Assembly (NCBI GenBank): GCA_016209145.1 | Contig: JACQWT010000051.1 | Coordinates: forward strand, 1 to 62,033 | Direction of reading: 5' to 3' | DNA length: 62,033 nucleotides | Source of the DNA: Deltaproteobacteria bacterium | GTDB taxonomy: Bacteria > Myxococcota_A > Polyangia > Polyangiales > Polyangiaceae | In this document: piece after piece, positions 1 to 62,033 of the stretch | Position numbering within the stretch: position 1 is the stretch's first letter | Layout of the letters: each line of letters opens with the position of its first letter | Made by a program: the position numbers and the translations under genes | The notes under the pieces: model-generated | What the model saw: the letters and a program-made list of their open reading frames with translations, nothing else | Told to the model about the DNA's origin: nothing | The model's database searches: none

Positions 1-161
1 GCCGACCAGCTCCCGCGGGCTCGTCAGCAGCCTCTTCGCTCGGTGCCGCTAGATCTCGGCAAGCGGCGCGTTCGCTGCCGGCTCCTCGGCCGGCCGGCGC
101 CGCGCCGGCCCCGGTCGGGCGAGGCCGGCGCGTCGCCGGCCGGACAACAAGGAGGTCCCAC

Positions 162-581
162 ATGAGCTCAAACGCACCGCTTGCCACCGCCAGCCCACTC
201 CCAGCCGCCCCGATCCGTGCGCCGAGCGCGGCCTACGGAGTGAGCTTCCCCCACGAGCGACTCGACACGCACCGCGTGCTCCTGGCCGCCTACGAAGCCG
301 TCATGCGCTGGCCCGGCGTGGCCTTCTCTCGGGGCACGGCCGGCGACCAGCTCAAGCGCGCGCTCGGAAGCGCGCTCGTGCGCTACGCCGAGGGCTACTA
401 CGCGCAGGGCGGCAACCAGGCCTCGCTCTGGACGAGCGCGCGCGCCTCGTGCGGCGAGTCGGCCACGGCCGTGCTCGTGCTCGGGCTGGAGCGCCGCGTG
501 AGCGCGGCGCAGGCAGCCGAGGTCCGTGAGCTGCTCGGCCGGGCGATGTGCATGCTCTCGCGGCTTTCACGGCGAAGCTGA
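162..581 (+). CDS. Four-helix-bundle protein (23S rRNA intervening-sequence-protein-like)
   Basis: 139-aa ORF with an AAGGAGG Shine-Dalgarno at 150-156. Motifs DQLKRALGSALVRYAEG and ARASCGESATAV resemble the QLxRAxxSxxxNIAEG / GSxxE pattern of four-helix-bundle proteins. Confidence 0.5.
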   Translation: MSSNAPLATASPLPAAPIRAPSAAYGVSFPHERLDTHRVLLAAYEAVMRWPGVAFSRGTAGDQLKRALGSALVRYAEGYYAQGGNQASLWTSARASCGESATAVLVLGLERRVSAAQAAEVRELLGRAMCMLSRLSRRS

Positions 582-919
582 GTGAGTGCCCCGGCGCGGT
601 CAGGCCGCCGCGGGCGGCCTGGCTGCAACTTGCGGGCTCGGCCGGGCCCGGGCGCCGAGCAACCCTTCGGCTGACAGTGGGCCGCTCGACGCGCGGCGAC
701 CCTCGGGCGCCGGTGGCCGGCGGCTTCCCCCCGGCGAGCTGGAGCCCGCGCCCCCGCCCCCGCCAGGAGCCCGCCTCACTGGCAGCCGCCGACCGCCGAC
801 GGCTGGTCCCGGCGACTTTGCCGGGACCCTGGGCGATCTGCCAATCTCCCCGCCGATCGCGCGGATCGCTGTCCGGCGGATCGCAGGCAGGCGGGCTCGA
901 AACGGCGTATGATGGCCCT

Positions 920-1405
920 GTGCGGGCGCTGCGGATCTACCTTGACACCTCGGTCCTTGGCGGCTGCTTCGACCCGGAGTTCGAGATCTGGTCGAACGGG
1001 CTGATGGCCGATTTCCGAGCAGGCCTGCTCCGGGCCGTGCTCTCCGACGTGACTGCGGCGGAGGTGGCGCGCGCGCCGGAAACGGTACGTGGGTTGCACG
1101 CCGACCTGCTGGCCTCGGGCGCCGAGCTCGTCCCGACCACCGACGAGTGCCTGAGCTTGCTCGCCGCGTACGAGGCGCGCCGGATCCTCGCGCCGATGTT
1201 GCGCAACGACATGCTGCACATCGCGCTCGCGACCGTGGCAGACGTCGACGTGCTCGTGAGCTGGAACTTCCGCCACATTGTCCGGCTGGACAACATCCGC
1301 CTCTTCAGCGCCGTCAACATCGAGCTCGGCTACAAGCCGCTCGCCATCTACTCTCCTCAGGAGGTGTCGATCCATGGACGCGAGCCAGGCGATTCGAGCC
1401 GTTGA
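920..1405 (+). CDS. PIN-domain protein (VapC-like toxin candidate)
   Basis: C-terminal part of ORF 548..1405, with an in-frame GTG at 920. Reads LRIYLDTSVLGG ... NDMLHIALAT ... DVLVSWNFRHIV, typical of a PIN subfamily. The upstream part of the ORF is Pro/Arg-rich GC noise. Confidence 0.6.
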   Translation: MRALRIYLDTSVLGGCFDPEFEIWSNGLMADFRAGLLRAVLSDVTAAEVARAPETVRGLHADLLASGAELVPTTDECLSLLAAYEARRILAPMLRNDMLHIALATVADVDVLVSWNFRHIVRLDNIRLFSAVNIELGYKPLAIYSPQEVSIHGREPGDSSR

Positions 1406-1589
1406 GCTGGTTCGACGTATCCGCGACGAGCTCGCCACCGAGCTCGTCGGTCGCAGCCGCGAACAGCTTCTGGCGTTCTTCCGGCAGGCAGGCGACGCTG
1501 CCCTGGCAGAAGCGAAGGCGCGACGCGCACACGCACCGGCCGAGCCAACCGACCGGCAGGGGGACGGCCGGCCCGCGCGTCCGGCCTGA
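1374..1589 (+). CDS. Small hypothetical protein overlapping the PIN gene 3' end (possible cognate partner)
   Basis: In-frame ATG at 1374 within ORF 1278..1589. Helical sequence MDASQAIRAVELVRRIRDELATELVGRSREQLLAFFRQ. Overlaps the PIN gene by 32 nt. Confidence 0.35.
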   Translation: MDASQAIRAVELVRRIRDELATELVGRSREQLLAFFRQAGDAALAEAKARRAHAPAEPTDRQGDGRPARPA

Positions 1590-1875
1590 GGGCCGCCAGC
1601 CCATGGCGCCAGCGGGCGGCTGCGGCTCCCGATGAGACCCGGGCCCTCGCACGACTGTCAATCGGCTTGCTGGCGCCGCGCACGAGGACGGGCTGCCCGA
1701 AATCCTCTGCGTGTGCGAGGTCGAGAGCCTGCTCGCGCTGCGTGGCCAGTAGGGCAGCCGGCCAGCCGGCCAGCGGCCGGACGCGATCGGCCGCAAGGGG
1801 CGGGGCGTGGGTCCAGGTCGACGAGCCGATGGCTCGGGGCTCGCTTGCGGCCCTGGTGACCGCGATCGCGCCGGC

Positions 1876-2103
1876 TCAAGCCGCGAAACGGAGGATCTCG
1901 ACCTCGGCGCCGGCGCGGACCGCCGCGTCGGCCACCGAGTACACGCGCTGCGCCACCGGCTCCGTGAGGTAGAACTCGCCGCAGTTGTCGCAGATCTCGG
2001 CGGGAACGGCTTTCATGATGATGGTGGTCTGCCCGCGCTGGAGCGTGACGGTCGTCTCTCCCGGCGCCATCTCGCCGTTCTTGCAGAGCAGGCACGTTGT
2101 CAT
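1876..2103 (-). CDS. MqsA/YgiT-type zinc-finger antitoxin
   Basis: MTTCLLCKNGEMAPGETTVTLQRGQTTIIMKAVPAEICDNCGEFY has the CxxC...CxxC YgiT-type zinc finger. The ATG at 2103 overlaps the stop of the upstream DUF4258 gene (ATGA). Confidence 0.7.
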   Translation of the reverse strand: MTTCLLCKNGEMAPGETTVTLQRGQTTIIMKAVPAEICDNCGEFYLTEPVAQRVYSVADAAVRAGAEVEILRFAA

Positions 2104-2393
2104 CGCTTTCTCCTCTTGAAGCCGGGCTCCCACTTCGCCGGGTCGGGCTCGTACACGGTGATCACGTAGCACCGCCCGGTCGCATCGTCACGGGCGGCCA
2201 CGACGTGGAGCGCCCTCCCGCCGACCGTGCCGAGCAGAAGGCGGCTGGGGTGCGGCTGGTCATCCGGGTACTCGGCGATGATCTCCCCGGCGGCGACCAC
2301 CTCGCGCACCTGCCGGGGAGAGATGGCGCGCGCGAACATCCGCGCAAGGGCGTGGCCCGTGAGGATGATCTCGGTGCACTCCACCAGGTCCAC
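2100..2393 (-). CDS. DUF4258-family toxin
   Basis: C-terminal 97 aa of ORF 2100..3713, starting at GTG 2393. Reads VDLVECTEIILTGHALARMFARAISPRQVREVV...GRCYVITVYEPD, matching the DUF4258 pattern. The rest of that long ORF is antisense to the Hsp70-like gene. Confidence 0.65.
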   Translation of the reverse strand: MDLVECTEIILTGHALARMFARAISPRQVREVVAAGEIIAEYPDDQPHPSRLLLGTVGGRALHVVAARDDATGRCYVITVYEPDPAKWEPGFKRRKR

Positions 2394-2696
2394 CCTATCA
2401 GGGACGAAGCCGGAGAAGGAGTGTGAAGTCAGGGGGGACGGGCGTGGTGCCCCGCGAGGGGCCCCCACCCCGGCTCGCGCCGCTGCCAGCCGCGGCGGCG
2501 CGGCGACTCTGGCTGCGTCCTGCGGCGGCGTCGGCGCATGCGTCCCCGTATGCGACTGCGTCAGCGGATCCGACTGCGGCTGTGCCTTCGGCTGCGGTTG
2601 TCGATGTGCGTCAGCCCCACCGCAGTTTCCGGCAGTAGTGCTAGACTGGGCGTGCCCCTGGATCGGGGGCACCGCGGGTCGCCGCGGAGGTGGCGG

Positions 2697-5303
2697 TTGA
2701 GCATTGCGATAGGGGTCGACATCGGCACGGCAGGCGCGAGCGTGGCCGTGTTCCGCCAGGGCCGGGCCGAGGTTATCGCCGACGGCAGCGGCCTGAGGCG
2801 CACCCCCGCGGCGGTGGCCCTTTCCGGCGGCGTGGTGCGCGTCGGGCAGGGGGCCATGAGCCGGCTCGCCGGCGAGCCATCGACCACGGTGCGCGCGCCG
2901 AAGCGGCTGCTGGGCGGGCCACCGGTCCTGCTGGGCAAGGAGCAGCACAGCCCCGCGCGCCTGGTCGGCCTGCTGGTGGGCCAGATGGTGGCCACCGCAG
3001 AGGCCGTGACCGCAGAGCGGCCGCTCGGCATGGTCCTTGCGGCACCAGTGTGGTTTGGGCCGGAGCAGCGCCAGGCGCTCGCCGAGGCGGGGCGGCAGGC
3101 CGGCGTCGAGGTGCTCGCCCTCGTGCTCGATCCCACGGCCGTGGCCATCCGGCAGTGCGACCTGGGCGTGCAGGCGCGGCGGGCGGTGGTGGTCGATGCC
3201 GGTGCCGGCGGCATCAGTGTCGCCGTGCTCGCCATCGGCCCGCGGGCCGTACGCCTGGTCTCCGCCGCGGGCGACGATCGCGCGGGAGGCGATGCGTTCG
3301 ACGGGGCCATCGTGCGCCGCGCGATCGAGAAGCTCGGGCCGCAAGGCGGCGCGGCGGCCGGCGACCCGGTTCGGGGCGAGCTGCTGCGGCAACGCTGCGA
3401 GGAGATCAAACGCGAGCTGAGCGATTTGGATGCCACGAGCATGCCGCTTCCCTTCCTGCCGCCCTGCGCCGACGGCTCGCCGCCCTCGCTGGCGATGACG
3501 CGTGCCGAGCTGCAAGCGCTGCTCGGCGACTTGCTGCCGCGCACGGCCTTGTGCTGCGAGCGCGCGCTGCGCGACGCGGGCACGAGCAAGCAGGAGATCG
3601 ACGCGCTGCTCGTCACGGGCGGCATGGCGCACGTGCCTGAGCTCCGGCGCGCTATCGAGCTGGTGTGCGGGGGAGCCAAGGCGCAGCTCCAGCCGGCCGG
3701 CGCTCTCGCCCACGGAGCGGCGCTGCTCGCCGGCGCCCTGAGCGGCCTGGACGAGGAGCTACTCGCCGACGAAGGCGCGAGCGGGGGAGCCCAATCCCGT
3801 CGGACGTCGAGCCGCCCGGCCGCGCCCGCCCCGGTGCCCAGCCGCCCGGCCATCCCCGCCCCGGTGCCCAGCCGCCCGGCCATCCCCGCCCCGGTGCCCA
3901 GCCGCCCCGCCGCATCCGCCGCGGCACCCAGCCGCCCCGCCGCTCTCGCCCCGGCACCCAGCCGCCCCGCCGCTCTCGCCCCGGCACCGAGCGCCCCAGC
4001 CGCGCCGGTTCCCACGCCGCCCGTGGCGGCGGCGGCCGCCCCGCCTGCCGCGCCCGCGCCGCCCGGTAGTGCCCCCGGTCCGGCCTGGCTCGAGTCGGGC
4101 CTGGCCTTGCCGGCCGAATGGGCCGGCGTCCCCCCTGCCCCGCGCTCGCAGCCCAGCCTCCCGCCCGTGCCCGAGCGCGGCACGATCCGCAACCCGTCGG
4201 ACGCGGCTTCGCTGCTGGGGCTCCCGCTGTCTCGGCCGCCCACCGCCGCCGAGCTCGAGCCCGTGGCGCTGGCGGTGCTCCTGGCGCGCCTGCTGCGCCG
4301 CCGCGCCGTCACCGGACAGCTCGAGATCAAGCGGGGCGAGCGCAGCGTCGAGCTGCGCGTGCTGGCCGGCCGGGGACTCATCGACAAGAGGGAACGCGAC
4401 AGCCTGCTCGATGCCTTCGGCTGGCCCGAGGCGAGCTACCTGTTCAAGGCGCAGGAACCGCGGGGCATGGGCGCCGAGTCGATTGGCCTGCTCGGGCTGG
4501 CTGCCGAGGGACTGCGCGTCCAGCTCCGCGGCCTCGGGGCCGAGGAGCTGGAGAAGGAGCTCGGCGAGCTGCTCGATCTCGCGCCGAGCGTGGACCACGA
4601 GCGGATCGGAGTGCTGCGGCAGCTCGGCCTGAACCAGCGCGACATGCGCTTCGTGGACTTCGCCCTGGACGGCTCGGCCAGCGGCCGGCACGTCGTCTTG
4701 CACGGCGGCATAGCCCGGCGCACTGCTCTGCAGGTTCTGGGCCTGCTCCAACTCTTCGCCTGCCTGCGCTGGAAGCCCGTCGTCGTGAAGGAAGACCTCG
4801 TGGGCGAGCTGGCACGCCGCTGCGGGCGGACGCTGCGCGCCAATCACTTCGAGGCCCTCGGCGTGCACTGGAGCGCCGGCACCGACGACGTCGAGAATGC
4901 CTACCGCCGTCTTGCCGAGCAGCTCGCCCCGGGCGGCCCATGGAGCGAAGCGGCCCCGGAGGCATGCCGCCAGATGCGCGAGCGGGCGGAGGCCGCCTAC
5001 GCCGTGCTGCGCGACCCGAAGGCCCGCATCGCGTACCGCCGCAAGGCCCACCCGGACATCGACTTCCACGCCATCGACGACCTGCTGGATCAGAAGGCCA
5101 AGGCGCTGGCGATGCGGCAGGCCGACCGCGAGGCCGAAGAGGAGACGCAACGGCGCGAGGAGCTGCGGGCTTCCTGGCACGGGCCCGAGCCACGCAGCCG
5201 GAGCTCGCGCCCGGGCGCCCGCGACAGCGAGCAGCCGTCGCCCTCGACGCGGCCGCCGGCGCCGTCCGCCGGGCCGCACGGCACCGGCGCGGGGAAGCGC
5301 TAG
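2697..5303 (+). CDS. Hsp70-like ATPase fused to a Pro-rich repeat linker, a DUF4388-like region and a C-terminal J-like domain lacking HPD
   Basis: IGVDIGTAGASVAVF...TPAAVA, VVVDAGAGGISVAVL and LLVTGGMAHVPELR are actin/Hsp70 nucleotide-binding motifs. The C-terminus has NHFEALGV...ENAYRRLAEQLAPGG...AYAVLRDPKARIAYRR, which is J-domain-like with APG where HPD is expected. Probable TTG start at 2697. Confidence 0.7.
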   Translation: MSIAIGVDIGTAGASVAVFRQGRAEVIADGSGLRRTPAAVALSGGVVRVGQGAMSRLAGEPSTTVRAPKRLLGGPPVLLGKEQHSPARLVGLLVGQMVATAEAVTAERPLGMVLAAPVWFGPEQRQALAEAGRQAGVEVLALVLDPTAVAIRQCDLGVQARRAVVVDAGAGGISVAVLAIGPRAVRLVSAAGDDRAGGDAFDGAIVRRAIEKLGPQGGAAAGDPVRGELLRQRCEEIKRELSDLDATSMPLPFLPPCADGSPPSLAMTRAELQALLGDLLPRTALCCERALRDAGTSKQEIDALLVTGGMAHVPELRRAIELVCGGAKAQLQPAGALAHGAALLAGALSGLDEELLADEGASGGAQSRRTSSRPAAPAPVPSRPAIPAPVPSRPAIPAPVPSRPAASAAAPSRPAALAPAPSRPAALAPAPSAPAAPVPTPPVAAAAAPPAAPAPPGSAPGPAWLESGLALPAEWAGVPPAPRSQPSLPPVPERGTIRNPSDAASLLGLPLSRPPTAAELEPVALAVLLARLLRRRAVTGQLEIKRGERSVELRVLAGRGLIDKRERDSLLDAFGWPEASYLFKAQEPRGMGAESIGLLGLAAEGLRVQLRGLGAEELEKELGELLDLAPSVDHERIGVLRQLGLNQRDMRFVDFALDGSASGRHVVLHGGIARRTALQVLGLLQLFACLRWKPVVVKEDLVGELARRCGRTLRANHFEALGVHWSAGTDDVENAYRRLAEQLAPGGPWSEAAPEACRQMRERAEAAYAVLRDPKARIAYRRKAHPDIDFHAIDDLLDQKAKALAMRQADREAEEETQRREELRASWHGPEPRSRSSRPGARDSEQPSPSTRPPAPSAGPHGTGAGKR
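3811..3990 (+). repeat. Six tandem 30-bp in-frame repeats (PAPVPSRPAI-type decapeptides) inside the Hsp70-like gene
   Basis: Units start at 3811, 3841, 3871, 3901, 3931 and 3961 (gccgcccggccatccccgccccggtgccca and variants). Confidence 0.9.
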
Positions 5304-5551
5304 TGGGCCGTCCCGCAAGTCCCGCGGATAAGGGGCGGGACGGCCCACTTCGCGGGGAAGGCCACGCCGCTTGCAATTGCGGCCTTCGGCCGCGCAAGCG
5401 GCGTGCCCTCCCCGCGGGCCCTACCGGGGGAGGCGGGGCGCCGCCTCCCACGGCCCCCCACCCGCGTGGCGCGTCCCGGCAATTTCTCCGCACGACTTGT
5501 GGGACGCGCCACTAGCGCGGCGGCCGGCCGTGCTAGGATGGGCCTTTGGCC

Positions 5552-8542
<2,991 letters not shown>

Positions 8543-10318
8543 GCCGGCGCGGGCCAAAGGCCGTGGGATCGGCCGCGTCGGCGTCCATGAGCTGGGTAGG
8601 CGTGTCCCGGCCGAAGTCGTCGGGATGCCCGGGATCGTCGAGCAGCACGTGCCCGAGCTCGTGCGGCACGGTGAACGAGGCGCGGCCCGCGTGCAGCCCG
8701 GCGCGGTCGACCAGCACGACGTTGCGCAGGGCGCCGCGGTCGGCGCCGATGAACGACTCGCCGATGCGCCCGCCGCGGCTGAAGCCCGGGAGCACGAGCA
8801 CGTCGATGGTGCGCGGATCGCCGTCGTCGTAGGCCCTGATGAGCGTGCGCTCCTCCACCGTCCCCACGACGGCATCGATGTCGCCGAAGTGGTCGAGCCC
8901 ATCGTCGAGGTTCACGTGGCCGATGCAGACGCCCATGCTCTCGTCGCTGGACAGGGGCCCGTGCGCCGGCGGCTCGATCGCGACGAGCTCGCCGCCGGAC
9001 CGCCGCACGGAGATGTCCGTGGAGCCGTGGGCGCCGGCCGAGGAGCGCGGGTTGTCCGAGACGAGGGCCGCGAGCCCGGCCCGGCGAACGGCCGCCGCCA
9101 CCAGCCGCGCCGCTTCCTGGGGCAGTGCGCCGGCCGGGACCCACGCCTGGATCGGCCGCTCGCCCGCGCGAAACCGCACCAGGCCGCCGCTCGCGGGCGC
9201 GCCGTCGCCGCAGCCCAGCACCAGCAGGTGCGCGGGCGGCGGGGCGACGATCTGCACCGCTGCCTCGGCCGGCGGCCCGAAGCTGACGCCGCAGGCGCCC
9301 CAGAGGGCATTTGCCCGCGCGATCTCGGCGCGCGCCAGCGCGATGGCGCCGGGCTCGTCGCCGCCCAAGGGGACCGCCCCGCCCGGCGCCAGGCGCACGA
9401 GCAGCAGGCGCATGGTGGCGCGGTAGCGCCGGATCGGCCCCAGGGCGGAGCGCCGCGGGCCGCCCACCCGGATCGCTTGCAGCTCCCGGCCCTGCGGGCC
9501 GAGGAGCACGAGCGCGCCGCCCAGCTCGGCCAACACCGAGCGGCTCGCCACGAGCGGGTGCTGGGCATCGACCGGATCGGCCACGGCGCGGATGGGCGCG
9601 CTCCCGACGCAGATCTGACTCGCGGGCACGGGAGCCGGGCACGGCGCGGGCAAGAGCGGGACGCGCGAGAGCTCGCCGAGAAGCTCGCCCGCGGCCGAGA
9701 GCGAGCGAATGGCGAGCGCCTCCGGCAGCGCGCCTGGCTCGCCGGCGAGGACGTAGCGCAGCGCATCCGGATCCGCGCCTGCCCCGCCGGCGGCGTTGCC
9801 GTCGTCCCGGGGCACAGTGCGCTCGAGGCTGGCGTGCGAAGCCGTCAGATCCACGGCCTGCCCCGAGCCGTCCACGGCCCACACCGAGAGCGCCGACACG
9901 CTCGTCGTCCGGCCGCCCACCCGCACCGTGGCGGGGCCGGAGCCGGTGGCTTGCAGCTCGAGCCGCGCCGTCCCGGGCGGCACGAGCCGTCCGGAAGCGA
10001 GCGGCCGGCCATCGGCGAGCACGCGCACCGGCGCGCCGGGCGGCAGCTCGATCCGCGCCGCATGCCGTGGCAGATCGAGCCGCAGCAGCTCGGCGCTCGG
10101 CGGCACGAACGCCTGCCGGGCGTCGGCGACGCCGTCGGCGTCGTCGTCGTTCCAGTCGGCGCCGAGCACGGGATCCGCGGCCCGGCCGCGCGACGCCCCG
10201 CCGACAACGGCGCCCGCGAGCGCCGCGGCGAGCAGGCGGGCGGCGAGATGCGTCCGGCGCGTCACAATGCTGCCAGCGTAGCGCAGCCCGGGCGGGCGTG
10301 CGCTAGCATCTGCGGGCG

Positions 10319-11242
10319 ATGGACACGGTGCGCTGCGCCACGCTGCTGCTCTCGTGGCTGTTCGGAGCCGCGGCTTGTCGGACGGAGGGATCCACGACTC
10401 CCCCCGTGCCGGCCGCCACGCCCCAGGCCGTCGCCACGGCCGCGCCGTCGGCCAGCTCCGTCGCTGCCTCCTCCTGCGGCGCGCTCGGCTGCCGGCTCTA
10501 CGAGTCTCCGGTCGCTGCCTTCGCCGCCGTGCTAGGCACGCAGCCACGCATTCTCGCCGTGGGCGAGGCCCACGCGCCGCAGGGGAGCGAGGCCGTACTC
10601 TCGGCCACCAGCCGCTTCGCGCACGCGCTCTTGCCGCTGCTGCGGGGCCGCATGAGCGATCTCGTCCTGGAGCTCGCCGTGGCCGACGGAAGCTGCGGCG
10701 CGCGGGAACGCCAGGTCGCCGCCGCCCAGAAGCCGGTCACGGCGCGCCAGGCGTCCACCAACCAGGACGAGCTCGTGGCCCTGCGCCGCCGTGCCACCGA
10801 GCTCGGCGCTCGCGCGCACCTGCTGCGGCCGAGCTGCGCCGACTACGCCGAGGTTGCCCGCGCCGGACCCGACGCCATCCCGCGAATGCTCGAGCTCGTC
10901 GCGCGCCTCACGGCGACTCGCGTGAGGGCCCTGCTCAGCGCCGCGCCCTCCTCCTCCGACCGCATGGTCGTGACCTACGGCGGCGCGATGCACAACGATC
11001 TCGTTCCGCGCCCAGGCCGGGAGAAATGGAGCTTCGGCCCCGAGCGGTCCGCGCGCACCTCCGGCCGCTACGTCGAGCTCGATCTCGTGGTGCCGGAGTA
11101 CGTGCGCGACAACGACTCGTGGCGAGCGCTGGAGTGGTACCCGTACTTCAGTCCGGCGGCGCACCCCGGCAAGACCTTGCTCTTCAACCCGCGGCCCGGA
11201 TCGTACGTGCTGATCTTCCCGCGCGACGGCGTGCAGCGCTGA
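10319..11242 (+). CDS. Hypothetical lipoprotein (weak ChaN/Tiki-like GEAH...GGAMH motifs)
   Basis: Lipobox LLSWLFGAAAC at the N-terminus. ILAVGEAHAP and TYGGAMHNDL motifs. Divergent from the protease gene. Confidence 0.45.
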   Translation: MDTVRCATLLLSWLFGAAACRTEGSTTPPVPAATPQAVATAAPSASSVAASSCGALGCRLYESPVAAFAAVLGTQPRILAVGEAHAPQGSEAVLSATSRFAHALLPLLRGRMSDLVLELAVADGSCGARERQVAAAQKPVTARQASTNQDELVALRRRATELGARAHLLRPSCADYAEVARAGPDAIPRMLELVARLTATRVRALLSAAPSSSDRMVVTYGGAMHNDLVPRPGREKWSFGPERSARTSGRYVELDLVVPEYVRDNDSWRALEWYPYFSPAAHPGKTLLFNPRPGSYVLIFPRDGVQR

Positions 11243-11306
11243 CCCCCGACTCGGTCTTGCGCCGCGCCCCGATCGCCTCCACACTTCCGCGCGAGGGAGG
11301 CAGCCC

Positions 11307-12455
11307 ATGACCGACGCGATGTTCACGCTGGAGAACCCCACCGAGGAGCACGCGCTGCTGCGCCGCACGGTGCGCGACTTCGCCCAGAGCGAGATCGATC
11401 CGCAGGCCGACGCGCACGACCGCAGCGGCGAGCTCAACAAGGCGCTCCTGCGCCGCTGCGGCGAGCTCGGCCTGCTCGGCGTCACCGTGCCCGCCGAGTG
11501 GGGCGGCGGCGGGCTCGACGTGCTCGGCTCGGTGCTCGTGCACCACGAGATCGCCAAGAGCGATCCGGGCTTCGGGCTCGCCTACCTGGCGCACGCCGTG
11601 CTGTTCGTCAACAACTTCTTCTACGCGGCGAACGACGAGCAGCGCCGGCGCTACCTTGACAAGACCCTGACGGGCGAGCACGTGGCCTGCATGTGCATGA
11701 CCGAGCCGGACTACGGCACGGACGGCATGCAGACGAGCGCCCGCCGCGACGGCGACCACTACGTCCTGAGCGGTCGCAAGGCACTCATCACCAACGCGCC
11801 CGACGCCCACCTCTTCCTCGTCTATGCCAAGGTGGGCGGGCGCATCAGCGCCTTCGTCGCCGAGCGCGGCATGCCGGGCCTGTCGACCCCGCCCCGGACG
11901 CACAAGATGGGCATGCGGGCGAGCACCCTGGGCGAGGTCGTGCTCGACGACTGCATCGTGCCGCGCGAGAACCTGCTCGGCGAGGAGGGCGGGGGCGTGG
12001 TGCACATGATGCGCAATCTCGAGGCCGAGCGGCTGACCCTGGCGGCGCTGAGCTTAGGCATCGCGGACCGCTGTCTGGACGTGATGATCCGCTACGCCGC
12101 CGAGCGGAAGGCATTCGGCAAGCCCATCGCCGAGTTCGGCCAGATCCAGCGCTACGTCGCCGACAGCTTCGCCAAGACCGAGGCCGCCCGCACGCTCATC
12201 TACACCGTGGCCCGAGACGTGAGCGCCACGGAGCGCAACCGCATCGGCACCGATGCCGCCAAGCTGTTCGCCGCGCCCGTGGGCAAGGAGGTGGCGGACA
12301 ACGCCATGCAGGTGCTGGGCGGCTGGGGCTACTGCGACGAGTACAAGGTCGAGCGCTTCCTGCGCGACGCCAAGCTGCTGGAAATCGGCGGCGGCACGAT
12401 CGAGGCGCACCAGAAGAACCTGACGCGCGATCTGGTGAAGCGCCTGGGCGCATAG
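11307..12455 (+). CDS. Acyl-CoA dehydrogenase (isovaleryl-CoA dehydrogenase-like)
   Basis: 382 aa with a GGGAGG RBS before ATG 11307. EEHALLRRTVRDFAQSEIDP..., CMCMTEPDYGTDG, and the YCDEYKVERFLRDAKLLEIGGGTIEAH C-terminal signature. Confidence 0.9.
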   Translation: MTDAMFTLENPTEEHALLRRTVRDFAQSEIDPQADAHDRSGELNKALLRRCGELGLLGVTVPAEWGGGGLDVLGSVLVHHEIAKSDPGFGLAYLAHAVLFVNNFFYAANDEQRRRYLDKTLTGEHVACMCMTEPDYGTDGMQTSARRDGDHYVLSGRKALITNAPDAHLFLVYAKVGGRISAFVAERGMPGLSTPPRTHKMGMRASTLGEVVLDDCIVPRENLLGEEGGGVVHMMRNLEAERLTLAALSLGIADRCLDVMIRYAAERKAFGKPIAEFGQIQRYVADSFAKTEAARTLIYTVARDVSATERNRIGTDAAKLFAAPVGKEVADNAMQVLGGWGYCDEYKVERFLRDAKLLEIGGGTIEAHQKNLTRDLVKRLGA

Positions 12456-12479
12456 CCCCGCTAGGGGCGAGGGAGCCTC

Positions 12480-12508
12480 TTGACCAGTATCATACAAGAA
12501 TGTAGATT
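12480..12508 (+). promoter_or_regulatory. Near-consensus sigma-70-type promoter with an embedded 9-bp palindrome upstream of the RHH-GNAT pair
   Basis: TTGACC (12480-12485), a 17-nt spacer, then TAGATT (12503-12508). GTATCATAC palindrome lies in the spacer. GGAAG RBS sits 5 nt before ATG 12526. This is a locally AT-rich island in a 70% GC genome. Confidence 0.5.
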
Positions 12509-12525
12509 CCTCATTGGAAGTCGCG

Positions 12526-12792
12526 ATGGCCAAGGGCACCCAGATTTCGGCGCTGATCTCGGAGACGACGCGCCAGCTCATGGACAAGCACGTCCGCCAC
12601 AACGGCGTCAAGAAGGGCCATCTGATCGAGCAGGCGCTCCTGCACCACCTTCAGGCGCTCGACGAGCTGCCGGCGGAGCTCATCATCCACCCGCGCATCG
12701 TCGTGTCGCGCAAGACTGGTGAAGAGATGCTCCGTCAGGCCGAGGCCGGACCGACGCCTGCCCTGCGCGAGCTGATGCGCGATGGAGATTAG
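12526..12792 (+). CDS. Ribbon-helix-helix-type antitoxin of a GNAT toxin module (TacA-like role)
   Basis: MAKGTQISALISETTRQLMDKHVRHNGVKKGHLIEQALLHHL. Overlaps the downstream GNAT gene by 11 nt. Confidence 0.55.
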   Translation: MAKGTQISALISETTRQLMDKHVRHNGVKKGHLIEQALLHHLQALDELPAELIIHPRIVVSRKTGEEMLRQAEAGPTPALRELMRDGD

Positions 12793-13306
12793 GGCTCTGC
12801 GCCGGAGCGACGACCGCTCGGCCTTCCAATCAGGGGACGAGGCCCTCGACCGATTCCTGCACCGCTACGCAGGCCAGAACCAGTTTCGTCACTACCTCGG
12901 CGTGACGTATGTGGCGGTCGACGCAGGGCGCATCCTCGGATTCGCCACGGTGGCGCCCCGGCATCTGGCCATCGAGGATCTGCCCGAGCGGACGCGCAGG
13001 AAGCTGCCCCGCTACCCCGTGCCGGTCCTCGGGCTCGCCAGGCTCGCGGTTGACAGGTCCGCCCAGTCGATGGGCCTCGGCACGCAGCTCCTCCGGTTCG
13101 TGCTCGAGCTCGCCGCGAAGATGGCTGACGATGTCGGCTGCGCCGGCGTGGTCGTCGACGCGAAGCCGGGCGCGGTCGGCTTCTACGCCAAGTTCGGCTT
13201 CGCGCCCTTCGAACCGATCGAGGGCCAGTCCGACGCGCGGCCGCGCCCGACGGCGATGTGGCTGCCCATCCAGGCGATCAAGGCGGCAAGCGGGCGGACG
13301 CGCTGA
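12782..13306 (+). CDS. GNAT-family N-acetyltransferase toxin (TacT/KacT-like)
   Basis: MEIRALRRSDDRSAFQSGDEALDRFLHRYAGQNQ...LGLARLAVDRSAQSMGLGTQLL...FYAKFGF. This is the typical architecture and size of GNAT toxins paired with a small upstream antitoxin. Confidence 0.7.
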   Translation: MEIRALRRSDDRSAFQSGDEALDRFLHRYAGQNQFRHYLGVTYVAVDAGRILGFATVAPRHLAIEDLPERTRRKLPRYPVPVLGLARLAVDRSAQSMGLGTQLLRFVLELAAKMADDVGCAGVVVDAKPGAVGFYAKFGFAPFEPIEGQSDARPRPTAMWLPIQAIKAASGRTR

Positions 13307-13373
13307 TGGGCCCGCCGCGGGCCCGACACGCAGAAACTTGCCACCGCACAGGCAAGCCGCCCATATTCCTCCC

Positions 13374-13976
13374 ATGCGCCCTTCCCCTCTCGCCGCGCCC
13401 CTGCTCGCCTGCACCCTCGTGCTCGGCTGCGGCGGCGCGCCCCCGGCCGCGCCCGTGACCGCCGCCAAGCCCGCCGTGACGAGCCCTCTTGCGCAAGTGG
13501 TCCAGCTCCCGGCCCCGAAGAGGCCCGAGCGCTACCTCGACCGGACCGAGCTCCACGCCGTGCTGCGCGAAGGGCCCGCCACCCTGCTCGAGCTCGTGCC
13601 CATCGAGGAGGTGCTCGACAAAGGCGCCTTCGTCGGCTGGCGCGTGCTGGAGCTGCCGCTCCAGTGGCAAGGAGCCGAGATCGAGCCCGGTGACGTGGTC
13701 ACGGCCGTCAACGGCATGCCGATCGAGAAGCCGCCCGAGATGTGGGCCGCGTGGACGACTCTTAGCGTGGCGAGCGAGCTCAAAATCGCCTACCAGCGCG
13801 AGGGCGAGAAGCGCGTGCTTGCCATTCCCATCGTGGGCGAGGCGGGTCCCGCGGCGACAGCTCTCACCGGCGCCGCACCGGCCGGCGCAGCCAGCGCACC
13901 AGCGCCGCGGCGCGGGCCCACGCACAAGCCGACCATCGTCATCGGCGGCGAGCGCGAGCCCGCGCAGGAGTGGTGA
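13374..13976 (+). CDS. Lipoprotein with a PDZ-like (GspC-like) domain
   Basis: ATG 13374 within ORF 12909..13976. Lipobox LLACTLVLGC. GWRVLELP...IEPGDVVTAVNGMPIEKPPEMWAAW resembles a PDZ-like fold. Confidence 0.5.
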   Translation: MRPSPLAAPLLACTLVLGCGGAPPAAPVTAAKPAVTSPLAQVVQLPAPKRPERYLDRTELHAVLREGPATLLELVPIEEVLDKGAFVGWRVLELPLQWQGAEIEPGDVVTAVNGMPIEKPPEMWAAWTTLSVASELKIAYQREGEKRVLAIPIVGEAGPAATALTGAAPAGAASAPAPRRGPTHKPTIVIGGEREPAQEW

Positions 13977-14013
13977 GCGCGAGCCTCGCGCCCCCCGCCC
14001 ACCAGTCGATCGC

Positions 14014-14796
14014 CTACCAGTCGATCGCCAGCCCGAGCACGAAAGTCGACGTGCCGACGTGCATCTGGGGCTTGGAGCCGATGCCGTCGAGGTTGGCCCC
14101 CATCCACTCGCCGAAGAGGAAAGCGTAGTCCACGCCGGAGCTCTCGCGCAGGGAGACGGCGGTGCGCGGATCGAAAGCGTTCAGGGCGAGCGCGGCGCCC
14201 ACGGCGGAATGCAGCCCGAGGCTCGTGCCTTGGCCGGCCACGCCTTCGTACTTGGACGTGCCGTCGCTGCCCGACGCCGTCCACATGCCCCAGCCCAGCC
14301 CGAGCTTGATGTACGGCACCACGGGGACGCTGTGCTCGCGCAGCAGGTAGTCGCCGCGCAGCACGGCCGAGACGTGCATCGGCAGGACGGTCAGACCCGT
14401 GTCGGCCGCCGACGCCTCGCCCGTACCGGAGATCATGGCCTTGGCCGAGGAGTGGGTGTAGCCCCACCCGTAGCCCCCGCCGAGCGAGCCCACGTAAGGG
14501 ATCCTCGCCGGCAGCCAGTCGAGCTCCAGCCCGAAGTAGAAGCGCGCGTCCGAGCCGAAGACGTCCTCGTAGGGGCTCTTGCCGCTGAGCTCCTCGTCCA
14601 CCTGGGGCCAGTAGGGGCCGAAGCGCACCTCGAAGGCGAAGTGCTCGGGATCGAGCCAGCCCGAGCGCTCGCCCCGGCGCGCGCGCTGGCGCCAGTCCTG
14701 CTCCAGGCCGGCCTTCTCGGCGCGAGCCGGCGCGGCAGAGCACAGCGCCGCAGCGGCGAGGGCCGCGGCGAGCGGGAGGACCGGGCTGCGGCTCAC
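14014..14796 (-). CDS. MXAN_2562-family outer-membrane beta-barrel protein
   Basis: Signal peptide, alternating aromatic/Gly beta-strand pattern, and a C-terminal ...FVLGLAIDW. Overlaps the upstream gene stop (4 nt). Confidence 0.55.
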   Translation of the reverse strand: MSRSPVLPLAAALAAAALCSAAPARAEKAGLEQDWRQRARRGERSGWLDPEHFAFEVRFGPYWPQVDEELSGKSPYEDVFGSDARFYFGLELDWLPARIPYVGSLGGGYGWGYTHSSAKAMISGTGEASAADTGLTVLPMHVSAVLRGDYLLREHSVPVVPYIKLGLGWGMWTASGSDGTSKYEGVAGQGTSLGLHSAVGAALALNAFDPRTAVSLRESSGVDYAFLFGEWMGANLDGIGSKPQMHVGTSTFVLGLAIDW

Positions 14797-16151
14797 GGCA
14801 GCCTCCCCGCTGGCGCCGCGCAGGTCCGCCTCGCCGTGCCCCGCCGCCGCAGGGCAAGCCCCAGCGCCAGGGCCGCCATGGCCGCAACCGAGCCGGGGCT
14901 GTTCTCCCGCCGCGCGGCCACACCGCAGAAGTTGCAGAAGCCCCCGCCGGCCTGCCCGCCGGCCTGCCGGTAGAGCTTGAAGAAGTCATCCACGGGCCGC
15001 GGGGTCGCGCAGGCGAGCTCACTGAGCTTGCCCTCGTTGCCCACGCCGTCGATGCCAGCCACCGCCACCGCATAGCGGACGCCATTGATCAGGCCAGTGG
15101 CCTCACCTTGCACGCCGCTGGTGGTGCTACCGCACGGCGTCATCCCTTCCGGCGGCAGCTCGCCCGCCACCAGCGTTTTGGCGCTGCACTCGCCGCTGGT
15201 GGCGGCGGCGCCGCCCGCGCCGGCGACGCCCGAGCTCGCCGAGCTCGCCGAACTGGCCGAGCTCGCCGCGCCGCCCGTGCCACCGCTGCCCCCTGCGCCC
15301 GCCGCGCCGCCAGATGCCGCACCGCCCGCGCCGGCCGCGCCGCCGCTCCCGCCTGCGCCCGCCCCGCCCGCGCCGGCCGCGCCCCCATCGCCCGAGACCG
15401 GCTCGTCTTGGGGCTCGTCGCGGCGCGCGCCGTAGGCGCTGCGCGCGGTCGCGCCGCCGTCCGTGCCGGAGCTCGCGCCGCTGGCGACCTCGCAGTAGAA
15501 GTCGTAGCGCTTGCGATCCGTGGTCGTCAACTCGGTGTAGCTCACCACGAGCTTGGTGTCGGATATGCCTGGCGTCACGCCGGTGGGCGGGGTTGGGCCG
15601 AGCAAATCTACCTGGGTCGGCCACGAGGCGGCGTTGTCTTGCACGTCCTCATTGGGGGTGGTCGTGATCAGGAAGTAGAGCACGACGTTGCGCGGCCCGC
15701 TGGTGGTGCTGGAGTCCTCGCAGCCGCTGTCGGTAAGCGCGTTGGCTATGTCCTTGGACGGGAGCTGCACGGTGGTGGTGTCCGGGGCAGGCTGTGCCTC
15801 CTTCGTGCGCACCTCCTTGCAGTGCGCGTTCGAACCGTTGCGCTCTGCGTCGAGCGAGCAGTTTGCGTCGCCTTCCGCCAGCCAGATCTCGAAAGTCCCG
15901 TTCGTTGGGTGGGCATCGAACGTGACGTTGAACTTGAACTCGTCATCGCTCTTGCAGTCCGCGTAGCTCACGGCCTGGGGGGACTCCGTCGAGGGGCGGT
16001 TCGAGAGCGTGCGTTTCTCGTACGCGACGGTGACCTTCGCGTGCGCCACGGACGGCAGGCCGATCGCCAGAAGCGCCGCCGCCGCGGCCCACAGGCGCGC
16101 CCGACGTACCGGAAGGGAGCTGCGTGACCTCATCGCCGCCATGCTCAACAT
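14793..16151 (-). CDS. MXAN_2561-family secreted protein with a MYXO-CTERM-like tail
   Basis: Signal peptide ending SVAHA, a Gly/Ala/Ser low-complexity linker, and a C-terminal GGFCNFCGVAARRENSPGSVAAMAALALGLALRRRG sorting-signal-like segment. Confidence 0.55.
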   Translation of the reverse strand: MLSMAAMRSRSSLPVRRARLWAAAAALLAIGLPSVAHAKVTVAYEKRTLSNRPSTESPQAVSYADCKSDDEFKFNVTFDAHPTNGTFEIWLAEGDANCSLDAERNGSNAHCKEVRTKEAQPAPDTTTVQLPSKDIANALTDSGCEDSSTTSGPRNVVLYFLITTTPNEDVQDNAASWPTQVDLLGPTPPTGVTPGISDTKLVVSYTELTTTDRKRYDFYCEVASGASSGTDGGATARSAYGARRDEPQDEPVSGDGGAAGAGGAGAGGSGGAAGAGGAASGGAAGAGGSGGTGGAASSASSASSASSGVAGAGGAAATSGECSAKTLVAGELPPEGMTPCGSTTSGVQGEATGLINGVRYAVAVAGIDGVGNEGKLSELACATPRPVDDFFKLYRQAGGQAGGGFCNFCGVAARRENSPGSVAAMAALALGLALRRRGTARRTCAAPAGRLP

Positions 16152-16252
16152 ACTTCGACCGAAATCTAGTCCACCCTACTCCGGTTCCAGGCGAGCGGCT
16201 AGAAAGCCCAACCTGGCGTGACGGCTCGGTGGTGGCGCGCTACGCTGGGGCC

Positions 16253-16571
16253 ATGGTGCACCTCGCCGAGCCCGCCTTCAGCCCCGAGCGGCTGCACTAC
16301 CGCCGGGCCCCGCGTCCGCTGGTGTTCCCCACCGAGGCCGCCGTGCCCGAGACCAAGCGCCACCTGTGCCTTCGCATGCTGCTGTTCGAGATCTTGCGGC
16401 GCGCGCTCGCCGACCGCGCCTGCGTCGGCTCCGAGCAGTTCGTCTACTACGACGCCTCGGACCCATCGCGCTGCCTCGCCCCGGACGTGTTTGTGCGCAC
16501 GGGAACGCCGGACTTCGCCTTCGACCTGGCGCATTGCCGAGCTCGAGGCAGAGCTGGGCAAGCGGAGGTGA
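16253..16571 (+). pseudogene. Uma2-family endonuclease remnant (internal deletion)
   Basis: The N-terminus MVHLAEPAFSPERLHY...PETKRHLCLRMLLFEIL...APDVFV is Uma2-like. The nuclease core is missing, and the family-typical C-terminus IAELEAELGKRR* continues in another frame (ORF 16218..16571). Confidence 0.55.
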
Positions 16572-16844
16572 CAGGCACCACAGGGCCCGCGCCGCGGCGC
16601 TCTGCTGTGCGGTGCCGTCCGCGGTACTGGCGAGCAGCTCTGCGCTGCGCTGCCGCGGCCTCGTGACGAGGCGGCAGGGCCGGCGCATCTTGTTTGGCCC
16701 AGGTTCTGCGGACCTGCACGCGTGGACCGCTGTGGACCGGCCGAGCGCACCGCTCGCCGATGTGCCACGGCCAGACGGGGAGCGCGCCGCCCGGCACAAG
16801 CTGGGCGGGCGCGCCCGTCGCGCGCCATCGGCGTCTCAATTCTC

Positions 16845-16914
16845 GGAAAGCGGGAATAGAGGCCCCGATGGCGAGGTGATCGCCCGGTCTATTCCCGCTT
16901 TTCGGGAATAGAGG
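16845..16914. promoter_or_regulatory. Three copies of CGGGAATAGA (direct, inverted, direct) in the intergenic region upstream of the kinase gene
   Basis: CGGGAATAGAGG at 16851-16862 and 16903-16914. Reverse complement TCTATTCCCGC at 16888-16898. There is a 14-bp inverted repeat GAAAGCGGGAATAGA / TCTATTCCCGCTTT. Confidence 0.3.
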
Positions 16915-17088
16915 GCCAGATCGCTTGCGCAGCGGGCCGGTAGACCGGAGGCCGTCTCCGAGGGGACGAAGCAGTCGCCCGCGCGCCCCGCTCGCAGTAT
17001 GGCGCCAATGTAGGATGATGCGCCGGTCCTGGACGAGGCGGCCGAGAGAGCGTAGCGGCAAGCTTCCGGAAGCGGTATTATCGCCGGC

Positions 17089-20000
17089 GTGACGCCACTC
17101 GGGCCCGGTACGAATGTCACGGCAAACGTGCGCCTGCTGCGGCACCTCGGCAAGGGAGGCATGGGCAGCGTGTGGGTCGCCGAGCACTTGACGCTCGACA
17201 CGCTTGTCGCGGTCAAGTTCATCTCGACGGACGTTTCCAAGGCAGAGCTGCCCGAGCTCATCAAGCGCTTCGAGCGCGAGGCCAAGGCCGCGGCAAGGAT
17301 CAAGAGCCCCCACGTGGTGGAGATCTACGACCGGGGCGTGATGGCCGGCGGCGCACCGTTCATCGTGATGGAGCTGCTCGAAGGCGAGAGCCTTGCCGAT
17401 CGGCTGGAGCGAGACGCAGCGCCCAGCCTGCACGAGGCGGCGCAGATCGTCCAGCAGGTCGGCAAGGCGCTCGGCGCCGCCCACGCGCTCGGCGTGGTCC
17501 ATCGGGACATCAAGCCCGAGAACATCTTCCTCGAGAACCGGCCCGAGCACCCCGCCTTCGTCAAGATTCTGGACTTCGGCATCGCCAAGATCGTGGCCGA
17601 GCAGCTTCTCAACCCCAAGGAGGCCGACCACCGTGTCGATCTGTGGGCGCTCGCGGTGGTGGCGTACGAGATGCTGACGGGCCAGCTTCCGTTTGCCGGG
17701 GAGACTGCGACGGCGCTGTGCCTGGCGATCTGCGAGGCCAAGTTCGTGCTCCCGAGCCGCATCAACCCGGCGCTGCCAAGCGCGCTCGACCAGTGGGTCG
17801 GGCGCGGCCTGTGCCGGATGCGCGAGGGACGCTTCGTGTCGGCCAAGGAGATGGCCGCGGCGTTCGTGCGGGCGCTGAGCCCGAGCGGGGTAGGCATGCC
17901 GGCCGCGCTGTTCGACAGCGGGGAGCACAATCTGCTTCGGCTCAAGCTCAGTCGCGCTGAGGAACGGCGGGCGCGGCGCAGCGAGGCATGGAAGCGGCCC
18001 GAGTGGCTGCTGCGAAGCGGCGGCGGAGGCGAGCCGCTCGGGCCGATCTCCCTCGATCAGATCTACCGGGCTCTTCGCGCCGGCGAGGTGCCGCCCGACG
18101 TGCAAATCGCTCGCCAGGGCTCATCCGACTGGCAGCTCGCGAGCCTCGTGCTGCTCGATCACGCCGAGCATGCCGGCGAGCCGGCGCACCGCGTCGGGCG
18201 CACGGTGCCCGGGGCGCCAGCCGAGGCGCTGGTCGAGCACGACCTGCCGCCCGCGTCGCGCGGTACGGCGCGGTTCTGGCCTGCCCCCGTTCGAGCGCCA
18301 ACGCCGGGCGAGTCGCGGCCTTCGCCCGGCGGCGCAAGCCGGCCGGCGACCCTCGGAGCGCCCACCTCCCCTACGGTACCGGACGAGCCTCCCGCGGCGG
18401 CGGCTTTGCACGAAGCAGAAGGCCTGCAGCCACCCGGGCGTGCGACGCCGGCGGCCGGCGCGGCCGAGCACGACTCGAAAGTGCCGACGGCTCCGGTGCC
18501 CCGCGCTGCGCCGCCGGTGGCTGGCGGCCACGCCGGGCGGCGAAGGTTTGTCACACGCATCAAGCGGCTGCTCGGCCGCGCCGCGCCGCCGGCCCTTGTC
18601 GGCGGAGACGAGGGCGAGTGGAAGGTATGGCTGCCTGGCGAGCAGCCCGCGGCGGACGGCCCAAGCCAGACGGAGCCCCTCGACAAGCCGGAGCCAGGCG
18701 AGCATCCGGCGGCGGCCCTGGGCGAAGCAGCCGGTGGGCCGCAGCCCGGGGCTGCGCCGACGCCGGCCGGCCCGGACGAGGACGCATCTGCCTGGGACGA
18801 GGACACATGGCGCGCACGCCGCGCGGCGTCACCGGAGGCTGCTGGTGGTGCTGCGCCCGAGGCTGCCGGTCCAGAGCCGCTGCCCTACGAGCCCACGGGT
18901 GCTGGTCGCCCCAAGCAGCAGGCCCGGACGTGGCCAGGCGGCATAGCGGCCCTCGGTGCCTCCCTGCTCCGGGCCTATCGGACCTGGCAGCAGTCGCGCA
19001 CAGCGGGGCTCGGCCCGAGCGATGGTCAGAGGCTGCCGGTGGCCGGCTCGCCGCGCTCGTGGCGTGCGCCAGCGACCATGCGCCTCGGCAAGCCGGCCGC
19101 CACTGGTCTGCGGGCGGCTGGCTCGCCGCTCCCGTGGCGTGCGCCGGGGACCATGCGCCTCGGTAGCTCGGCTGCGAGCAAGCCGCCGGCGCCGGATGCT
19201 GCTGCGCTTGCGAGCGGACCGGGCGCGGCTGGCGTCACCGCCCCGGTAGAGGGTGCGCTCCACCATTCCCACGGCAGGCCGCGCAGCCTGGCAGGCGTCT
19301 CGCGCGCGCTGCCGGCCGCGCTTCGCGCCGGATCTGCCAGCGCCGCTCGCATCGTGTCTGCCGCAGCGGGGCTATGGGCGGACCTGCGGTCGCGACCTTG
19401 GTTGAACAAGCGCGTCGCTGGCATCGCGGTTGGCTTCGCCGCGGCCGTCGTACTGGCCGTTGCGACCATCGCCGGCGTGCTGAGCCGCACCCCGGCCGAG
19501 CAGCCGATTCGCCAGCCGGCAGCCACGCCGGGGCCGAGCTCGCAGCAAGCGGCGCGCCCGACCGAGGACGGCGGCGCGGCGCCGACGAAGGAGGCGCCGA
19601 CGGGCATGGTGGGTGTGGCCGCCGGCACCTTCCTCGTGGGCTGCGGCGAGGGCAGCCCCAAGTGCTTGGACAACGAGAAGCCCGCGCACCGCGTCGATCT
19701 CGCCGCCTTCGGCATCATGGTCCACGAGGTGACCGCGCAGGAGTACGACGAGTGCGTAGCCGCCGGCCGCTGCCCGAGCCCGGGCAAGAGGCAGGGCTGC
19801 ACCTGGCGGCGCAAGGGCATGAAGCAGCGTCCTATCAACTGCGTGACCTGGGATGCTGCCGGCGCGTACTGTGCCTGGCGCGGCTGGCGGCTTCCTACCG
19901 AGGCACAGTGGGAGGCCGCCGCACGCGGCCCGAAGCAGCCGGACTACCCCTGGGGAAACCAACCGCCCTCGTGCGACCGCACGGTGGTGGCCGACGCGAA

Positions 20001-20286
20001 TGGCGGCGGCTGCGGCAGCGGCGGCCCCCTGCCGGTCGGCTCCCGCCCGGCGGACCGGTCGTGGGTCGGCGCGTTCGACATGGGCGGCAACGTGCGCGAG
20101 TGGACTGCGTCGGCCTACGCGGCCTACCCGGGCGGCAAGGCCGACCAGAGCGCCGGCGGCAAAGTCAACCGCGGCGGGAGCTGGCTGATGGAGCCGGCCG
20201 AGGCCAACACCACGCACACCCGTGACGTAGATGAGCCGGACCAGTCCCGACCGGATCTCGGCTTCCGCTGCGCTCTTGGTCTATGA
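17089..20286 (+). CDS. Ser/Thr kinase-like protein with a GYF_2-like segment, a long Pro/Ala-rich linker, a TM segment and a C-terminal FGE/SUMF1-like domain
   Basis: LGKGGMGSVW, VAVKF, HRDIKPENIFL and DFGIAK. C-terminal VGCGEG...NEKPAHRVDLAAFGIMVHEVT...NCVTWDAAGAYCAWRGWRLPTEAQWE...GGSW...LGFRCA. The activation-loop region is absent (see findings). Confidence 0.85.
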   Translation: MTPLGPGTNVTANVRLLRHLGKGGMGSVWVAEHLTLDTLVAVKFISTDVSKAELPELIKRFEREAKAAARIKSPHVVEIYDRGVMAGGAPFIVMELLEGESLADRLERDAAPSLHEAAQIVQQVGKALGAAHALGVVHRDIKPENIFLENRPEHPAFVKILDFGIAKIVAEQLLNPKEADHRVDLWALAVVAYEMLTGQLPFAGETATALCLAICEAKFVLPSRINPALPSALDQWVGRGLCRMREGRFVSAKEMAAAFVRALSPSGVGMPAALFDSGEHNLLRLKLSRAEERRARRSEAWKRPEWLLRSGGGGEPLGPISLDQIYRALRAGEVPPDVQIARQGSSDWQLASLVLLDHAEHAGEPAHRVGRTVPGAPAEALVEHDLPPASRGTARFWPAPVRAPTPGESRPSPGGASRPATLGAPTSPTVPDEPPAAAALHEAEGLQPPGRATPAAGAAEHDSKVPTAPVPRAAPPVAGGHAGRRRFVTRIKRLLGRAAPPALVGGDEGEWKVWLPGEQPAADGPSQTEPLDKPEPGEHPAAALGEAAGGPQPGAAPTPAGPDEDASAWDEDTWRARRAASPEAAGGAAPEAAGPEPLPYEPTGAGRPKQQARTWPGGIAALGASLLRAYRTWQQSRTAGLGPSDGQRLPVAGSPRSWRAPATMRLGKPAATGLRAAGSPLPWRAPGTMRLGSSAASKPPAPDAAALASGPGAAGVTAPVEGALHHSHGRPRSLAGVSRALPAALRAGSASAARIVSAAAGLWADLRSRPWLNKRVAGIAVGFAAAVVLAVATIAGVLSRTPAEQPIRQPAATPGPSSQQAARPTEDGGAAPTKEAPTGMVGVAAGTFLVGCGEGSPKCLDNEKPAHRVDLAAFGIMVHEVTAQEYDECVAAGRCPSPGKRQGCTWRRKGMKQRPINCVTWDAAGAYCAWRGWRLPTEAQWEAAARGPKQPDYPWGNQPPSCDRTVVADANGGGCGSGGPLPVGSRPADRSWVGAFDMGGNVREWTASAYAAYPGGKADQSAGGKVNRGGSWLMEPAEANTTHTRDVDEPDQSRPDLGFRCALGL

Positions 20287-20293
20287 ACCCGCC

Positions 20294-21142
20294 ATGACGA
20301 AGCGAGCGGGGAGTCCAGCACCGCGCGGATCGGCCCTCGTGGCGGCCGTGGTTGCTGCCGCGGCCATGCTCGCCGCACCGTTGGCACTCGCCCAGCCCGG
20401 GCAGTGTCCCGGCGGCAAACAGTGGTACGCGGGCAAGTGCCGTTACCCGGACGAGATTGCCGAGCTCGAGGCCAAGAGGAGGGCCCAGCAGCGCGCCGAG
20501 GGGCAACGGCGCAAGGCCGCGGCCGAGGCGCAACGGCAGGCCGAGCAGGCGCGCCAGGCAGAGGAAGAACGGCGCAAGGCCGAAGAGGAGCAGCGGCATC
20601 GCGCCGAGGAGCAACGGCGCAAGGCCGAGGCCGAGGCACAACGGGAGGCCGAGCAGGCGCGCCAGGCAGAGGAGGAACGGCGCAAGGCCGAAGAGGAACA
20701 GCAGCGGCGCGCCGCGGAGCAACGGCGCAAGGCGGAACAGGACGCGCAGAGGCGCGAGCTTGCCTCACCGCCAGCGCAGGCGCCCGCACCGCGTAGGACC
20801 GAGCCCCGGGCCGTCTCACCGTTCACCTACGTCGGCTTTGGCGTGGGCGCCGCCGGGCTCGTGGTCGGGGCGGTCACCGGAGCAGTCGCCAGCGCCAGAT
20901 CCTCAGAGCTTGACGATGTGTGCCCTGGTAATGTGTGCCCCCCGAGGAAGCGGGATGTCCTCGACAGCGCGAACGCGATCGCCGACGCCTCGACCGCGAG
21001 TTTCATCATCGGAGGCGTGGGAATCACCGTCGGGCTGGTCTCTGTGCTTGTTTCCGTCTACGGCCGTGACGAGGCTAGGGCGGGCGGGCAGCTCCGCCCC
21101 ACTGTGGGGCTCGGGTCGGCAAGCATCGCGGGGCGCTTCTAG
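20294..21142 (+). CDS. Secreted/membrane protein with an Arg/Glu/Ala/Gln-rich coiled-coil repeat region and two C-terminal hydrophobic segments
   Basis: ATG 20294 within ORF 20231..21142, with signal AAVVAAAAMLAAPLALA. Repeats of the form AEAQRQAEQARQAEEERRKAEEEQ. Confidence 0.5.
   Translation: MTKRAGSPAPRGSALVAAVVAAAAMLAAPLALAQPGQCPGGKQWYAGKCRYPDEIAELEAKRRAQQRAEGQRRKAAAEAQRQAEQARQAEEERRKAEEEQRHRAEEQRRKAEAEAQREAEQARQAEEERRKAEEEQQRRAAEQRRKAEQDAQRRELASPPAQAPAPRRTEPRAVSPFTYVGFGVGAAGLVVGAVTGAVASARSSELDDVCPGNVCPPRKRDVLDSANAIADASTASFIIGGVGITVGLVSVLVSVYGRDEARAGGQLRPTVGLGSASIAGRF
20522..20737 (+). repeat. Two tandem 108-bp (36-codon) in-frame repeats
   Basis: gccgaggcgcaacggcaggccgagcagg at 20522 recurs as gccgaggcacaacgggaggccgagcagg at 20630. 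Confidence 0.8.
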
Positions 21143-21164
21143 GGCCGTCGGCTTGGAGGCAACG

Positions 21165-21584
21165 ATGGCGAGCAGGCGGATCATGGCAGCGGGCAGTCGA
21201 GCAGCAGTTCTCGCGATGCTCGCCCTCGCCGCAGCCTGCCGCGCCATCGTGGGGCTCGACGAGTTCGAGGTCGGCGACGAGTTCGAGGTCGGCTGCGACA
21301 ACTCGGGCGACTGCGACGCCTGCCAGCAGTGTGCGACAGATGGCAACTGCACTGAAGAGCTCGCCGCGTGCATGGAAGACCAGACCTGCCCGGACCTGTG
21401 GGACTGCTTGAGCGGCTGCTTCGCGAAGCGCGGCGACCACGATGCGTGCTACGGGGATTGCACTTCGCCCGACCCCTGCGCCGCCATGGACCCCGACGCC
21501 ACGCAGATCTACCGCAACCTGGTTTCCTGCTTGTTTTGCAAGGAGTGCTACAGCGACTGCGGTGCGCCCTGCGCCTGCCAGTAG
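21165..21584 (+). CDS. Small Cys-rich lipoprotein
   Basis: ATG 21165 within ORF 20352..21584. Lipobox LALAAAC, a DEFEVGDEFEVG duplication, and many paired cysteines (CDACQQC, CLFCKEC). Confidence 0.5.
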   Translation: MASRRIMAAGSRAAVLAMLALAAACRAIVGLDEFEVGDEFEVGCDNSGDCDACQQCATDGNCTEELAACMEDQTCPDLWDCLSGCFAKRGDHDACYGDCTSPDPCAAMDPDATQIYRNLVSCLFCKECYSDCGAPCACQ

Positions 21585-21635
21585 CCGCCGCCGCGCGCGT
21601 CGAGCACACGGGCGCGGGTCAGGGCAACAGACCGC

Positions 21636-22283
21636 TCACCCCTCGCCGTCGCCCTCACCGAGCGCGTCGAGCTGCGCCCAAATCGCGTCGAGATCGATGG
21701 TCAGCTCCGGGCAGCCGGGCACGCCTTCGATCTTGCCGCCCGCCGCGCCCAGGGCGTGCACGTAGCGACCGTCGGGACCGAGCTCCCAGATCTCGAGCGT
21801 GCGCAGCTCGGGATCCATGATCCAGTACCAGGGCACGCCGAAGGCGGCGTAGTCCTCGACCTTCTCCAGGCGGTCGCGGCGCACGTCCCTGGGCCGGGGC
21901 GTGAGCACCTCCACGACGATGCTCGGAGGCAGGCGTAGCAGCGAAACGCTCAACCCTGGCCGCCGTGCGCCGGGGAGGTATGCGAACAGATCCGGCTTGC
22001 GTCCCCGTCGCGGTCGGACGGCGAGCTTGCCCTCGGAGCCGGCGGCACAACCGCCACGCGGAAGCAGCCAGGCGTTGAGCACCGCGCCCAGCAGCACCAC
22101 CACGAGCTCGTGCGCGAACGTCGGCATCTCCTCCTGCACGAGCTCGCCCTCCACGAGCTCGCCCGGCTCGTCCTCGTCGAGCTGGGCCCACTCCTCGAGC
22201 GTCAGGCGCGACGCGGCTCCCGCCTGCTCGATCTGGCCGATGCTCACAAGTTCGAGGATAGCGTGCGGGCAAGGCGGCATCAA
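21636..22283 (-). CDS. Uma2-family endonuclease
   Basis: LTLEEWAQLDEDEPGELVEGELVQEEMPTFAHE...PDLFAY...PSIVVEVLTP...DRLEKVEDYAAFGVPWYWIMDP is the canonical Uma2/PD-(D/E)xK layout. Confidence 0.75.
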   Translation of the reverse strand: MMPPCPHAILELVSIGQIEQAGAASRLTLEEWAQLDEDEPGELVEGELVQEEMPTFAHELVVVLLGAVLNAWLLPRGGCAAGSEGKLAVRPRRGRKPDLFAYLPGARRPGLSVSLLRLPPSIVVEVLTPRPRDVRRDRLEKVEDYAAFGVPWYWIMDPELRTLEIWELGPDGRYVHALGAAGGKIEGVPGCPELTIDLDAIWAQLDALGEGDGEG

Positions 22284-22409
22284 CAGCGAGGCGACGAGGA
22301 AGCAAGCCTGCGAAATGACAACGACCGTCTCTCGGGTGTATCGTGCCGCCGCTTGGTGCGGGTGGTCACCGGTTCGGGGCGACCGCTGCGGGCACGCGAG
22401 CCTTCCACG

Positions 22410-25148
22410 ATGTCATCGGAGAGAGAAACTCGGCTGGGCCTCGGCGCGTCGACCCTGCGTGCGCCCGGCGCGATCGGGCAAGATCTCGTGCCGCGCGCGG
22501 ACGACGAATCCGACGACGAATTCGACATTGACACCACCCTGCCCGGCCTCGGCACGGGGACGGGCGCGAGCGGGGAAGGAGAGGTGGGGCGCGGTCCGCT
22601 ACGGCCTCGCGCCTCTGAGGTGCGCCCGGCGGCGGCTCCTGGCCCCGGGCACGAGCTCGCAGAGGGAAGCCGGCAGCGGGGATCTGCGTACGACCTGCCG
22701 CTGCAGCCCGGCATGGTCGTCGCGCAGAAGTTCACGCTCCTGCGTCAGATCGACGAGGGCGGTGCCGGGGCCGTCTTCGAGGCCGAGGACATGCTCATTG
22801 ACCGTCGCGTCGCCCTCAAGATCCTCCTGCCGGCTCGCGCGGCAGACGCCGAGGCCAGGCGCCGGTTTCGCTACGAGGCACTGGCCACGGCGCGGGTGAA
22901 CCATCCGAACGTCGTGACCGTCCTCGAGGCGGGACACCTGCCCGACGACACACTCTATCTCGTTCAGGAGCTGCTCGCGGGACAGACGTTGCGCGAGCAC
23001 CTGGAGGAGAAGGGCAAGCTCACGGTGCCCGAGGCGCTGGCGATCGTCGTGCCGATCATGGATGCGCTCGTCGTGGCCCACAGCAGGGGCATCGTCCATC
23101 GTGACGTCAAGCCCGAGAACATCCTGCTCAGTCGCGCGTCCTCGGGCGCCGTCGTGCCGAAGCTCATCGACTTCGGGATCGCCAAGTTGCCTCCTGGCGA
23201 CACAAGGCCCCGGACGCAGCCGGGCTCGGTGCTCGGCACCATCCAGTACATGGCCCCGGAGCAGATCCAGGGCAAAGCGGACATCGATGGCCGCGCCGAC
23301 GTGTGGGCCATGGCCGTGGTCCTGTTCGAGCTGCTCGCCGGGCACCCGCCGTTCGACGGCACCGCGTACCAGATCATCTTGGACATCCTGAGGAGCAGGG
23401 CCCGGCTCGGTGCGGCCGCACCCGACCTCCCTGCCGGGTTCCCCGAAATCGTTGAGCGGGCTCTGGAGCCAGACGTGGCGAAGCGTCCCATCATGCAGGC
23501 ATTCCTGCACGAGGTATGCGATTTCTCTGGCCGGGCCGGGAGCCCAGCCCCCAAGCCTGCCACCGGCGAGCTGCCGACGCCACTGCCGCCCCAAGAAGCA
23601 CGGCCAGAGCTGGATCTCGCCGACGCTGATGCCGTCGAGGAGGCGCCGGCGCCACTCGGTCCCGCACCGCTCCGCCCCGAGGATCTCACCGGCCTGGACG
23701 CACAGGAGGAGGGCGGGAGCTTCAGTGAGGCGCCGACCAAGAGGACCTTCGTCGGGGCGCAGCAGCCTGTCGGGGTTCCACCGCAGGGCAGCGCGCCACC
23801 GCGCGACGCTGCCGAGGAGCGCACGAGCCGGGTACCCGCGCCGACTCCCGAGAAGCTCCGAGATCTCTGCGCCGACTCGGCGGTTCGCGCGCTGGGGCAG
23901 AACGCGCTCGACAACGCCATCGTCCGTGCCGAAGAGGCGATCGCCATGGGGATAGGTGGCGCGGATGCTGCGGGCCGCATGTGGCTCGTGGAGAGCATCG
24001 CGCACTACTGGCTCGGCAACTACGCCGAGGCGAAGCGGTGCGGCACCGAGGCCGGTCGGCTGCTGGCGCCGGGGAGCACGGGCTACTACTCGGCGCTGGG
24101 CTACGCCGCGCTTGTGGCTAGCTTCCTCGGGGAGAGCGAGCAGCTCCAGCCCATGGTCGAGCAGCTTCGTGCGGTCGTGGTGACGGCCGCGACCGCCGGC
24201 GCGCACATGGTCGCCGCGTCCAGGCTGGCCGTCGCCCTGGTGCGTGCCGGCAGGCGGATTGAGGCCCGTGATGTGCTCGCGCACGGTCGTGGGCGGCTCG
24301 ACGGGCGAGCGGCCGCGGCGCCGGTGGTCAAGGCATGGCAGTATGTCGCGCTGGCCGAGATAGAAAGCTACGTGGGCGACGACATGGGCGCTGCCCTCCG
24401 GCACATCCAGGCGGCCGTCGAGCGCTTCACCGCCGCGGGCGACGTGCGCAACGCGTGCCTCCAGAAGTGCCACCTGGCCAACGTCTGGATAGGCATCGGC
24501 GCACACTTGCCGGCGGAGCGCCTGCTGCGCGAGGTGCTCGCCGTAGCCGAGCCGATGAAGCTGTGGTTGGTTGCGGTTGCGACGGTGAACCTCGGCCATG
24601 TCCTCGCGCGCTTGGGTGAAACCGATGCGGCGCTCGCGACAGCGCAGAGCGGTCGGCGTCTCTCGATCCACTTCGACAACCGGCGGTTCGAGTGCCTGGC
24701 CTGCATCCACCTCGCTTTGATCCACGCCATGCGCGGCGAGCTTGCGCCAGCGGCATCTCACGCGCAGCTCGCCATCGAGCGATCTGGAGCCTTCCGGGCG
24801 GTTCAGGCGTACGGCCTGAGCACGGCGGCCTACGTCCTGCTCCGCCAGGGCGAGCCCGAGGCCGCCTCGAAACCGGCACGTGAGGCGATGGCCCTGCTGG
24901 AGAAGCTCGGCGGCACCGAGGAAGGCGAGTCGTTCATCCGCCTGATCTACGCCTCGGCTCTCCATGCCAGCGGGCTCAGCCGCGAGGCCCAGGCCAGCAT
25001 CAGAGAAGCCCGCGCCCGGCTCCTCGCGCGCGCGCAGCGCCTCGCCGACGTACGGCTGCGCAGGAGCTTCCTGGAGGACCTGGTCGAGAACCGGCACACG
25101 CTGCGGCTCGCGTCGGAGTGGCTGGGCGAGGCTCAGCCGTCGGTCTAG
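22410..25148 (+). CDS. Ser/Thr protein kinase with a large C-terminal TPR-like/helical-repeat domain
   Basis: ATG 22410 within ORF 22110..25148. HRDVKPENILL, DFGIAK, GTIQYMAPEQ and DVWAMAVVLFE, followed by a ~500-aa helical repeat region. Confidence 0.85.
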   Translation: MSSERETRLGLGASTLRAPGAIGQDLVPRADDESDDEFDIDTTLPGLGTGTGASGEGEVGRGPLRPRASEVRPAAAPGPGHELAEGSRQRGSAYDLPLQPGMVVAQKFTLLRQIDEGGAGAVFEAEDMLIDRRVALKILLPARAADAEARRRFRYEALATARVNHPNVVTVLEAGHLPDDTLYLVQELLAGQTLREHLEEKGKLTVPEALAIVVPIMDALVVAHSRGIVHRDVKPENILLSRASSGAVVPKLIDFGIAKLPPGDTRPRTQPGSVLGTIQYMAPEQIQGKADIDGRADVWAMAVVLFELLAGHPPFDGTAYQIILDILRSRARLGAAAPDLPAGFPEIVERALEPDVAKRPIMQAFLHEVCDFSGRAGSPAPKPATGELPTPLPPQEARPELDLADADAVEEAPAPLGPAPLRPEDLTGLDAQEEGGSFSEAPTKRTFVGAQQPVGVPPQGSAPPRDAAEERTSRVPAPTPEKLRDLCADSAVRALGQNALDNAIVRAEEAIAMGIGGADAAGRMWLVESIAHYWLGNYAEAKRCGTEAGRLLAPGSTGYYSALGYAALVASFLGESEQLQPMVEQLRAVVVTAATAGAHMVAASRLAVALVRAGRRIEARDVLAHGRGRLDGRAAAAPVVKAWQYVALAEIESYVGDDMGAALRHIQAAVERFTAAGDVRNACLQKCHLANVWIGIGAHLPAERLLREVLAVAEPMKLWLVAVATVNLGHVLARLGETDAALATAQSGRRLSIHFDNRRFECLACIHLALIHAMRGELAPAASHAQLAIERSGAFRAVQAYGLSTAAYVLLRQGEPEAASKPAREAMALLEKLGGTEEGESFIRLIYASALHASGLSREAQASIREARARLLARAQRLADVRLRRSFLEDLVENRHTLRLASEWLGEAQPSV

Positions 25149-25235
25149 GCCCCTGGGCCGGCTCGCGCTGGCGTGCGCTGCGGCGCGCGCTGCGGTTGGC
25201 TTGACAGCGCTAGAGTGGGCGCCGATCCTCCCGAC

Positions 25236-26159
25236 ATGGGCCGCGAGCTGGAACGTCGCGCGCAGGTGCGCGTCGGAACGATCCTCAAGGACGCTTGGCG
25301 CCTCGACGCTCTGCTCGGCGTGGGCGCGATGGCCGCGGTGTACGCCGCCACCGCGCCCGATGGCTCCCGGGCCGCCATCAAGCTGCTCCACCCCGAGCTG
25401 TCGTCCCTCGACGAGCTGCGCGCCCGGTTCCTACGCGAAGCCTACGTGGCCAACCGCATCGAGCACGCGGGCGCGGTGCGCGTGCTCTCCCACGGCGAGG
25501 ACAAGGACGGCGTGGTCTTCCTGGTGATGGACCTGCTCGAGGGGGAGACGGCGCATGCTCGCTGGCGACGCAGCGGCAACCGGCTCGAAGTGGCCCTCGT
25601 GCTGCACATCGCCGACGCCGTGCTCGGCGTGCTCGTCGCCGCGCACGACCAGGGGATCTATCACCGCGACATCAAGCCAAAGAACATCTTCCTCACGGAC
25701 GACGGTTCGGTCAAGCTGCTCGACTTCGGCATCGCCCGCATCACGGACGCCGCTACGGCGCTGACCCAAACCGGCGTCCTCATCGGTACGCTTCCTTTCA
25801 TGTCGCCGGAGCAGGCGCGCGGACAGGTGCACAGCTACGGCCCGTCCTCCGATCTGTGGGCGCTCGGCGCGGTCATGTTCACCTTCCTGTCGGGCCGCTT
25901 CGTGCACGAGGCCGACACGCCCAACGAGCGCCTGCTCGCCGCCATGACGAGAGCGGCGCCACCGCTGGGCGCGTTGCTCCCTGGGGTCCCGGAGGACTTG
26001 GCGAGGCTCGTCGACACGGCCCTGGCGTTCGACCGGGACCGGCGTTGGCAGCAGGGCCGCGAGATGCTGGCGGCCCTGCGGGCAGTGCGCGCCGCTCTGG
26101 CCGAGTCCCCGGCGCCAAGCGCCCCGCCCGCGCCGCCTTGCCGGCCCGAATCCGCGTGA
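25236..26159 (+). CDS. Ser/Thr protein kinase (kinase domain only)
   Basis: ATG 25236. GVGAMAAVYAA, HRDIKPKNIFL, DFGIAR, GTLPFMSPEQ and DLWALGAVMF. Confidence 0.85.
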   Translation: MGRELERRAQVRVGTILKDAWRLDALLGVGAMAAVYAATAPDGSRAAIKLLHPELSSLDELRARFLREAYVANRIEHAGAVRVLSHGEDKDGVVFLVMDLLEGETAHARWRRSGNRLEVALVLHIADAVLGVLVAAHDQGIYHRDIKPKNIFLTDDGSVKLLDFGIARITDAATALTQTGVLIGTLPFMSPEQARGQVHSYGPSSDLWALGAVMFTFLSGRFVHEADTPNERLLAAMTRAAPPLGALLPGVPEDLARLVDTALAFDRDRRWQQGREMLAALRAVRAALAESPAPSAPPAPPCRPESA

Positions 26160-26184
26160 ACGGATCCGTGGTATCATCGCCGCG

Positions 26185-27711
26185 ATGCGGGAGACCGCCA
26201 GCGCCGGCGACCAACTACGGCGACGCGCCGAGCGGCGGGTCGGCGCGGTGCTGAACGAGAAGTGGCAGCTCGATCGGCTGCTCGGCGTCGGCGGTATGGC
26301 GGCCGTCTATGCGGCCACGCATCGCAACGGCAAGCGCGTGGCCGTCAAGGTCCTGCACCCGGAGCGCGCCCTGAACGAAAGCATCCGGCGCCGGTTTCTG
26401 CGCGAAGGCTACGCCGCCAACAAGGTCGATCACCCCGGGGCCGTGTCGGTTCTCGACGACGCTGTGGCCAAGGACGGCAGCGTATTCCTGGTCATGGACC
26501 TGCTCGAAGGGGAGACCCTGCAGGCGCGCATCGAGCGCGTGGGGCCACTGCCCGTCGAGGCTGTCCTGCCGGTCGTCCACTGTCTGCTCGACGTGCTTGC
26601 CGCAGCGCACGACAAGGGCATCGTACATCGCGACCTCAAGCCCGAGAACGTCTTTGTCACCGACGCCGACGTGGTCAAGGTGCTCGACTTCGGCATCGCC
26701 CGACTACGCGAGGACGCCGGGCGCACCGGGGCAACCGGCGCCGACACCTCGCTCGGGACACCCGCCTTTATGCCACCCGAGCAGGCCCGCGGCCGCTGGA
26801 ACCAGGTGGACGGCCGCTCCGATCTATGGGCGGTGGGCGCGATCATGTTCACCCTGCTCACCGGTCGCTACGTGCACCAGGCGGCCACGCTCAACGAGCA
26901 CTTGTTGGCTGCCATGACAGAGCCCGCTCCTGCGTTGGGGGTGGTGGCCCCGGAAGTGCCAGCGCAGGTGGCATCCATCGTGGACCGGGCGCTCGCCTTT
27001 GAGAAGGACGCACGCTGGCCTGATGCCCGAGCCATGCAGCAGGCCGTCGCCGACGCCTACGAGGCGCTCGTCGGTACGCCATTGCCCGAGCCTGGCGAGC
27101 ACTCGTCCCGAGGTCTCGCCCGTCCCCCGGCGTCGCGGCCCCGCTCCGCCTCGGCCCCGGTGCTCTCGGCGAGTGGCGACGCAAGCCGGTCCACCACCGC
27201 CGGCGGAGCCCACGAGCTCGGCGGGATCCCGGCGCGGGCCAGGCGGCGCTCCTATCTGCTCGCCGCCGCACTCCTCGTCGCGGTCGCGGTAGGCGCCGCC
27301 TGGCTTGTGCCTCGTGGCGCCGGGCGCGACCGCACGGCGCCGCCGGCGGCCGCGGGCCCCGAGGCTGGCAGCGCGAGTGCGCCGGCTTCGCTGGCGACCG
27401 CGCAGGCAAGCCAGGGCGCGACGGCTCCAGACGCCGGGCTCGCGGTACGCCTGCCGCCTGAGCCGGTCGCAACGGGCGGGCCGTCGCCACCGGGCTCCAC
27501 CGCGGCTGGCGCTCGGGCGGCGGCGAGCCAGGCTTCCGCCGCAACAGCCGCCGCCCCTCCGCGGCAGCCGGGCGTGTCCGCGCCGGCGACCGCTAGGTCC
27601 GCAACTCAGCCCGCGACGAGCGCCGGGCCTTCTGGCGGCGCACGAGCGCCACGGCCGGCCGAGGCCAGCAGCCGCCCGGTTGATCCACTCGGACCCGAGA
27701 CGCAGTGGTGA
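26185..27711 (+). CDS. Ser/Thr protein kinase with a TM segment and an Ala/Pro-rich C-terminal region
   Basis: GVGGMAAVYAATHRNGKRVAVKVL, HRDLKPENVFV, DFGIARL, GTPAFMPPEQ, and the TM segment YLLAAALLVAVAVGAAWLV. Confidence 0.85.
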   Translation: MRETASAGDQLRRRAERRVGAVLNEKWQLDRLLGVGGMAAVYAATHRNGKRVAVKVLHPERALNESIRRRFLREGYAANKVDHPGAVSVLDDAVAKDGSVFLVMDLLEGETLQARIERVGPLPVEAVLPVVHCLLDVLAAAHDKGIVHRDLKPENVFVTDADVVKVLDFGIARLREDAGRTGATGADTSLGTPAFMPPEQARGRWNQVDGRSDLWAVGAIMFTLLTGRYVHQAATLNEHLLAAMTEPAPALGVVAPEVPAQVASIVDRALAFEKDARWPDARAMQQAVADAYEALVGTPLPEPGEHSSRGLARPPASRPRSASAPVLSASGDASRSTTAGGAHELGGIPARARRRSYLLAAALLVAVAVGAAWLVPRGAGRDRTAPPAAAGPEAGSASAPASLATAQASQGATAPDAGLAVRLPPEPVATGGPSPPGSTAAGARAAASQASAATAAAPPRQPGVSAPATARSATQPATSAGPSGGARAPRPAEASSRPVDPLGPETQW

Positions 27712-29528
27712 GACGCTCCGAGATGGCGGCCTGGCCGGCGATCGCGGCGCTGGCGTGCGGCGGCGTCCTGCTTGTCCTGCCGGCCGTCACGCGGGCACAA
27801 GGGCCGTGTCCGTGTCCGGTCGGAGAGCAGCGGCCAGGCGAGCCCGGCCAGACCGAGCTGCTGGCGCGCGCCAAGCAGCTCTTCCGCGAGGGCGTCGCCC
27901 TGCTCGATGCTGGCGAGCTGGAGCGAGCATTGGCTCAGTTCATGCGCTCGCGGCAGGCTCACCCCTCGCTGCCCAACACCAAGAGCGCCGCCTACTGCCT
28001 GATGCAGCTTGGCCGGCTGGACGAGGCCATCGAGCTGTACGAGGAGCTGCTGACGCGCTTCGGTAACGAGCTCGGCGAGGGCAGGAGGGAGCTCGCGCTG
28101 CGCTTGCAGGAGCTGCGCCGCCGGCTCGGCAGCATCGACGTTGCCGCCAACGTCAACGGCGCCCTGGTCGTCGATGGCCGCCTGCGCGCGACGCTGCCGC
28201 TGCTCGGGCCGCTGCGGCTAATGCCCGGACGCCACGTCGTGCGCATCATCATGGAGGGCTACGAGACGTTCGAGCAAGCCGTGCAGGTCCGAGCGGGCGA
28301 GACGGTGCCCCTGGATGCCCGCCTCTCGCCGCTTCGTCAAGCCGGACGCCTTGTGGTGCAGGCTGCCGGCTCCGAGGGGGCTGAGCTGTTCGTCGACGGC
28401 GCCCCGCTCGGATCGCTGCCCTGGGAGGGAACGCTGCCCGTCGGCGACCACGCCGTGGTCGTTCGCCAGGGCGACAGGGGCACGGCTCCGAGCGCCGTGC
28501 ACGTGCTGGAGGGCAAGACCGTGCGCCTGAGGCCCGTGCTGCAACCCCTCGGGCCGGAGATGCGCGCCATCGTCGTGCCGCCTACCGCGAGGCTTGCGAT
28601 CGACGCTGTGCCAGTCGGCGCGGGCGGGTGGCAGGGCCGGCTGCCGTTGGGACAGCATACGCTTGCGGCCCACGAAGATGGCTACCTGCCCGCGTCTGTC
28701 CGCGCCGCGGTTGGCCCCGAGCAGCCCCGGGCTCTGACGCTGCGCCTTGTGGCCGATGAGAGCCACCCCCGCTGGCAGAGCTCCGTGCCGGGAACGGTGT
28801 GGATCAGCGCTTCGTTCGGAAGTGCAGTCGGCGCTTCTCTGCGAAGCGAGGCCGAGGCAAGCTGCGAGGTTGCTGCTTGCTCGCTCGTGCGCGGGGCGCT
28901 CGGCGCAGCTCGTGTCGCGTACGGCTTCCCCAACGGCCTCTCCCTCGAGCTTGGTGGTGGCTACCTGCATGCAGCCCGCGATGTGCTGCGGGCGATCGAA
29001 CAGCCCTTCGGTCCACCGCGGCACGAGACGGCGACGCGCTACGTGGTGCGCGATTCGATCGCGGTTGACGGGCCGTTCGGGTCGGTGGGCGTCGGCTACC
29101 ACCACGACATTGGGATGGCCGGCCGGCTGGCGCTCGGCGCGAGGTTTCATCTAGGCGGCATGGCGGCTACCGGCCGCGACGCTATCGATGTCGCGGCATA
29201 CGGCCCGGATGGCTCGTTCGCCCCGGCAACGCTTGCGGCAGCCGGGACCCCGGCTCGCGCGTTCTCGCTGCTGCTCCTTCCTGCGGTCGAGGCTCGGCTC
29301 AGGCTCCACGCCTTTCACAGCGCGCTGGGCCTCACCGCCGTCGCCTCAGTGCTCGACGGGCCTGACAACGAGCACGGCGAGCTCATCGTGCACCGCGGAG
29401 ACGCCAAGTGCGACGGCTACCCCGCGCCGGTCGGGTGCGCGCCAGGAGAGGGCTTTCTGGCAGCCGAGAAGGCGTTCGGTCGGTTCGTGCTGCTCGTGCC
29501 CACCTTCACCGTCGGCCTGCAGTTCTGA
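27705..29528 (+). CDS. Secreted TPR plus PEGA-like domain protein
   Basis: The start overlaps the kinase stop. Has a signal peptide, a TPR-like N-terminus, and PEGA-like repeats (HVVRIIMEGYETFEQAVQV, AAHEDGYLPASVRA). Confidence 0.6.
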   Translation: MVRRSEMAAWPAIAALACGGVLLVLPAVTRAQGPCPCPVGEQRPGEPGQTELLARAKQLFREGVALLDAGELERALAQFMRSRQAHPSLPNTKSAAYCLMQLGRLDEAIELYEELLTRFGNELGEGRRELALRLQELRRRLGSIDVAANVNGALVVDGRLRATLPLLGPLRLMPGRHVVRIIMEGYETFEQAVQVRAGETVPLDARLSPLRQAGRLVVQAAGSEGAELFVDGAPLGSLPWEGTLPVGDHAVVVRQGDRGTAPSAVHVLEGKTVRLRPVLQPLGPEMRAIVVPPTARLAIDAVPVGAGGWQGRLPLGQHTLAAHEDGYLPASVRAAVGPEQPRALTLRLVADESHPRWQSSVPGTVWISASFGSAVGASLRSEAEASCEVAACSLVRGALGAARVAYGFPNGLSLELGGGYLHAARDVLRAIEQPFGPPRHETATRYVVRDSIAVDGPFGSVGVGYHHDIGMAGRLALGARFHLGGMAATGRDAIDVAAYGPDGSFAPATLAAAGTPARAFSLLLLPAVEARLRLHAFHSALGLTAVASVLDGPDNEHGELIVHRGDAKCDGYPAPVGCAPGEGFLAAEKAFGRFVLLVPTFTVGLQF

Positions 29529-32008
29529 CCCGGGCGGGTTGCCGTAGCACTGCCCAGGACCAAGTCTCGCCGCCGTGGCCGGCGCAGCGGGAGCAGACAC
29601 GTCGCCAACAGCAGCCACCATCCAGGTTGCCGTCGAGGCCCGGCCACGAGCACCCCGTTGTGCTCGCAGCCAGCCGGTCCGACGGGGATGGCGGCGATGG
29701 GCACGCAGCGGCGCTGCGCATCGCAGCGATATCCGGCGGCGCAGTCGACCGCCGACCAGCATGTCGGCACGCATGCCTTGGCCTCACAACGGTGGGCATC
29801 ATCGCAGTCCTTGTCGCCGCTGCAGATCTCAGGGCATGACGTGTCGCTTCCGCTACAAGCGTAGCCGAGCCCGCCGCAGGGCTCGCCCGGGGCCGCCGGC
29901 TCGCAACTACCTGAGGCACAGCGCGCGCAGGGGCCCTGGCACGGACTGCTGCAGCAGATCCCGGCGACACAGAAGCCGCTGCGGCACTCGCCGCCGCTCG
30001 CGCACGGCGAGCCCGGGGCCTGCATCTCGAAGCGCACGCTCGATTTCAGGATAGGTGGAGCACCTTCGGACAGAGCGCCACCCATGATCAAGACCGACTC
30101 GGACTGGCCGGAGCCAAGCATGGTGGCCGCGTGCCGTGTGCGACGAGGGATGGCGACGCCGTCCACGACGGTTGGCGGCATCGGCTCGCGAGTAGCGAAG
30201 AACGTCCGACCGCCGGGATCGAACAACTCGCCGAAAGCTGCCTCGTCGGAGCCCATACCGCCCACCACCAGCACCCAGCCGTTGACAGCCAGCGTCGTGG
30301 CCGTGTGGCCGAAGCGGGGCGCGTACATCGGACTCTTGGTTTCGGTGAAGGAGCCCGCATAGGTCACTGCCCCGTCGGCAGACTTCTCGTCGGTAGAGTG
30401 ATAGAGCTCGGCGCTTGCCAGGGCGAAGTCCGGAGGCAGGTCACCACTGCGCCCGCCCACGATGAGCACGTTGCCATCGGGAAGCAGCGCGGCAGCGTGG
30501 TGCTCGCGAGCCGAGAGCATCGGCCCCACGGGAGTGAACTGAGGCGGGTCGCCAGGATAGAACAACTGCGCGCTGTTGGTCGTATGGTGGGTCTGCTGGC
30601 TGCATGTGCCTTCGTCCTGAGGACAGCCGCCGGCAAGAAGCACTGTGCCGTCCTCGAGAAGAGTGGCCGTATGGCCGATGCCGCGTGGCGGGCCGCCATC
30701 GTCGGAAACCGCGGTGAAGCCGCCCCTTCTGCCGTTGGCAGCAGGATCGAAGAGCTCAGCCTTGGACGGCCCCCGGCTACCCACGAGAAGAACCTTACCC
30801 GACCTGAGAAGTGTGGCCGTATGGTTGGCCCGACGAAAGGACATTGGCTGGGCAGTGGGTGTGGAAGCCCCGCTGCCGCCGTCGGCCTCCGGATCGAACA
30901 GCTCTGCCGAGCGGAGCTGTGGGCCTGGATCCATCAGCCGGCCGCCCGCGATCAGCACGTTGCCGGACTCGAGCAGCGTCGCCGTGTGCTCCTCTCGGCC
31001 ACTTAGCAGCGAGGCAGATACCGTGTAGGCGCCGTGGCCGCCGTTGGCGAGCGGATCAAAGACCTCCGTTGGCGAGAGCGACGGCGCATGGACGTCGAAG
31101 TCATCGTAGCCACCGACAATGAGGACCTTGCCGGACTTGAGCAGCGTCGCGGTGTGGCGGGTGCGGGCGAAAGCCATGTCTTCCGTGCTCTCCCACATCG
31201 GGTCGACCAGCACCGGCCAGGCCGAGGCCCTGCCAACCAGCAGGTGCACCCGCGGCCCTTCCAGCTCAAGCGCGAGCGGCACCTCGCCGCCACGCGCGTC
31301 CCAAGCGCGACCGGCCCGCAGCCGCAGGTAGGCCGTGCCCGCCGCATCGACGACCTCGAGCAGGCGCGGGGCCAGATTCCTCAGCTTTGAGCCGGCCGGC
31401 AGATCGATCTCGTAGCCGAGGGCAGCACCCGTAGCGCGGACCAGCAGCAGCTCCTCGATGCCGCTGCGCGTGCCAAAGAGCAGCACGTCGACACCCTCGC
31501 TCGCTCCGGGACAAAGGAGCAAACCCTGGTGCAGCGACGCATCAGCGGATCTCGCATTGAGCCGCCGCACTCCGATAGGCTCGGGATGGCCGTGAGAGCG
31601 AATGCTCGTCAGTCCGTCGGCACGGGCCGGCAGCTCGGCCACGACCCCGACGCTTCCCGTGCGCCACGTGCCCTCATCCGCCCAGCCCGGCAGCGAGGCC
31701 GCCAAGTGCGGCCTCCTGCGCGAGGCGAGACGGTAGCCGAGCGGCTCGCCCCAGACGACCGCGGGCTGCTCGGCCGCGCTCTCCAGCAGCTTCTCGACCT
31801 GCGGGAAGCGCTCCAGGATCGAAGCGACGAGCGCATGCTGCCTCGCGGGTGGAGCAGAGCCACCAGGATACGCTCCGTCGTCGAGCAGACACGCCCCGCA
31901 AAGCAGCGCGCCGAGCACGCTCGCGCATGCCGGACGGCCAACGTTGCCACGGAGGGAGCAGCCCGGCAGCCGTCGGCTGCCCGGCGAGCTGCCCCAGGCT
32001 TCAGTCAT
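29417..32008 (-). CDS. Kelch-repeat beta-propeller protein with a Cys-rich region and a MYXO-CTERM-like tail
   Basis: ATG 32008 overlaps the stop of the upstream lipoprotein gene. Seven HTATLL.G.VL..GG-type blades, then a Cys-rich module, then GCEHNG...GWWLLLATCLLPLRRPRRR. Confidence 0.8.
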   Translation of the reverse strand: MTEAWGSSPGSRRLPGCSLRGNVGRPACASVLGALLCGACLLDDGAYPGGSAPPARQHALVASILERFPQVEKLLESAAEQPAVVWGEPLGYRLASRRRPHLAASLPGWADEGTWRTGSVGVVAELPARADGLTSIRSHGHPEPIGVRRLNARSADASLHQGLLLCPGASEGVDVLLFGTRSGIEELLLVRATGAALGYEIDLPAGSKLRNLAPRLLEVVDAAGTAYLRLRAGRAWDARGGEVPLALELEGPRVHLLVGRASAWPVLVDPMWESTEDMAFARTRHTATLLKSGKVLIVGGYDDFDVHAPSLSPTEVFDPLANGGHGAYTVSASLLSGREEHTATLLESGNVLIAGGRLMDPGPQLRSAELFDPEADGGSGASTPTAQPMSFRRANHTATLLRSGKVLLVGSRGPSKAELFDPAANGRRGGFTAVSDDGGPPRGIGHTATLLEDGTVLLAGGCPQDEGTCSQQTHHTTNSAQLFYPGDPPQFTPVGPMLSAREHHAAALLPDGNVLIVGGRSGDLPPDFALASAELYHSTDEKSADGAVTYAGSFTETKSPMYAPRFGHTATTLAVNGWVLVVGGMGSDEAAFGELFDPGGRTFFATREPMPPTVVDGVAIPRRTRHAATMLGSGQSESVLIMGGALSEGAPPILKSSVRFEMQAPGSPCASGGECRSGFCVAGICCSSPCQGPCARCASGSCEPAAPGEPCGGLGYACSGSDTSCPEICSGDKDCDDAHRCEAKACVPTCWSAVDCAAGYRCDAQRRCVPIAAIPVGPAGCEHNGVLVAGPRRQPGWWLLLATCLLPLRRPRRRDLVLGSATATRPGQNCRPTVKVGTSSTNRPNAFSAARKPSPGAHPTGAG

Positions 32009-33149
32009 CGCAAGGCTCGACCGGTTCAGGCCCCGGGCAGGACGCGAGCGGATTCGGATCCGGCTGTGGCTCGCCGTAGAGGGCGGCCACGGCCTCGAAA
32101 CCGATGCCAACAGAGATGGCGTTGCAGTCCTCACCGGCATCGTTGGAGATGATGTCCTTGTCCTTGTCGTAGTGGATGTCTTGGGCCTTCTCGATCGCGT
32201 CGTCGACCACGCTGCTGCCACACGGCACCTTGAGAGGACTGTGGAGCAGCATCGTCTGCACGTCGCGGAGAGCTTCCTCGATAGGTACGACGCCCGCGAT
32301 CGTGCCCTGCAGCGCGCGCGAGCGATCGTCGCTAAGGGTCATCTCGATGCGCGCGTGACGGATGGTCATGGCAAGGGGGTAGTCACCTGCCGTCAGGCGC
32401 AGACGCAGCCGGGGGAGCTCGATGGCAAGCACGTCGCCAGCTAGCGCAGCGGCAGGATCGTGGAACAGCGCGTCGTCGAGGCTCAGCGCACTGCCGCCGT
32501 CGGGTCCAGCCCCGCCGGCCCCACACGCGCCAAGCAAGCATGCCTGGTCGATCGGAAACACGTCTGAGCCGTCCAGCAAGGGCGGTGGTGCGGGCAGCGC
32601 TAGCGTGCGGTAGATGTAGGTCTGCACGTAGCCGTCACGCAACAGCTCGGGCAACGACGTGCGAAAAAGCAACGTTGTTCCCCCGTCCGGCCAAATCGCC
32701 TTGTTGACGTCGGTCGCAAACGTCGGCGCGGGACCTTTCACCAGCGGCACTATGTTGCGCGCAAGGGAGTTGTCGATCCCGTCCTCGCCGTCGAGCTTGA
32801 CGTCGGAGGGCTTGGCGCCGGGGTAGAGGGTGCAGTGATCGGGCGAGGTGATCTTGGAGTCCTTGCCGTCGAGATCCATCCCGAGCTGCTCGGCCGGCGG
32901 GCTGTCCGGGTCCTCGCTCGGGTCGCCGAGGTGCAGGCGCCACACGACCAGGTTTCCGGTGGGCTTCGCGGGCGGCAGCGCGTCGGCCGGTGCGTCCGCG
33001 CCCGCATCGCTACCGGCGTCCGCCGCGCCGCCGCTTCCGCCGGTGGTTGTCGTCGGCGGGGCCGTGCCGCTGCCCCCAACCTCGTCGTGGCAGCTTGACG
33101 CAAGCGCCAGCGCAAACGCAACGCCCAGAGCCCAGAGCCGGTAGTGCAT
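32001..33149 (-). CDS. Hypothetical lipoprotein
   Basis: 382-aa ORF with lipobox ALALASSC. The stop overlaps the Kelch gene start, consistent with an operon. Confidence 0.5.
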   Translation of the reverse strand: MHYRLWALGVAFALALASSCHDEVGGSGTAPPTTTTGGSGGAADAGSDAGADAPADALPPAKPTGNLVVWRLHLGDPSEDPDSPPAEQLGMDLDGKDSKITSPDHCTLYPGAKPSDVKLDGEDGIDNSLARNIVPLVKGPAPTFATDVNKAIWPDGGTTLLFRTSLPELLRDGYVQTYIYRTLALPAPPPLLDGSDVFPIDQACLLGACGAGGAGPDGGSALSLDDALFHDPAAALAGDVLAIELPRLRLRLTAGDYPLAMTIRHARIEMTLSDDRSRALQGTIAGVVPIEEALRDVQTMLLHSPLKVPCGSSVVDDAIEKAQDIHYDKDKDIISNDAGEDCNAISVGIGFEAVAALYGEPQPDPNPLASCPGPEPVEPCDD

Positions 33150-33239
33150 CGCCCCCTCTTGACCTGCATCCGAGGAGAAAGTCTAGCAGCCTTGGCAAGA
33201 CAGCGACATCCCTTTCGCCGCCGACGACCCGATCCTGCG

Positions 33240-33749
33240 CTACCTCCCCGTCCCCCCCCGACCCTTCCACCCCAGCACCCGCAGCGCATTCTCCGAGAAG
33301 ATCTTGCGCACGTCCGCCTGACTCAAGCCGGCGGCGCCCAGGGCACGGGCGAGGTCGGGCAAGCGCGAGGCGTCCTCCAGGCCGCCGGCCGGAGTCGCGC
33401 CGTCGAAGTCCGACCCGATGGCCACGTGGTCGATACCCGCGACGCCGACCATGTGCAGGGCGTGCCGGACGAGATCGTCAATGGTGGCGCGGCGGCTGGC
33501 GATGAACTTCGCGTGGAAGTTGAGCCCGGCGATGCCCCCCGTGCGCGCGATCGCGCGGAGCTGGTCGTCGGTCAGGTTGCGCTGGTTGCGGCACTTGGCC
33601 CGGGCGTTGGAGTGGCTCGCCACGATGGGCGCCCCCGCGGCCTCGGCGATGGGCACGAGATCGGCGAATGCCGCATCGGACATGTGGGAGGCATCCACGA
33701 GCACGCCCTGCTCGTAGATCCGCCGGCACAGCGCCTTGCCGGCCGCGGG

Positions 33750-33750
<1 letters not shown>
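33240..33750 (-). pseudogene. Duplicated 3' half of the M19 membrane-dipeptidase gene (fragment)
   Basis: About 510 bp at ~96% identity to 35637-36145. Encodes AAGKALCRRIYEQG...DFDGATP...LGWKGRGGTGR and lacks the N-terminal half of the enzyme. Confidence 0.75.
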
Positions 33751-34362
<612 letters not shown>

Positions 34363-34555
34363 AGCGCAGGGCCGTCGGTGCGGCGCGGATGATCGGCGCA
34401 CCCTCCGGGGGTGCCAAGCTGGCCACGCCCGTCGCCCCCGCGCCAAGCTCGCGCACGAGCCGGTGGGAGCCCCCGGTGGCTAGGCCAAGCAAGCGCTCGC
34501 GCGGCGGGGCAGGCATACTTGACCCAGGAGGGAACGCCCGCAAGCGGGCGGCCGC

Positions 34556-34690
34556 TCACCCCTGGCCATCGCCCCCGCCGAGCGCATCGAGTTGCGCCCA
34601 GATCGCGTCGAGATCGATGGTCAGATCCGGGCAGCCTGGCACGATCTCGATCTTGCCGCTCCCGGCACCGCGGGCGCGCACTGCGCGTGG
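34556..34690 (-). pseudogene. 3'-terminal fragment of a Uma2 endonuclease gene
   Basis: GKIEIVPGCPDLTIDLDAIWAQLDALGGGDGQG* is nearly identical to the C-terminus of the intact Uma2 gene at 21636 (GKIEGVPGCPELTIDLDAIWAQLDALGEGDGEG*). No N-terminal part is present. Confidence 0.6.
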
Positions 34691-34812
34691 GCAAACCAAC
34701 CCGCGCGCCGCAATGCGCCTCGCCCGAGAGAAGCCAGTGCGCGCACGCCCTCCGGTGCAAGAGGCGATCGGTCGCGTGGGGATCCAGGCCAGCCCCTTGT
34801 TGGCCCGGGCTC

Positions 34813-35334
34813 TCACGGGGCAAACATCTCCTGAAGAACCGTGGCAACCCGCGCGAATGTCGGCCCTGACAGTCGGCCAAGATGTCGGAGAAGACGTTCC
34901 CGATCGACGGTGCGAAGCTGGTCCGTGACGACGTGTCCGTTCCGATTCAGGAACCGGCAAGGCACGCGGAACGGGTACGGTCGGCCTCCTGTCGTTAGAG
35001 GAGCGACGATGACAGTGCGGAGATGCGCGTTGAGCTGATCCGGCGAGACCACGACACAAGGCCGCATCTTCTCGATCTCGCTCCCGCGGGTCGGATCCAG
35101 GTCGACGAGGAACACGTCCCCGCGCTGTACGCGTTCACGCCTTCTCCCAGTCGGCTCGTCAGGCGGCCGCGAGCGCGAGCGCGCCCGGAGGCCCGGGCCG
35201 CAGCGTACTCCTGTACGTGAGGACCCGGGCGGAGGACGTAAGCCGCGATCGCGGCCGACTCGGCGAGCCGTCGTTGCTGGCGCGGAAATGCCGTGAACGG
35301 CTACCCCGCGCCTGGCAGACTTCGCAGCTACCAC
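34813..35334 (-). pseudogene. mazF: MazF/PemK-family toxin gene split by a 180-bp MITE-like insertion
   Basis: Core RGDVFLVDLDPTRGSEIEKMRPCVVVSPD...VAPLTT...VVTDQLRTVD. The first nine codons (GTG 35334 ... AGG CGC) are separated from the core by the element at 35126-35305. Confidence 0.7.
35126..35305. mobile_element. MITE-like element, copy A (180 bp, terminal inverted repeats, 6-bp TSD CCGCGC)
   Basis: The ends contain CGTTCACG / CGTGAACG inverted repeats. CCGCGC is at 35120-35125 and 35306-35311. The interior is ~90% identical to the reverse complement of 53047-53225. Confidence 0.65.
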
Positions 35335-35576
35335 CGCCATTCGGCCTCGTCGAAATGAGTGGGCGTCGGAGCGTCAAGGAGCCGGTCGGCGTCCTCGGCG
35401 TGGGCCATCCGGGCGGCCTCGGCCCAGCCGCTTCGCGGCGTCTTCTGCGCAAGGATTACGATGGTGTTGCCCCGCAGCTCCAGCTCGACATCATCGGGCA
35501 AGCCCGCCAGCATGATGAGGGGCTTCGGGAGCCGGACGCCGCGGGAGTTGCCCATCCGGACGAGCCTGGTCCTCAT
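35328..35576 (-). CDS. mazE: AbrB/MazE/SpoVT-family antitoxin
   Basis: MRTRLVRMGNSRGVRLPKPLIMLAGLPDDVELELRGNTIVIL is a SpoVT/AbrB swapped-hairpin motif. Lies immediately upstream of mazF. Confidence 0.7.
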   Translation of the reverse strand: MRTRLVRMGNSRGVRLPKPLIMLAGLPDDVELELRGNTIVILAQKTPRSGWAEAARMAHAEDADRLLDAPTPTHFDEAEWRW

Positions 35577-35636
35577 ACGGAGATACAATGTACCTACGTC
35601 GGGCCGTGACGTCAAGCCCGAGGTGCACGCGCACGG

Positions 35637-36853
35637 CTACCTCCCCGTCCCCCCCCGACCCTTCCACCCCAGCACCCGCAGCGCATTGTCCGAAAAGATC
35701 TTGCGCACGTCCGCCTGGCTCAAGCCGGCGGCGCCCAGGGCGCGGGCGAGGTCGGGCAGGCGCGAGGCGTCCTCCAGGCCGCGGGCCGGAGTGGCGCCGT
35801 CGAAGTCCGACCCGATGGCCAGGTGGTCGATGCCGGCGACGCCGACCATGTGCAGGGCGTGCCGGACGAGATCGTCAATGGTGGCACGGCGGCTCGCGAT
35901 GAACTTGCCGTGGAAGTTGAGCCCGGCGATGCCCCCCGTGCGCGCGATCGCGCGGAGCTGGTCGTCGGTCAGGTTGCGCTTGTTGCGGCACTTCGCCCGC
36001 GCGTTGGAGTGGCTCGCCACGATAGGCGCCCCCGCGGCCTCGGCGATGGGCACGAGATCGGCGAATGCCGCATCGGACATATGGGAGGCGTCCACGAGCG
36101 CGCCCTGCTCGTAGATCCGCCGGCACAGCGCCTTGCCGGCCGCGGTGAGCCCGTGCCGGGCGGACCCGGTCGCCGAGGAGGAGAAGGCGTTGTCGTGGGC
36201 GTGCACGGGGCCCACGAGACGCACGCCGCGCGCGATGAAACCGTCGATCTTGGCGGGATCGGACGCGAAGGCGCGGGCTCCCTCGATGCCGAGGTACACG
36301 GCCACGGCGCCAGGGGGCGCCGGGCCTTGGCTCGCGAGGCGCAGCGAGGGGTTGGCAGCCAGGATCTTCTCGATCGTGCCCAGGACCGCCTCCGTGTCTG
36401 CCGGCCGCGGCTTGCCGCCACGCGCGTCGTCCGGGACGTAGATCGCGAACAGCACCGCGGCGTAGTGGCCGGCGCGCAGCGCCTCCGCGGTGATGTGCCC
36501 CTCCGGCAGGCTCGGGAGGCGCCCCTTGGAATGCACCTGCCAGGCCGTGTCCACGTGCAGATCGACGACCGGCACGGGCGCGTCCGGCCCAGGCTCAGGC
36601 ACCGGCACCGGCAGAGCCGGCTCGCCGGTGCCGGCCGTTGGGCCGCCGCGCGGGCCGGCCGCGGCAATCGAAGTACCGGCGGCGCTCGCCGTCACGGCGG
36701 CAGGGGCCGACCCCGAGGCCGCGCTCGGCGGCTCGGCCCTCTCCGGCCGCGCACAGCCCTGCAGGCAGAGCACGGTGCCCGGCAGCGCCAAGGCGCCGAG
36801 CACCGCGCGCCCGAGGCGGCGGTGCGATCTTCCGGCCGCGGCAGGTGCACGCA

Positions 36854-36854
<1 letters not shown>
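35637..36854 (-). CDS. Membrane dipeptidase (peptidase M19) lipoprotein
   Basis: ATG 36854 overlaps the kinase stop (GTGATG). Lipobox LCLQGC. VVDLHVDT, GPVHAHDNAF, ALVDASHMSD, ASHSNARA and GSDFDG motifs. Confidence 0.85.
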
Positions 36855-38029
<1,175 letters not shown>

Positions 38030-38137
38030 TGGGGCGCCCTTATACGACAGATCGGCACGGGCGGAACCGCCATGCGGCCCGGCGCTGGTGCTATGCTCGC
38101 CCTGACGCCGCCGGAGCGGGCGGCGCGTGAGGGCTTA

Positions 38138-39973
38138 ATGAGCAGGACAACGGCACGCGGCGGGTTTCTGCTTCTCTCGGCAGCGGGCGCCTGGGGCATG
38201 CTCGCCTGCTCGGGCAGCGAGCCAATCGCCGCCACGGGGACTACGACCGGCGGGACAGGGGGCGCGGGCGGGTGCCCCGCGGGGCTGACCGAGTGCTCCG
38301 GCAAGTGCGTGCCCACCGCGCTCGACCCGGCGCACTGCGGCGGCTGTGATCGGGCCTGCGCCCCCGGCGAGGTGTGCGCGGCGGGCCAGTGCGCCATCGA
38401 CTGCGGCGGCGGCACCACCAAGTGCGGCGGCAAGTGCGTGGACACCACCCTCGACAAGGCCCACTGCGGCGGCTGCGACAATGCCTGCGCGGTGGGCGAG
38501 CTGTGCTCCGCCGGAGGGTGCGCGCTCCAGTGCCTGGGCGGCACCACCGACTGCGGCAAGGCGTGCGTGGACACGAAGCTCGATCCGGCCAACTGTGGCG
38601 CCTGCGGCCACGGCTGCGCCCCGGGTGAGGTGTGCTCGGCCGGCCAGTGCGCCCTCGACTGCGGCGGCGGCACCACGAAATGCAGCGGCGCCTGCGTCGA
38701 TCCGGATCTCAACCCCGAGCACTGCGGCGGCTGCAACAACGCCTGCGGCGCGGGCGAGCTGTGCTCGGCCGGCCAGTGTGCGCTCCAGTGCCTGGGCGGC
38801 ACGACCAAGTGCGGCAACAAGTGCATCGACACGACCAACGACCCGGCCAACTGCGGCGGCTGCGGCGTGGCCTGCGCCAAGGGCCAGATCTGCGCGGCCG
38901 AGAAGTGCCAGTCGGAGTGCGGGCCGGGCACGACCAAGTGCGGCAACAAGTGCACCGACACCGCGCTCGATCCCGCCAACTGCGGAAGCTGCGGCGCTGC
39001 CTGCCCGGGCGGCCAGGTGTGCTCCTCCGGCCAGTGCGCGCTCCAGTGCTACGGCGGCACCGTCAAGTGCGGCAGCAAGTGCGTCGACCCGACCCTGGAT
39101 CCGGCCAACTGCGGAAGCTGCGGCAATGCCTGCCCGGGCGGCCAGTACTGCGTGGCCGGCGCCTGTCAGCTCGTCTGCCCCGGACCGCTGACCAAGTGCG
39201 GGAACAAGTGCGTCGACACGCAGACCGATCCGGCTCACTGCGGCGGCTGCGACAAGCCCTGCGGCAACAACGAGACGTGCAGCGCCGGCAAGTGCATCGG
39301 CGGGCTGTACAAGACCTGCAAGGAGATCCTCGATGCCGGCAAGTCGGTGGGCGACGGGATCTACTACATCGATCCCACCGGCGGCGACCCGGGGGACAAG
39401 TTCCAGGTGTACTGCGACATGACGCTGAGCGGCGGCGGCTGGACGCTGGTCTACTTCGTCGACGCCGCCCACTTCGACGGCACGCACGCCAACGACAAGA
39501 ATCTCAACCCCAATGCGCCTACGACGATCAACGCCCAGAAGGACTTCTGGAACGCCGAGTTGAAGCTCGGCATCGCCGAGACGCTGTTCGCCTGCACCAC
39601 GCAGAACGGAGGCGGGCCATACTGGTGGTACTACAACAAGAAGGACCCGCACACGTTCTTCGCCAACACCAGCCAGAGCTACGACTACCAGCCCTCGATG
39701 GCCAGCACCGCCCACAACGGAACGTCGGCCGGCGGCTGCATGAGCACGCACAAGGCCAATCCCTACGGCTTCGTCGTGATCGAGAAGAGCGGCTGCGGCT
39801 CGTGCGGCCAGATGCTCTACGGGATGTACCACTACGACGGCGGCGGCGGCTGCAACAGCACGAGCAACACCTACGGCAACCACGCCAGCCCCTGGGACAA
39901 CCGCAGCATCGCCTACCCGATCTGCAACGGCCAGCAGACGAGCAACGGCAAGCTCTGGGTGGGGGTGCGCTAG
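38138..39973 (+). CDS. Secreted lipoprotein with nine Cys-rich 43-aa repeats and a C-terminal fibrinogen-C-like (FReD-like) module
   Basis: ATG 38138 within ORF 36638..39973. Lipobox GMLACS. Repeats of the form CGGGTTKCGGKCVDTTLDKAHCGGCDNACAVGELCSAGGC, then CKEILDAGKSVGDGIYYIDPTGGDPGDKFQVYCDMTLSGGGWTLV. Confidence 0.65.
   Translation: MSRTTARGGFLLLSAAGAWGMLACSGSEPIAATGTTTGGTGGAGGCPAGLTECSGKCVPTALDPAHCGGCDRACAPGEVCAAGQCAIDCGGGTTKCGGKCVDTTLDKAHCGGCDNACAVGELCSAGGCALQCLGGTTDCGKACVDTKLDPANCGACGHGCAPGEVCSAGQCALDCGGGTTKCSGACVDPDLNPEHCGGCNNACGAGELCSAGQCALQCLGGTTKCGNKCIDTTNDPANCGGCGVACAKGQICAAEKCQSECGPGTTKCGNKCTDTALDPANCGSCGAACPGGQVCSSGQCALQCYGGTVKCGSKCVDPTLDPANCGSCGNACPGGQYCVAGACQLVCPGPLTKCGNKCVDTQTDPAHCGGCDKPCGNNETCSAGKCIGGLYKTCKEILDAGKSVGDGIYYIDPTGGDPGDKFQVYCDMTLSGGGWTLVYFVDAAHFDGTHANDKNLNPNAPTTINAQKDFWNAELKLGIAETLFACTTQNGGGPYWWYYNKKDPHTFFANTSQSYDYQPSMASTAHNGTSAGGCMSTHKANPYGFVVIEKSGCGSCGQMLYGMYHYDGGGGCNSTSNTYGNHASPWDNRSIAYPICNGQQTSNGKLWVGVR
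38273..39297 (+). repeat. Tandem array of ~129-bp coding repeats (about nine units, with a 258-bp super-period)
   Basis: gactgcggcggcggcaccac recurs at ~38398 and ~38656. Each unit carries the CxxxxxxC...C..C...C......C......C spacing. Confidence 0.8.
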
Positions 39974-40059
39974 CTGCCAACGGCCAGGGGCAGGCCCCGC
40001 CCGCCCGCTTCGTGCTCCCGGCCACCGGACGCCGGCGCGGCTGCTATGCTCGCTGCGCC

Positions 40060-41457
40060 ATGCTGTGTCGCCTCGCCCGCCTGCTCCTGCTGTTCGGCCT
40101 GGTCCTGCTGCTCGGCTCGCCCGCGGCCCTGGCGCAACGGCGCCCGGAGCCCGATCCCGGCCCCATCCCGGTCGGCCGCGACGATCCGAGCAGGGGCAGC
40201 CCGAACGCGCCCGTGACAGTGGTCTTCTTCGGCGACTTGCAGTGCCCCTTCTGCCGCCGGGCGGGCGGGACGCTGGACGAGCTCCAGCGCCACTACGGCG
40301 AGAGCAAGCTGCGCATCGTGTGGAAGAACTATCCGCTCCCGTTCCATCAGAAGGCCAGGCCCGCCCAGGAGGCCGGTGTGGCGGTCTTCCAGATGCGCGG
40401 CGAGCGCGCCTTCTGGCGCTACCACGCGGCAGCGCTCGAGGCGCTAGGCGCCCAGCAGGACCACGAGGGTGCGCTCGCAGCGGCGGGGGTCGCGCCAGGC
40501 CGCGTGCAACGCCTGCTCGCCTCGGGCGGGCCTGCCCGCAAGGTGGACGAGGACATGGCGCTGGGCGACAAGCTCGGCGTGCGCGGCACGCCCTGCTTCT
40601 TCGTCAATGGCGTGCGCATCTCCGGCGCCCAGCCCGCCGCGGAGCTCGAGCGGGTGGTCGACCAGCAGCTCGCCGAGGCCGCCGCGCTGCGCGGCAAGGG
40701 CGTGGCGGCCGCACGGATCTACGCGGAGCTCAGCCGCCGCAACTACGCCCCGCCCGAGGCCGCGCCGCCCCGACCGCGCGCCGCGGCCCCCGCGCCGGCC
40801 GAGGACGACGCGAAGAGCGTACACCGCGTGCCCGTCGACGGCTCGCCGGTGCTGGGCAGCCCGGCCGCCTGGGTGACGCTGGTGATGTTCCAGGACTTCC
40901 AGTGCCCCTTCTGCTCGCGCTCGACCGCCACCGTCGAGAAGCTGCGCGGCCGCTACGGCGAGAAGCTCCGCGTGGTGTTCAAGAACCACCCCCTTCCCTT
41001 CCACCAGCGCGCCGAGCCGGCCGCCCAGCTCGCTCTCGAGGTGCGGGCGCGCCAGGGCGACGCCGCCTTCTGGAAGGCCAGCGAGCGGCTTCTCGGCCAG
41101 CAGAATCGCCTGGAGGACGCCGACTTGGAGCAGGTCGCGGTCGAGCTCGGGCTGGATGGCCCCTTGGCCATGCAGGCCGTGCGTAGCCGCAAGCACGCCG
41201 CCCGCATCGAAACCGACACGAAGCTCGCGGAGGCGGTGGGGGCCATGGGTACGCCGACCTTCTTCATCAACGGCCGCAGGCTGGTCGGCGCGCGGCCCTA
41301 CGAGGACTTCAGCCGCCTCGTCGACGAGGAGATCGAGCACGCGCGCCAGCTCCTCGGCCGGGGCGTGCCCTCGACCAAGCTCTACGACGAGATCCTGAAG
41401 AGCGCGGTAGAGCGGCCCGCCGCGCGCAAGACCGATGAAGTCGCGCCCGTGCCGTAG
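40060..41457 (+). CDS. Secreted double-DsbA (thioredoxin-fold) thiol-disulfide oxidoreductase
   Basis: ATG 40060 with a signal peptide. Two DsbA-like halves each have CPFC (FFGDLQCPFCRR; FQDFQCPFCSR) and a GTP(C/T)FF(V/I)NG motif. Confidence 0.8.
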   Translation: MLCRLARLLLLFGLVLLLGSPAALAQRRPEPDPGPIPVGRDDPSRGSPNAPVTVVFFGDLQCPFCRRAGGTLDELQRHYGESKLRIVWKNYPLPFHQKARPAQEAGVAVFQMRGERAFWRYHAAALEALGAQQDHEGALAAAGVAPGRVQRLLASGGPARKVDEDMALGDKLGVRGTPCFFVNGVRISGAQPAAELERVVDQQLAEAAALRGKGVAAARIYAELSRRNYAPPEAAPPRPRAAAPAPAEDDAKSVHRVPVDGSPVLGSPAAWVTLVMFQDFQCPFCSRSTATVEKLRGRYGEKLRVVFKNHPLPFHQRAEPAAQLALEVRARQGDAAFWKASERLLGQQNRLEDADLEQVAVELGLDGPLAMQAVRSRKHAARIETDTKLAEAVGAMGTPTFFINGRRLVGARPYEDFSRLVDEEIEHARQLLGRGVPSTKLYDEILKSAVERPAARKTDEVAPVP

Positions 41458-41528
41458 CGTGCCGCGCGCGGGCGTGTCGGTTTCACCCTTGGGGTGTCTA
41501 ACCGAATTGGGGGTGCGGGCGGAAAAGC

Positions 41529-41599
41529 GAACCGCCAAGGCGCCAAGCACGCCAAGAAACCGATTATTCTCCTTGGCGACCTTGGCGTCTTGGCGGTTC
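41529..41599. repeat. 71-bp imperfect palindrome built from GCCAAG units (REP-like element, or terminator-like without a T-tract)
   Basis: Left arm GAACCGCCAAGGCGCCAAGCACGCCAAG pairs with right arm CTTGGCGACCTTGGCGTCTTGGCGGTTC. AT-rich loop accgattattc. Lies 70 nt downstream of the DsbA stop. Confidence 0.5.
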
Positions 41600-41668
41600 A
41601 TCCGGCGGCGCTCCCCGGTTCTGGTAGGCACCCTCACCCTTGAGCCGCAGGCGCAGCCCGCGCGTGGT

Positions 41669-41878
41669 ATGTTGACCTGGCCGGGCCAGGAAGCGATCCT
41701 GCTGCAGAGCTCCGAGGCGGCGATCTGCAACCACTGCGTGCTCTTCGCCTATCAGGTTTTCGACGCCGAGGGGCAGTTGCCCGTGGCCTCGCTGCACGAG
41801 AGCCCGAGCCGCATGGACGACGAGAACGACGAGCTGGCCGTGACCAGCACGCGGCTGCGCAAGGTGCCGGACAAGTAG
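41669..41878 (+). CDS. Small hypothetical protein (degenerate ClpX-type zinc-ribbon-like N-terminus)
   Basis: ATG 41669 within ORF 41435..41878. ILLQSSEAAICNHCVLFAYQVF weakly resembles ClpX ZB domains but has only two Cys. Confidence 0.25.
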   Translation: MLTWPGQEAILLQSSEAAICNHCVLFAYQVFDAEGQLPVASLHESPSRMDDENDELAVTSTRLRKVPDK

Positions 41879-41889
41879 CCCCTGTCTGG

Positions 41890-44346
41890 CTATGGCGGCC
41901 CGACCTTGAGCGGCACCCGCAGGAGCTCGCTCCGCATGCCGTCGCCGTAGAGCACGGCGTAGGCGGCCAGCGAGGCGATGACCTGCTGCGTGTAGCGCCG
42001 CGTCTCGCGGTACGGGATGCTCTCGATGAAGACGTCGAAGTCGTCGCTCGGCCGCTCCCGGCGCCAGCGGGCCGGGGCGCCCGGCCCGGCGTTGTAGGCC
42101 GGGATGGCCAAGAGCGGGCTGCCGGCGAAGTCGCGCCGCAAGAGCGACAAGTAGCGGCAGCCCAGGGCGATGTTGATCTCCGGTCGCTCCAGCGCGGCGC
42201 GGCGCCAGGGCAGGCCGAGCGGCCGGGCCAGGCGCTCGGCCGTGGGCTCCATGAGCTGCATCAGGCCCACGGCACCCGCCGCCGACACGGCCTGCGGCCG
42301 GAAGGCGCTCTCCTCGCGCATGACGGCGTAGGCCAGAAGCTCGGAAACGCCGAAGCGCGCGGCCTGCTGCCGGACCAGATCTTGGTGGGCCCGGGGATAG
42401 GCCAGCCGCCAGATCCGCTGCCAGATGCCGGCCGGGTAGTGCTCGGTCCACAGGCGCGTGGTGGAGCGCAACAGGTCGTGCGACTCGGCCGCGGCCTCGA
42501 CCCGGGCCAACAGAAACGCCCCGGCCCACAGGAGCGACGGATCGGCGCTCCCATCTCGCACGCCGAGCCGGTCGAGCTCGGCCAGGGCCCCCGTCGCCTC
42601 GCCCTGGCGCACGAGCTCGATGGCGCGCTCGAAGCCCGGGGCGTGCAGCGGCTCGCTATCGGGGATGACGAAGCTGCCCCCGGGCTCGGCGGCGAGCGCA
42701 TCGGCGAGCACCCGCTCGGCCGCGGCCGGATCGCGCTCGCGCAGCCGGTTGTACGCCAGCACCATGTAGAACGAGAGTGGGAAGTCGCGCACTACCTGGG
42801 CGAGCAGGGCAGCGCCGTCGTCGGCGCTGCCGAGCGCAATCCGGGCGCGCGCGAGGAAGTAGCGGGCGCGGGCCTCGGCGTCGGCGCGCTCGGGCCGTCC
42901 CCGCCCCAACCGCTGCGCGGCGCGCTCCAGGGGAGCGAGCGCGCCGGCCCAGTCTCCCTTCTCGATGCGGTCGAGGGCCAGCACGAACAGCCCCTGGTCG
43001 ACCATGTCACCCTGGGGGTAGTCGTCGGCGATCCGGCCTAGCGCCCGCACGAAGCCGGCCTCGTCGCCGAGCTTGCGGGCGGCCTCGGCGCCGTGCAGAC
43101 GCGCGTCGTCGGCGAGGCTGTGCGCCGGGAACTCCTCCTCGACCAGGGCGTAGCGACGCCGCGCCTCGGCGGGCTGCCCGCCGCGTAGCGCCGATCGTGC
43201 CCCGAGGAACAATGCCTGCGCGCGCCGGGGAGTGCCGGCACACTGGGCCATGGCCAGGCCATACTGCTCGGATGCCTCGCCGTACCGACCGAGCGCGCCC
43301 AGCGCCTTGGCCCGCGCCAGGAACGTCTCGCACCCGAGCTCGCTCGGGCCCTTGCCCGTGAAGTGGGCAGCGAGCCGCACGGTCGCGGCCAGGGCCTCAC
43401 GCGGCTGGCCCGCGTCCGCCAAGGCGCGGGCCTGGGCCACGAGCTCGGCCCGCTCGACGTCCTTCAACCGCCGCCGTCGCTGCGACGGAATGGCGGACAA
43501 GGCCTGCTCCTCGAGCTCGCGCGCCTCCCCGACGCCGCGGCCGGCGGGCGACTGGAAGATCACGAGCCGTGCCACCTGCACGGCCCGCTCGGCGCGGGCC
43601 TCGGAGGGCTGCCGCAGCAGCGCCCGCGCGAAGCGCAGGGCGACGAGCTGCCAGCCGCTCGACCGCGGACGCCGCGCGAGGTACGGCTCCCAGATCTCGG
43701 CGGCCCGATCCACCTCGCCGCTGTCCGCCAATGCGCGGGCGCGCAGCAGATCGATCTCGCCGTCCGCCGCAAGCTCGGCGCGGATGCCGCCGAGCCGCGC
43801 CAGCGCCTCGGCCGGCTCGCCCGCCTGCACCAGCAGATCGGCCGCCTCCAGGCGCGCGTAGTCCGAGAGCGGCCAGTCGGCCGCCGCGGCCCGGTCGAAG
43901 GCCAGCACCGCGCCGAGCGGATCGCCAGCGCGCGAGCGCAGCAGGCCGAGCTGGTAGCTCCAGGCCGGCTCCTCCCAGGGCTGGCCGGCCTTCTCGGCCG
44001 CGCGCATGGCCGCCTGAAGCTCTTCCTGGGCGCGCACCCATGCCTGCCGCAACGCCGCTTGCTTGACGGCCGCCAGGCGCGGATCGTCGAGCACCGCCGC
44101 GATCCGCTCGGGATCGAAGACCGCGGCGGCCGGATCGACGACGCGGGCGGGCAGCGCCTCGACCGGTGGCCGCGCCGCGGCGCTCGGCTCGGCGTAGGGC
44201 CGCGCCAGCCAGCTCGGCACCGGCCCCGGTTGGGCGGGCGGGTCCGTGGCCGCCCCGCACCCACAGCCGTCGGCGCCGGCGAGGGCGACGGCGCAGAGCA
44301 CGGCCGCGGGCACCGCACGCCGGGCACAGTGAGCAAGCGTTGCCAC
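41890..44346 (-). CDS. Soluble lytic murein transglycosylase (Slt70-like)
   Basis: 818 aa with a GTG start and signal. Long superhelical N-terminus, then a C-terminal ESAFRPQAVSAAGAVGLMQLMEPTA ... AIPAYNAGPGA SLT catalytic domain. Confidence 0.85.
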   Translation of the reverse strand: MATLAHCARRAVPAAVLCAVALAGADGCGCGAATDPPAQPGPVPSWLARPYAEPSAAARPPVEALPARVVDPAAAVFDPERIAAVLDDPRLAAVKQAALRQAWVRAQEELQAAMRAAEKAGQPWEEPAWSYQLGLLRSRAGDPLGAVLAFDRAAAADWPLSDYARLEAADLLVQAGEPAEALARLGGIRAELAADGEIDLLRARALADSGEVDRAAEIWEPYLARRPRSSGWQLVALRFARALLRQPSEARAERAVQVARLVIFQSPAGRGVGEARELEEQALSAIPSQRRRRLKDVERAELVAQARALADAGQPREALAATVRLAAHFTGKGPSELGCETFLARAKALGALGRYGEASEQYGLAMAQCAGTPRRAQALFLGARSALRGGQPAEARRRYALVEEEFPAHSLADDARLHGAEAARKLGDEAGFVRALGRIADDYPQGDMVDQGLFVLALDRIEKGDWAGALAPLERAAQRLGRGRPERADAEARARYFLARARIALGSADDGAALLAQVVRDFPLSFYMVLAYNRLRERDPAAAERVLADALAAEPGGSFVIPDSEPLHAPGFERAIELVRQGEATGALAELDRLGVRDGSADPSLLWAGAFLLARVEAAAESHDLLRSTTRLWTEHYPAGIWQRIWRLAYPRAHQDLVRQQAARFGVSELLAYAVMREESAFRPQAVSAAGAVGLMQLMEPTAERLARPLGLPWRRAALERPEINIALGCRYLSLLRRDFAGSPLLAIPAYNAGPGAPARWRRERPSDDFDVFIESIPYRETRRYTQQVIASLAAYAVLYGDGMRSELLRVPLKVGPP

Positions 44347-44422
44347 AGAGCAACCCTAGACCAAAACGCGGATCCGGTCGAAATCGCGCAACTCGGCGCC
44401 GCCCCGTGTCGATAGACAGGGC

Positions 44423-45358
44423 GTGGATACCGTACGTCTGTCGCCGACCCAGCTCGGCTACCCGGCCGGCATGCGCGAGCTGTGGCGGATCTGGCGGGGT
44501 CTGCTGGCCGCCTGCGCTCCGCCGCCGGCGCTCTACGTGCGGGGCGTCCTGCCCGCCCGCCGGGGCGTGGCCCTGGTGGGCACCCGCAAGCCCTCTGCCG
44601 AAGCGCTCGCGTTCGCGCGCCGGCTTGCGGCCGGCCTGGGCGAGGCCGGGTACGCCGTCTGGTCTGGAGGCGCTCGCGGCATCGACGGCGCCTGCCCCGA
44701 GGCGGCCTTGGGAGCAGGCGCGCCCACGGGGGCGGTGCTCGCGGGGGGCCTCGACCGCCCCTACCCGGAGGAGCACGGCCCGCTCTTCGAGCGGGTGCTG
44801 CGCCAGGGCGGTGCGCTCGTCTCGCTCTACCCCGACGGCACGCCCCACCGGCGCCCCCTCTTCCTCCGGCGCAACGGCGTGCTCGCCGCGCTGACCGCTG
44901 CAACCATCGTGGTGCAGGCCCCGCACATCAGCGGCGCGCGCTCGACGGCGAGTGCCGCGCGAAGGCTGGGACGCCCGCTCGGCGTCGTGCCGCACCCGCC
45001 ATGGTGCCCGCACGGCGCCGGCTGCGCGCGGGAGCTCGGCCTCGGGGCCCGGCCTATCAACCAGATCTCCGACGCGCTCGGCCTGCTCGCCGGCCCGAGC
45101 CCACCCCGGCCGCAGCCCGAGCCGGCAGCGCCGCTACTGCACCCGGGCGACACTGAGATAGTCACAGAGAATCAAGCACTTGACAGCGAAGAGCAAGTCG
45201 TTTTCGAGGCAGTGGGGCCCGCCCCGCAGCACGTGGACGAGCTGTGCCGAGCGACCGGCATGTCCTGCTCCGCTGCCGTCAGGGCGCTCTTGACCTTGAC
45301 CCTGCGGGGGGTGGTAGTAGAGGGCCCAACAGGCCACTTCCGGCGCCGGCCCCTCTAG
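44423..45358 (+). CDS. dprA: DNA-processing protein DprA
   Basis: VALVGTRKPS..., VWSGGARGIDGA, AATIVVQAPHISGARSTA, and a C-terminal winged-helix-like DELCRATGMS...LLTLTLRGVV. Confidence 0.85.
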   Translation: MDTVRLSPTQLGYPAGMRELWRIWRGLLAACAPPPALYVRGVLPARRGVALVGTRKPSAEALAFARRLAAGLGEAGYAVWSGGARGIDGACPEAALGAGAPTGAVLAGGLDRPYPEEHGPLFERVLRQGGALVSLYPDGTPHRRPLFLRRNGVLAALTAATIVVQAPHISGARSTASAARRLGRPLGVVPHPPWCPHGAGCARELGLGARPINQISDALGLLAGPSPPRPQPEPAAPLLHPGDTEIVTENQALDSEEQVVFEAVGPAPQHVDELCRATGMSCSAAVRALLTLTLRGVVVEGPTGHFRRRPL

Positions 45359-45381
45359 CGGCCGCGTCCTGGCAGCTTAAG

Positions 45382-47756
45382 ATGGCAACAACGCTCGTCA
45401 TCGTCGAGTCCCCCGCCAAGGCACGGACCATCAAGAAGTACCTCGGTGCCGGGTACGAGGTGCTGGCCTCGAACGGCCACGTCAAGGACCTGCCCAAGAA
45501 GCTCGGGGTCGACGTGGAGCACGACTTCCTGGAGACCTACGAGACCATCGCGGGCAAGGCCAAGGTAGTGGCCAAGCTGAAGAGCGCCGCGCAGAAGGCC
45601 GACCACGTCCTGCTCGCCACCGACCCGGACCGCGAGGGCGAGGCCATCGCCTTCCACATCGCGCAGGAGATCGACGGCGGCGGCCGTGGCGTGGACCGAG
45701 TCGAGTTCCACGAGATCACCCGCCGCGGCATCGAGCACGGCGTGCGACACCCGCGCCGGCTCGACACCAACCTCTACGATGCCCAGAGGGCACGCCGCGT
45801 GCTCGACCGCATCGTCGGCTACGACGTCTCGGCGCTGGTCTGGTCGAAGCTCGCCTACGGCTTGTCGGCCGGCCGGGTCCAGTCGGTGGCCCTGCGGCTC
45901 ATCGTCGACCGCGAGAGCGAGATCGATGCGTTCGTGCCCCGTGAGTACTGGAGCATCGGCGCGGCCCTGTCCCACGAGGGCGGCCGGCCGCTCGGCGCGA
46001 AGCTCGTCAGCGCCGACGGGGAGAAGATCGATCTGGGTGACGCCGGCGTGGCAGGCGCGGTCAGCGCGGACCTCGAGCGCGCCACGTTCCAGGTGCAGAA
46101 GATCACGCGCCGCGAGCAGCGGCGCCGGCCGCCCGCGCCGTACACCACCTCCAAGCTCCAGCAGGATGCCTCGAGCTACCTGCACCTGCCGGCCCGGCGC
46201 ACGATGCGTGTCGCGCAGAGCCTCTACGAGGGGTGCGACCTGAAGCAGGCAGGCGGCCCGGTCGGGCTCATCACCTACATCCGCACCGACTCGACCCGCG
46301 TGGCCGACGAGGCGGTGCGCGAGGTGCGGGCGTACATCGAGAAGGTCTTCGGGGCGGGCTCCTTGCCCGAGCAGGCGTGGATCTACAAGTCCAAGAAGTC
46401 GGCCCAGGACGCGCACGAGGCCATCCGGCCCACCCACGTGGACCTGCACCCGGACGCCGTTCGCCGGTATCTCACGAGCGACCAGTACCGGCTCTACAAG
46501 CTCGTCTGGACGCGCTTCGTGGCCTCGCAGATGGCCGCGGCCGTGTACGATCAGACCAGCATCGACATCGAGGCTCGGCCGGGCGTGGCCGAGCGCCGCC
46601 GCGAGCGCTACCTCCTGCGCGCCACCGGGCGGATCCTCAAGAGCCCGGGCTGGCTGCAGGTGACCGGGGGGCAGATCCAGTTCGCCGGCGAGGGCGAGAA
46701 CGGCCACGACGAGGGCCGGGAAGAGCAGCCGGACGGGCTGACGAGCGAGCCGCCGAGCGGGCCGCCGAGCGAACCGCCCGTCTCGATCGGCTCGCAGCTT
46801 GCGCAACTGCGCGCCGCCGCGCTCTGCGGCCGCAACGAGACGCTGCCCGGCCTGCCGGACGGCGCGCTCCTCGATCCGGTCCGTCCGCCGGGCGTAGTGG
46901 CGGAGCAGAAGTTCACCCAGCCGCCGCCGCGCTACAACGAGGGCTCGCTCGTGCGCGAGCTGGAGAAGCGGGGCATCGGCCGGCCGTCGACCTACGCCGA
47001 GATCATCGGCAAGGTCCAGGCGCGCGACTACGTGCGCAAGCTCGATGGCGGCGCCTTCCAGCCGAGCGAGCTCGGCCGGCTCGTGGTGGGCGGCCTGGTC
47101 CGGAGCCAGCTCGATTTCATGGACCCGGGTTTCACCGCCGAGATGGAGGAGGAGCTCGACGAGGTCGGCGCCGGCCGCCTGGGCCGCGCGGAGCTGTTGC
47201 GGCGCTTCTACCATCGGTTCAAGGAGCAGCTCGATCGCTCCAAGCAGCAGGCCGCGTGGAAACCGGCGCCGGAGGAGACCAGCGAGAGCTGCGAGGAGTG
47301 CGGCGCGCCCATGCTCAAGCCGCGCCGGCCGGCGAGACGAGCGTCGTGTGCGAGAAGTGCGGCAAGCCCATGGTGATTCGGTCCGGGCGCTACGGCGAGT
47401 TCCTGGCTTGCAGCGGATACCCCAAGTGCAAGAACGCGCGGCCCGTGCCCCTCGGGGTCGCCTGTCCCAAGTGCGGTGGCGATCTCGTCGAGATCCGTTC
47501 GCGCAAGCCGGGCGGGCGGCGCTTCTACGGCTGCGCCAACTACGCCGCCGAGCAGAAGTGCGACTTCCGGCTCTGGGCGCGGCCGGTCCCCGTCCCCTGC
47601 CCCGTCTGCGGCACGCCGTTCATGACGGAGCGCAAGGGCAAGAGCCCGGCCCTGGTGTGCGCGGACAAGAAGTGCGGCGGCCGGCGGGCGAACGAGGCAG
47701 GCGGCGGCGAGCCGCGGATAGCCGAGGCGGCTGCGCCGACCGAGTCCCCTTCGTGA
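45382..47756 (+). CDS. topA: DNA topoisomerase I (apparent frameshift near 47320-47335)
   Basis: MATTLVIVESPAKARTIKKYLG (Toprim), ITYIRTDS (active-site Tyr region) and QPPPRYNEGSLV. The C-terminal zinc ribbons CEKCGKPMVIRSGRYGEFLACSGYPKC and CPKCGG...FYGC continue only in ORF 46233..47756, a different frame from ORF 45244..47376. Confidence 0.85.
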
Positions 47757-47809
47757 GCATGGCGGGCGAGCTCTCGACACGGTCGTCGCACGGTGCCCAT
47801 AACTCCGCT

Positions 47810-49324
47810 CTAAGGACCCACCTGGGCGCTCTCCGGCCTCCCCACGGCCGCGGACGCCTGGCGGGCGGCCTCGCCCCGGGGTCGCCCCCCGACCCCGAGC
47901 CGGTAGCTGGCAGGGGCACGCCGCCGCTTCGCTCGGCGGCGAGCGTCGTACATCGCGAGCAGGCGCCCGCGCGCGTCGACGATCTCTTGGAGCCGCTGGT
48001 CACCTACGGGCACTCGGACCGAGAGCTGGCTCTGGTGGACAGCGAGCTCGCCCGCGAGGGTGAACAGCTCGTAGCGCAGCCGCTTCGGTCGCGCGTCCCG
48101 GAAGCGCTCCGGTAGCGCGCACCTCTTGAGCACGGTGAGCACGTTGAATGTCAGCGCGTTGATGCGGAACCATGCGGCGTTTGCGCCGAACCGCGCGCTG
48201 GGCAGCACGCCCGCGCCGAGCTCGTCCTTGAGCACCCGGTGCACGTGCTCGATCGTGCCGGCCTTCTGCCGGTGCCAGCGCACGATCTCGGCCGCGTCTT
48301 CGAGATCGTGGCGGTTGCTCACGATGGCGTGGTAGCTGACCCCCTTGCTCTCGAACAGCTCCTGCTGGCGCGGCGTGAACCGCAGCGCGATGTAGCGCAG
48401 CGGCTTCGCGTCGCGCGGCCAGTCGCCCGGCGTGAACTCCACCTCGGCGAGGTCGACCTGTTCTCGCTCACGCGTATCGAGCAGAGCCCACCGCTCCGGT
48501 TCCACCGCGGTGCAGCACGCTCGTAGCTCCTTCGACATGTCCGCGCTGATCGCGAAGCCGATCTTCTCGCTCACCAGGTACTTGAGCAGCGGCGTGTAGT
48601 ACGCCGCCGAGTCGGCACGGAAGCGGCGCGCGACGACCCACGGCGGCAAGTTCGCAAACGCCCGCTTCACCGAGGTCAACGGGTCTTCGCCCCCCGCCAC
48701 GTTGCCGTCGCGGAACTCGTCCGCCACGACGAGCTGCTGCTCCGCCCACACCGCCACCAGAGGCTGGAACCCCCGCGTTCCCTCGTACGCCACCTTCGCG
48801 TCGCGCTTGTGTGCCTCGATGATCGTCCCGTCGTGGTCGATGGTCGCCTGCGTCACGCCAGGCTCGGCGCCTCGCGCCACCAGTTCGCGGTTGACCGCGT
48901 CCAGTGCCCGCAGACTCTCCGACTCCGGCGGCACCCACGCCTTCTTCTCGGGCGGCCGATCCTCGTAGCCCTTCGGGTCGTGGAACTGTCCGACGATGTC
49001 GAGTAGCGCGTCGGGCGATGGAAAGGGCGCGCCGAGAAGCTTCTCCAGCCCCCTGTCCTCCGCCAGCACGCGCACGTCCTCCACGCGATCGCCGCCCGCC
49101 GCGATCAGCGTCACGAGCGCCTCGAGCTTCTGCGCGGGAGCGAAGCCTCGCTGCCGCTTCTGCTGCGGCAGCTCATTCGCTGCCAACTCGTCCAGCCCCA
49201 GCGCCCGCATCGTCTCGACGACGAGCGGCAGCCCGGCCCGGGCGGTGACGTCGTCTCGCTTGGCCTGCACGATCACGAACGGCAAGATACCCTGCCGGCC
49301 GTCCCGACGCAGTCGCAGGCTCAT
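47810..49324 (-). CDS. IS1380-family transposase
   Basis: MSLRLRRDGRQGILPF...TIDHDGTIIEAHKRDA...FRADSAAY...YHAIVSN...WHRQKAGTIEHVHRVLKDELG... is the typical IS1380/DDE layout. The stop lies inside the left inverted repeat. Confidence 0.9.
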   Translation of the reverse strand: MSLRLRRDGRQGILPFVIVQAKRDDVTARAGLPLVVETMRALGLDELAANELPQQKRQRGFAPAQKLEALVTLIAAGGDRVEDVRVLAEDRGLEKLLGAPFPSPDALLDIVGQFHDPKGYEDRPPEKKAWVPPESESLRALDAVNRELVARGAEPGVTQATIDHDGTIIEAHKRDAKVAYEGTRGFQPLVAVWAEQQLVVADEFRDGNVAGGEDPLTSVKRAFANLPPWVVARRFRADSAAYYTPLLKYLVSEKIGFAISADMSKELRACCTAVEPERWALLDTREREQVDLAEVEFTPGDWPRDAKPLRYIALRFTPRQQELFESKGVSYHAIVSNRHDLEDAAEIVRWHRQKAGTIEHVHRVLKDELGAGVLPSARFGANAAWFRINALTFNVLTVLKRCALPERFRDARPKRLRYELFTLAGELAVHQSQLSVRVPVGDQRLQEIVDARGRLLAMYDARRRAKRRRAPASYRLGVGGRPRGEAARQASAAVGRPESAQVGP

Positions 49325-49325
49325 C

Positions 49326-49691
49326 TCAGCTCCGCCGGCGCCGGCGCGCCCGGCGGCGCTCGCGCGCCTCACGCTTCAGGTCCGAGAGCTCGCACGCGGT
49401 CAGCTCGTTGATCACCTTCCATAGCGTCGTGTACGCGCCGAGTGCTGCGCGCACCCTGGCCTCGTCCTCGGGGCGGACGTGCAGCGCATGCGTGCGCCCG
49501 TCGAGCTGCACCGTGAGAAACTTCCCTCCGTGCCGCTTGCCTGGATCGCGGGCGCAGGCGCAGTTGGGGCGACCGCAGCGCCGCAGGCGCTCGACCAGCG
49601 AGCCGCGCATCAGCGGCGCGAAGCTCAGCGCGCGGAGCTGCTCGCGCAGGTCGCGCCGGTGACGCTGGGTCTGCTCGCGGTCGGATGCCAT
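49326..49691 (-). CDS. Small Cys-motif accessory protein of the IS (DUF6788-like)
   Basis: MASDREQTQRHRRDLREQLRALS...RCGRPNCACARDPGKRHGGKF. Lies directly upstream of, and coupled to, the transposase (TGAGATG). Confidence 0.5.
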   Translation of the reverse strand: MASDREQTQRHRRDLREQLRALSFAPLMRGSLVERLRRCGRPNCACARDPGKRHGGKFLTVQLDGRTHALHVRPEDEARVRAALGAYTTLWKVINELTACELSDLKREARERRRARRRRRS

Positions 49692-49887
49692 ATCTGAATC
49701 ATGTAACACTAACCAGATATCCGCTCAAGCAAAAATTCGCCCTTGGGGCGGACCCCCTCCACGCCCGAACCCCCTGCTACTGCGGCGGATCCCGGGACCC
49801 GGCCGACCTTAGAGCGGAGTTATGGGGTGCCGCGCCTGCTTGTCGTTCTCGTGCAGGTCGTGCTACAAGAGCTCGGGGAGCAGTGGC

Positions 49888-51057
49888 GTGTCAGAGCAGC
49901 CAACAACTGCCGTGCTGGGTTCTCGACTGCGTCAGCGTCGAGAGGAGCTCGGCGCCACATTGGAGCAGGCCGCACAGTGGTCGGGGCTTGTGCCGGAGTG
50001 GCTTGCGGCGATGGAGGCCGGTGCGCTCGACGTGACCGCTGGGGATTTCGAGCGCGCGTGCCGCGGCATTGCGGTCGATCCGACCGTCATCTACCGCGGC
50101 GACGACACGCCGAAATGGCGCATGACCCGCTTCCGAGCGGCGTCTACGCCGGACGCGCCGTTGCCGCCGGCCGCGATCCGAGCGCTGGCGCTCGGCGCCG
50201 AGCTTGGACGCGTGCTGGCGAGCCTGCTGCGCCGCCTTGGGCGACCAGTGCCGCTGGAGCAGCACCGGAGGACCGAAGCCCTGCGCTCGGCTCCGGAGCC
50301 GTGGGAGCAGGGATATGTCCTGGGCGAGCGGGCTCGTGCTCGCCTCTTCCCCGATCCCGGGCCAATCCAAGACGTGGAGGCGCTGCTTGCTGATCTCGGG
50401 GTGCACGTGGGCCCAGTCCGGTTCGGTGTCCGGGAGATCGAGGCGGCTTCGCTGTGGGAGCCGGGGGCGGCGCCCGTGATCCTGCTCAACGCGGGGCTGC
50501 GACGCGCGCGCTACGGTCTCTCGCGTCGAGCGATCCTATGCCACGAGCTCTGCCATCTGCTGCACGATGCCGGGGAGGCGCAGATGACGACGCGGGTGAG
50601 CTGGTCGGAGGATGCCGGGAACTACGACGATGCCATCGAGCAGCGTGCGCGCGGGTTCTCGCCGGCCTTCCTTGCTCCGCGGGAGCAAGTTCGGTCGGCC
50701 CTGGCCGAGGAGCTTGGCGCGAAGCGACGGCCCGATGCGCCACGTGTCGTCGGTGCCATCGCGCGGCGTTGGGGCCTGTCGTACGAGGGAGCAATTTGGC
50801 ACGCGAGGAACTGCCGGCTCATTCACGTGGCCGACGCGCAGCATCTCGTGGCGCGCCATTCCGCGTCGCCGCAGCTACCGTGGGCCCACGAGCTCGAGCA
50901 GCCCCTGCCAACTGCGGCGCCCGCGCTTGTGCATGCGGCCCTTCCGGACAGACGGTCCCCGATAATGGACGGGGCCGGCGCCAGTGTCGTGCTCGCCGCG
51001 CTCGACCGGGCCGTGATCTCGGCCGGACGGGCACGGGAGATCCTGACGTGGGCCTAG
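49888..51057 (+). CDS. XRE-family HTH fused to an ImmA/IrrE-type metallopeptidase domain
   Basis: LGSRLRQRREELGATLEQAAQWSGLVPEWLAAME (HTH) and RRAILCHELCHLLHD (HExxH). Probable GTG start at 49888. The ORF-track ATG at 49822 lies inside the IS inverted repeat. Confidence 0.7.
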   Translation: MSEQPTTAVLGSRLRQRREELGATLEQAAQWSGLVPEWLAAMEAGALDVTAGDFERACRGIAVDPTVIYRGDDTPKWRMTRFRAASTPDAPLPPAAIRALALGAELGRVLASLLRRLGRPVPLEQHRRTEALRSAPEPWEQGYVLGERARARLFPDPGPIQDVEALLADLGVHVGPVRFGVREIEAASLWEPGAAPVILLNAGLRRARYGLSRRAILCHELCHLLHDAGEAQMTTRVSWSEDAGNYDDAIEQRARGFSPAFLAPREQVRSALAEELGAKRRPDAPRVVGAIARRWGLSYEGAIWHARNCRLIHVADAQHLVARHSASPQLPWAHELEQPLPTAAPALVHAALPDRRSPIMDGAGASVVLAALDRAVISAGRAREILTWA

Positions 51058-51641
51058 GCCCGCCGCGCTGGATCCTCGACGACGGTGCGCTCGGCGTGCT
51101 GGCCGAGACCATCGCCCCCGCCGCGCCCGCGTCGTGGCCGCCCGGTGAGCTGTTCGTCGCCGAGCAGACCCAGGCCGACGTCGCGCACGACAAGTCAGGG
51201 CGCCGCGTGGCGCTGCTGGCCGTCCGGACCGACCGCAAGCCCGTGATCGACGTCCTCCGCGTGCCGCTCGGTTCGCCAGCGGCGCGTATCCTCTACGATC
51301 ACCTCGGCCGCGGATCCGACGACACTGAGGGCCGGGCAGAGCGTCAGGCAATCGCCTGGGCGATCGACATCGGCACGGACGCCATCTTCGTGACGCACGA
51401 CAAGCGCGCCGCGCTGACCGCGCTCGCCGAGCTCGGGCGCTGCCGCGTGGCGCACACGTTCGATCTCTGGATGCACCTGCACGCGTCCGGCCGCGTGACC
51501 GACGACGAGTACGGCAGGTTGTGCGAGCGGACCGCGAAACGAGACGATGGGTTGCCGGGGGTGCCGTGGCGGATCAAGAGCGCGGCGAAGTGGGTGCATG
51601 CAGGCAAGGACATAGTGATGGCGGGCTGGGCTGACGGATGA
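51048..51641 (+). CDS. PIN-like (DUF3368/DUF4411-like) putative nuclease partner of the ImmA protein
   Basis: GTG 51048 overlaps the ImmA gene end. [11 protein letters not shown]... and [36 protein letters not shown] resemble the GE.e.ia.A......i.DD..AR..A PIN-like pattern. Confidence 0.45.
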
Positions 51642-53020
51642 CGGCACGAGTGAGCATGGCGAGCCAGACGCCCGCCGTCACGGTGGTGGGCGGCGGCCTG
51701 GCCGGCTGCGAGGCGGCTCTGCACCTCGCGCACCGAGGCATCCCGGTGCGCCTCTACGAGATGCGGCCAGCGCGGCGCTCCCCCGCGCACGCGAGCGACG
51801 AGCTCGGGGAGCTCGTCTGCTCCAGCTCGCTCGGCGCCACGGCGCTCACGGGCGCCAGCGGGCTGCTCAAGGAGGAGCTCGCACGCGCCGGCTCGGCGCT
51901 GATGCGCTGCGCCGATCAGACGCGGGTGCCGGCCGGCGGGGCGCTGGCGGTCGATCGGCGGCGCTTCGCCGTGGCGATGACGGGCCTCGTGGCCGCGCAC
52001 GAGCGCATCGAGATCGTGCGCCGCGAGGTCGCGCGCATCCCTGACGAGCGGCCGGCGATCGTCGCCACCGGGCCGCTCACCTCGGATGCCCTGTGCGAGA
52101 GCCTGGCCCAGGCGGTGGGCGCGGAGCACCTGTTCTACTACGACGCCATCGCCCCCATCGTCAGCGCCGAATCGATCGACTGGTCTGTGTGCTGGAAGCA
52201 GTCGCGCTACGACAAGGGCGGCGCCGACTACGTGAACTGCCCCCTCGACGAGACCCAGTACCGCGCCTTCGTCGCGGCCTTGCTCGCGGCCGAGAAGGTA
52301 GCGCCACGACCGTTCGAGGAGCCCGTCTACTTCGAGGGTTGCCTGCCGTGCGAGGTGATGGCCGAGCGCGGGGTGGAAACGCTGGCCCACGGCCCGCTCA
52401 AGCCCGTCGGGCTGACCGATCCGCGCGCGGGCCGGCGGCCCTATGCCGTGCTCCAGCTCCGCGCCGAGGACGAGGCGGCGAGCGCCTTCAACCTCGTCGG
52501 CATGCAGACGCGCATGAAGCACGGCGAGCAGAAGCGCGTCTTCCGGATGGTGCCGGGCCTCGGGGGCGCCGAGTTCCTGCGTCTGGGAAGCGTGCACCGC
52601 AACACCTTCCTCAACGCGCCCGAGTTGCTCGACGAGACGATGCAGCTTCGCGCGCTGCCGGGCGTGTACGTTGCCGGCCAGCTCACCGGTGTCGAGGGCT
52701 ACGTCGAGAGCGCCGCCGGCGGGCTGCTGTGCGCCGTCACGCTGGCGCAGCGGCTTCGGGGCGAGCCCGTGCGCCCGCCGCCCGCCACCACCGCGCTGGG
52801 AGGCCTCCTCGGGTACCTGCGGCGCCGGCAACCGGCGTACCAGCCCTCCAACATCACCTGGGCGCACCTGCCGCCGTTGGAAGAAGGCGACCGGCGCCTG
52901 CGCAAGCGCGCGCGCTACCAGAAGGTGGCCGAGCGGGCGCTGATGGAGCTCGACTCCTGGCTGCACGAGGCGGGGCTGGGAGGCAGGAGCGCGGCCGAGC
53001 CGCGCCGGGGCTACGAGTAG
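51638..53020 (+). CDS. trmFO: Methylenetetrahydrofolate--tRNA-(uracil-5-)-methyltransferase TrmFO
   Basis: [39 protein letters not shown] and [21 protein letters not shown] 51638 overlaps the previous stop; the alternative ATG 51656 fits family N-termini better. Confidence 0.9.
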
Positions 53021-53036
53021 GCCTTGCTACGGTGCC

Positions 53037-53456
53037 TCACGGCGTTGGTATGCGTTCACGCATTGCGGCGCTAGCAACGACGGCTCGCCGAGTCGGCCGC
53101 GATCGCGGCTTACGTCCTCGGCCCGGGTCCTCACGTTCGGGAGTACGCTGCGGCCCGGGCCTCCGGGCGCGCTCGCGCTCGCGGCCGCCTGACGATCCGG
53201 GTGTTGGAATGCGTGAACGGCTACCGGCGTTGACGTCCACGACCGCTCGGTCGTCGTCCACGGCGTACACGACCCGGTAGTCCCCGACGCGGATGCGCCG
53301 CAGGTCGTTGCGACCGACGAGCTTACGGCGCCCCGGCGGTCGCGGGGCCGCAGCGAGCGCCTCGATCCTCCGGAGAACGCGATCGGCCTGCCGCGCATCG
53401 AGGCCCTCCAACTCGCGCCGCGCGGACCGCGCGAGGACCACGCGGTACCTAGCCAC
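53037..53456 (-). pseudogene. RelE/ParE-family toxin gene with its 3' end replaced by read-through into the MITE
   Basis: GTG 53456. VARYRVVLARSARRELEGLDARQADRVLRRIEALA...LVGRNDLRRIRVGDYRVVYAVDD is RelE/ParE-like. After ...VVDVNA the frame enters the element at 53225. Confidence 0.65.
53047..53225. mobile_element. MITE-like element, copy B (179 bp, TIRs GGTATGCGTTCACGCATT / AATGCGTGAACGGCTACC, 6-bp TSD GGCGTT)
   Basis: GGCGTT at 53041-53046 and 53226-53231. The interior matches the reverse complement of copy A. Confidence 0.7.
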
Positions 53457-53646
53457 GGAGCTTGCCCAGCTTGCGGAGCCGGCGGCCGACGGACTCAATG
53501 GTCTCCCGGGGCTCACTCTCGCGCTGCCTCGCCACGATGGCGTCGTAGATGTCCTCCCAGAGCCCGGCGTGCCTCCTCAGGTCGAGCAGGACGGCGAGTC
53601 GCTGGCCTCTGTCGTCCGTCACGAACTGCAAGCCCGGAACGCCCAT
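53449..53646 (-). CDS. Small antitoxin candidate upstream of the RelE/ParE gene
   Basis: 65-aa ORF overlapping the toxin start by 8 nt, which is typical type II TA organisation. Family not recognised. Confidence 0.45.
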   Translation of the reverse strand: MGVPGLQFVTDDRGQRLAVLLDLRRHAGLWEDIYDAIVARQRESEPRETIESVGRRLRKLGKLRG

Positions 53647-53983
53647 CGTCTCCTCCGTCGCTCGACGAGCCAGATCCCCGACCCGTGCTGCGAACCTAGC
53701 ACCGAACCATGAGCCTCGCCACCCGGCGTCTCACGGGACGCCAGCGCCGACGCCCCGGCCCTGGCGTCCGTGGGGCGCATCGGCGATAATCATGCCGCGC
53801 ACGACGCGCTGCGCGGCGCCGCGCCGCGCGCGCCGCACGCTGATGCGTGTGGAAACCTGCTGCTCGAACGGCACGCAGGGCATGGGGCCTCGCGGCGGCG
53901 TCTTCTGCTACGCCGAGTCCCGTGGCAGCGGCGTGCTGTGCTGCCGCGACTGATCTAGCTGTGCGGGCAGCCTACGGCCGCCA

Positions 53984-54310
53984 CTACCCCCCCGCCACCA
54001 GCGCCAGCACGGCCACGCAGCCATCCTGCAGCGGCCTCGACCACGTCACGGTGCCGCGCAGGAGCAGTGGCATGCCCGACGGCAGCAGGACGCGCAGCAC
54101 GCACCGCATCCCGCGCTCGAGCGCGCAGTCCACGGCCACGCGGACAGTCCCGCCGCGCGCGCCGATGCTCACGCCGCTTCCGGGGGCGGGCTCCAGCACG
54201 TCCACGTCGGCGGCGATCTGCGACGGCCAGCTTCGTGAGGCGCGGCGCGGCACGGTGGGCGGCGCGTCGTCGGACGCCGGGGGCGGCGAGCTGGGGGAGC
54301 GGTCAGTCAT
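53984..54310 (-). CDS. Small PilZ-like protein (tentative)
   Basis: ATG 54310 within ORF 53984..54502. RRASR (RxxxR) is followed ~25 aa later by GVSIGARGG, loosely PilZ-like. Confidence 0.3.
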   Translation of the reverse strand: MTDRSPSSPPPASDDAPPTVPRRASRSWPSQIAADVDVLEPAPGSGVSIGARGGTVRVAVDCALERGMRCVLRVLLPSGMPLLLRGTVTWSRPLQDGCVAVLALVAGG

Positions 54311-54569
54311 GTCTTCTGCCTTCGCAAAGTCCGGGCCAGGGAGCGGCGGGCGCCCTGCGAGTCGGGCTGTCGCTAGGAGATCCACGTGGTTGCGTATCCA
54401 GGTCGCCGCCGCACGCAGCGGCCGTTTGCAGGTTGGACGGCCAGGCCCGCGCTTTCGGCCTACCGCACCCACGACAGTGCTGTCGCGGTGGGCTCGATCC
54501 ATGGGTTGCGCCGGCTACGCGGACGTTCAACCATGACGCACCGTGGACGGGAATACCGCCAGCCGTCGC

Positions 54570-54686
54570 GTAGCCGTTCACGGCATTTCCGTGCCGGCAA
54601 CGACGGCTCGCCGAGTCGGCCGCGATCGCGGCTTTCGTCCTCGGCCCGGCTCCTCACGCACAGGAGTACGCTCCGGGCCGGGCCTG
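54570..54686. mobile_element. MITE-like element, copy C (truncated or degenerate, one terminus only)
   Basis: GTAGCCGTTCACGGCATTTCCGTGCCGGCAACGACGGCTCGCCGAGTCGGCCGCGATCGCGGCT... matches copies A and B for ~115 bp, then diverges. No second TIR is present. Confidence 0.5.
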
Positions 54687-54702
54687 TGGAGCGCTGCTCC
54701 GC

Positions 54703-55506
54703 TTGCCAGTCCCTCGCGCTCGCATCGCCTCGGACGGGTCCCAGACCAACCCCGGCCCGAACGGCGGCGCGCCCGTTGGCAACAAGGTCTCGACGGCGCA
54801 CAATCCCAACAGCGCGGTCGACATCAAGAGCTGCAACGACCCGAGCTGCATCAAGGACTGGTTCGAGGCCGAGTACCGTCCCTTCAAGAAGGCCAACGAG
54901 CTCCCCGTCGCGCCCAACTGCGGCTCCGGCAACGCGGGGGGACCGCAGACCGCCAGGGACTCGGTCATGCTCAAGCTGCGCCTGCGGGCGCCGAGCAACG
55001 CGCTCAGCTTTTCCTTCAGCAGCTTCTTCCTGTCCGCGGAGTACCCCGAGTACGTCTGCTCGAGCTACAACGACCAGTTCATCGCCCTCGTGACCACACC
55101 GGGAGGCGCGCCCCAGCCGATCCCGAACCCGGTGGACAAGAACCTGATGGTCTACAACGACGGCCAGCAGAAGTGGCCCATCGGCATAAACATCGCCTAC
55201 GGCACGAATCTTTTCGCGGTGTGCGAGCCTCAGAACATCAACCCGGGCTGCTGGGACCAGAGCGTCAGCGTGAAATCCTGCAAGCTGGGAGACGCCATGC
55301 TCGCCGGCACGGGCTACGACAAGAAGAGCAACTGCGACATCGGCGGCGGGACGTACTGGCTCACGACGCACGGCAACGTCATTCCAGGCGACATCGTCGA
55401 GCTCCGCATCGCCATCTGGGACGTGGGCGACGCCCAGTTCGACTCGCTCGCGCTGATCGACGGCTTCAAGTGGCAGGCCAACGCCACCATCCCGGGCACG
55501 GAGTAG
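54703..55506 (+). pseudogene. Choice-of-anchor-L-like secreted-protein gene lacking its 5' end and signal peptide
   Basis: DSVMLKLRLRAPSNALSFSFSSFFLSAEYPEYVCSSYNDQFIALV is a typical choice-of-anchor L core. The ORF opens directly at the truncated MITE copy, with no signal peptide and only a TTG start. Confidence 0.45.
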
Positions 55507-55519
55507 CAGGCCCGCCGAC

Positions 55520-56350
55520 CTAGCCCCGGCGCAGCCGATCGATCTCCGCCTGCAGCTCCGCGACGCGCCGCAGGGCCTCGTCGCGCTCCTGCTCGGCGCG
55601 CTCCCGCTCTTGCTCGGCGCGCTCCCGCTCTTGCTCGGCGCGCTCCCGCTCCTGCTCGGCGCGCTCACGGCGACCGACCAGATCGCCGACCATGGCCTCG
55701 AGCCTGGCCACGAGCTCGTCGGCCTCTGGCAGCGGCGCCGTGCCGAAGTAGAAGCGCAGACGCTCGTCGACAAGCGCCAGATCGAGGCCGAGCACCGCCG
55801 AGCTGTACAACCCCTGCTGCGGCATGATGGCCTCGTAGCTGCGGGCCTCGACGCGCGGCAGCCGCCAGCCGTAGAGCCGGCCGCGGGTTCGGTCGAACAA
55901 GAAGTACTCGGGGATCCCGAGCCGCGCGTAGCGCCGGCGGTTGCCCTCGAAGTCCTTGGCGAACTCACCGCTGACGTGGATCTCCAGCACCAGATCGAGC
56001 CCCTTGCCCTCGTGGCTCACGACCCACGTGCTGCGCTCGTGCGGCTCCACGTCGAGCACGGCCAGCACGTCCGGGGCGAAGCGCGGCTCGCCCGGGTAGT
56101 AGACGCTGAGCTCCGAGGACAGGTACACCTTGCGCCCGATGCGGCGGTAGAAAGCGTCGAGCGCGCCGAGCGCGCGCGACTTGGCGAGGCGGTGGGCGTC
56201 GCCCTCGGGCATGAACAGCTCGAGCGGCACCTCGCACGGCAGCGCCGCCACGACCCGGCGGCGTTCTTCGGACGACATGCGCTCCCACTGCTCGGCCGTG
56301 GGCGCCCGAGGATCGCTGGCGTCGAGGTGAAAGACGACGGGTTGGGTCAT
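55520..56350 (-). CDS. Uma2-family endonuclease with a C-terminal heptad-repeat extension
   Basis: ATG 56350. FMPEGDAHRLAKS...FAPDVLAVLDV...LDLVLEIHVS...YARLGIPEYFLFD, then a C-terminal (ERAEQER)x4 and VAELQAEIDRLRRG. Confidence 0.7.
   Translation of the reverse strand: MTQPVVFHLDASDPRAPTAEQWERMSSEERRRVVAALPCEVPLELFMPEGDAHRLAKSRALGALDAFYRRIGRKVYLSSELSVYYPGEPRFAPDVLAVLDVEPHERSTWVVSHEGKGLDLVLEIHVSGEFAKDFEGNRRRYARLGIPEYFLFDRTRGRLYGWRLPRVEARSYEAIMPQQGLYSSAVLGLDLALVDERLRFYFGTAPLPEADELVARLEAMVGDLVGRRERAEQERERAEQERERAEQERERAEQERDEALRRVAELQAEIDRLRRG
55583..55672 (-). repeat. Four tandem 21-bp in-frame repeats (ERAEQER heptads)
   Basis: gcgctcccgctcttgctcggc is repeated head-to-tail. Confidence 0.85.
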
Positions 56351-56425
56351 CACCACCAGGATAGCGCGGACCGGGCCCGGTGTGCTACGCACGGGCCGTC
56401 GCCCGCCCTCTCACGCAGTCTCCTC

Positions 56426-59206
56426 ATGCCCGCCCGTCGTTCACCCTACCTCCTGCGAGCGCGCCTGCTCACCCCGCTGCTGTGGTTCTTTCTGGCCGGG
56501 TGCAGCCTCGATGCGCCGGTAGATCCGCCGACCGGCCCGGGCCGGCGGCCGCAAGGCGTGCAGGCCGAGCAGCGGGCTTTCGCGCTGCCCGACCGGCTCG
56601 ACCTGACGCTTCCCTGGGGCCCCGGCCCGGCCGAGGTTCGCTTTTCGCCCCCCGGCCTCGAGCAGGTGGCGGCCGGCCCGAGCGCCATCGCCGTGACGCC
56701 CGACGGCGCGGCGCTGGTGCTCGATCGGCTCGGCGGCCGCGTGCTGCGCGTGACCGGGCCCGGCGGCGTGGCCGAGCTGGCGAAGGTGCCCCGCGACGCC
56801 GAGGACCTCGGCGTGGGGCCGGGGGGCGACATCGTCGTCTTCAGCCCGCTGCGGGCCACCGCTTGGCTCTTCGGCGCGGACGGCCGTGCGTCGGGCGAGC
56901 TCGGGGTGCCGCGCGTCTTGCGCGAGATCCAAGGGATCTCGCTCGGCGTGTCGCGCCGGGTACTGCTGCGCACGGCCTACCAGGAGCAGCTCGTGCTCGG
57001 CAGCCCCGCCGCACCGCTCTCCCTCGCCGCCGCGTTGCGCACCAAGGCCGAGGGTGCCTTCGCGATCGGGAACGGCCGGACGGTGGCCGCCCGCGTCGAC
57101 GGCGAGGCCGCCGCGATCGTCGTGCTGGAGCCCGGGCCGGCGGAGGATCCGCGGGCGCGCGAGGTGCAGCGCCACCGCCTCCCGGGCGAGGCGAGCGCGG
57201 TTCGCCTCGTTGGCGCCGCGGGCTCGCTCGTGTGCGCGCGCATCGAGCGCGTGCGCTCGAGTCCCGAAATCGAGGTCGAGCGCCGCGCCGTCTGCCTCGA
57301 CGCCGGCACAGGCGACGTGCTCGCCGAGCTCGCCCTGCCGCCGCCCGGATCGTACGTGCCGCGCACCGAGCTCGCCGTTGGCGGCGCCGAGCTGACGGCG
57401 CGCAGGCTGCTCGCGGCCGGATGCGCGGCGCTCTGCGTGCTTGGCCTGGCGCCGCCGGCGCTCGCCATCAGCCGCGACGAGGTCATGGTCCGGGCCAAGG
57501 CATTCGCCTATCACCCCTGGACCTGCACCAACGCCAACCTCACCGCCCCGTGCAAGGGTGGCTACAAGAGCGCGTATGTGCCCGGCGACTACCTCGGCCT
57601 GCCCTACGACTGGGGCGGCTACATGACGCTGTTCGAGTTCGACCAGCAGATCGCCAAGGGCTACGGCGCGGGCTCCTACCCCCAGGACGGCGTGCTCGAG
57701 TGCACTGCGGGCGTCGACTGCTCGGGCTACGTGAGCAAGTGCTGGGACGCCGCACACTACGGGACGGCGTCGCTCGGCCAGATCTCGTCGGCCATCGACG
57801 TCTCGGCCCTGCTCGCCGGCGATGCGCTCAACAAGCCCGACTACCACGTCGTGCTCTTCAGCCACAAGACGGGCGGTGGTGAGCCGGTTTTCTACGAGGC
57901 CGTCGGATACAACGTCCACGTCAACGTCAGCGCCGGCTGGTCGTACGTCGCGGGCTACACGCCGCGGCGCTACCAGGGCATCACGGGCTCTTCCGCCGGC
58001 AACCCCGCGGGCACGCCGCTCAATCCCATCGTCATTGGCGCCCTGCCCTACACCGACCAGCGCGACACGACCGAGAGCGCGAGCGACGTGCTCGACGGCT
58101 GCGGCGCCGCGCCGAGCAAGCAGGAGTCTGGCCCCGAGTACGTCTACCAGCTCGACGTCAAGCAGCCCGGCACGCTCACGGCTGCGATCCAGGACGATGT
58201 CAACGTGGACATCGACGTGCACCTGTACACCTCGATGAACACGGGCGACTGTGTCGCGCGCGACGACAGCAAGCTCAGCTACCCGGTCGACTGCGGCACC
58301 TACTACATCGTCGCGGACACGTTCCACAGCGGCAGCAGCGGCAAGGACTACCCCGGACCCTACTCGCTGACCGTCACGCTCGCGCCCTCGGGCAAGAGCT
58401 GCGGCGGCGGCCCGCCCCAGTATGCCTTCGAGGGCGAGCTGGGCGATCCCTGCGCCTACCCCGGCGACGAGAGCCTGCCCTTCTGCAACCCGAACCTCGG
58501 CGCGGACACGTGCCTGTACGGTGATGCCACGAGCTTCTGCTCCAAGCCGTGCGACTCGGACGGCGACTGCAAGGGGCTTGCCGGCGGCTGCTGCGGCGAC
58601 ATCGGCCAGAATGAGCTCTACTGCCTGACCGCCGAGCTGTGCGGCTCCGGCCCGCCCGACGGCGGCTCCAGCTCCAGCTCGACGTCAAGCTCGGGCTCCA
58701 GCTCCAGCACGAGCTCCACCACGAGCTCGGGCTCCACGTCGACCGGCTCCAGCAGCGGCGGCGGCGCAGGCGGCGGCGTCGCGCCGGGCGGCGGCGGCCC
58801 GGGCACGGGCGGCGAGGCAAGCTCCACGAGCGGATCGAGCGCAGGGGGCAAGAAGCGGGGTGCGGACAGCGAGGACGAAGGCGGGTGCGCCCTGGCGCCC
58901 GGGCGAGGGCGCGGTGGGGGCGCGATGCTGTGGCTGCTCGCCGCCCTGGTCGCTCTGGCACGGGGCCGCAAGGCTGCGGGCGACCGGCTGCGGGCATGGA
59001 TCGGGGTTGGATTTCCTGGTCACCCGCTACCGGATTTTGAGAAGCTACGGAATTGGCCTGATATTTCTTCGTATTCCCGCGAGGCCGCGCGTGGAGCTCG
59101 ACTGGACCACCGTGGACAAGCTGGCCGCGATGAATACCGACTTCGAGAACTTTCTGAAAAACGTCACCTACGATCTTGGGACGGACATTCACCCGAAGGA
59201 GTATGA
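56426..59206 (+). CDS. Composite ORF: N-terminal lipoprotein region, then an NlpC/P60-like cysteine peptidase, a PPC-like domain, a Cys-rich module, a Ser-rich linker and a MYXO-CTERM-like tail
   Basis: ATG 56426 with lipobox FFLAGC. An internal signal-like TARRLLAAGCAALCVLGLAPPALA at ~57395. GVDCSGYVSKCWD...HVVLF (NlpC/P60-like). GGCALAPGRGRGGGAMLWLLAALVALARGRK near 58880-58975. The ORF then reads on into low-GC DNA. Confidence 0.55.
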   Translation: MPARRSPYLLRARLLTPLLWFFLAGCSLDAPVDPPTGPGRRPQGVQAEQRAFALPDRLDLTLPWGPGPAEVRFSPPGLEQVAAGPSAIAVTPDGAALVLDRLGGRVLRVTGPGGVAELAKVPRDAEDLGVGPGGDIVVFSPLRATAWLFGADGRASGELGVPRVLREIQGISLGVSRRVLLRTAYQEQLVLGSPAAPLSLAAALRTKAEGAFAIGNGRTVAARVDGEAAAIVVLEPGPAEDPRAREVQRHRLPGEASAVRLVGAAGSLVCARIERVRSSPEIEVERRAVCLDAGTGDVLAELALPPPGSYVPRTELAVGGAELTARRLLAAGCAALCVLGLAPPALAISRDEVMVRAKAFAYHPWTCTNANLTAPCKGGYKSAYVPGDYLGLPYDWGGYMTLFEFDQQIAKGYGAGSYPQDGVLECTAGVDCSGYVSKCWDAAHYGTASLGQISSAIDVSALLAGDALNKPDYHVVLFSHKTGGGEPVFYEAVGYNVHVNVSAGWSYVAGYTPRRYQGITGSSAGNPAGTPLNPIVIGALPYTDQRDTTESASDVLDGCGAAPSKQESGPEYVYQLDVKQPGTLTAAIQDDVNVDIDVHLYTSMNTGDCVARDDSKLSYPVDCGTYYIVADTFHSGSSGKDYPGPYSLTVTLAPSGKSCGGGPPQYAFEGELGDPCAYPGDESLPFCNPNLGADTCLYGDATSFCSKPCDSDGDCKGLAGGCCGDIGQNELYCLTAELCGSGPPDGGSSSSSTSSSGSSSSTSSTTSSGSTSTGSSSGGGAGGGVAPGGGGPGTGGEASSTSGSSAGGKKRGADSEDEGGCALAPGRGRGGGAMLWLLAALVALARGRKAAGDRLRAWIGVGFPGHPLPDFEKLRNWPDISSYSREAARGARLDHRGQAGRDEYRLRELSEKRHLRSWDGHSPEGV

Positions 59207-59331
59207 CGAGGTGCCTGATGATGCCGCTCGCTATGTCAAGGAGCGCAGAGCATGCAGGGGCACTTCTCGCTCGCCGGCGTAGTCCCGCGAACTGTTGAAG
59301 GTTGAGTGGCGGCTTCCACCAACCCGATCGG

Positions 59332-59856
59332 ATGATCGGGCTTGCAAAGGAGGTCGCCGCCCTGAAGGAAGCTGCCAGGAAGAGAGCCGCGAGGGAGGGG
59401 CCTGCCGCACAGCCGACGCTTCCGCTCGGCGCGGCGGTGCGCGAGTCGCTGCTGGAGACACTGATCGCGTCGGGGATGGCCCACGTCTACGAGGTGCTGG
59501 AGCGTGGGCGCGTCGCCGCGTGCGGACCGCGCCACGAGCATGACGCCGAGCGCCGGGCGCGCCGTGCGGGCCACACGCCGGGGGCGCTCGTCCACGGTGG
59601 CCGTCGCGTCGCGGTGCGCCGGCCGCGTGCGCGCACCGTCGGCGGCCGCGAGGTCGAGCTGCCGAGCTGGCGCGCCTGGTCCGACGAGGACCCGCCGCGG
59701 GAGCGCGCGATCGAGCAAATGGTCGTGTGTGTCTCGACCCGCCGGTACGACCGCTCGCGGGAGCCGGTCCCCGACGTCGTGCCCAGGGATGCCCCCGCTC
59801 GTCGCTGCTCTCCGTGCCCACGACGCGAAGCTCGACGGAGCTACGCGCCCAGTTGA
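59332..59856 (+). pseudogene. N-terminal fragment of an IS256-family (Mutator-type) transposase
   Basis: LLETLIASGMAHVYEVLERGRVAACGPRHEHDAERRARRAGHTPGALVHGGRRVAVRRPRARTVGGREVELPSW...VSTRRYDRS matches the N-terminal third of IS256-type transposases. The DDE region is absent. Confidence 0.55.
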
Positions 59857-60085
59857 CGCGCCCAAGAGGGCCGCGTAGCGATGCCGGTGCCGCCGCTGAA
59901 TTTCCACAGCGACCGGGACATCGCCCCCGCCGACTGATTTCTCAATTCCCGCGGCGGCCTCAGGGCTTCGGACGAAGCCGCGGGCGGCGTTTCCATACCC
60001 CGCCGCCAAGCTGTTGCGTTCCCTTCGGGATTCTCCGGCGGCGCCATCCGCGGCCGCGGCAAGGCAGCCCATGAAACCAAGGCGA

Positions 60086-60901
60086 TCAATCTGCGACCAG
60101 GGAGCCGCGGTGAAGCTGCCCCCGCAGCTCGGCGTAGCGGGCCGGTGAGAGAGCCGCGTTCCACGTCCGCCGCTTGCGCGAGAGCCACGAAAGAAGACGG
60201 CCAGGGTCAGTCGGCGGCGCCGCACGGGCTGCTTCGCCAGCCAGATTGGCAAGCCGGCCGACCGGATCCTTCTCGGAAGCTGCCTGCCGGCCCACGTCCG
60301 CAACCAGGGCGAGACGAAATGCGAGCACGGTCCAGCGCGCCACCGCGATGGTCTGCGCCAGTGAGAAGCCGATCGGGCCGCGCAGGTCGGTGGCGGCAAG
60401 CTCGGGATCGACGTCGAGCCGGTCGAGCGTCCAGCGAAGGAGATGGACGCCCGAGGTCCACTTCCCGCGCCGCTCGACGCACGTGCGGAAGTAGCCGCGC
60501 GACAGGCTCACCATGGCCACCTCGGCCCGGCAGCCCTCGACCCGGTGGAGCGCGGCCATGGTGGCGATCTTCGTGCCGAGGTGGCCGTAGTTCTGGACCT
60601 CCTCGATCACGGCGTCAGCCGGAAGCTGGCCGTTCGGCTTCTCGGCGAGACCCCGTTCCAACGCGCCGACGTTGGCCTCGGCTACGAGGACCGCGCGCTT
60701 CTTCGGGTAGACCTTGGCGTGCGCGGCCTGTTCCCAGGCAGCCGACTCGGCCAGGAGATCCTTGCGCAGCAGCAGGCCGCAGGTCGTGCGCTCGGGGTGC
60801 GAGAGGATGAGCCGGTGGCGCGTGCAGTAGCCGAAGGCGGTGCCCACGGGCCCGATCTGCAGCGGGTTGTGGCAGCAGTTGACGCAAGAGAGCGGCTGCA
60901 T
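60086..60901 (-). CDS. Hypothetical protein with an N-terminal Cys cluster (second gene of a coupled pair)
   Basis: 271 aa with protein-like composition. MQPLSCVNCCHNPLQIGPVGTAFGYCTRHRLILSHPERTTCG, then a helical region. ATG 60901 overlaps the stop of the upstream gene (TGATG). Confidence 0.5.
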   Translation of the reverse strand: MQPLSCVNCCHNPLQIGPVGTAFGYCTRHRLILSHPERTTCGLLLRKDLLAESAAWEQAAHAKVYPKKRAVLVAEANVGALERGLAEKPNGQLPADAVIEEVQNYGHLGTKIATMAALHRVEGCRAEVAMVSLSRGYFRTCVERRGKWTSGVHLLRWTLDRLDVDPELAATDLRGPIGFSLAQTIAVARWTVLAFRLALVADVGRQAASEKDPVGRLANLAGEAARAAPPTDPGRLLSWLSRKRRTWNAALSPARYAELRGQLHRGSLVAD

Positions 60902-61350
60902 CAGATCCTCACTCGCGCCTTGGCGAATGTCCCGCGCACCTTCTCCTCGATCATCTCAGCAGCAACGGTGGTCCAGTCAAGCAGGTGCTCGCTCCACTGG
61001 GCTACGTAGGCCGCGGCCTGCGCCACCTCGAAGGCGTCGTGCCACTTGGCCTTGCCCTTGCCGAAGCCGCGCAGGTTCTCGAGGAGCTGCTTGCGCGGCA
61101 GATGCTCGGCTCCTGCCGTCGTGGCCGTCGGCACGTCCGTCTGCCAGACCTGGCCCGTCTGGCCGGCGAAGTACTCGGCCACCTCGACGGACTCGGTCGT
61201 CGACGTGAAGGGCGTGCTGCGCCCGGGACCGCCGAGGTAGAGGACATGCGCCACAAGGCTCGTGCGGGAGGTCGGATCGGGCACGGCCGGTCCGGCAGCA
61301 GCATCGCCGCGGTAGAGCGGGTCGCGCGTCGTCCAGGGCTTGCGCGCCAT
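60901..61350 (-). CDS. Hypothetical 149-aa protein (first gene of the pair) with a weak R-S-E-like residue pattern
   Basis: ATG 61350 within ORF 60901..61500. MARKPWTTRDPLYRGD...RSTPFTSTTESVEVAEYF...AQWSEHLLDW. No recognised family. Confidence 0.4.
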   Translation of the reverse strand: MARKPWTTRDPLYRGDAAAGPAVPDPTSRTSLVAHVLYLGGPGRSTPFTSTTESVEVAEYFAGQTGQVWQTDVPTATTAGAEHLPRKQLLENLRGFGKGKAKWHDAFEVAQAAAYVAQWSEHLLDWTTVAAEMIEEKVRGTFAKARVRI

Positions 61351-61542
61351 GACGAGCGTGAGAGTAGCACAAGGGGACGGCGGACGTGTTGGCGACGCGG
61401 TCTTGGCGTCGGCGCGCGCAGGCGTGACGTGGTCGCCCGCGCGCGGCCCCGCCAGGCCGCAGCCGACCGCCTTCCGGCATGGATCGGGCTTGGATTCCAT
61501 GCGAACGCCTCTGCGCCGCGCGAGCAGGCGGTGATAGCCTGG

Positions 61543-61667
61543 CCCTAGGAGTCTGTCGGAGAAAAAACTAAGTGCGCGGAATTATTAGGTTCCAGCGTCA
61601 GAGTAAAGTGAGCGATTTCGATAACTTGGACCATTTCGAGCACGCTTTCTCCGACACACTCCTAGGG
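61543..61667. repeat. 125-bp element: 22-bp near-perfect inverted repeats flanking an 81-bp low-GC core, ending 3 nt before an ATG
   Basis: CCCTAGGAGTCTGTCGGAGAAA at 61543-61564 versus TTTCTCCGACACACTCCTAGGG at 61646-61667 (21/22 complementary). Confidence 0.6.
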
Positions 61668-61670
61668 ACG

Positions 61671-62033
61671 ATGCTGGCGAACCGGCGCAGCCTGGTGGGT
61701 GCCCTGGCCGCCGCGCTCCTGCTTGCGGGGGGCGCGGAGTGCGGGGGCAGTGCCACCATCGACAGCGGCGGCGGGGCCGGCGCCGGCAATGGAGACGGAG
61801 GCGCGGCCGGCCACGGCGGCCACGGCGGCCACGGCGGCCACGGCGGCCACGGCGGCCACGGCGGCGCGGGCGGCGACGCCGGCTGCGGCCCGTGCGCGGC
61901 GGGATGGCAGTGCTGCAGCGGGCAGTGCGTGGACGCGGCGAGCGATCCGGCCAACTGCGGCGGCTGCGGCCAGGCCTGCGCGCCGGGCCGGCCCTGCACG
62001 CTCGGGCAGTGCGGGCCGGGGTGCATCGGCTGC
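61671..62033 (+). CDS. Partial (5' end) secreted Cys-rich repeat protein, paralogous to the repeat region of the 38138 gene
   Basis: It is missing from the ORF track, presumably because it runs off the window. MLANRRSLVGALAAALLLAGGAEC (lipobox), (GHG)6, then CCSGQCVDAASDPANCGGCGQACAPGRPCTLGQC. Confidence 0.55.
   Translation, partial: MLANRRSLVGALAAALLLAGGAECGGSATIDSGGGAGAGNGDGGAAGHGGHGGHGGHGGHGGHGGAGGDAGCGPCAAGWQCCSGQCVDAASDPANCGGCGQACAPGRPCTLGQCGPGCIGC
61809..61862 (+). repeat. Six tandem 9-bp repeats (GGCCACGGC, encoding Gly-His-Gly)
   Basis: Read directly from the sequence. Confidence 0.9.

Follow-up and report, generated by a model that had tools for sequence, protein, structure and literature searches.

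What becomes of a toxin gene when a small mobile element lands within it, and can such an event be told apart from an ordinary lengthening of the gene? These questions were raised by a mazEF locus in a deltaproteobacterial contig, of which a stretch of 62,033 nucleotides (the window; 72% G+C) was analysed as a whole. A first-pass annotation had described a 180-bp element with terminal inverted repeats (TIRs) and a 6-bp flanking direct repeat that split the mazF toxin gene and inactivated the toxin, while leaving the mazE antitoxin intact. Based on the evidence set out below, it is very likely that a non-autonomous MITE of about 178 bp, with GTAsSCGTTCACG TIRs and a hairpin interior, was inserted into the 5′ end of mazF; its consequences for the toxin are a separate matter, to which sister copies of the element, in the window and beyond it, also speak.

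The mazEF locus and the element within it

The features of the locus, including the two copies of the target-site duplication (TSD) that bracket the element, are as follows.

34813-35340, minus strand: mazF carrying MITE copy 1, one uninterrupted 175-aa open reading frame (ORF) from the native ATG, according to the ORF list and its translation
34822-35127, minus strand: complete PemK/MazF domain (PF02452), residues 72-173 of the product, wholly downstream of the insertion
35118-35125, no strand: downstream TSD of copy 1, identical at 8/8 positions to 35304-35311, with a period of 186 bp
35126-35303, minus strand: MITE copy 1, about 178 bp, termini (G)TAGCCGTTCACG ... CGTGAACGCGTAC(A), recognised by its TIRs, sister copies and fold
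35304-35311, no strand: upstream TSD of copy 1, GCGCGGGG on the gene strand, i.e., CCCCGCGC on the plus strand
35328-35576, minus strand: mazE antitoxin gene, 82 aa, intact
35587-35615, minus strand: sigma-70-like promoter candidate upstream of mazE (TTGACG, 17-nt spacer, TACATT)

Judged by its sequence, the toxin is a member of the MazF/PemK type II family with an overlapping upstream MazE, the native mazF ATG (35340) overlapping the 3′ end of mazE. The 175-aa product, a singleton in the protein collection (P0001), had PemK as its sole Pfam match, and scored 102.6 bits against PF02452 (PemK_toxin) over profile positions 1-109 of 109, compared with 104.5 bits over the same 1-109 of 109 for the 113-aa MazF that was restored in silico. 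The window MazE had the same length as the MazE proteins of two relatives (loci L117 and L118) and was 74-76% identical to them; it matched PF04014, which the relatives' MazE proteins carry, weakly and below the cutoff (18.2 bits). The mazE promoter candidate, a match to the consensus only, was found at one site as against 0.0 expected in shuffled sequences.

The element occupies the position of codons 11-13 of mazF, and within the ORF it forms the segment between codons 11 and 73. Its inverted termini have the form GTAsSCGTTCACG, a core common to all five intact MITE ends in the window, and contain CGTTCACG at 35132-35139 and CGTGAACG at 35292-35299, both within inverted arms of 27 nt with 74% complementarity. 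A nested inverted repeat makes up the interior, and as RNA the whole element was predicted to fold into a single hairpin of -105.2 kcal/mol (z=-4.6), with 0/200 shuffled sequences folding as well. Its boundaries can be placed only to within 1-2 nt, as the flanking G fits either the TSD or the GTA terminus, the consensus GTA...TAC ends being offset by one base from the 8-bp repeat. Together with one TSD, copy 1 amounts to 186 bp, or 62 codons, which are stop-free and in-frame, and through the downstream TSD copy the RRGD motif, which is conserved, regains its R-G; in-silico excision yielded ...VAAKSARRGDVFLVDLDPTRGSE.

A search of Rfam with the MITE matched no family, and no promoter-like or terminator-like site was found inside copy 1. 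The null results from Rfam and Pfam for the element, and its size of 177-178 bp, fit a MITE without coding capacity of its own. Two of the six frames of copy 1 are open, and since the chance that a random frame of this composition is stop-free is 0.37, chance alone should produce read-through fairly often. Origins in integron attC sites, group I/II introns or IStrons were considered and rejected, there being no Rfam match and no array context, as was an intein, given that Pfam identified no Hint domain.

The restored 113-aa MazF found thousands of homologues, and the figures for length and identity given here come from the best 119 besides the window product. These were 106-123 aa long, mostly 111 or 113 aa, and 69-84% identical to it, and included proteins of Sorangium and Byssovorax. 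The restored N-terminus, MAVVAAKSARRGDVFLVDL, aligned without gaps to the MAVVAxKxVRRGDVFLVDL of the homologues. At the level of DNA, an empty site was found in the mazEF loci of Sorangium sp. So ce764 and of one metagenome contig, both of which have a single CGCGG(G/A)G exactly where the window has repeat, element and repeat. Empty sites were thus available at the protein level for MazF and, as described below, for RelE, and at the DNA level for mazEF.

Several features of the first-pass annotation were upheld by these results and others had to be amended. The element with its TIRs was present as described, albeit with a length of about 178 bp rather than 180 bp, and the CCGCGC reported at 35120-35125 and 35306-35311 was there, as part of a direct repeat that is in full 8 bp, not 6. 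That excision would restore mazF was borne out by the match of the restored protein to the full PemK/MazF profile and by its gap-free alignment to homologues, and mazE, at the length seen in relatives, was intact as stated. The GTG at 35334 that had been taken as the mazF start gave way to the ATG at 35340 (MAVVAAK...), the most likely start, as in homologues. Nor could the gene be called split: the insertion is in-frame and stop-free, and leaves one ORF with its native start and a complete PemK domain.

The surroundings of mazEF have some peculiarities of their own. A 510-bp direct repeat (96% identity; 33239-33748 and 35636-36145), which corresponds to the 3′ half of an M19 dipeptidase gene, flanks a 1.9-kb segment holding mazEF and a truncated 5′ fragment of a Ser/Thr-kinase gene (33740-34363), and that fragment is 81% identical to an inverted sequence at 26172-26795. 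The layout looks like that of a single-crossover integration or a duplication, which would have placed mazEF there. The window also has two genes for putative endonucleases of the Uma2 family (PF05685), both on the minus strand, at 21636-22247 and 55520-56356, and in the Sorangium mazEF relative (L118) a Uma2 gene, at 5029-5619, lies directly upstream of mazE.

Sister copies in the window and an interrupted relE/parE gene

BLAST of copy 1 against the window revealed copy 2 (90% identity over 179 nt, E=4e-55) and copy 3 (90% over 138 nt, E=3e-39), which is far more than chance would give, and pairwise identity among the three copies was 84-90%. Copy 2 was found in a second toxin gene, 18 kb from mazF, where the disruption is clearer; this insertion had gone unnoticed in the first-pass annotation. 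The features of that gene are listed with those of copy 3.

53011-53039, minus strand: orphaned 3′ end of relE, encoding ...VRHRSKAYS*
53037-53456, minus strand: relE/parE-family toxin gene with copy 2 in its 3′ end, 139-aa product (singleton P0121)
53040-53047, no strand: first TSD of copy 2, CGGCGTTG, with a period of 185 bp to its partner
53048-53224, plus strand: MITE copy 2, 177 bp, termini GTATGCGTTCACG ... CGTGAACGGCTAC
53225-53232, no strand: second TSD of copy 2, a perfect 8-bp repeat of CGGCGTTG
53449-53646, minus strand: putative antitoxin ORF, 65 aa, intact in appearance, its stop overlapping the relE start; assigned by position only
54570-54706, plus strand: MITE copy 3, truncated or degenerate, with a left terminus and about 135 nt at 84-88% identity

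The 185-bp period of the copy 2 insertion means that the relE reading frame was shifted, and the interrupted gene is a single frameshifted ORF, not a split one. The last nine native residues of RelE have been replaced in the 139-aa product by MITE-encoded sequence, at the cost of the invariant R79 and R81 and the near-invariant H80 and Y85, and coverage of PF05016 (ParE_toxin) was limited to profile positions 1-80 of 89 in the interrupted protein, as against 1-89 of 89 in the restored one. Excision of copy 2 restored a RelE of 86 aa, the modal length of its homologues, with a gap-free alignment and a nearly identical C-terminus. The product in the window is hence best described as a disrupted RelE/ParE member that is without the conserved C-terminal R..R..Y residues, and since it is the conserved C-terminal (catalytic) residues that were lost, copy 2 has probably inactivated this toxin. 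A Pfam scan of its 65-aa putative antitoxin gave no match.

For copy 3, the right terminus and a TSD were looked for and neither was found. Its similarity to the other copies stops near 54703, the TTG start of an ORF of 267 aa (54703-55506) that has neither a Pfam match nor an obvious signal peptide, and the 5′ end of this ORF may have been lost.

The window has a third TA-like pair, which is uninterrupted (1876-2393, minus strand) and consists of a gene for a 97-aa DUF4258 protein (75 bits) that overlaps by 4 nt the gene for a 75-aa MqsA/YokU-like protein, for which the matches were weak and below the cutoff. There are also four coding tandem repeats, i.e., a 129-bp Cys/Gly-rich unit present about seven times at 38288-39267, inside a 591-aa ORF (38198-39973); a 108-bp Glu/Arg/Lys-rich unit at 20486-20733, within a repeat that extends over 20486-20756; a 30-bp Pro/Ala-rich unit at 3810-4003; and, at 55584-55666, a 21-bp repeat encoding ERAEQER units at the end of the second of the Uma2-family genes.

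Relatives of the element and its proposed mode of transposition

Further copies were inferred from MITE-encoded peptides, the protein collection having been queried with the six translated frames of the element. Nine proteins came back from this query, with segments that were about 90% identical to the element, and they belong without exception to a single NCBI MAG (Deltaproteobacteria bacterium, locus tags HY744_; e.g., MBI4701653.1 and MBI4700073.1), which is probably the source of the window. From them at least eight further copies in that MAG, none at a toxin gene, could be counted. One copy fuses two DcrB-like ORFs, another precedes the signal peptide of a cytochrome, and others form the C-terminal tails of OmpA, RNase_H_2, HMG-CoA reductase and two unnamed proteins. 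Yet another divides a gene for an AAA-ATPase with a PD-(D/E)xK-like nuclease into the adjacent calls P0249 and P0248 (HY744_23670 and HY744_23665; MBI4704119.1 and MBI4704118.1), and the match to AAA_35 across the restored junction was weak (E=3e-4, below the cutoff). When the read-through peptide was used in an exhaustive HMMER search, there was one true match only, P0244, again from the HY744_ MAG, and the invariant 24-mer core of the element, GGCTCGCCGAGTCGGCCGCGATCG, was absent from the species-representative genome set. Four metagenome matches to the 24-mer (L001-L004) were rejected as MITEs, being chance resemblances in GST-like coding sequence, ...WLAESAAIVDYL... (WLAESAAI...); one frame of the MITE translates to LAESAAIAAY, and its resemblance to GST is coincidence, not homology. 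Across the genome, metagenome and protein scans, the GC-rich subfamily of the window was seen in one MAG lineage only.

A wider family was defined by its termini. The pattern GTAGCCGTTCACG-N135-165-CGTGAACG, searched in the species-representative genome set, matched at least 112 loci, and a clean set of 36 copies was obtained by removing GC-rich coding coincidences and requiring perfect abutting 8-bp TSDs. The matches discarded in Agrococcus, Caballeronia, Clostridia, Myxococcaceae and Byssovorax were GC-rich chance or coding matches, with no TAC end and no TSD. The 36 clean copies were 162-191 bp long, with interiors unrelated to that of the window element, and the end that the pattern had left free read GTAAC in 22/36 and GTAAG in 5/36. 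Where the listing gave the host, it was mainly one of the Planctomycetota or Desulfobacterota/Thermodesulfobacteriota, and a single Pirellulaceae MAG, BC2.51 (JAWKTR01), holds many of the copies (e.g., L021, L025, L032, L033 and L051, within L005-L116). The TSDs of the family were 69% A+T with no common motif, and most of the 36 copies lay at ORF edges or between genes. Several TSDs contain ATG (e.g., GAAAAATG, CTCAGATG and GTTTTATG), a hint that insertion may occur close to start codons, and some copies carry repeated subterminal CCGTTCACGG motifs.

As to how the element moved, a transposase supplied in trans would have inserted it by a cut-and-paste or copy-in route, with 8 bp of the target being duplicated, and the GTA(A) termini together with the 8-bp duplication suggest that this transposase would be IS66-like. 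The hallmarks of IS66 are GTAAGCG termini and 8-bp direct repeats (PMC11946415). The family studied here shares with it a GTA(A) start followed by (G/C)CG and the 8-bp target duplication, but where the canonical start of IS66 is GTAAGCG, that of the family is GTAACCG, GTAGCCG or GTA(T/C)GCG (the MITE ends in the window being GTAGCCG, GTATGCG and GTACGCG), and past position 7 nothing is alike. The MITE termini had GTA.GCG alone in common with a genuine IS66 element, which came from a plasmid of E. coli, and tblastn with the IS66 tnpA/B/C products gave no match in the window and the retrieved loci. An autonomous element of 0.6-4.5 kb with GTA...TAC ends and an 8-bp TSD was sought, and none was present in the window or in 112 MITE-bearing loci; a scan of viral contigs with a 14-mer returned 120 loci, in none of which a paired terminus was present together with a TSD; and a literature search for a connection between IS66 and MITEs returned nothing relevant. 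The IS66 link is best taken as a lead, not a classification.

The element is like the known bacterial MITEs (Correia/CREE, RUP, ERIC and MITEAba12) in being small, non-coding and multi-copy, with TIRs, a hairpin interior and a TSD of fixed length, and in its location at gene edges and sometimes inside genes, but its sequence is unrelated to theirs, the termini here being GTA(A/G)CCGTTCACG and the TSD 8 bp. The in-frame fusion of small repeats to protein genes, whether internally or at the 5′ or 3′ end, is also documented, for RPE, BRE and RUP/BOX (PMC3184786). The mazF insertion resembles those of the Rickettsia palindromic elements, BRE and BOX/RUP in its in-frame read-through, by which 62 residues were added to an otherwise intact protein, and other copies likewise lengthen ORFs at the 5′ or the 3′ end; selection for the peptide or its structural accommodation, in contrast, is without support here, read-through being fairly often a matter of chance.

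Could the insert be something other than a MITE moved by a transposase? If the 186 bp belonged natively to this MazF, as a lineage-specific linker at its N-terminus, or were an artefact of assembly, there would be no population data to exclude it, as one sequence of the locus exists, but two further copies of the element lie elsewhere in the window in contexts unrelated to mazF, and the precise TSD and gap-free restoration are unlike the products of mis-assembly. Furthermore, none of the 119 best homologues carries the insert (0/119), which also bears on the possibility, raised in the first-pass annotation, that relatives have it as a conserved spacer. This explanation is scarcely credible. 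A repeat of the REP/RAYT or RPE-like type, or some other hairpin repeat, spread by a non-DDE mechanism would accord with an element that is essentially one long hairpin, and with an in-frame read-through like that of the Rickettsia palindromic elements (PMC3184786), and yet it is very improbable given that perfect, fixed 8-bp duplications flank both complete window copies and 36 family members, and that the 13-nt TIRs are conserved between elements with unrelated interiors. Fixed 8-bp TSDs and conserved TIRs are signatures of staggered-cut insertion mediated by a transposase, and it is a MITE mobilised in this way that we favour. The first-pass annotation was right, in other words, to argue for a genuine transposition event, which is supported by the TIRs, the TSD, several copies and empty sites in relatives in both protein and DNA. 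Two of the checks that it had proposed came out in its favour as well, with two more copies in the window by BLAST, one of them with a perfect TSD, and the above score of the restored mazF product against PF02452.

Fate of the two toxins

The same annotation had the toxin inactivated, and for mazF that part was unsupported: the PemK domain is complete, every family-invariant residue is kept, and a knockout is a matter of inference only. What happened at mazF is, as far as the sequence can tell, a transposon insertion of the ordinary sort, for which a toxin knockout is unproven. The sole conserved residue to have changed is the near-invariant R10, now Q, while all invariant columns of the family alignment are kept, and the damage was limited to R10 because the duplicated target regenerates the R-G of RRGD. 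The insert adds a low-complexity Arg/Pro/Gly-rich segment of 62 residues just before beta-strand 1. Among solved relatives, the MazF9 structures 5HJZ and 6KYT (E~4e-14), homology to the product begins at the RRGD motif, which lies 2-5 residues from the start of the chain; as the MazF9 fold begins there, the added residues would hang off a free N-terminal end. An AlphaFold2 model of the 175-aa product had a mean pLDDT of 49, too low to interpret. In the mRNA, the -105 kcal/mol hairpin falls about 36 nt past the mazF start codon. The hairpin and the Arg/Pro/Gly-rich extension could well reduce the expression or the activity of MazF, and the probable effect of the insertion is a lower or an unaltered MazF output, rather than outright abolition of the protein.

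The stronger view, by which the insertion inactivates MazF and leaves mazF a pseudogene and mazE an orphan antitoxin, is a serious possibility, if one we put at somewhat under an even chance. It draws on the low-complexity segment directly before strand 1 and the R10 to Q change, on the hairpin just past the start codon, and on the sister copy, which clearly truncates another toxin; moreover, loss of the toxin with retention of the antitoxin is the direction in which TA decay is expected to proceed. Against this stand the ORF that is unbroken from the native ATG, the PemK profile that is covered from 1 to 109 of 109, a core that retains all family-invariant residues with no frameshift or stop, and the start of the MazF9 fold at RRGD, which makes the N-terminus a free end; MazF proteins that are tagged N-terminally are, besides, commonly active. 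At the other extreme, a MITE-bearing mazF might still be working and under selection, through co-option of its insert either as a longer N-terminus or as a hairpin in the mRNA by which the toxin-antitoxin ratio is tuned. Such a co-option is unlikely, though the toxin core does retain its invariant residues while the MITE copies differ by about 10-16%. Between the two, a MazF that is reduced in output or unaffected is the reading that we prefer, and the mazF insertion would persist because it is harmless. Chromosomal TA decay through toxin loss is documented, e.g., for ccdO157 in E. coli (PMC3184786), and both window modules resemble that case in that a toxin gene was struck and the antitoxin is intact. 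The relE gene fits it fully, having lost its catalytic residues, whereas mazF keeps a complete toxin domain and its decay is not demonstrated.

That both complete copies in the window (2/2) lie in toxin genes raises the further question of whether the family inserts preferentially into type II toxin genes, or finds safe havens in them. Toxin genes account for 1.45% of the window, and under uniform insertion the probability that at least two of three copies would fall in them is P=6e-4, or P=0.011 for 2/11 copies; the two sites also have GACGT in common at the boundary of the TSD and right flank. Targeting is nonetheless improbable. The HY744_ copies, at least eight in number, sit at non-toxin genes or their edges, from DcrB, the cytochrome and OmpA to RNase_H_2, HMG-CoA reductase and the AAA ATPase; of the 36 clean copies, which are in other phyla, most are intergenic, and their A/T-rich TSDs have no motif in common; and the two window insertions are oppositely oriented relative to their toxin genes. 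Once one toxin gene has been hit, uniform insertion would strike a second with a probability of 2-9%, and this probability is higher with lethal sites excluded, since a gene-dense genome retains none but harmless insertions. The simpler account is one of survivorship: both insertions would have survived since a toxin that is lost or weakened, with its antitoxin kept, costs the cell nothing.

The current understanding of TA systems or of transposons is unchanged by this locus. It does warrant caution in annotation, in that the public 175-aa 'PemK toxin' and 139-aa 'ParE toxin' are MITE chimeras. It also defines a family, with GTARCCGTTCACG termini, an 8-bp TSD and a length of 160-190 bp, which is plentiful in some genomes of Planctomycetota and Desulfobacterota. 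Should the co-option of the mazF insert prove true, MITEs of this family might be reversible or attenuating modifiers of TA modules. The locus is a clean, well-documented example of MITEs remodelling TA modules in a GC-rich genome of deltaproteobacterial/myxobacterial type, where one insertion removes the catalytic tail of a toxin and the other merely pads the N-terminus of its target.

Follow-up and report, generated by a model that had tools for sequence, protein, structure and literature searches.

The interval between topA and trmFO in a Deltaproteobacteria bacterium (GCA_016209145.1, JACQWT010000051.1) measures 3.9 kb and contains two independent accessory elements, an IS1380-family IS and a two-gene module of 1.74 kb which is located outside the IS. 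The first gene of the module encodes an M78 (ImmA/IrrE, COG2856) peptidase fused to an XRE HTH. The second gene, to which the first is coupled, encodes a protein of 197 aa that is probably a PIN-type nuclease, judging from its structural model. On balance, we lean towards reading the pair as a putative Rosmer-like/COG2856-type type II toxin-antitoxin (TA) or abortive-defence switch. The whole stretch of DNA analysed, 62,033 nt in length, is referred to as the window, and positions are counted from its first letter. The features of the interval and its flanks are the following:

Up to 47756: topA (C-terminal Zn-ribbon ORF), flanking gene.
47792-47796, no strand: left copy of the target-site duplication, GGTGC, the same as 49826-49830 and directly abutting the inverted repeat.
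47797-49825, minus strand: complete IS1380-family IS of 2,029 bp with CCATAACTCCGCTCTAAGG as a perfect terminal inverted repeat at each end (47797-47815 and 49807-49825).
47810-49372, minus strand: IS1380-family DDE transposase, 520 aa (NF033539, 238.6 bits; DDE_Tnp_1_4, 4e-29).
49326-49709, minus strand: DUF6788 ORF inside the IS, 127 aa (PF20586, 6.6e-19).
49826-49830, no strand: GGTGC again, target-site duplication on the right-hand side of the IS, 5 bp.
49838-49887, plus strand: conserved 5' leader of the module with TTGTCG-N18-TACAAG, a CGTGC..CGTGC repeat and GGGGAG at 49874-49879.
49888-51057, plus strand: XRE-HTH and M78 (ImmA/IrrE/CapP-like) zinc peptidase in a single chain, 389 aa (Pfam, fold matches).
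51048-51641, plus strand: 197-aa protein with a predicted PIN-like nuclease fold, putative toxin/effector (AlphaFold and Foldseek, family alignments).
51638-53020, plus strand: trmFO, flanking housekeeping gene (GIDA, 300 bits, 2e-89).

The first-pass annotation had described dprA-topA-trmFO as a conserved neighbourhood that is interrupted here by a 3.9-kb insert. The neighbourhood was borne out by the comparison of trmFO loci: topA lies directly 5' of trmFO, at gaps of about -7 to 228 nt, in 42 of the 68 loci in other bacteria for which 2.6 kb or more of upstream sequence is available. The adjacency does not extend, however, to the Polyangiaceae MAGs, the nearest available relatives, in which the two genes are apart. 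As for the insert, the content of the gap had been given correctly, but it represents two separate events, with the pair outside the IS. The HTH-M78/197-aa pair was found at the topA-trmFO site in none of the 80 trmFO loci and occurs elsewhere in unrelated contexts. It is thus accessory (non-core) at this site, as originally proposed, and not universally conserved between topA and trmFO. Both IS junctions and the junction between the PIN-like gene and trmFO are spanned by independent contigs from at least two runs of the source groundwater metagenome. A real frameshift in topA was considered and rejected, since contigs of the source metagenome break at exactly that point. No match was obtained in an Rfam search of positions 47000-53800. 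The host genome is myxobacterium-like.

The mobile element belongs to the IS1380 family: transposase model, inverted repeats, target duplication and length all fit, and the initial IS1380 call was confirmed. Members of this family (ISfinder) carry terminal inverted repeats, are flanked by a target-site duplication of 4-5 bp and measure 1.6-2.1 kb. The element described here is likewise about 2 kb long, has inverted repeats beginning with CC and is bordered by a 5-bp duplication. Its inverted repeats are perfect over 19-20 nt (47796/7-47815 and 49807-49825/6), and two copies are present in the window against 0.01 expected. The transposase exceeds the NCBIfam equivalog cut-off of 180 bits for NF033539 and covers model positions 2-416 of 419. 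In contrast to the family, there is an extra DUF6788 ORF upstream of the transposase gene, which it overlaps by 47 nt. A blastn search of the plasmid collection with the IS found none. The insertion point is situated 57 nt 5' of the start codon of the module (GTG 49888). The pair as cargo of the IS, or as part of a composite transposon, was rejected because there is a single IS, bounded by inverted repeats and a target duplication that leave the two-gene module outside.

The fused XRE HTH and HExxH ImmA/IrrE gene was recovered as first annotated, and both domains lie above the Pfam cut-offs: HTH_31 (PF13560) was found at 4e-10 (40.3 bits, cut-off 27) and Peptidase_M78 (PF06114) at 9e-10 (38.8 bits, cut-off 22). 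The HELCH motif is intact (H219, E220, H223) and, together with the downstream E251, invariant in 20 of 20 aligned HTH-M78 partners. In PADLOC, the protein matches 12 RmrA models (1.7e-11 to 6e-4, partial alignments without a curated cut-off) and capP (4.7e-5). Further matches were obtained to the spr1629 antitoxin of NCBIfam (9e-6, below the model cut-off) and to phrog_2439, a 'transcriptional regulator' (3.9e-14). The AlphaFold model has a pLDDT of 89.6. Its peptidase part finds CapP (7t5t, 5e-4) and IrrE (3dti, 8.6e-4) as top Foldseek matches, and its N-terminus finds XRE repressors (CapH, DdrO and the C-protein type). No known fold was assigned to the C-terminal part (about residues 300-389), the extreme helices of which are conserved (residues 363-388), with W388 being invariant. 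The protein is considered a putative antitoxin, repressor and sensor.

The start of this gene at GTG 49888 is favoured by a Shine-Dalgarno sequence (GGGGAG, 49874-49879) and by the alignment with locus L001, a copy of the pair in another context. This copy shares 78% DNA identity with the window, and the homology is limited to 49838-51574. A longer ORF beginning at ATG 49822 was rejected, as that codon lies inside the inverted repeat of the IS and both homologues and Shine-Dalgarno sequence favour GTG 49888. The leader motifs listed above were recognised by eye in a comparison of the window with L001. The leader (49838-49887) probably holds the promoter/operator; a scan for E. coli-type promoters found none.

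The family of the 197-aa protein has no database model in the libraries searched. The protein gave no match in Pfam, NCBIfam, PADLOC or PHROGs. For PADLOC this includes the RmrT models at E-values up to 1, and for Pfam the PIN models PF01850, DUF4411, DUF3368 and others. DUF4411 and DUF3368 had been named in the first-pass annotation as families to search, and neither was found. A Pfam scan of 84 family members returned only noise, including a single PIN_12 match at E 0.027, and family HMMs found nothing among PDB sequences. The comparison profile for hhalign was constructed from a genuine VapC (PF01850) from locus L021 and its homologues; the probability was 0.2%, a weak negative given that this one VapC profile is narrow (Neff 2.6).

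It is at the structure level that the PIN-like character first attributed to the protein holds, and not at the level of sequence profiles. The AlphaFold model (pLDDT 89.8, pTM 0.85) retrieves PIN domains as 14 of the 15 top PDB matches in Foldseek, with VapC, Rrp44 and Nmd4 among the best. These matches have probabilities of 0.89-1.00 and target-normalised TM-scores of about 0.41-0.64 for domain-sized targets, but E-values of only about 0.01-0.1 and query-normalised TM-scores of about 0.4. Among viral structures, a phage PhoH-family protein is in the top two. The model agrees with the Rossmann-like alpha/beta/alpha architecture of the PIN superfamily, built on a five-stranded parallel sheet. 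It contains an extra insert of about 50 residues, a beta-hairpin/helix, between strands 2 and 4, and residues 178-197 form a disordered tail which is specific to the window.

Three acids are near-invariant in PIN domains, one following S1, one at the H4 N-terminus and one following S4; a fourth position is variable (PMC5499597). In the 197-aa protein, with positions assigned from the secondary structure of the AlphaFold model, strand 1 is followed by D11 and strand 4 by D118, and E98 lies at the N-terminus of the helix that precedes strand 4. Across the 84-member family, acidic residues are conserved at D11 (82/83), E98 (83/84), D118 (84/84) and D139 (80/84). The usual second PIN acid, located after strand 2 (E39), is retained as an acidic residue in just 47 of the 84 members (56%). 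Four acids at strand ends that are conserved to 95% or more speak for an active site dependent on metal.

Linkage of the two genes is strict. Of the distinct loci whose upstream sequence could be read, all 29 have an orthologous HTH-M78 gene directly ahead of the small gene, with a spacing between a 10-nt overlap and about 12 nt in most of them, and the two families co-vary. In the window, the overlaps noted in the first-pass annotation are present: the HTH-M78 gene and the 197-aa ORF share 10 nt, and the TGA of the latter overlaps the first ATG of trmFO (51638) as ATGA. An alternative ATG of trmFO is located at 51656, and alignments with homologues begin at residue 2-14. Loci L001, L002, L087, L106, L111 and L115 have unrelated flanking genes, and several contexts consist of ordinary metabolic genes, not evident defence islands. 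In a collection of 1.84 billion proteins, the small-protein family falls into 208 clusters when grouped at 50% identity. A tblastn search of the plasmid collection gave no copy of the pair. A self-contained, horizontally mobile two-gene module would best explain this distribution.

If the pair is a TA or abortive-defence switch, as we favour, it could operate as follows. The HTH domain would repress the operon, and the HTH-M78 protein, whose gene is translationally coupled to that of the predicted PIN-like metal-dependent nuclease, would silence this nuclease, likely by direct binding through the C-terminal helices that are conserved (residues 363-388). Activation or destruction of the HTH-M78 protein would follow a stress or phage cue, for which CapP, IrrE and ImmA suggest, by analogy, DNA damage, ssDNA or a product of the phage. 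As a result, the nuclease would be freed or over-produced and may cut RNA, causing growth arrest. Toxicity, neutralisation, trigger, substrate and defence role are all inferred. A more specific and rather doubtful form of this proposal is that the pair constitutes an uncatalogued anti-phage/abortive-infection system, with a CapH-like repressor and a CapP/IrrE-like damage-sensing protease in one polypeptide directly gating a new clade of PIN-like nucleases.

Other explanations were considered. It is unlikely that the pair is a purely transcriptional switch resembling CapH/CapP, DdrO/IrrE or ImmR/ImmA in one chain, in which the peptidase would cut its own or a sister HTH upon DNA damage or ssDNA and thereby derepress the PIN-like effector, with no neutralisation between proteins. 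Such a switch is consistent with the nearest folds of both parts of the HTH-M78 protein and with the leader conserved in L001, and self-cleavage of the HTH has been proposed (PMC5499597; PMC10440598). The effector is, however, co-transcribed behind its own regulator, so that derepression would raise the level of both proteins. Tight translational coupling and co-conservation over the full length, C-terminal helices and W388 included, point to a complex instead, and the protease protein is the antitoxin in validated Rosmer systems (PMC10440598).

Less probable again is a non-toxic pair of stress regulators, where a conventional HTH-M78 regulator would be accompanied by a PIN-like or Rossmann-like accessory factor that is harmless or inactive, e.g., an RNA-processing or ligand-binding partner. 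The absence of a sequence-profile link to PIN toxins and the modest Foldseek scores speak for it, and so do the ordinary neighbours at several loci and the position in a housekeeping operon, where the stop codon overlaps the start of trmFO. Against this stand the four highly conserved acids and a patchy spread in varied contexts that is typical of selfish TA/defence cassettes. We regard it as very improbable that the module is an ImmR/ImmA-like immunity relic, left behind when a prophage or integrative element decayed and lost the rest of its genes. M78-HTH proteins are indeed common in the immunity regions of phages and ICEs, in line with the phrog_2439 match, and the window is rich in mobile DNA, including the IS1380 element. 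Nevertheless, none of the 29 loci has integrase or phage genes beside the pair, a search of 2.9 million viral contigs found no relative, and PHROGs has no match to the small protein. Moreover, homology to the nearest copy (L001) is confined to the two genes and 50 nt of leader.

Modules of HTH-DUF955 (COG2856) and PIN-like proteins, and ImmA-hub antitoxins with PIN-like partners, have already been described (Makarova et al. 2009, PMC2701414; Matelska et al. 2017, PMC5499597; PMC10440598). As in the HTH-DUF955 modules (PMC2701414; PMC5499597), a fused HTH and HExxH M78 gene is followed here by a co-transcribed small single-domain PIN-like protein, and both are predicted to be protease-regulated TA systems. 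The partner in the window differs in matching neither DUF4411 nor DUF3368/COG2405 and in its beta-hairpin/helix insert of about 50 residues. Further PIN-like partner clusters of these modules (PMC5499597), PIN_14, PIN_20 and PIN_26, are not covered by the profile libraries searched. The domain make-up of the putative antitoxin, an XRE-HTH with an ImmA-like zinc peptidase, recalls that of RosmerTA (RmrT/RmrA; Millman et al. 2022; Ernits et al. 2023, PMC10440598). RosmerTA toxins are hypervariable and can change partners, and PIN-like domains are reportedly among the partners of the ImmA hub (PMC10440598). PADLOC would nonetheless not call the locus Rosmer, as the small protein has no RmrT model match. 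The putative antitoxin always comes first in the present family, whereas the toxin is first in 58% of cases at the ImmA/Rosmer node (PMC10440598). In addition, the RmrT of phage Kita depolarises membranes and is not a nuclease (PMC10440598), in contrast to the predicted nuclease here, and RosmerTA are anti-phage systems, whereas a defence role of the present pair is putative.

CapH/CapP, regulators of CBASS, and DdrO/IrrE of the Deinococcus radiation response provide the nearest solved folds for peptidase and HTH, and the logic of a damage-activated protease inactivating an XRE repressor may by analogy be shared. In contrast to these systems, repressor and protease form one polypeptide here, no counterpart of a separate sensor domain was identified in the C-terminal part of the HTH-M78 protein, and the controlled gene would be a single predicted PIN-like nuclease in the same operon instead of a CBASS operon or DNA-repair regulon. 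With VapBC, the pair has in common the antitoxin-first order, the overlapping genes, the location of acids after strand 1, at the N-terminus of helix 4 and after strand 4, and VapC toxins as the best structural matches of the 197-aa model. The putative antitoxin is, however, a 389-aa HTH-metallopeptidase in place of a small protein of the RHH, AbrB or Phd type. The 197-aa protein exceeds VapC in length by about 45 residues, and neither sequence nor profile comparison linked it to PF01850.

HTH-M78 (ImmA/IrrE/CapP-like) proteins are at the centre of a large set of TA/defence modules that are poorly understood. For this set, the question is what the trigger is and whether the protease targets itself, its partner or a phage protein. 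The pair represents a compact test case, with strict gene coupling, two confident predicted structures and catalytic residues clear enough for mutation. The kind of module has already been described; its PIN-like family is one that the profile libraries searched miss. Should the pair be an uncatalogued anti-phage system, it would offer a minimal two-gene model for infection sensing by M78 proteases; in other respects, it is an ordinary accessory cassette adjoined by an ordinary IS. Annotation of myxobacterial and 'deltaproteobacterial' MAGs would be improved by a profile of the PIN-like family based on its alignment of 84 members.

The 3.9-kb stretch between topA and trmFO, which the first-pass annotation described as a single insert, holds two independent insertions, an IS1380 element and a two-gene module.

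Features of the topA-trmFO interval and its flanks
44423-45358: dprA
45244 to 47756: topA
47792-47796 and 49826-49830: target duplication GGTGC, abutting both ends of the IS
47797-47815 and 49807-49825: perfect inverted repeats of the IS, CCATAACTCCGCTCTAAGG
47810-49372, minus strand: IS1380 transposase ORF, 520 aa (NCBIfam IS1380 equivalog, 238.6 bits against a cut-off of 180)
49326-49709, minus strand: DUF6788 ORF overlapping the 5' end of the transposase ORF
49888-51057, plus strand: XRE HTH fused to Peptidase_M78 (HTH-M78), 389 aa
51048-51641, plus strand: small PIN-like protein, 197 aa
51638-53020: trmFO
53037-53646, minus strand, directly beyond trmFO and opposite to it: ParE/RelE-type toxin ORF (PF05016 at 1e-10), with a small ORF upstream

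The identification of the element as IS1380 is confirmed by the transposase score, the inverted repeats and the GGTGC duplication. The IS is a complete 2,029-bp element carrying its own target duplication, and the window holds no further copy of its inverted repeats (0.01 expected). With the repeats still perfect and the duplication intact, the insertion may be recent. Its two ORFs overlap by 47 nt (49326-49372) on the same strand. The two-gene module cannot be called IS cargo, as it lies entirely outside the element. Both IS junctions are spanned by contigs from independent runs, among which no empty-site join was seen at this position. Groundwater metagenome reads match the window sequence (G+C about 72%) at a depth of about 5-7x.

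Removal of the IS leaves a 97-nt spacer from the topA stop codon to GTG 49888. Homology to the nearest copy of the module (locus L001) begins 7 nt downstream of the IS, and a conserved TTG(T/C)CG-N18-TA(C/G)(A/G)AG block, which may be the promoter, lies 14 nt from the element; a scan found no E. coli-type promoter. Since the IS stays outside both the homologous leader and the conserved block, the module's own control region is probably intact. The IS would now interrupt any read-through that ran on from topA to the module and trmFO.

The dprA-topA-trmFO order is, as proposed earlier, a conserved neighbourhood. The window proteins were compared by tblastn with 80 trmFO loci, one genome per species. 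Upstream sequence reaches at least 2.6 kb in 68 of these loci, and in 42 of the 68 topA lies directly upstream of trmFO, usually preceded by dprA; the gap between the topA and trmFO alignment ends in these 42 loci is about -7 to 228 nt. Both the M78 gene and the small gene are missing from every trmFO locus compared, so the pair is not a conserved part of the cluster. This absence, together with variable contexts elsewhere, supports the earlier reading of an accessory two-gene module. The closest TrmFO proteins to that of the window come from Polyangiaceae MAGs (67% and 65% identity) and then Labilithrix (59%). The topA-trmFO linkage persists in many distant phyla and in the window, yet is absent from the four nearest relatives (Polyangiaceae/Labilithrix MAG loci L005, L006, L007 and L012); in L005, a DUF2126/transglutaminase gene occupies the position upstream of trmFO. 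In the window, toxin-antitoxin-like cassettes stand on both sides of trmFO.

topA itself is open in two frames, 45244-47376 and 46233-47756 (47293-47376 affected), and the switch is located within the first C-terminal Zn-ribbon (CEECGAPMLK...). Contigs of the source metagenome break or diverge precisely at 47292-47320; one continues differently, as GCTGGAGC, and in another 103 letters before 47320 do not match. The assembly has probably collapsed between Zn-ribbon repeats here. A true frameshift in the essential topA is disfavoured, since the contigs break or diverge at the same spot.

Linkage of the two genes was studied in 29 distinct loci in which both are readable (public MAGs, Logan contigs and JGI metagenome contigs). 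An HTH-M78 orthologue lies immediately upstream of the small gene on the same strand in all 29, with 38-78% identity and full length wherever the contig permits; loci that seem to have no partner all offer less than 100 nt of upstream sequence. The junction ranges in most loci from a 10-nt overlap to a spacing of about 12 nt. In 12 of the 29, the small-gene start codon is formed from the partner's invariant Trp codon, (G/A)TGG. Across the junctions of loci L001-L121, this Trp (TGG) is the invariant penultimate residue of HTH-M78, and its invariance may be due in part to the overlapping start codon. Neighbours differ at every locus (radical SAM/DUF6880, lipase/ATPase/HsdM, DUF2254, TetR/methyltransferase, DUF1848, TraB), and host G+C runs from 50% to 72%. 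DNA homology to L001 (78%) is limited to 49838-51574, i.e., the two genes and a 50-nt leader. Strict linkage, unrelated flanks and bounded homology thus mark the pair, judging from sequence, as a self-contained, horizontally moving cassette. Searches of 2.9 million viral contigs and 72,556 plasmids turned up no copy.

The first gene was correctly described as a fused XRE-ImmA/IrrE protein. It matches HTH_31 (4e-10) and Peptidase_M78 (9e-10), and no variation is seen across 20 aligned partners at H219, E220 and H223 (HELCH), H226, D227 and E251, or at the extreme C-terminal E384 and W388. In its confident AlphaFold model (pLDDT 89.6, pTM 0.90), the peptidase part is most similar by Foldseek to CapP (7t5t, 5e-4) and IrrE (3dti, 8.6e-4), and the N-terminus to XRE-type repressors (C proteins, ClgR, DdrO, CapH). 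PADLOC models of RmrA (up to 1.7e-11) and capP (4.7e-5) also match, and the NCBIfam 'spr1629 family repressor/antitoxin' does so weakly, far under its cut-off. The start is GTG 49888: it is preceded at 8 nt by a GGGGAG, and this motif, like the N-terminus, aligns with the L001 copy. The IS right inverted repeat contributes an in-frame ATG at 49822, 22 codons before the GTG (49822-49887), so mechanical ORF calling yields a 411-aa chimeric product; this start was rejected on homology and the GGGGAG. At locus L115 (3929-4927), alignment of the HTH-M78 copy reaches no further than residue 321 and an early stop follows, beside a full-length PIN-like neighbour; this copy may be a decaying or frameshifted antitoxin gene.

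The 197-aa protein has no match in Pfam, NCBIfam, PADLOC or PHROGs. A word-indexed search of 5.8 billion proteins gave 23 relatives, all hypothetical and free of Pfam domains, and 208 of 1.84 billion cluster representatives matched at E up to 1e-3 in a full HMM search. Few members are named, and these belong to 'Deltaproteobacteria bacterium' MAGs. GTG 51048 is the right start because the N-terminal WILDDGP motif is conserved; the 181-aa database call is too short. The 20-residue C-terminal tail (51575-51641) occurs in no homologue and is modelled as disordered (pLDDT below 50). Its terminal TGA shares bases with the first trmFO ATG, as the first-pass annotation stated. Since homology to L001 ends at 51574 and the tail is unique, the acquired module seems to end on its right-hand side within the final codons of the gene, beyond which the ORF reads on to the TGA.

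The PIN-like assignment of this protein stood on predicted fold and found no backing in sequence. PIN domains make up 14 of the 15 top PDB matches (Foldseek) of a confident AlphaFold model (pLDDT 89.8, pTM 0.85), including VapC of the F plasmid, Shigella and M. tuberculosis, SSO1118, the Rrp44 PIN domain, Nmd4 and PF0355-like proteins. Probabilities are 0.89-1.00, yet E-values are modest, from 9.5e-3 upwards; normalised to query length, TM-scores fall at 0.38-0.46, and normalised to the length of the domain-sized targets, at about 0.41-0.64. The top two matches in a viral structure library include a PhoH-family protein. Conserved acids were counted in 84 full-length members.

Conserved acids, positioned on the model of the window protein
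D11: 82/83, after strand 7-10
E98: 83/84, second residue of helix 96-107
D118: 84/84, after strand 112-115, VTxD motif
E128: 78/84, within helix 119-129
D139: 80/84, start of helix 137-146

PIN domains have three near-invariant acidic positions, found after S1, at the H4 N-terminus and after S4, and a fourth acid of variable position (PMC5499597). D11, E98 and D118 fit the three; the fourth acid usually follows S2, where this protein has E39 and only 56% of members have an acidic residue. At the sequence level, the lone PIN match of the 84 members in Pfam is a noise-level PIN_12 (E 0.027), a family profile search of PDB sequences gave nothing, and in an hhalign comparison a VapC family built up from locus L021 scored a probability of 0.2%. 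PIN-like is the likely reading of the protein, given its predicted fold and the geometry of its active site.

HTH-DUF955 fusions upstream of PIN-like genes (DUF4411, COG2405, PIN_14, PIN_20, PIN_26) have been proposed as protease-regulated toxin-antitoxin modules (PMC5499597), and the architecture of the pair matches these bioinformatically described modules. Experimentally validated RosmerTA defence systems belong to an antitoxin hub of ImmA-type protease proteins, for which pairing with PIN-like domains has been noted (PMC10440598). Anatomy and linkage of the pair are observed; each functional step that follows is proposed by analogy with these systems. The operon would be repressed by the HTH. 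The main rival is a purely transcriptional switch with no direct neutralisation of the nuclease. In the proposed mechanism, HTH-M78 would keep the nuclease inactive, most plausibly via its conserved C-terminal helices. A stress or phage signal, either ssDNA or damage (CapP, IrrE-like) or a phage product (Rosmer-like), would then lead to self-cleavage or loss of HTH-M78 and release the nuclease. The architecture itself has already been described; what is new here is a putative nuclease family for which the databases hold no model.

What the first reader, a model, noticed from the sequence alone, without database searches (positions are those of the whole stretch)
53011..53456. A second copy of the same element truncates a RelE/ParE toxin gene, again with a 6-bp target duplication
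Copy B (53047-53225, 179 bp) has TIRs GGTATGCGTTCACGCATT / AATGCGTGAACGGCTACC and is flanked by GGCGTT on both sides (53041-53046 and 53226-53231).

The RelE/ParE ORF currently reads ...YAVDDDRAVVDVNA and then runs into the element, giving a nonsense 60-aa tail. Excising the element plus one GGCGTT gives ...[14 protein letters not shown] with a stop at 53011. This recreates the conserved V.HR...Y C-terminus of RelE/ParE toxins, where catalytic residues lie. The upstream antitoxin ORF (53449-53646) is untouched.

This is the second independent insertion of one element into a type II TA toxin gene in 62 kb. Either the element targets such genes, or selection retains insertions that disarm toxins.
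Basis: seen in the sequence. Interest (0 to 1): 0.75.

Follow-up and report, generated by a model that had tools for sequence, protein, structure and literature searches.

The report
Small transposon truncates a RelE toxin gene
A 179-bp non-coding mobile element has jumped into the last 27 bases of a RelE-type toxin gene and cut off its catalytic tail, which is an ordinary transposon event; there is no good evidence that the element seeks out toxin genes.

Summary
Copy B (53047-53225) has 16/18 terminal inverted repeats and an exact GGCGTT duplication on both sides. Removing it plus one GGCGTT restores an 86-aa RelE/ParE toxin. That is the length of most of its closest homologues, and the restored VRHRSKAYS tail matches their invariant motif.

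The disrupted gene keeps residues 1-77 and gains a 62-aa nonsense tail. The antitoxin is intact and conserved.

The element is a MITE found so far only in this metagenome-assembled genome (MAG). There are three copies in the window, and at least 14 more show up as element-derived peptides fused to annotated proteins.

The "TA-targeting" idea is weak:
- Of the 14 other copies, 13 sit at the ends of ordinary genes.
- One lies after an intact VapC PIN domain.
- Copy A in mazF is in frame and leaves the MazF domain whole.
- A third window copy (54569-54723) is not in a TA gene.
- Copy B is the only one of 10 copies checked with a Pfam-recognisable host that truncates a domain.

This fits insertion at gene ends followed by tolerance of toxin loss. 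It is a new member of a known kind, of low to moderate interest.

The parts
53047..53225 (+). MITE copy B, 179 bp, non-coding
   Evidence: The sequence was read directly. It is 90% identical to copy A and 84% to copy C. nhmmer E=1.5e-58. As single-stranded DNA it folds into a long hairpin, -55.8 kcal/mol, z=-2.8.
53047..53064 (+). Left terminal inverted repeat, GGTATGCGTTCACGCATT
53208..53225 (-). Right terminal inverted repeat (reverse complement GGTAGCCGTTCACGCATT), 16/18 match to the left one
53041..53046 (.). Target-site duplication, left copy, GGCGTT
53226..53231 (.). Target-site duplication, right copy, GGCGTT. These are codons N76-A77 of relE on the minus strand.
53226..53456 (-). relE/parE toxin gene, codons 1-77, GTG start. 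It continues into the element as the called 139-aa protein P0011 (53037-53456).
53011..53040 (-). Orphaned 3' end of relE: VRHRSKAYS plus the stop codon. It is still intact and overlaps the 3' end of trmFO by 10 nt.
53449..53646 (-). Cognate antitoxin gene, 65 aa, intact, overlapping the toxin start by 8 nt
   Evidence: No Pfam or NCBIfam hit. It is 56% identical (E=2e-25) to the gene directly upstream of an intact 69%-identical RelE homologue in L017.
51638..53020 (+). Convergent 460-aa neighbour ORF, called trmFO from reading its translation (not scanned against Pfam). Its stop lies 21 nt from the insertion point.
35126..35305 (-). MITE copy A, 180 bp, flanked by CCGCGC at 35120-35125 and 35306-35311. 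It is inserted in frame after codon 12 of mazF (ORF 34813-35340, protein P0135).
54569..54723 (+). MITE copy C: the left terminus plus about 155 nt of a sub-variant with an 18-nt internal insertion. The right terminus is missing. It is not in a TA gene.
   Evidence: A 39-aa stretch is identical to the element peptide in P0006.

Best explanation
Copy B is a miniature inverted-repeat transposable element (MITE). It is a 179-bp non-autonomous DNA transposon that must be moved in trans by a transposase, not yet identified, that recognises its roughly 18-bp terminal repeats and makes a 6-bp staggered cut.

It inserted between codons 77 and 78 of a relE/parE-family toxin gene, 27 nt before the stop. 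This spot lies in the tail-to-tail junction with trmFO. The insertion detached the last nine codons (VRHRSKAYS), which carry the invariant Arg-His-Arg...Tyr motif. These align with the C-terminal Arg/Tyr of solved RelE toxins. The toxin now ends in a 62-aa nonsense tail and is most likely catalytically dead (inferred). The antitoxin gene is unaffected.

The presence of another copy in mazF is best explained by two things: the family's general habit of settling at gene ends and intergenic junctions, and the fact that toxin genes are among the few coding sequences in which such hits are tolerated. Recognition of TA genes is not needed to explain it.
For: Shown:
- Terminal repeats, an exact 6-bp duplication and precise in-silico restoration of the ORF.
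- The restored protein is 86 aa, as are most of the 120 listed homologues at 56-72% identity. Its tail matches their consensus VRHRSKAY, with R79 and R81 invariant and V78, H80, Y85 at 90% or more.
- The full ParE_toxin profile is recovered only after excision.
- End-to-end alignment to solved RelE toxins 9g12, 1wmi and 3g5o, including the terminal R...Y.
- The antitoxin is conserved with the partner of an intact homologue.
- The family is multi-copy. There are three copies in the window. Fourteen further fused proteins all come from the same NCBI MAG, locus tags HY744_.
- Copy A has a different 6-bp duplication, and its excision restores a full PemK profile.
- In the 6 other copies whose host has a Pfam domain next to the element, that domain reaches its profile end before the element starts: OmpA 2-97/98, HMG-CoA reductase 3-368/368, DUF2804 to 339/339, RNase_H_2 1-161/165, PIN 3-115/120, Response_reg 1-108/111. 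Copy B is the only domain-truncating copy.

Inferred:
- Loss of toxicity. This rests on established knowledge that the C-terminal Arg81/Tyr87 of E. coli RelE and Arg85 of P. horikoshii aRelE are needed for activity.
- Mobilisation in trans.
Against: - No autonomous partner element with matching termini was found. None is in the window, and the rest of the MAG's DNA could not be read.
- Toxin inactivation is untested.
- Three of 17 known copies touch a type II toxin gene. That is more than a uniform model predicts (P about 6e-4 at a 1% target share), so some real bias cannot be excluded.
- The peptide census sees only copies that gene callers fused to an ORF. It missed known positives in individual searches (P0011, P0131 and P0132 were absent), so it is incomplete.
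Confidence: 0.8

Rival explanations
1. Active targeting: the transposase, or a host factor it uses, directs the element into type II toxin genes or TA operons.
For: Two of three window copies lie in toxin genes. A further copy in the MAG sits just after vapC. Three of 17 exceeds uniform expectation.
Against: - The three toxins are unrelated folds: RelE, MazF and PIN.
- The insertion points differ: codon 77 of 86, codon 12 of 113 (the restored ORF), and after the PIN domain.
- The duplicated hexamers differ: GGCGTT, CCGCGC and an inferred TGCGAA at a non-TA site.
- Thirteen of 14 copies outside the window are at ordinary genes such as OmpA, TolC, LolA, HMG-CoA reductase, DcrB and cytochrome c.
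- The independent set, 1 of 14, is not significant.
Confidence: 0.07
2. Selection for toxin loss: insertions that disarm toxins are positively retained because losing the toxin is advantageous.
For: Copy B, the only domain-truncating copy among the 17, is in a toxin gene, and the antitoxin is spared. An antitoxin hit would be lethal, so only toxin hits can survive.
Against: - Only one of the three TA-associated copies demonstrably removes conserved residues. MazF and the VapC PIN domain stay intact.
- The remaining 77 relE codons and the orphaned 9 codons show no further decay. That fits a recent neutral event equally well.
- Positive selection cannot be told apart from mere tolerance with one genome.
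Confidence: 0.25
3. Pure coincidence of a gene-end or intergenic insertion habit. The relE 3' end overlaps the trmFO 3' end, so the hit is simply an insertion into a convergent gene junction that happens to clip relE.
For: The insertion point is 21 nt past the trmFO stop. Ten of the 17 copies are fused to the 3' ends of ORFs, and five lie at the 5' ends of genes or upstream of them.
Against: It does not by itself explain copy A near the 5' end of mazF. With a toxin share of about 1-2% of the window, two of three has P of about 3e-4 to 1e-3, although this was noticed post hoc.
Confidence: 0.4
4. Metagenome assembly artefact: the contig is mis-joined at a repeat and relE is not truly interrupted.
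For: The window is a MAG contig, and repeats are classic mis-join points.
Against: Both flanks belong to the same gene. They carry an exact 6-bp duplication and rejoin into a perfect full-length ORF. A chimera would not do this.
Confidence: 0.02

Closest known systems
Bacterial MITEs (for example Correia/CREE of Neisseria, RUP of Streptococcus pneumoniae, Nezha of cyanobacteria); from my own knowledge
   Same: Size of about 100-300 bp, terminal inverted repeats, target-site duplication, no transposase, many diverged copies, hairpin-forming, mostly at gene boundaries, and occasionally inside genes.
   Different: The 6-bp duplication and the GGTAGCCGTTCACGGCATT termini match none of the families I can name: Correia and RUP duplicate TA, Tn3-derived TIMEs duplicate 5 bp, IS1- or IS4-derived elements 8-12 bp. 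No sequence match was found in plasmids, IMG/VR or JGI metagenomes, and element peptides occur only in this MAG among 1.84 billion representative proteins.
Rickettsia palindromic elements (RPE), which insert in frame into coding genes; from my own knowledge
   Same: Copy A plus its duplication is 186 nt, or 62 codons. It is read through without a stop inside mazF. Two to three of the six frames of the element are open.
   Different: Copy B shifts the frame and truncates its host. The open frames are expected from 72% G+C. The element has classical terminal repeats and duplications. There is no evidence that the inserted peptide is tolerated functionally.
IS-inactivated hok/sok loci of E. coli K-12 (Pedersen and Gerdes 1999; recalled, could not be checked because the paper tools failed)
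   Same: Chromosomal toxin-antitoxin loci silenced by mobile-element insertions at or just beyond the toxin's 3' end.
   Different: Those are type I loci hit by full insertion sequences. This is a type II RelE toxin hit by a MITE.
RelE/StbE mRNA-interferase toxins (PDB 9g12, 1wmi, 3g5o)
   Same: The restored protein aligns end to end, including the C-terminal R-x-R...Y, and has an overlapping upstream antitoxin gene.
   Different: The present gene lacks that C-terminus. The antitoxin belongs to no Pfam or NCBIfam family.

Membership tests
MITE (non-autonomous TIR transposon) | Small size with no transposase gene | tested here: met
   The element is 179-180 bp. Its translations carry no protein domain, only Arg/Ala/Pro-rich read-through.
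MITE (non-autonomous TIR transposon) | Terminal inverted repeats | tested here: met
   16/18 in copy B and 13/18 in copy A. The shared core is GTAnnCGTTCACG.
MITE (non-autonomous TIR transposon) | Target-site duplication of fixed length with variable sequence | tested here: met
   GGCGTT for copy B and CCGCGC for copy A, both exact. A third 6-bp duplication is inferred from the peptides flanking the element in P0131.
MITE (non-autonomous TIR transposon) | Multiple dispersed copies in the genome | tested here: met
   Three copies in the window. Fourteen element-fused proteins lie on other contigs of the same MAG.
MITE (non-autonomous TIR transposon) | A cognate autonomous element with the same termini | not testable with these tools
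   No transposase was found among the 25 window ORFs scanned; most long ORFs were not scanned. The MAG's other contigs could not be fetched. Two solitary terminus-like 23-26-mers were found in unrelated metagenome contigs.
RelE/ParE toxin superfamily | Pfam PF05016 above the gathering score over the full profile | tested here: met
   Restored protein: 53.1 bits against a cutoff of 23, profile 1-89/89. Disrupted protein: profile 1-80/89.
RelE/ParE toxin superfamily | Conserved C-terminal Arg/Tyr catalytic motif | tested here: met
   Present only in the restored sequence. R79 and R81 are invariant and H80 and Y85 at 90% or more among 22 aligned sequences. It aligns to solved RelEs. It is absent from the protein as now encoded.
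RelE/ParE toxin superfamily | Small overlapping upstream antitoxin gene | tested here: met
   A 65-aa ORF with an 8-nt overlap, 56% identical to the upstream partner of an intact homologue.
RelE/StbE subfamily (TIGR02385) | Score above the curated cutoff | tested here: not met
   22.1 bits against a cutoff of 27.9. The gene is filed under the superfamily. The RelE-like assignment rests on the PDB hits and homologue names.
RelE/ParE toxin superfamily | Ribosome-dependent mRNA cleavage or toxicity | not testable with these tools
   Needs an expression assay.
Tn3-derived TIME, or IS630-derived (Correia/RUP) MITEs | 5-bp duplication with GGGG termini, or a TA duplication | tested here: not met
   The duplications are 6 bp and G+C-rich, and the termini start GGTA.
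REP/BIME-type palindromes | 20-40-nt units with no target duplication | tested here: not met
   A 179-bp unit with an exact 6-bp duplication.

The most novel reading that the evidence does not exclude
The element family has a genuine bias for type II toxin genes or TA operon ends. This could be through a structural feature of these loci, or because toxin genes act as safe-harbour sinks. MITE-driven erosion of TA modules would then be a systematic process in this lineage. In addition, the consensus length of 180 + 6 nt (62 codons, with open frames) might let copies persist inside coding sequences, as in mazF.
Probability: 0.12. Interest if true: 0.55.

Novelty: new member of a known kind. Interest (0 to 1): 0.3.

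Why it matters
This is a clean, datable example of how a chromosomal toxin-antitoxin module decays. A small mobile element clips the catalytic tail of the toxin and the antitoxin survives.

It also defines a previously unseen MITE family, with 6-bp duplications and GGTAGCCGTTCACGGCATT termini, in an uncultured 72% G+C deltaproteobacterial (myxobacteria-like) genome.

For annotation it is useful too. At least 16 proteins of this MAG carry spurious element-derived Arg-rich segments at the N- or C-terminus, or (in MazF) internally. The wider claim of toxin targeting would be interesting, but the available census does not bear it out.

Tried and rejected
1. **Genome-contig scan with a 22-mer from the element core.** All 14 returned loci were chance matches of 22-29 nt in Actinoplanes, Burkholderiales and others.

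2. **Metagenome-contig scans.** The 28-mer core gave nothing. The 22-mer terminus gave two solitary terminus-like sites in contigs of about 50% G+C. Neither has a partner repeat or the element body.

3. **Viral contigs (two patterns) and plasmids (blastn).** Nothing found.

4. **The look-up of encoding contigs for the antitoxin, P0004 and P0002.** None is on record, so no DNA of the MAG's other contigs could be read.

5. **The search of protein representatives with a concatenated six-frame query.** It was rerun with one frame only. One hit, P0133, is an unrelated GRLGEPSLP repeat protein and was discarded.

6. **Rfam scan of the region.** No family; only a chance IRES hit at E=0.63.

7. **Promoter and terminator scan.** Nothing relevant to the element.

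8. **PADLOC on host proteins.** Only weak matches to coiled-coil regions.

9. **Paper search and reading.** Failed on all seven attempts. Literature comparisons therefore rest on memory and are marked as such.

10. **Alternatives considered and rejected.** REP/BIME, TIME, Correia-type elements, RPE membership and assembly chimera (see the membership tests and rival explanations).

Full report
**Observation**

The region was read directly and checked by script.
- Copy B occupies 53047-53225 (179 bp).
- Its left end is GGTATGCGTTCACGCATT. The reverse complement of its right end is GGTAGCCGTTCACGCATT, a 16/18 match.
- GGCGTT flanks it at 53041-53046 and 53226-53231. A 6-bp flank match has a chance of about 7e-4 at this composition.
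- The terminal 18-mer with up to 3 mismatches occurs three times in the window, against 0.01 expected.

On the minus strand, the toxin ORF starts at GTG 53456. It reads 77 residues (...YAVDDDRAVVDVNA), enters the element and ends after a 62-residue Arg-rich tail. This is the called protein P0011, 139 aa. Removing 53047-53231 gives ...[14 protein letters not shown], with the stop at 53011-53013.

**Is the restored gene a real RelE/ParE toxin?**

Yes, on five counts:
- Pfam ParE_toxin scores 53.1 bits over the whole profile (1-89 of 89) for the restored protein. The disrupted one scores 42.9 bits over positions 1-80.
- A database search returned 284 homologues. Most of the 120 listed are exactly 86 aa and are 56-72% identical over 95-100% of the query.
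- In an alignment of 22 sequences, the restored tail VRHRSKAYS lies on the consensus VRHRSKAY. R79 and R81 are invariant, and V78, H80 and Y85 are conserved in at least 90%. The closest homologue ends [14 protein letters not shown].
- The protein aligns end to end with solved RelE toxins: 9g12, P. horikoshii aRelE 1wmi and M. tuberculosis Rv2866 3g5o. The terminal R...Y is included. From established knowledge, E. coli RelE needs Arg81 and Tyr87 and aRelE needs Arg85. The lost nine residues are therefore catalytic, and this step is inference.
- The 65-aa upstream ORF (53449-53646) overlaps the toxin start by 8 nt. It has no Pfam or NCBIfam hit. It is 56% identical (E=2e-25) to the gene directly upstream of an intact 69%-identical homologue in four metagenome contigs. 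This is a conserved TA pair.

The TIGR02385 RelE_StbE model scores below its cutoff (22.1 against 27.9). I therefore file the gene in the superfamily and call it RelE-like.

**What the element is**

The window holds three copies.
- **Copy A** is at 35126-35305, in the opposite orientation, with CCGCGC on both sides.
- **Copy B** is the one described above.
- **Copy C** is at 54569-54723.

A and B are 90% identical; C is 84-89% identical to them. The element has no coding capacity of its own. It folds into a long hairpin (z=-2.8) and matches no Rfam family.

The case for a MITE rests on small size, terminal inverted repeats, fixed-length duplications of different sequence, multiple diverged copies and exact restoration of two host ORFs. 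The 6-bp duplication and the GGTAGCC... termini exclude the following (duplication lengths recalled from my own knowledge):
- Tn3-derived TIMEs, which duplicate 5 bp and have GGGG termini.
- IS630-type elements, which duplicate TA.
- REP-type palindromes, which make no duplication.

The partner transposase was not found. None of the 25 window ORFs scanned against Pfam is a transposase; most long ORFs were not scanned.

**Where else it occurs**

DNA searches were unproductive:
- The metagenome scans returned nothing for the core. For the terminus they returned two solitary 23-26-nt matches in unrelated contigs of about 50% G+C.
- IMG/VR and plasmids gave nothing.

I therefore searched protein databases with translations of the element, because 72% G+C leaves several frames open. 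This found 14 proteins with element-derived segments. All come from one NCBI MAG, "Deltaproteobacteria bacterium", locus tags HY744_.

The window's own products P0011 and P0135 sit on a 62,033-bp contig held in NCBI, so the window is a whole contig, very probably from that same MAG. An exhaustive HMMER scan of 1.84 billion representative proteins with one frame found no copy outside this MAG. The family appears private to this lineage.

**Census and the toxin-targeting idea**

Positions of the 14 other copies:

| Position relative to the gene | Hosts |
|---|---|
| N-terminus or upstream of the gene (five copies) | cytochrome c lipoprotein, TolC, LolA, a hypothetical protein, DcrB |
| C-terminus (nine copies) | RNase H-like, VapC, OmpA, HMG-CoA reductase, a membrane protein, two hypotheticals, a response regulator, DUF2804 |

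Wherever a Pfam domain lies next to the element, it is complete before the element begins:
- OmpA 2-97/98
- HMG-CoA reductase 3-368/368
- DUF2804 to 339/339
- RNase_H_2 1-161/165
- Response_reg 1-108/111
- PIN 3-115/120, followed by about 22 more residues

The VapC copy therefore does not disrupt the toxin domain.

Copy A plus its duplication is 186 nt. It is translated in frame as a 62-residue insert after residue 12 of MazF. The domain from RGDVFLVDL onward stays whole, so it is not shown to be disarming.

Copy C lies in a divergent intergenic region. Copy B is the only copy of 17 that truncates a recognised domain.

Statistics:
- With toxins at 1-2% of the window, two of three copies in toxins has P of about 3e-4 to 1e-3. 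This was noticed post hoc.
- The independent set, 1 of 14, has P of about 0.07-0.25.
- The pooled 3 of 17 has P of about 6e-4 at a 1% share and 0.05 at a 5% share.

The census sees only ORF-fused copies, and individual searches missed known positives, so it is incomplete.

The three toxins are unrelated folds hit at different positions, and the duplicated hexamers differ. This argues against recognition of TA genes.

The most economical reading has two parts. First, the element lands at gene ends or intergenic junctions; copy B sits 21 nt beyond the trmFO stop, in a tail-to-tail overlap. Second, selection purges most genic hits but tolerates loss of a toxin, whereas loss of the antitoxin would be lethal.

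**Age**

The duplication is perfect. The first 77 codons keep all invariant residues. The orphaned nine codons are still intact and 8/9 identical to the nearest homologue. The insertion therefore looks recent. The 10% divergence between copies reflects family diversity, not time since this event.

**Comparison and novelty**

In kind this is a known phenomenon: a bacterial MITE that interrupts a gene. Mobile elements silencing TA toxins also have precedent, for example the IS-inactivated hok loci of E. coli K-12. That example is recalled from memory, because the paper tools failed.

The family itself seems undescribed and lineage-restricted. I rate it a new member of a known kind, with interest about 0.3.

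The most novel reading still open is a genuine bias for TA loci, possibly helped by the 62-codon open-frame design. I give it about 12%.

Noticed in passing
window 34813-35340 (-), copy A at 35126-35305: Copy A plus its 6-bp duplication is 186 nt, or 62 codons. It is read through in frame, so mazF encodes a 175-aa protein (P0135) with a 62-residue insert after residue 12 and an intact MazF domain. The gene is not obviously inactivated.
   Followed up: yes
window 54569-54723 and ORF 54703-55506 (+): The third copy lacks its right terminus. It belongs to a sub-variant with an 18-nt internal insertion and shares 39 identical residues with the element peptide in TolC protein P0006. It abuts a choice-of-anchor-L ORF with no signal peptide or N-terminal region (NCBIfam profile 77-215 of 219). 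This may reflect an element-associated deletion.
   Followed up: partly
window 33239-33748 and 35636-36145: A 510-bp direct repeat, 96% identical, made of the 3' part of an M19 dipeptidase gene. It brackets a 1.9-kb block holding a Ser/Thr-kinase fragment, mazF with its MITE, and mazE. The region has been rearranged or duplicated.
   Followed up: partly
L015 294-319 (-) and L016 192-214 (+): Two JGI metagenome contigs of about 50% G+C each carry one 23-26-nt match to the MITE terminus (GGTAsCCGTTCACGGCATTTCCGC). Neither has a partner repeat or the element body. They may be ends of a related transposon or chance matches.
   Followed up: partly
window 12514-12792 (+), 12782-13306 (+) and 1876-2172 (-): Further possible TA components that no element interrupts. 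A 92-aa ORF overlaps a GNAT acetyltransferase gene in a TacAT-like arrangement. There is also a YgiT/MqsA-type zinc-finger ORF (46 bits).
   Followed up: partly
P0001-P0010, P0131, P0132, P0134, P0136 (other contigs of the same MAG): At least 14 annotated proteins of the MAG carry spurious Arg/Ala/Pro-rich extensions translated from this element. These are annotation artefacts worth flagging. The peptides flanking the element in P0131 imply another 6-bp duplication (TGCGAA).
   Followed up: partly
window 38293-39316 and 61913-62033: An array of eight 129-bp Cys/Gly-rich coding repeats lies inside a large ORF. A related unit sits at the contig end.
   Followed up: no
window 21636-22283 (-) and 55520-56392 (-): Two Uma2-family putative endonuclease genes. 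The second has a 21-nt tandem repeat (ERAEQER) near its 3' end, at 55581-55664.
   Followed up: no

Follow-up and report, generated by a model that had tools for sequence, protein, structure and literature searches.

How did about 2.4 kb of foreign DNA come to lie behind a surface-protein gene in the core chromosome of a Deltaproteobacteria bacterium, and what are the two direct repeats that bound it? The window analyzed here is the whole 62,033-nt stretch of contig JACQWT010000051.1. An earlier note on it had proposed an integrated element flanked by att-like or duplicated target sequence. We lean, with slightly more credence than doubt, toward a different account: the acquired interval at ~59017-61429 would have been joined without a recombinase into the end of the surface-protein gene and reworked since, so that the repeats would be a scar and the patch no longer mobile as a unit. 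The locus is not an assembly chimera because both patch junctions were reproduced at 100% identity in an independent Logan assembly of run SRR12113406, and its surroundings are core chromosome (SLT, dprA, topA and trmFO).

We began with the interrupted gene. A lipoprotein-like gene of 322 aa (56426..57391, + strand) and its operon partner, the MYXO-CTERM-type surface-protein gene (57392..58975, + strand, canonical part ending ...GGCALAPGRGRGGGAMLWLLAALVALARGRK), share a frame with no intervening stop and are annotated by NCBI as a 926-aa fusion; orthologous loci carry distinct genes of ~330-380 aa and ~510 aa with overlapping stop and start. The surface protein has 291 homologues, the best 64-68% identical and several called MYXO-CTERM by their sources, and its closest orthologue among 5.8 billion proteins is 68% identical. 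The left repeat copy had been placed just behind a MYXO-CTERM-like tail. It in fact covers the last nine codons (LVALARGRK) of the tripartite tail plus ~43 nt, and the MYXO-CTERM model TIGR03901 did not match the window protein at E ≤ 10, although orthologue P0002 passes that model (22 bits, cut-off 20). Orthologues, 497-552 aa long, terminate 0-10 residues past the Arg cluster, in occasional cases about 30. By contrast, the window gene continues for 77 codons behind its basic tail (58976..59206, + strand), as previously noticed, with a GC3 of 0.42 versus 0.93 in the gene body. On this composition and the orthologue ends we take the read-through not to be genuine coding sequence; the gene has lost its normal stop.

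The repeat proved to be longer than the ~35 bp first reported. A repeat search aligned 58947-59018 with 61430-61501 (both + strand, the same orientation) at 78% identity over 72 nt ungapped, with a spacing of 2483; the 35-36 nt seen earlier are the best-conserved right half of units of 70-72 nt. The edges are sharp, with per-12-nt identities of 9, 8, 9, 9, 11 and 10 inside and 0-5 outside, and the local alignment score of the two copies was 32 versus 13.0 ± 1.6 (maximum 20) in 300 shuffles (z ~12). Conservation peaks at the right end (20/21 nt). A short core has 13 + 7 identical nt, and a pair of TGGAT half-sites spaced by one turn of the helix (TGGAT-N6-TGGAT) falls in the best-preserved part. 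The window contains two occurrences of the core GGCATGGATCGGG[G/C]TTGGATT versus zero expected, and likewise two of the repeat unit itself. Nor is the repeat a common genomic motif: two scans of public genomes and metagenomes found no relatives of the 72-nt unit, only unrelated low-GC chance matches.

An inner 11-bp direct repeat, TGGTCACCCGC (59017-59027, + strand), joins the left copy head-to-tail and matches the right copy at 10/11 over its opening 11 nt (61430-61440). When both strands of the window are searched, TGGTCRCCCGC has only two exact matches, precisely at the two inner junctions.

In the phase equivalent to that of the gene, the right copy translates as VVARARPRQAAADRLPAWIGLGF and reaches a TAG at 61546-61548, which bears out the earlier observation that this frame runs on to a stop. 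It falls within the spurious N-terminal extension of a 199-aa ORF called by NCBI. Whether its continuation to the TAG (61502..61548, + strand) is coding is, given its GC3, uncertain. Codon differences between the copies that are synonymous only number seven in the gene's frame versus 0-4 in the other five (simulation p = 0.035), a weak hint that both copies may have evolved as coding gene ends. This hint conflicts with the GC3 of the repeat past the RGRK codons (only ~60%) and of the right-hand tail (~73%, both our own counts), which looks non-coding. A low-GC, MITE-like element of 125 bp (61543..61667) with 22-nt terminal inverted repeats (CCCTAGGAGTCTGTCGGAGAAA) and an RNA hairpin z-score of -6.2 lies directly 5' of the next chromosomal gene (61670..62033, + strand), which encodes a Gly/His/Cys-rich protein with a signal peptide and is cut off at the contig end. 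Removing the hairpin element in a reconstruction, with CCCTAGGG left behind, gave a stop 5 nt ahead of the ATG of that gene.

Next, we examined the DNA between the repeats. What had been described as a low-GC leader is indeed low in GC, but it proved to be what remains of the 3' end of a HARE-HTH restriction-endonuclease-like gene (59031..59282, + strand, left limit uncertain to about 15 nt). Roughly the final 70-80 codons survive, less ~12 that were deleted internally; the first ~250 codons are missing, and the relic adjoins the left junction. It contains a 63-codon ORF (59091-59282) that matches the C-termini of 141-333-aa proteins (phmmer, best E 1.1e-17, 71% identity); full-length relatives carry the PF05066 HARE-HTH domain at their N-terminus, and DNA homology to locus L035 extends from ~59075 to 59255.

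Likewise, the reported N-terminal fragment of an IS256-type transposase is real but belongs to a 650-bp, internally deleted IS256-family element (59276..59925, + strand) with both terminal inverted repeats kept: IRL GGCGTAGTCCCGCGAACTGTTGAA at 59276-59299 and IRR, in reverse complement GGCGATGTCCCGGTCGCTGTGGAA, at 59902-59925. These match a full-length Bradyrhizobium IS256-family copy (GGGGATGTCCCG-N4-CTGTTGAA). The transposase pseudogene (59302..59856, + strand) retains only the N-terminal ~150 residues, of which residues 74-151 align with positions 5-83 of the 338 in NCBIfam NF033543 (E 6e-5), and it matched Bradyrhizobium IS256-family transposase genes at 69.8% over 156 nt (blastn). Its start codon has been lost (CTG at 59362 where the relative has ATG). 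The remnant resembles IS256-family elements and their internal-deletion derivatives in these ends and in its N-terminal homology. By contrast, it measures 650 bp against ~1.4 kb, it has lost the catalytic domain, and the sequence around it shows no 8-9-bp target duplication. Within the patch it is a passenger and did not make the 72-nt repeat. A non-coding spacer (59926..60085), free of coding signal and folding no better than shuffles, leads to the cassette.

The cassette is the coupled two-gene operon on the opposite strand that the earlier note had recognized: genes of 149 aa (60901..61350, - strand; 32 homologues) and 271 aa (60086..60901, - strand; 69 homologues), with a 1-nt stop/start overlap, a GC3 of 0.86-0.87 and conserved homologues. 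Its promoter (61351..61380, - strand), an extended -10 (TGnTAnnnT) ~14 nt ahead of the ATG, is conserved in loci L010 and L033/L034 and is the conserved left limit of the unit; DNA homology to other cassettes is confined to 60123-61350 plus this ~30-nt promoter. Other myxobacterial contigs carry the pair in six or more unrelated genomic settings, with no preference of the family for this surface-protein target gene, and no relatives were found among 2.9 million viral contigs. By its distribution and boundaries, this previously undescribed pair behaves as an independent portable module with its own promoter. It is the only intact cargo of the patch and the only part still under selection. Collectively, a restriction-like gene relic, a dead IS256 derivative and a portable cassette known from unrelated contexts mark the inter-repeat DNA as acquired, as had been supposed; it is a foreign, partly decayed mosaic.

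How the patch arose can be pictured as follows. Foreign DNA would have been spliced into the last ~70 nt of the surface-protein gene and its 3' flank by recombinase-independent recombination, either illegitimate or one-sided homologous; the IS256 insertion and deletions would then have remodelled the acquired interval. The two copies would be one gene-end piece present twice: the left still joined to the gene, which runs without a stop into junk, and the right an orphaned 3' end displaced 2.5 kb downstream, beside the following gene. Since the same gene end would be present twice, the repeats would be a scar rather than functional attachment sites. Direction, age and mechanism are all things that we infer, as is which of two routes gave the duplication. 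A single complex event may have duplicated the target, with long divergence after, or the resident end may have given way to a homologous one whose source was a diverged relative or a paralogue. Points for the scar are the decayed content, the privacy of the repeat to this locus and the absence from the patch of any integrase or transposase that could move it; moreover, the 11-bp inner-edge repeat would be the kind of short homology found at illegitimate joints. Against it, no related genome shows the locus as it stood before the insertion, 22% divergence is high for copies that arose in situ, and a recombinase core site could likewise explain the 20/21-nt stretch and the 11-bp inner repeat. 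The second route calls for a tandem paralogue, which none of the orthologous loci examined possessed, or for a donor whose own gene had been interrupted at this very position.

A decayed site-specific integrative element, with the repeats or TGGTCRCCCGC as attL/attR cores and its integrase and other parts later deleted, is in our view quite unlikely. Same-orientation repeats around foreign DNA at a gene 3' end, identity peaking in a short core, and the 10/11 inner repeat exactly at the junctions all speak for it. Nevertheless, no integrase or other recombinase was found between or beside the repeats, the patch as a whole showed no terminal inverted repeats, and the left junction meets a 5'-truncated gene relic, so the deletion would need to have ended exactly at the repeat edge. 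Four orthologous loci had no insertion behind the surface-protein gene, where other genes directly follow, and the cargo cassette sits at six unrelated sites and has no relative among 2.9 million viral contigs. Of the earlier proposal, acquired DNA thus stands and a duplicated target is still live; a discrete att-flanked element is not borne out, and for a recent target duplication the copies are far too diverged. Alternatively, the gene end may first have carried a tandem duplication of 70 nt, the 2.4-kb block later inserting 11 nt into the second unit and making an 11-bp target duplication; we find this unlikely. Two events would suffice, the head-to-tail junction has 11 nt matching the start of the right unit behind the left unit, and the inner repeat has diverged less than the 70-nt units have, as a later insertion would predict, but at 11 nt the gap between 10/11 and 78% lies within sampling noise. 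Moreover, the block has neither inverted ends nor a transposase capable of an 11-bp duplication, and the reconstructed tandem leaves the gene without any stop codon.

Very improbable, to our minds, is that the similarity reflects function and not history, as a protein-binding or regulatory DNA site 5' of the cassette and of the downstream gene, or that it is due to chance. The paired TGGAT half-sites and the position of the right copy, 80-150 nt upstream of the cassette start, would suit such a site. Yet the similarity spans 72 nt including the gene's coding sequence and stands far above shuffles, the motif is missing from the upstream region of five other cassette loci, no RNA family match or significant structure was found, and the left copy has no downstream gene to regulate.

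The scar reading has a precedent in the C-terminal displacement of rhs, CDI and T6SS effector-immunity genes, which proceeds by homology-facilitated illegitimate recombination and leaves orphan 3' fragments (Jackson 2009; Kirchberger 2017; PMC5361080); one-sided homologous plus illegitimate recombination is a published model for orphaned 3' ends at rhs and T6SS loci (PMC5361080). There, as would apply to the patch, incoming DNA carrying a toxin-like gene and a partner is joined at the resident gene's 3' end without a dedicated recombinase, and the old end survives farther downstream as a diverged direct repeat. By contrast, the patch cargo lies on the opposite strand, unfused to the resident gene, which encodes no polymorphic toxin; the orphan measures just ~120 nt, the new junction gives the gene no proper end, and the donor and homologous anchor are unobserved. 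Islands and prophages bounded by attL/attR share with the patch its position at a gene 3' end, the orientation of the repeats and a well-conserved short core. Unlike them, the patch has neither integrase nor excisionase, its interior is mosaic and decayed, its repeats are 78% identical, the gene end is unrestored, and it does not recur at orthologous sites.

Lastly, we considered what the cassette encodes. AF2 models were confident for the 149-aa (pLDDT 94.9) and 271-aa (94.4) proteins. The former has a predicted ADP-ribosyltransferase-like fold: its top Foldseek matches were pertussis toxin S1, Tpt1/KptA, TreTu, cholera toxin A1, DarT and ParT in the PDB and ModA/ModB/ADP-ribosylases in BFVD, all weak (E ≥ 0.03, best 0.03-0.09), and R14, S50 (T51) and E121 are invariant in its homologue alignment. 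The 271-aa protein combines a Cys-rich, zinc-ribbon-like N-terminus (C6, C9, C10, C26 and C41 conserved) with a helical domain; it matched nothing in Pfam, NCBIfam, PADLOC or PHROG, and no PDB analogue of its predicted structure scored better than E 1.8. ADP-ribosyltransferase toxin-antitoxins (DarT-DarG, ParT-ParS and Tre-type toxins with immunity) are similar in having a small ADP-ribosyltransferase-like protein encoded first, conserved R, S/T and E positions, a translationally coupled partner and portability of the pair. They differ in that the cassette protein has weak fold matches and no sequence-family match and its partner lacks a macrodomain or known antitoxin fold. The cassette probably encodes a toxin of the ADP-ribosyltransferase type together with its cognate partner, a biochemical role that we infer.

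The acquired patch lies between the two copies of an imperfect direct repeat of 72 nt (58947–59018 and 61430–61501), which align without gaps at 78% identity and are 2483 nt apart. The earlier note had described an imperfect direct repeat around this DNA; the repeat is real and longer than was claimed, the 35–36 nt noticed at that stage being the better-conserved right half of the 72 nt. Identity per 12-nt block was 9, 8, 9, 9, 11, and 10 within the repeat and 0–5 just outside, hence the edges of the repeat are sharp on both sides. The longest identical runs were 13 and 7 nt, and a gapped local alignment of the two copies scored 32 (composition-preserving shuffles: 13.0 ± 1.6). The window is a complete NCBI contig of 62,033 nt. 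An assembly artefact was ruled out since an independent 4.2-kb contig, from the Logan assembly of run SRR12113406, is 100% identical over both junctions.

The repeat core, GGCATGGATCGGG[G/C]TTGGATT, has two sites in the window, where 0 are expected, and both are the repeat copies. Scans of public genomes and metagenomes with the core 21-mer returned seven matches in one genome per species (185,579 species) and nine in 241 million metagenome records. The variable position is A or T in all 7 + 9 matches, which lie in low-GC DNA and inside unrelated genes (in Poribacteria, in a CHAD-domain gene, and in others). With these as the only matches in the sequences scanned, we could dismiss the concern, also raised in the earlier note, that the repeat is merely a common genomic motif. 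Other roles for the repeat were considered. An RNA element or terminator was rejected: Rfam gave no match, whether at the gathering threshold or with E ≤ 1 allowed, and neither copy folded better than shuffled sequences on either strand. A role as promoter or operator of the two-gene cassette inside the patch was rejected because the repeat is missing upstream of the cassette in five other loci (L010, L013, L018, L033, and L034). Lastly, a sigma-54 promoter match in the left copy (TGGCAC...) was set aside, as its spacing is one base too short and the right copy has no match.

The left copy covers the end of a surface-protein gene (57392–58975, plus strand), the product of which is an orthologue of proteins called MYXO-CTERM by several sources (best 64–68% identity among 291 matches). 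The MYXO-CTERM tail reported from the sequence is visible as a tripartite GGC...AMLWLLAALVALA...RGRK, and the orthology is clear, but the tail is weak and the protein did not match the TIGR03901 MYXO-CTERM model at E ≤ 10; its orthologue P0002, at 22 bits, exceeded the cut-off of 20. Orthologues are 497–552 aa long, with a stop codon 0–10 residues, occasionally ~30, past the Arg cluster. In the window protein the basic cluster is weak, and the open reading frame does not stop after ...ALARGRK but continues for 77 further codons. GC3 drops from 0.93 to 0.42 at this boundary, hence the 77-codon extension is read-through, in agreement with the abnormal entry into low-GC DNA that had been noticed at the outset. 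The sorting signal of the surface protein is now followed by 77 non-native residues, which may impair processing by myxosortase. Four orthologous loci have the gene as the downstream member of a two-gene operon, with unrelated genes directly after it, and synteny with Minicystis and three other loci is confined to this operon. We also noted that, in the window, an upstream gene for a ~322-aa lipoprotein and the surface-protein gene share one frame with no intervening stop (56426–59206), and the NCBI annotation joins them in a 926-aa fusion; their counterparts in orthologous loci are separate genes, read in different frames, with an overlapping stop and start. The start of the second gene is marked by an internal signal peptide, RRLLAAGCAALCVLGLAPPALA.

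The interior of the patch is composite. The stretch that the earlier note called a low-GC leader is a 3' relic of a HARE-HTH-family, restriction-endonuclease-like gene (59031–59282, plus strand), recognized by phmmer homology of a 63-codon open reading frame. This frame aligns to the C-termini of proteins of 141–333 aa (best E 1.1e-17, 71% identity), and full-length members of the family have an N-terminal HARE-HTH domain, a domain associated with restriction endonucleases. A 579-nt metagenome contig is homologous at the DNA level from ~59075 to 59255. Only the C-terminal ~55–80 residues are retained and the first ~250 codons are missing, hence the sequence is a relic rather than a gene; its truncation point and the edge of the left repeat are at most ~15 nt apart. 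Ahead of the GTG that opens the relic frame are a sigma-70-like promoter match (TTGAGA-17-GATATT) and a GAGG ribosome-binding site (59037–59090), and on this sequence evidence the frame may still be transcribed or translated. Next to the relic is a dead IS256-family element of 650 bp (59276–59925, plus strand) that has lost its middle: what had been taken for an N-terminal transposase fragment does have IS256 homology but is an internally deleted element with both terminal inverted repeats. IRL (59276–59299) and IRR (59902–59925) match GGGGATGTCCCG-N4-CTGTTGAA of a full-length Bradyrhizobium copy. Transposase homology, also found by blastn, is limited to profile positions 5–83 of 338 (22 bits; cut-off, 150), the ATG of the relative aligns with a CTG here, and the 650 bp do not encode a complete Mutator-type DDE transposase. 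No 8–9-bp target duplication surrounds the element, as its flanks, TCGCTCGCC and CCCGCCGAC, differ. A spacer of 160 nt (59926–60085) separates it from the cassette.

The cassette consists of two intact minus-strand genes (60086–61350) that overlap by 1 nt, have a GC3 of 0.86–0.87, and encode proteins of 149 and 271 aa. An extended –10 promoter, conserved among relatives, is found ~14 nt upstream of the first ATG. We found 69 homologues of the 271-aa protein and 32 of the 149-aa protein, almost all metagenomic, and the two genes stay together in L010, L012, L013–L017, L033, L037, and L039, down to 39–41% identity. Six unrelated neighborhoods are represented: behind the surface-protein gene (the window); between a BtrH_N/DUF4872 gene and a fragment of the same gene; beside an M48 peptidase, a NERD-kinase, and an MmeI-type restriction-modification gene; beside an acyltransferase; beside an ABC-2 permease and glycosyltransferases; and in a sixth context that is unannotated. 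Nucleotide homology among the cassettes spans 60123–61350, ending at the promoter and near the stop codon of the second gene, hence the cassette is a portable unit of ~1.3 kb. A second, distant member of the 271-aa family, 39% identical, is present on a 1410-nt Logan contig (L036) from SRR12113406, the same run as the genome of the window, and presumably belongs to another organism.

Upon inspection of the junctions, we noted that the 11 nt after the left unit (59017–59027, TGGTCACCCGC) match the start of the right unit (61430–61440, TGGTCGCCCGC) at 10 of 11 positions; counted over both strands of the window, TGGTCRCCCGC has only two exact matches, both at the patch junctions. The layout is thus a 70-nt unit, an 11-mer, the 2.4-kb patch, and the unit again, with a near-perfect 11-bp repeat bracketing 59028–61429. 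The patch ends carry no inverted repeats (local alignment score 7, shuffles 7.8 ± 1.2), and a transposase fitting an 11-bp duplication is not present. Beyond the right copy, and directly before the ATG of the next gene, lies a 125-bp low-GC hairpin element (61543–61667) with 22-nt terminal inverted repeats that differ by one mismatch; its folding z-score is –6.2, and it is single-copy in the window. Read in the phase equivalent to the gene frame, the right copy reaches a TAG at 61546, within the terminal CCCTAGG of this element. If the element is removed and CCCTAGGG left, the next gene has its ATG 5 nt after the stop. The hairpin element is also where the independent Logan contig breaks, 29 nt in.

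The first interpretation of this arrangement was an integrated element flanked by att-like or duplicated target sequence. That the inserted DNA is non-native and that it displaced the end of the gene are both borne out by our results; the att-flanked element is not, and is best replaced. Pfam and NCBIfam searches of all open reading frames in 59.0–61.5 kb and in the neighboring DNA found only the IS256 N-terminal relic, a Uma2 endonuclease, and housekeeping genes, and the flanks of the patch are core chromosome. Moreover, the left junction abuts a truncated gene relic, the interior shows marks of several separate events, and the cassette, in its six contexts, has no preference for a target gene. 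The four orthologous loci lack the insertion, the closest orthologue being only 68% identical. Since no recombinase was found, and given the truncated relic, the insertion-free orthologues, the lack of target preference, the several interior events, and the short homology at the joints, a recombinase-independent scar is the best reading of the patch. A prophage origin was rejected, as no relative of the cassette is present in viral contigs and a small open reading frame gave the one weak PHROG match (E 0.13), and so was a plasmid origin, the IS256 piece being the only part that matches plasmids.

In such a scar, incoming DNA would have been spliced in without a recombinase and the resident 3' end displaced downstream as a diverged orphan. 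An orphaned, diverged copy of the 3' end of the resident gene does lie downstream of the acquired DNA, as in HFIR-type scars. The same pattern is seen in C-terminal displacement at rhs and T6SS loci, where the resident 3' end is displaced by incoming DNA and left as a diverged orphan (PMC5361080). Two variants can be envisaged: a single complex event might have duplicated ~70 nt of the target, followed by long divergence, or a homologous gene end, coming from either a diverged relative or a paralogue, might have displaced the resident one. Seven codon differences between the copies are synonymous-only in the gene frame, versus 0–4 for the five alternative frames (p = 0.035 by simulation), and give a weak hint of the homologous-end variant; the GC3 of the repeat past RGRK, only ~60%, counts against this hint. 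It is also possible that a tandem repeat of 70 nt already existed and that a later insertion made the 11-bp duplication, but this would require a transposase that is absent from the patch and would leave the gene without a stop. Everything observed here is within known kinds of genome change. With the scar as the preferred reading, the locus is an ordinary but well-resolved case of foreign DNA accumulating behind a gene and damaging it, and it cautions against taking imperfect direct repeats around acquired DNA for att sites as a matter of course.

Neither cassette protein, nor any of the 26 and 41 aligned members of their families, matched Pfam, NCBIfam, PADLOC, or PHROGs, and sequence-profile searches of the PDB with both proteins gave nothing below E 0.9. 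By AlphaFold2, both were modeled with high confidence (pLDDT 94.9 for the 149-aa and 94.4 for the 271-aa protein). Foldseek searches of two libraries with the 149-aa model returned named matches that are almost exclusively ADP-ribosyltransferase (ART)-fold proteins (pertussis toxin S1, Tpt1/KptA, TreTu, cholera toxin A1, DarT, ParT, and phage ModA/ModB), all of them non-significant (best PDB match E 0.086, TM 0.49; BFVD E 0.03–0.07). R14, S50, and E121 are invariant in the family, and T51 is nearly so. The three invariant residues lie on predicted strands 12–17, 48–52, and 121–125, which are the first two and the last of the main strands, in an R-S-E pattern, and we infer from the model that they might form the catalytic triad. 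Collectively, the structural predictions suggest that the 149-aa protein is probably ART-like. The 271-aa protein combines five conserved cysteines at its N-terminus with a helical body and lacks a structural analogue in the PDB. As in type II toxin–antitoxin systems, the two genes are small, translationally coupled, and conserved as a pair across contexts. The cassette, with two confidently folded families of ~30–70 members each, is portable among myxobacterial genomes and is a reasonable candidate for a new toxin–antitoxin or defense system; it is a more useful by-product than the insertion scar and is worth following up.

In L010, the locus with the closest relative of the cassette (76% nucleotide identity), the cassette is also bracketed by imperfect direct repeats (6645–7043, inside the neighboring BtrH_N/DUF4872 gene, and 9290–9588, a 103-aa fragment of the DUF4872 gene). 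These are 300–400-nt pieces of the DUF4872 gene, 81% identical with a near-identical core of ~130 nt, and their geometry is unlike that in the window. No flanking repeats were found at the cassette in L013, L018, L037, or L039, hence flanking duplications such as those in L010 are not a general property of the cassette. We treat the L010 parallel as a coincidence of regions rich in gene fragments, yet it keeps alive a broader reading that we consider rather unlikely: that the cassette is an undescribed, self-contained conflict module of Myxococcota, composed of an ART-fold toxin and a partner of novel fold, which spreads between chromosomes without its own recombinase by recombination able to leave diverged duplicates of host genes, in the window and independently in L010.

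Other repeats and mobile sequences were noted in the window. An intact IS1380-family transposase gene (47813–49724, minus strand; NF033539, 239 bits), with a DUF6788 gene adjacent, is inserted among the core genes dprA, topA, and trmFO. The Uma2-family putative endonuclease gene (55520–56392, minus strand) lies divergently upstream of the lipoprotein/surface-protein operon, and its C-terminal end holds a tandem 21-nt repeat that encodes ERAEQER units (55581–55664). A 300-nt direct repeat (33239–33538 and 35636–35935) is 95% identical. Inverted repeats of 135–165 nt (89–91%) relate 35127–35323 to 53060–53224 and 54551–54685, with a direct pair at 53060/54583 (88%). A 636-nt inverted repeat (26160–26795 and 33740–34375, 80%) overlaps a repeat family with an HRD.KPEN-like motif, the members of which we take to be, probably, protein-kinase paralogues. 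Lastly, a tandem array at 38293–39316 comprises 8–9 units of 129 nt that encode Cys-rich repeats, and a related unit (61913–62033) in the gene cut at position 62033 may explain why the contig ends there.
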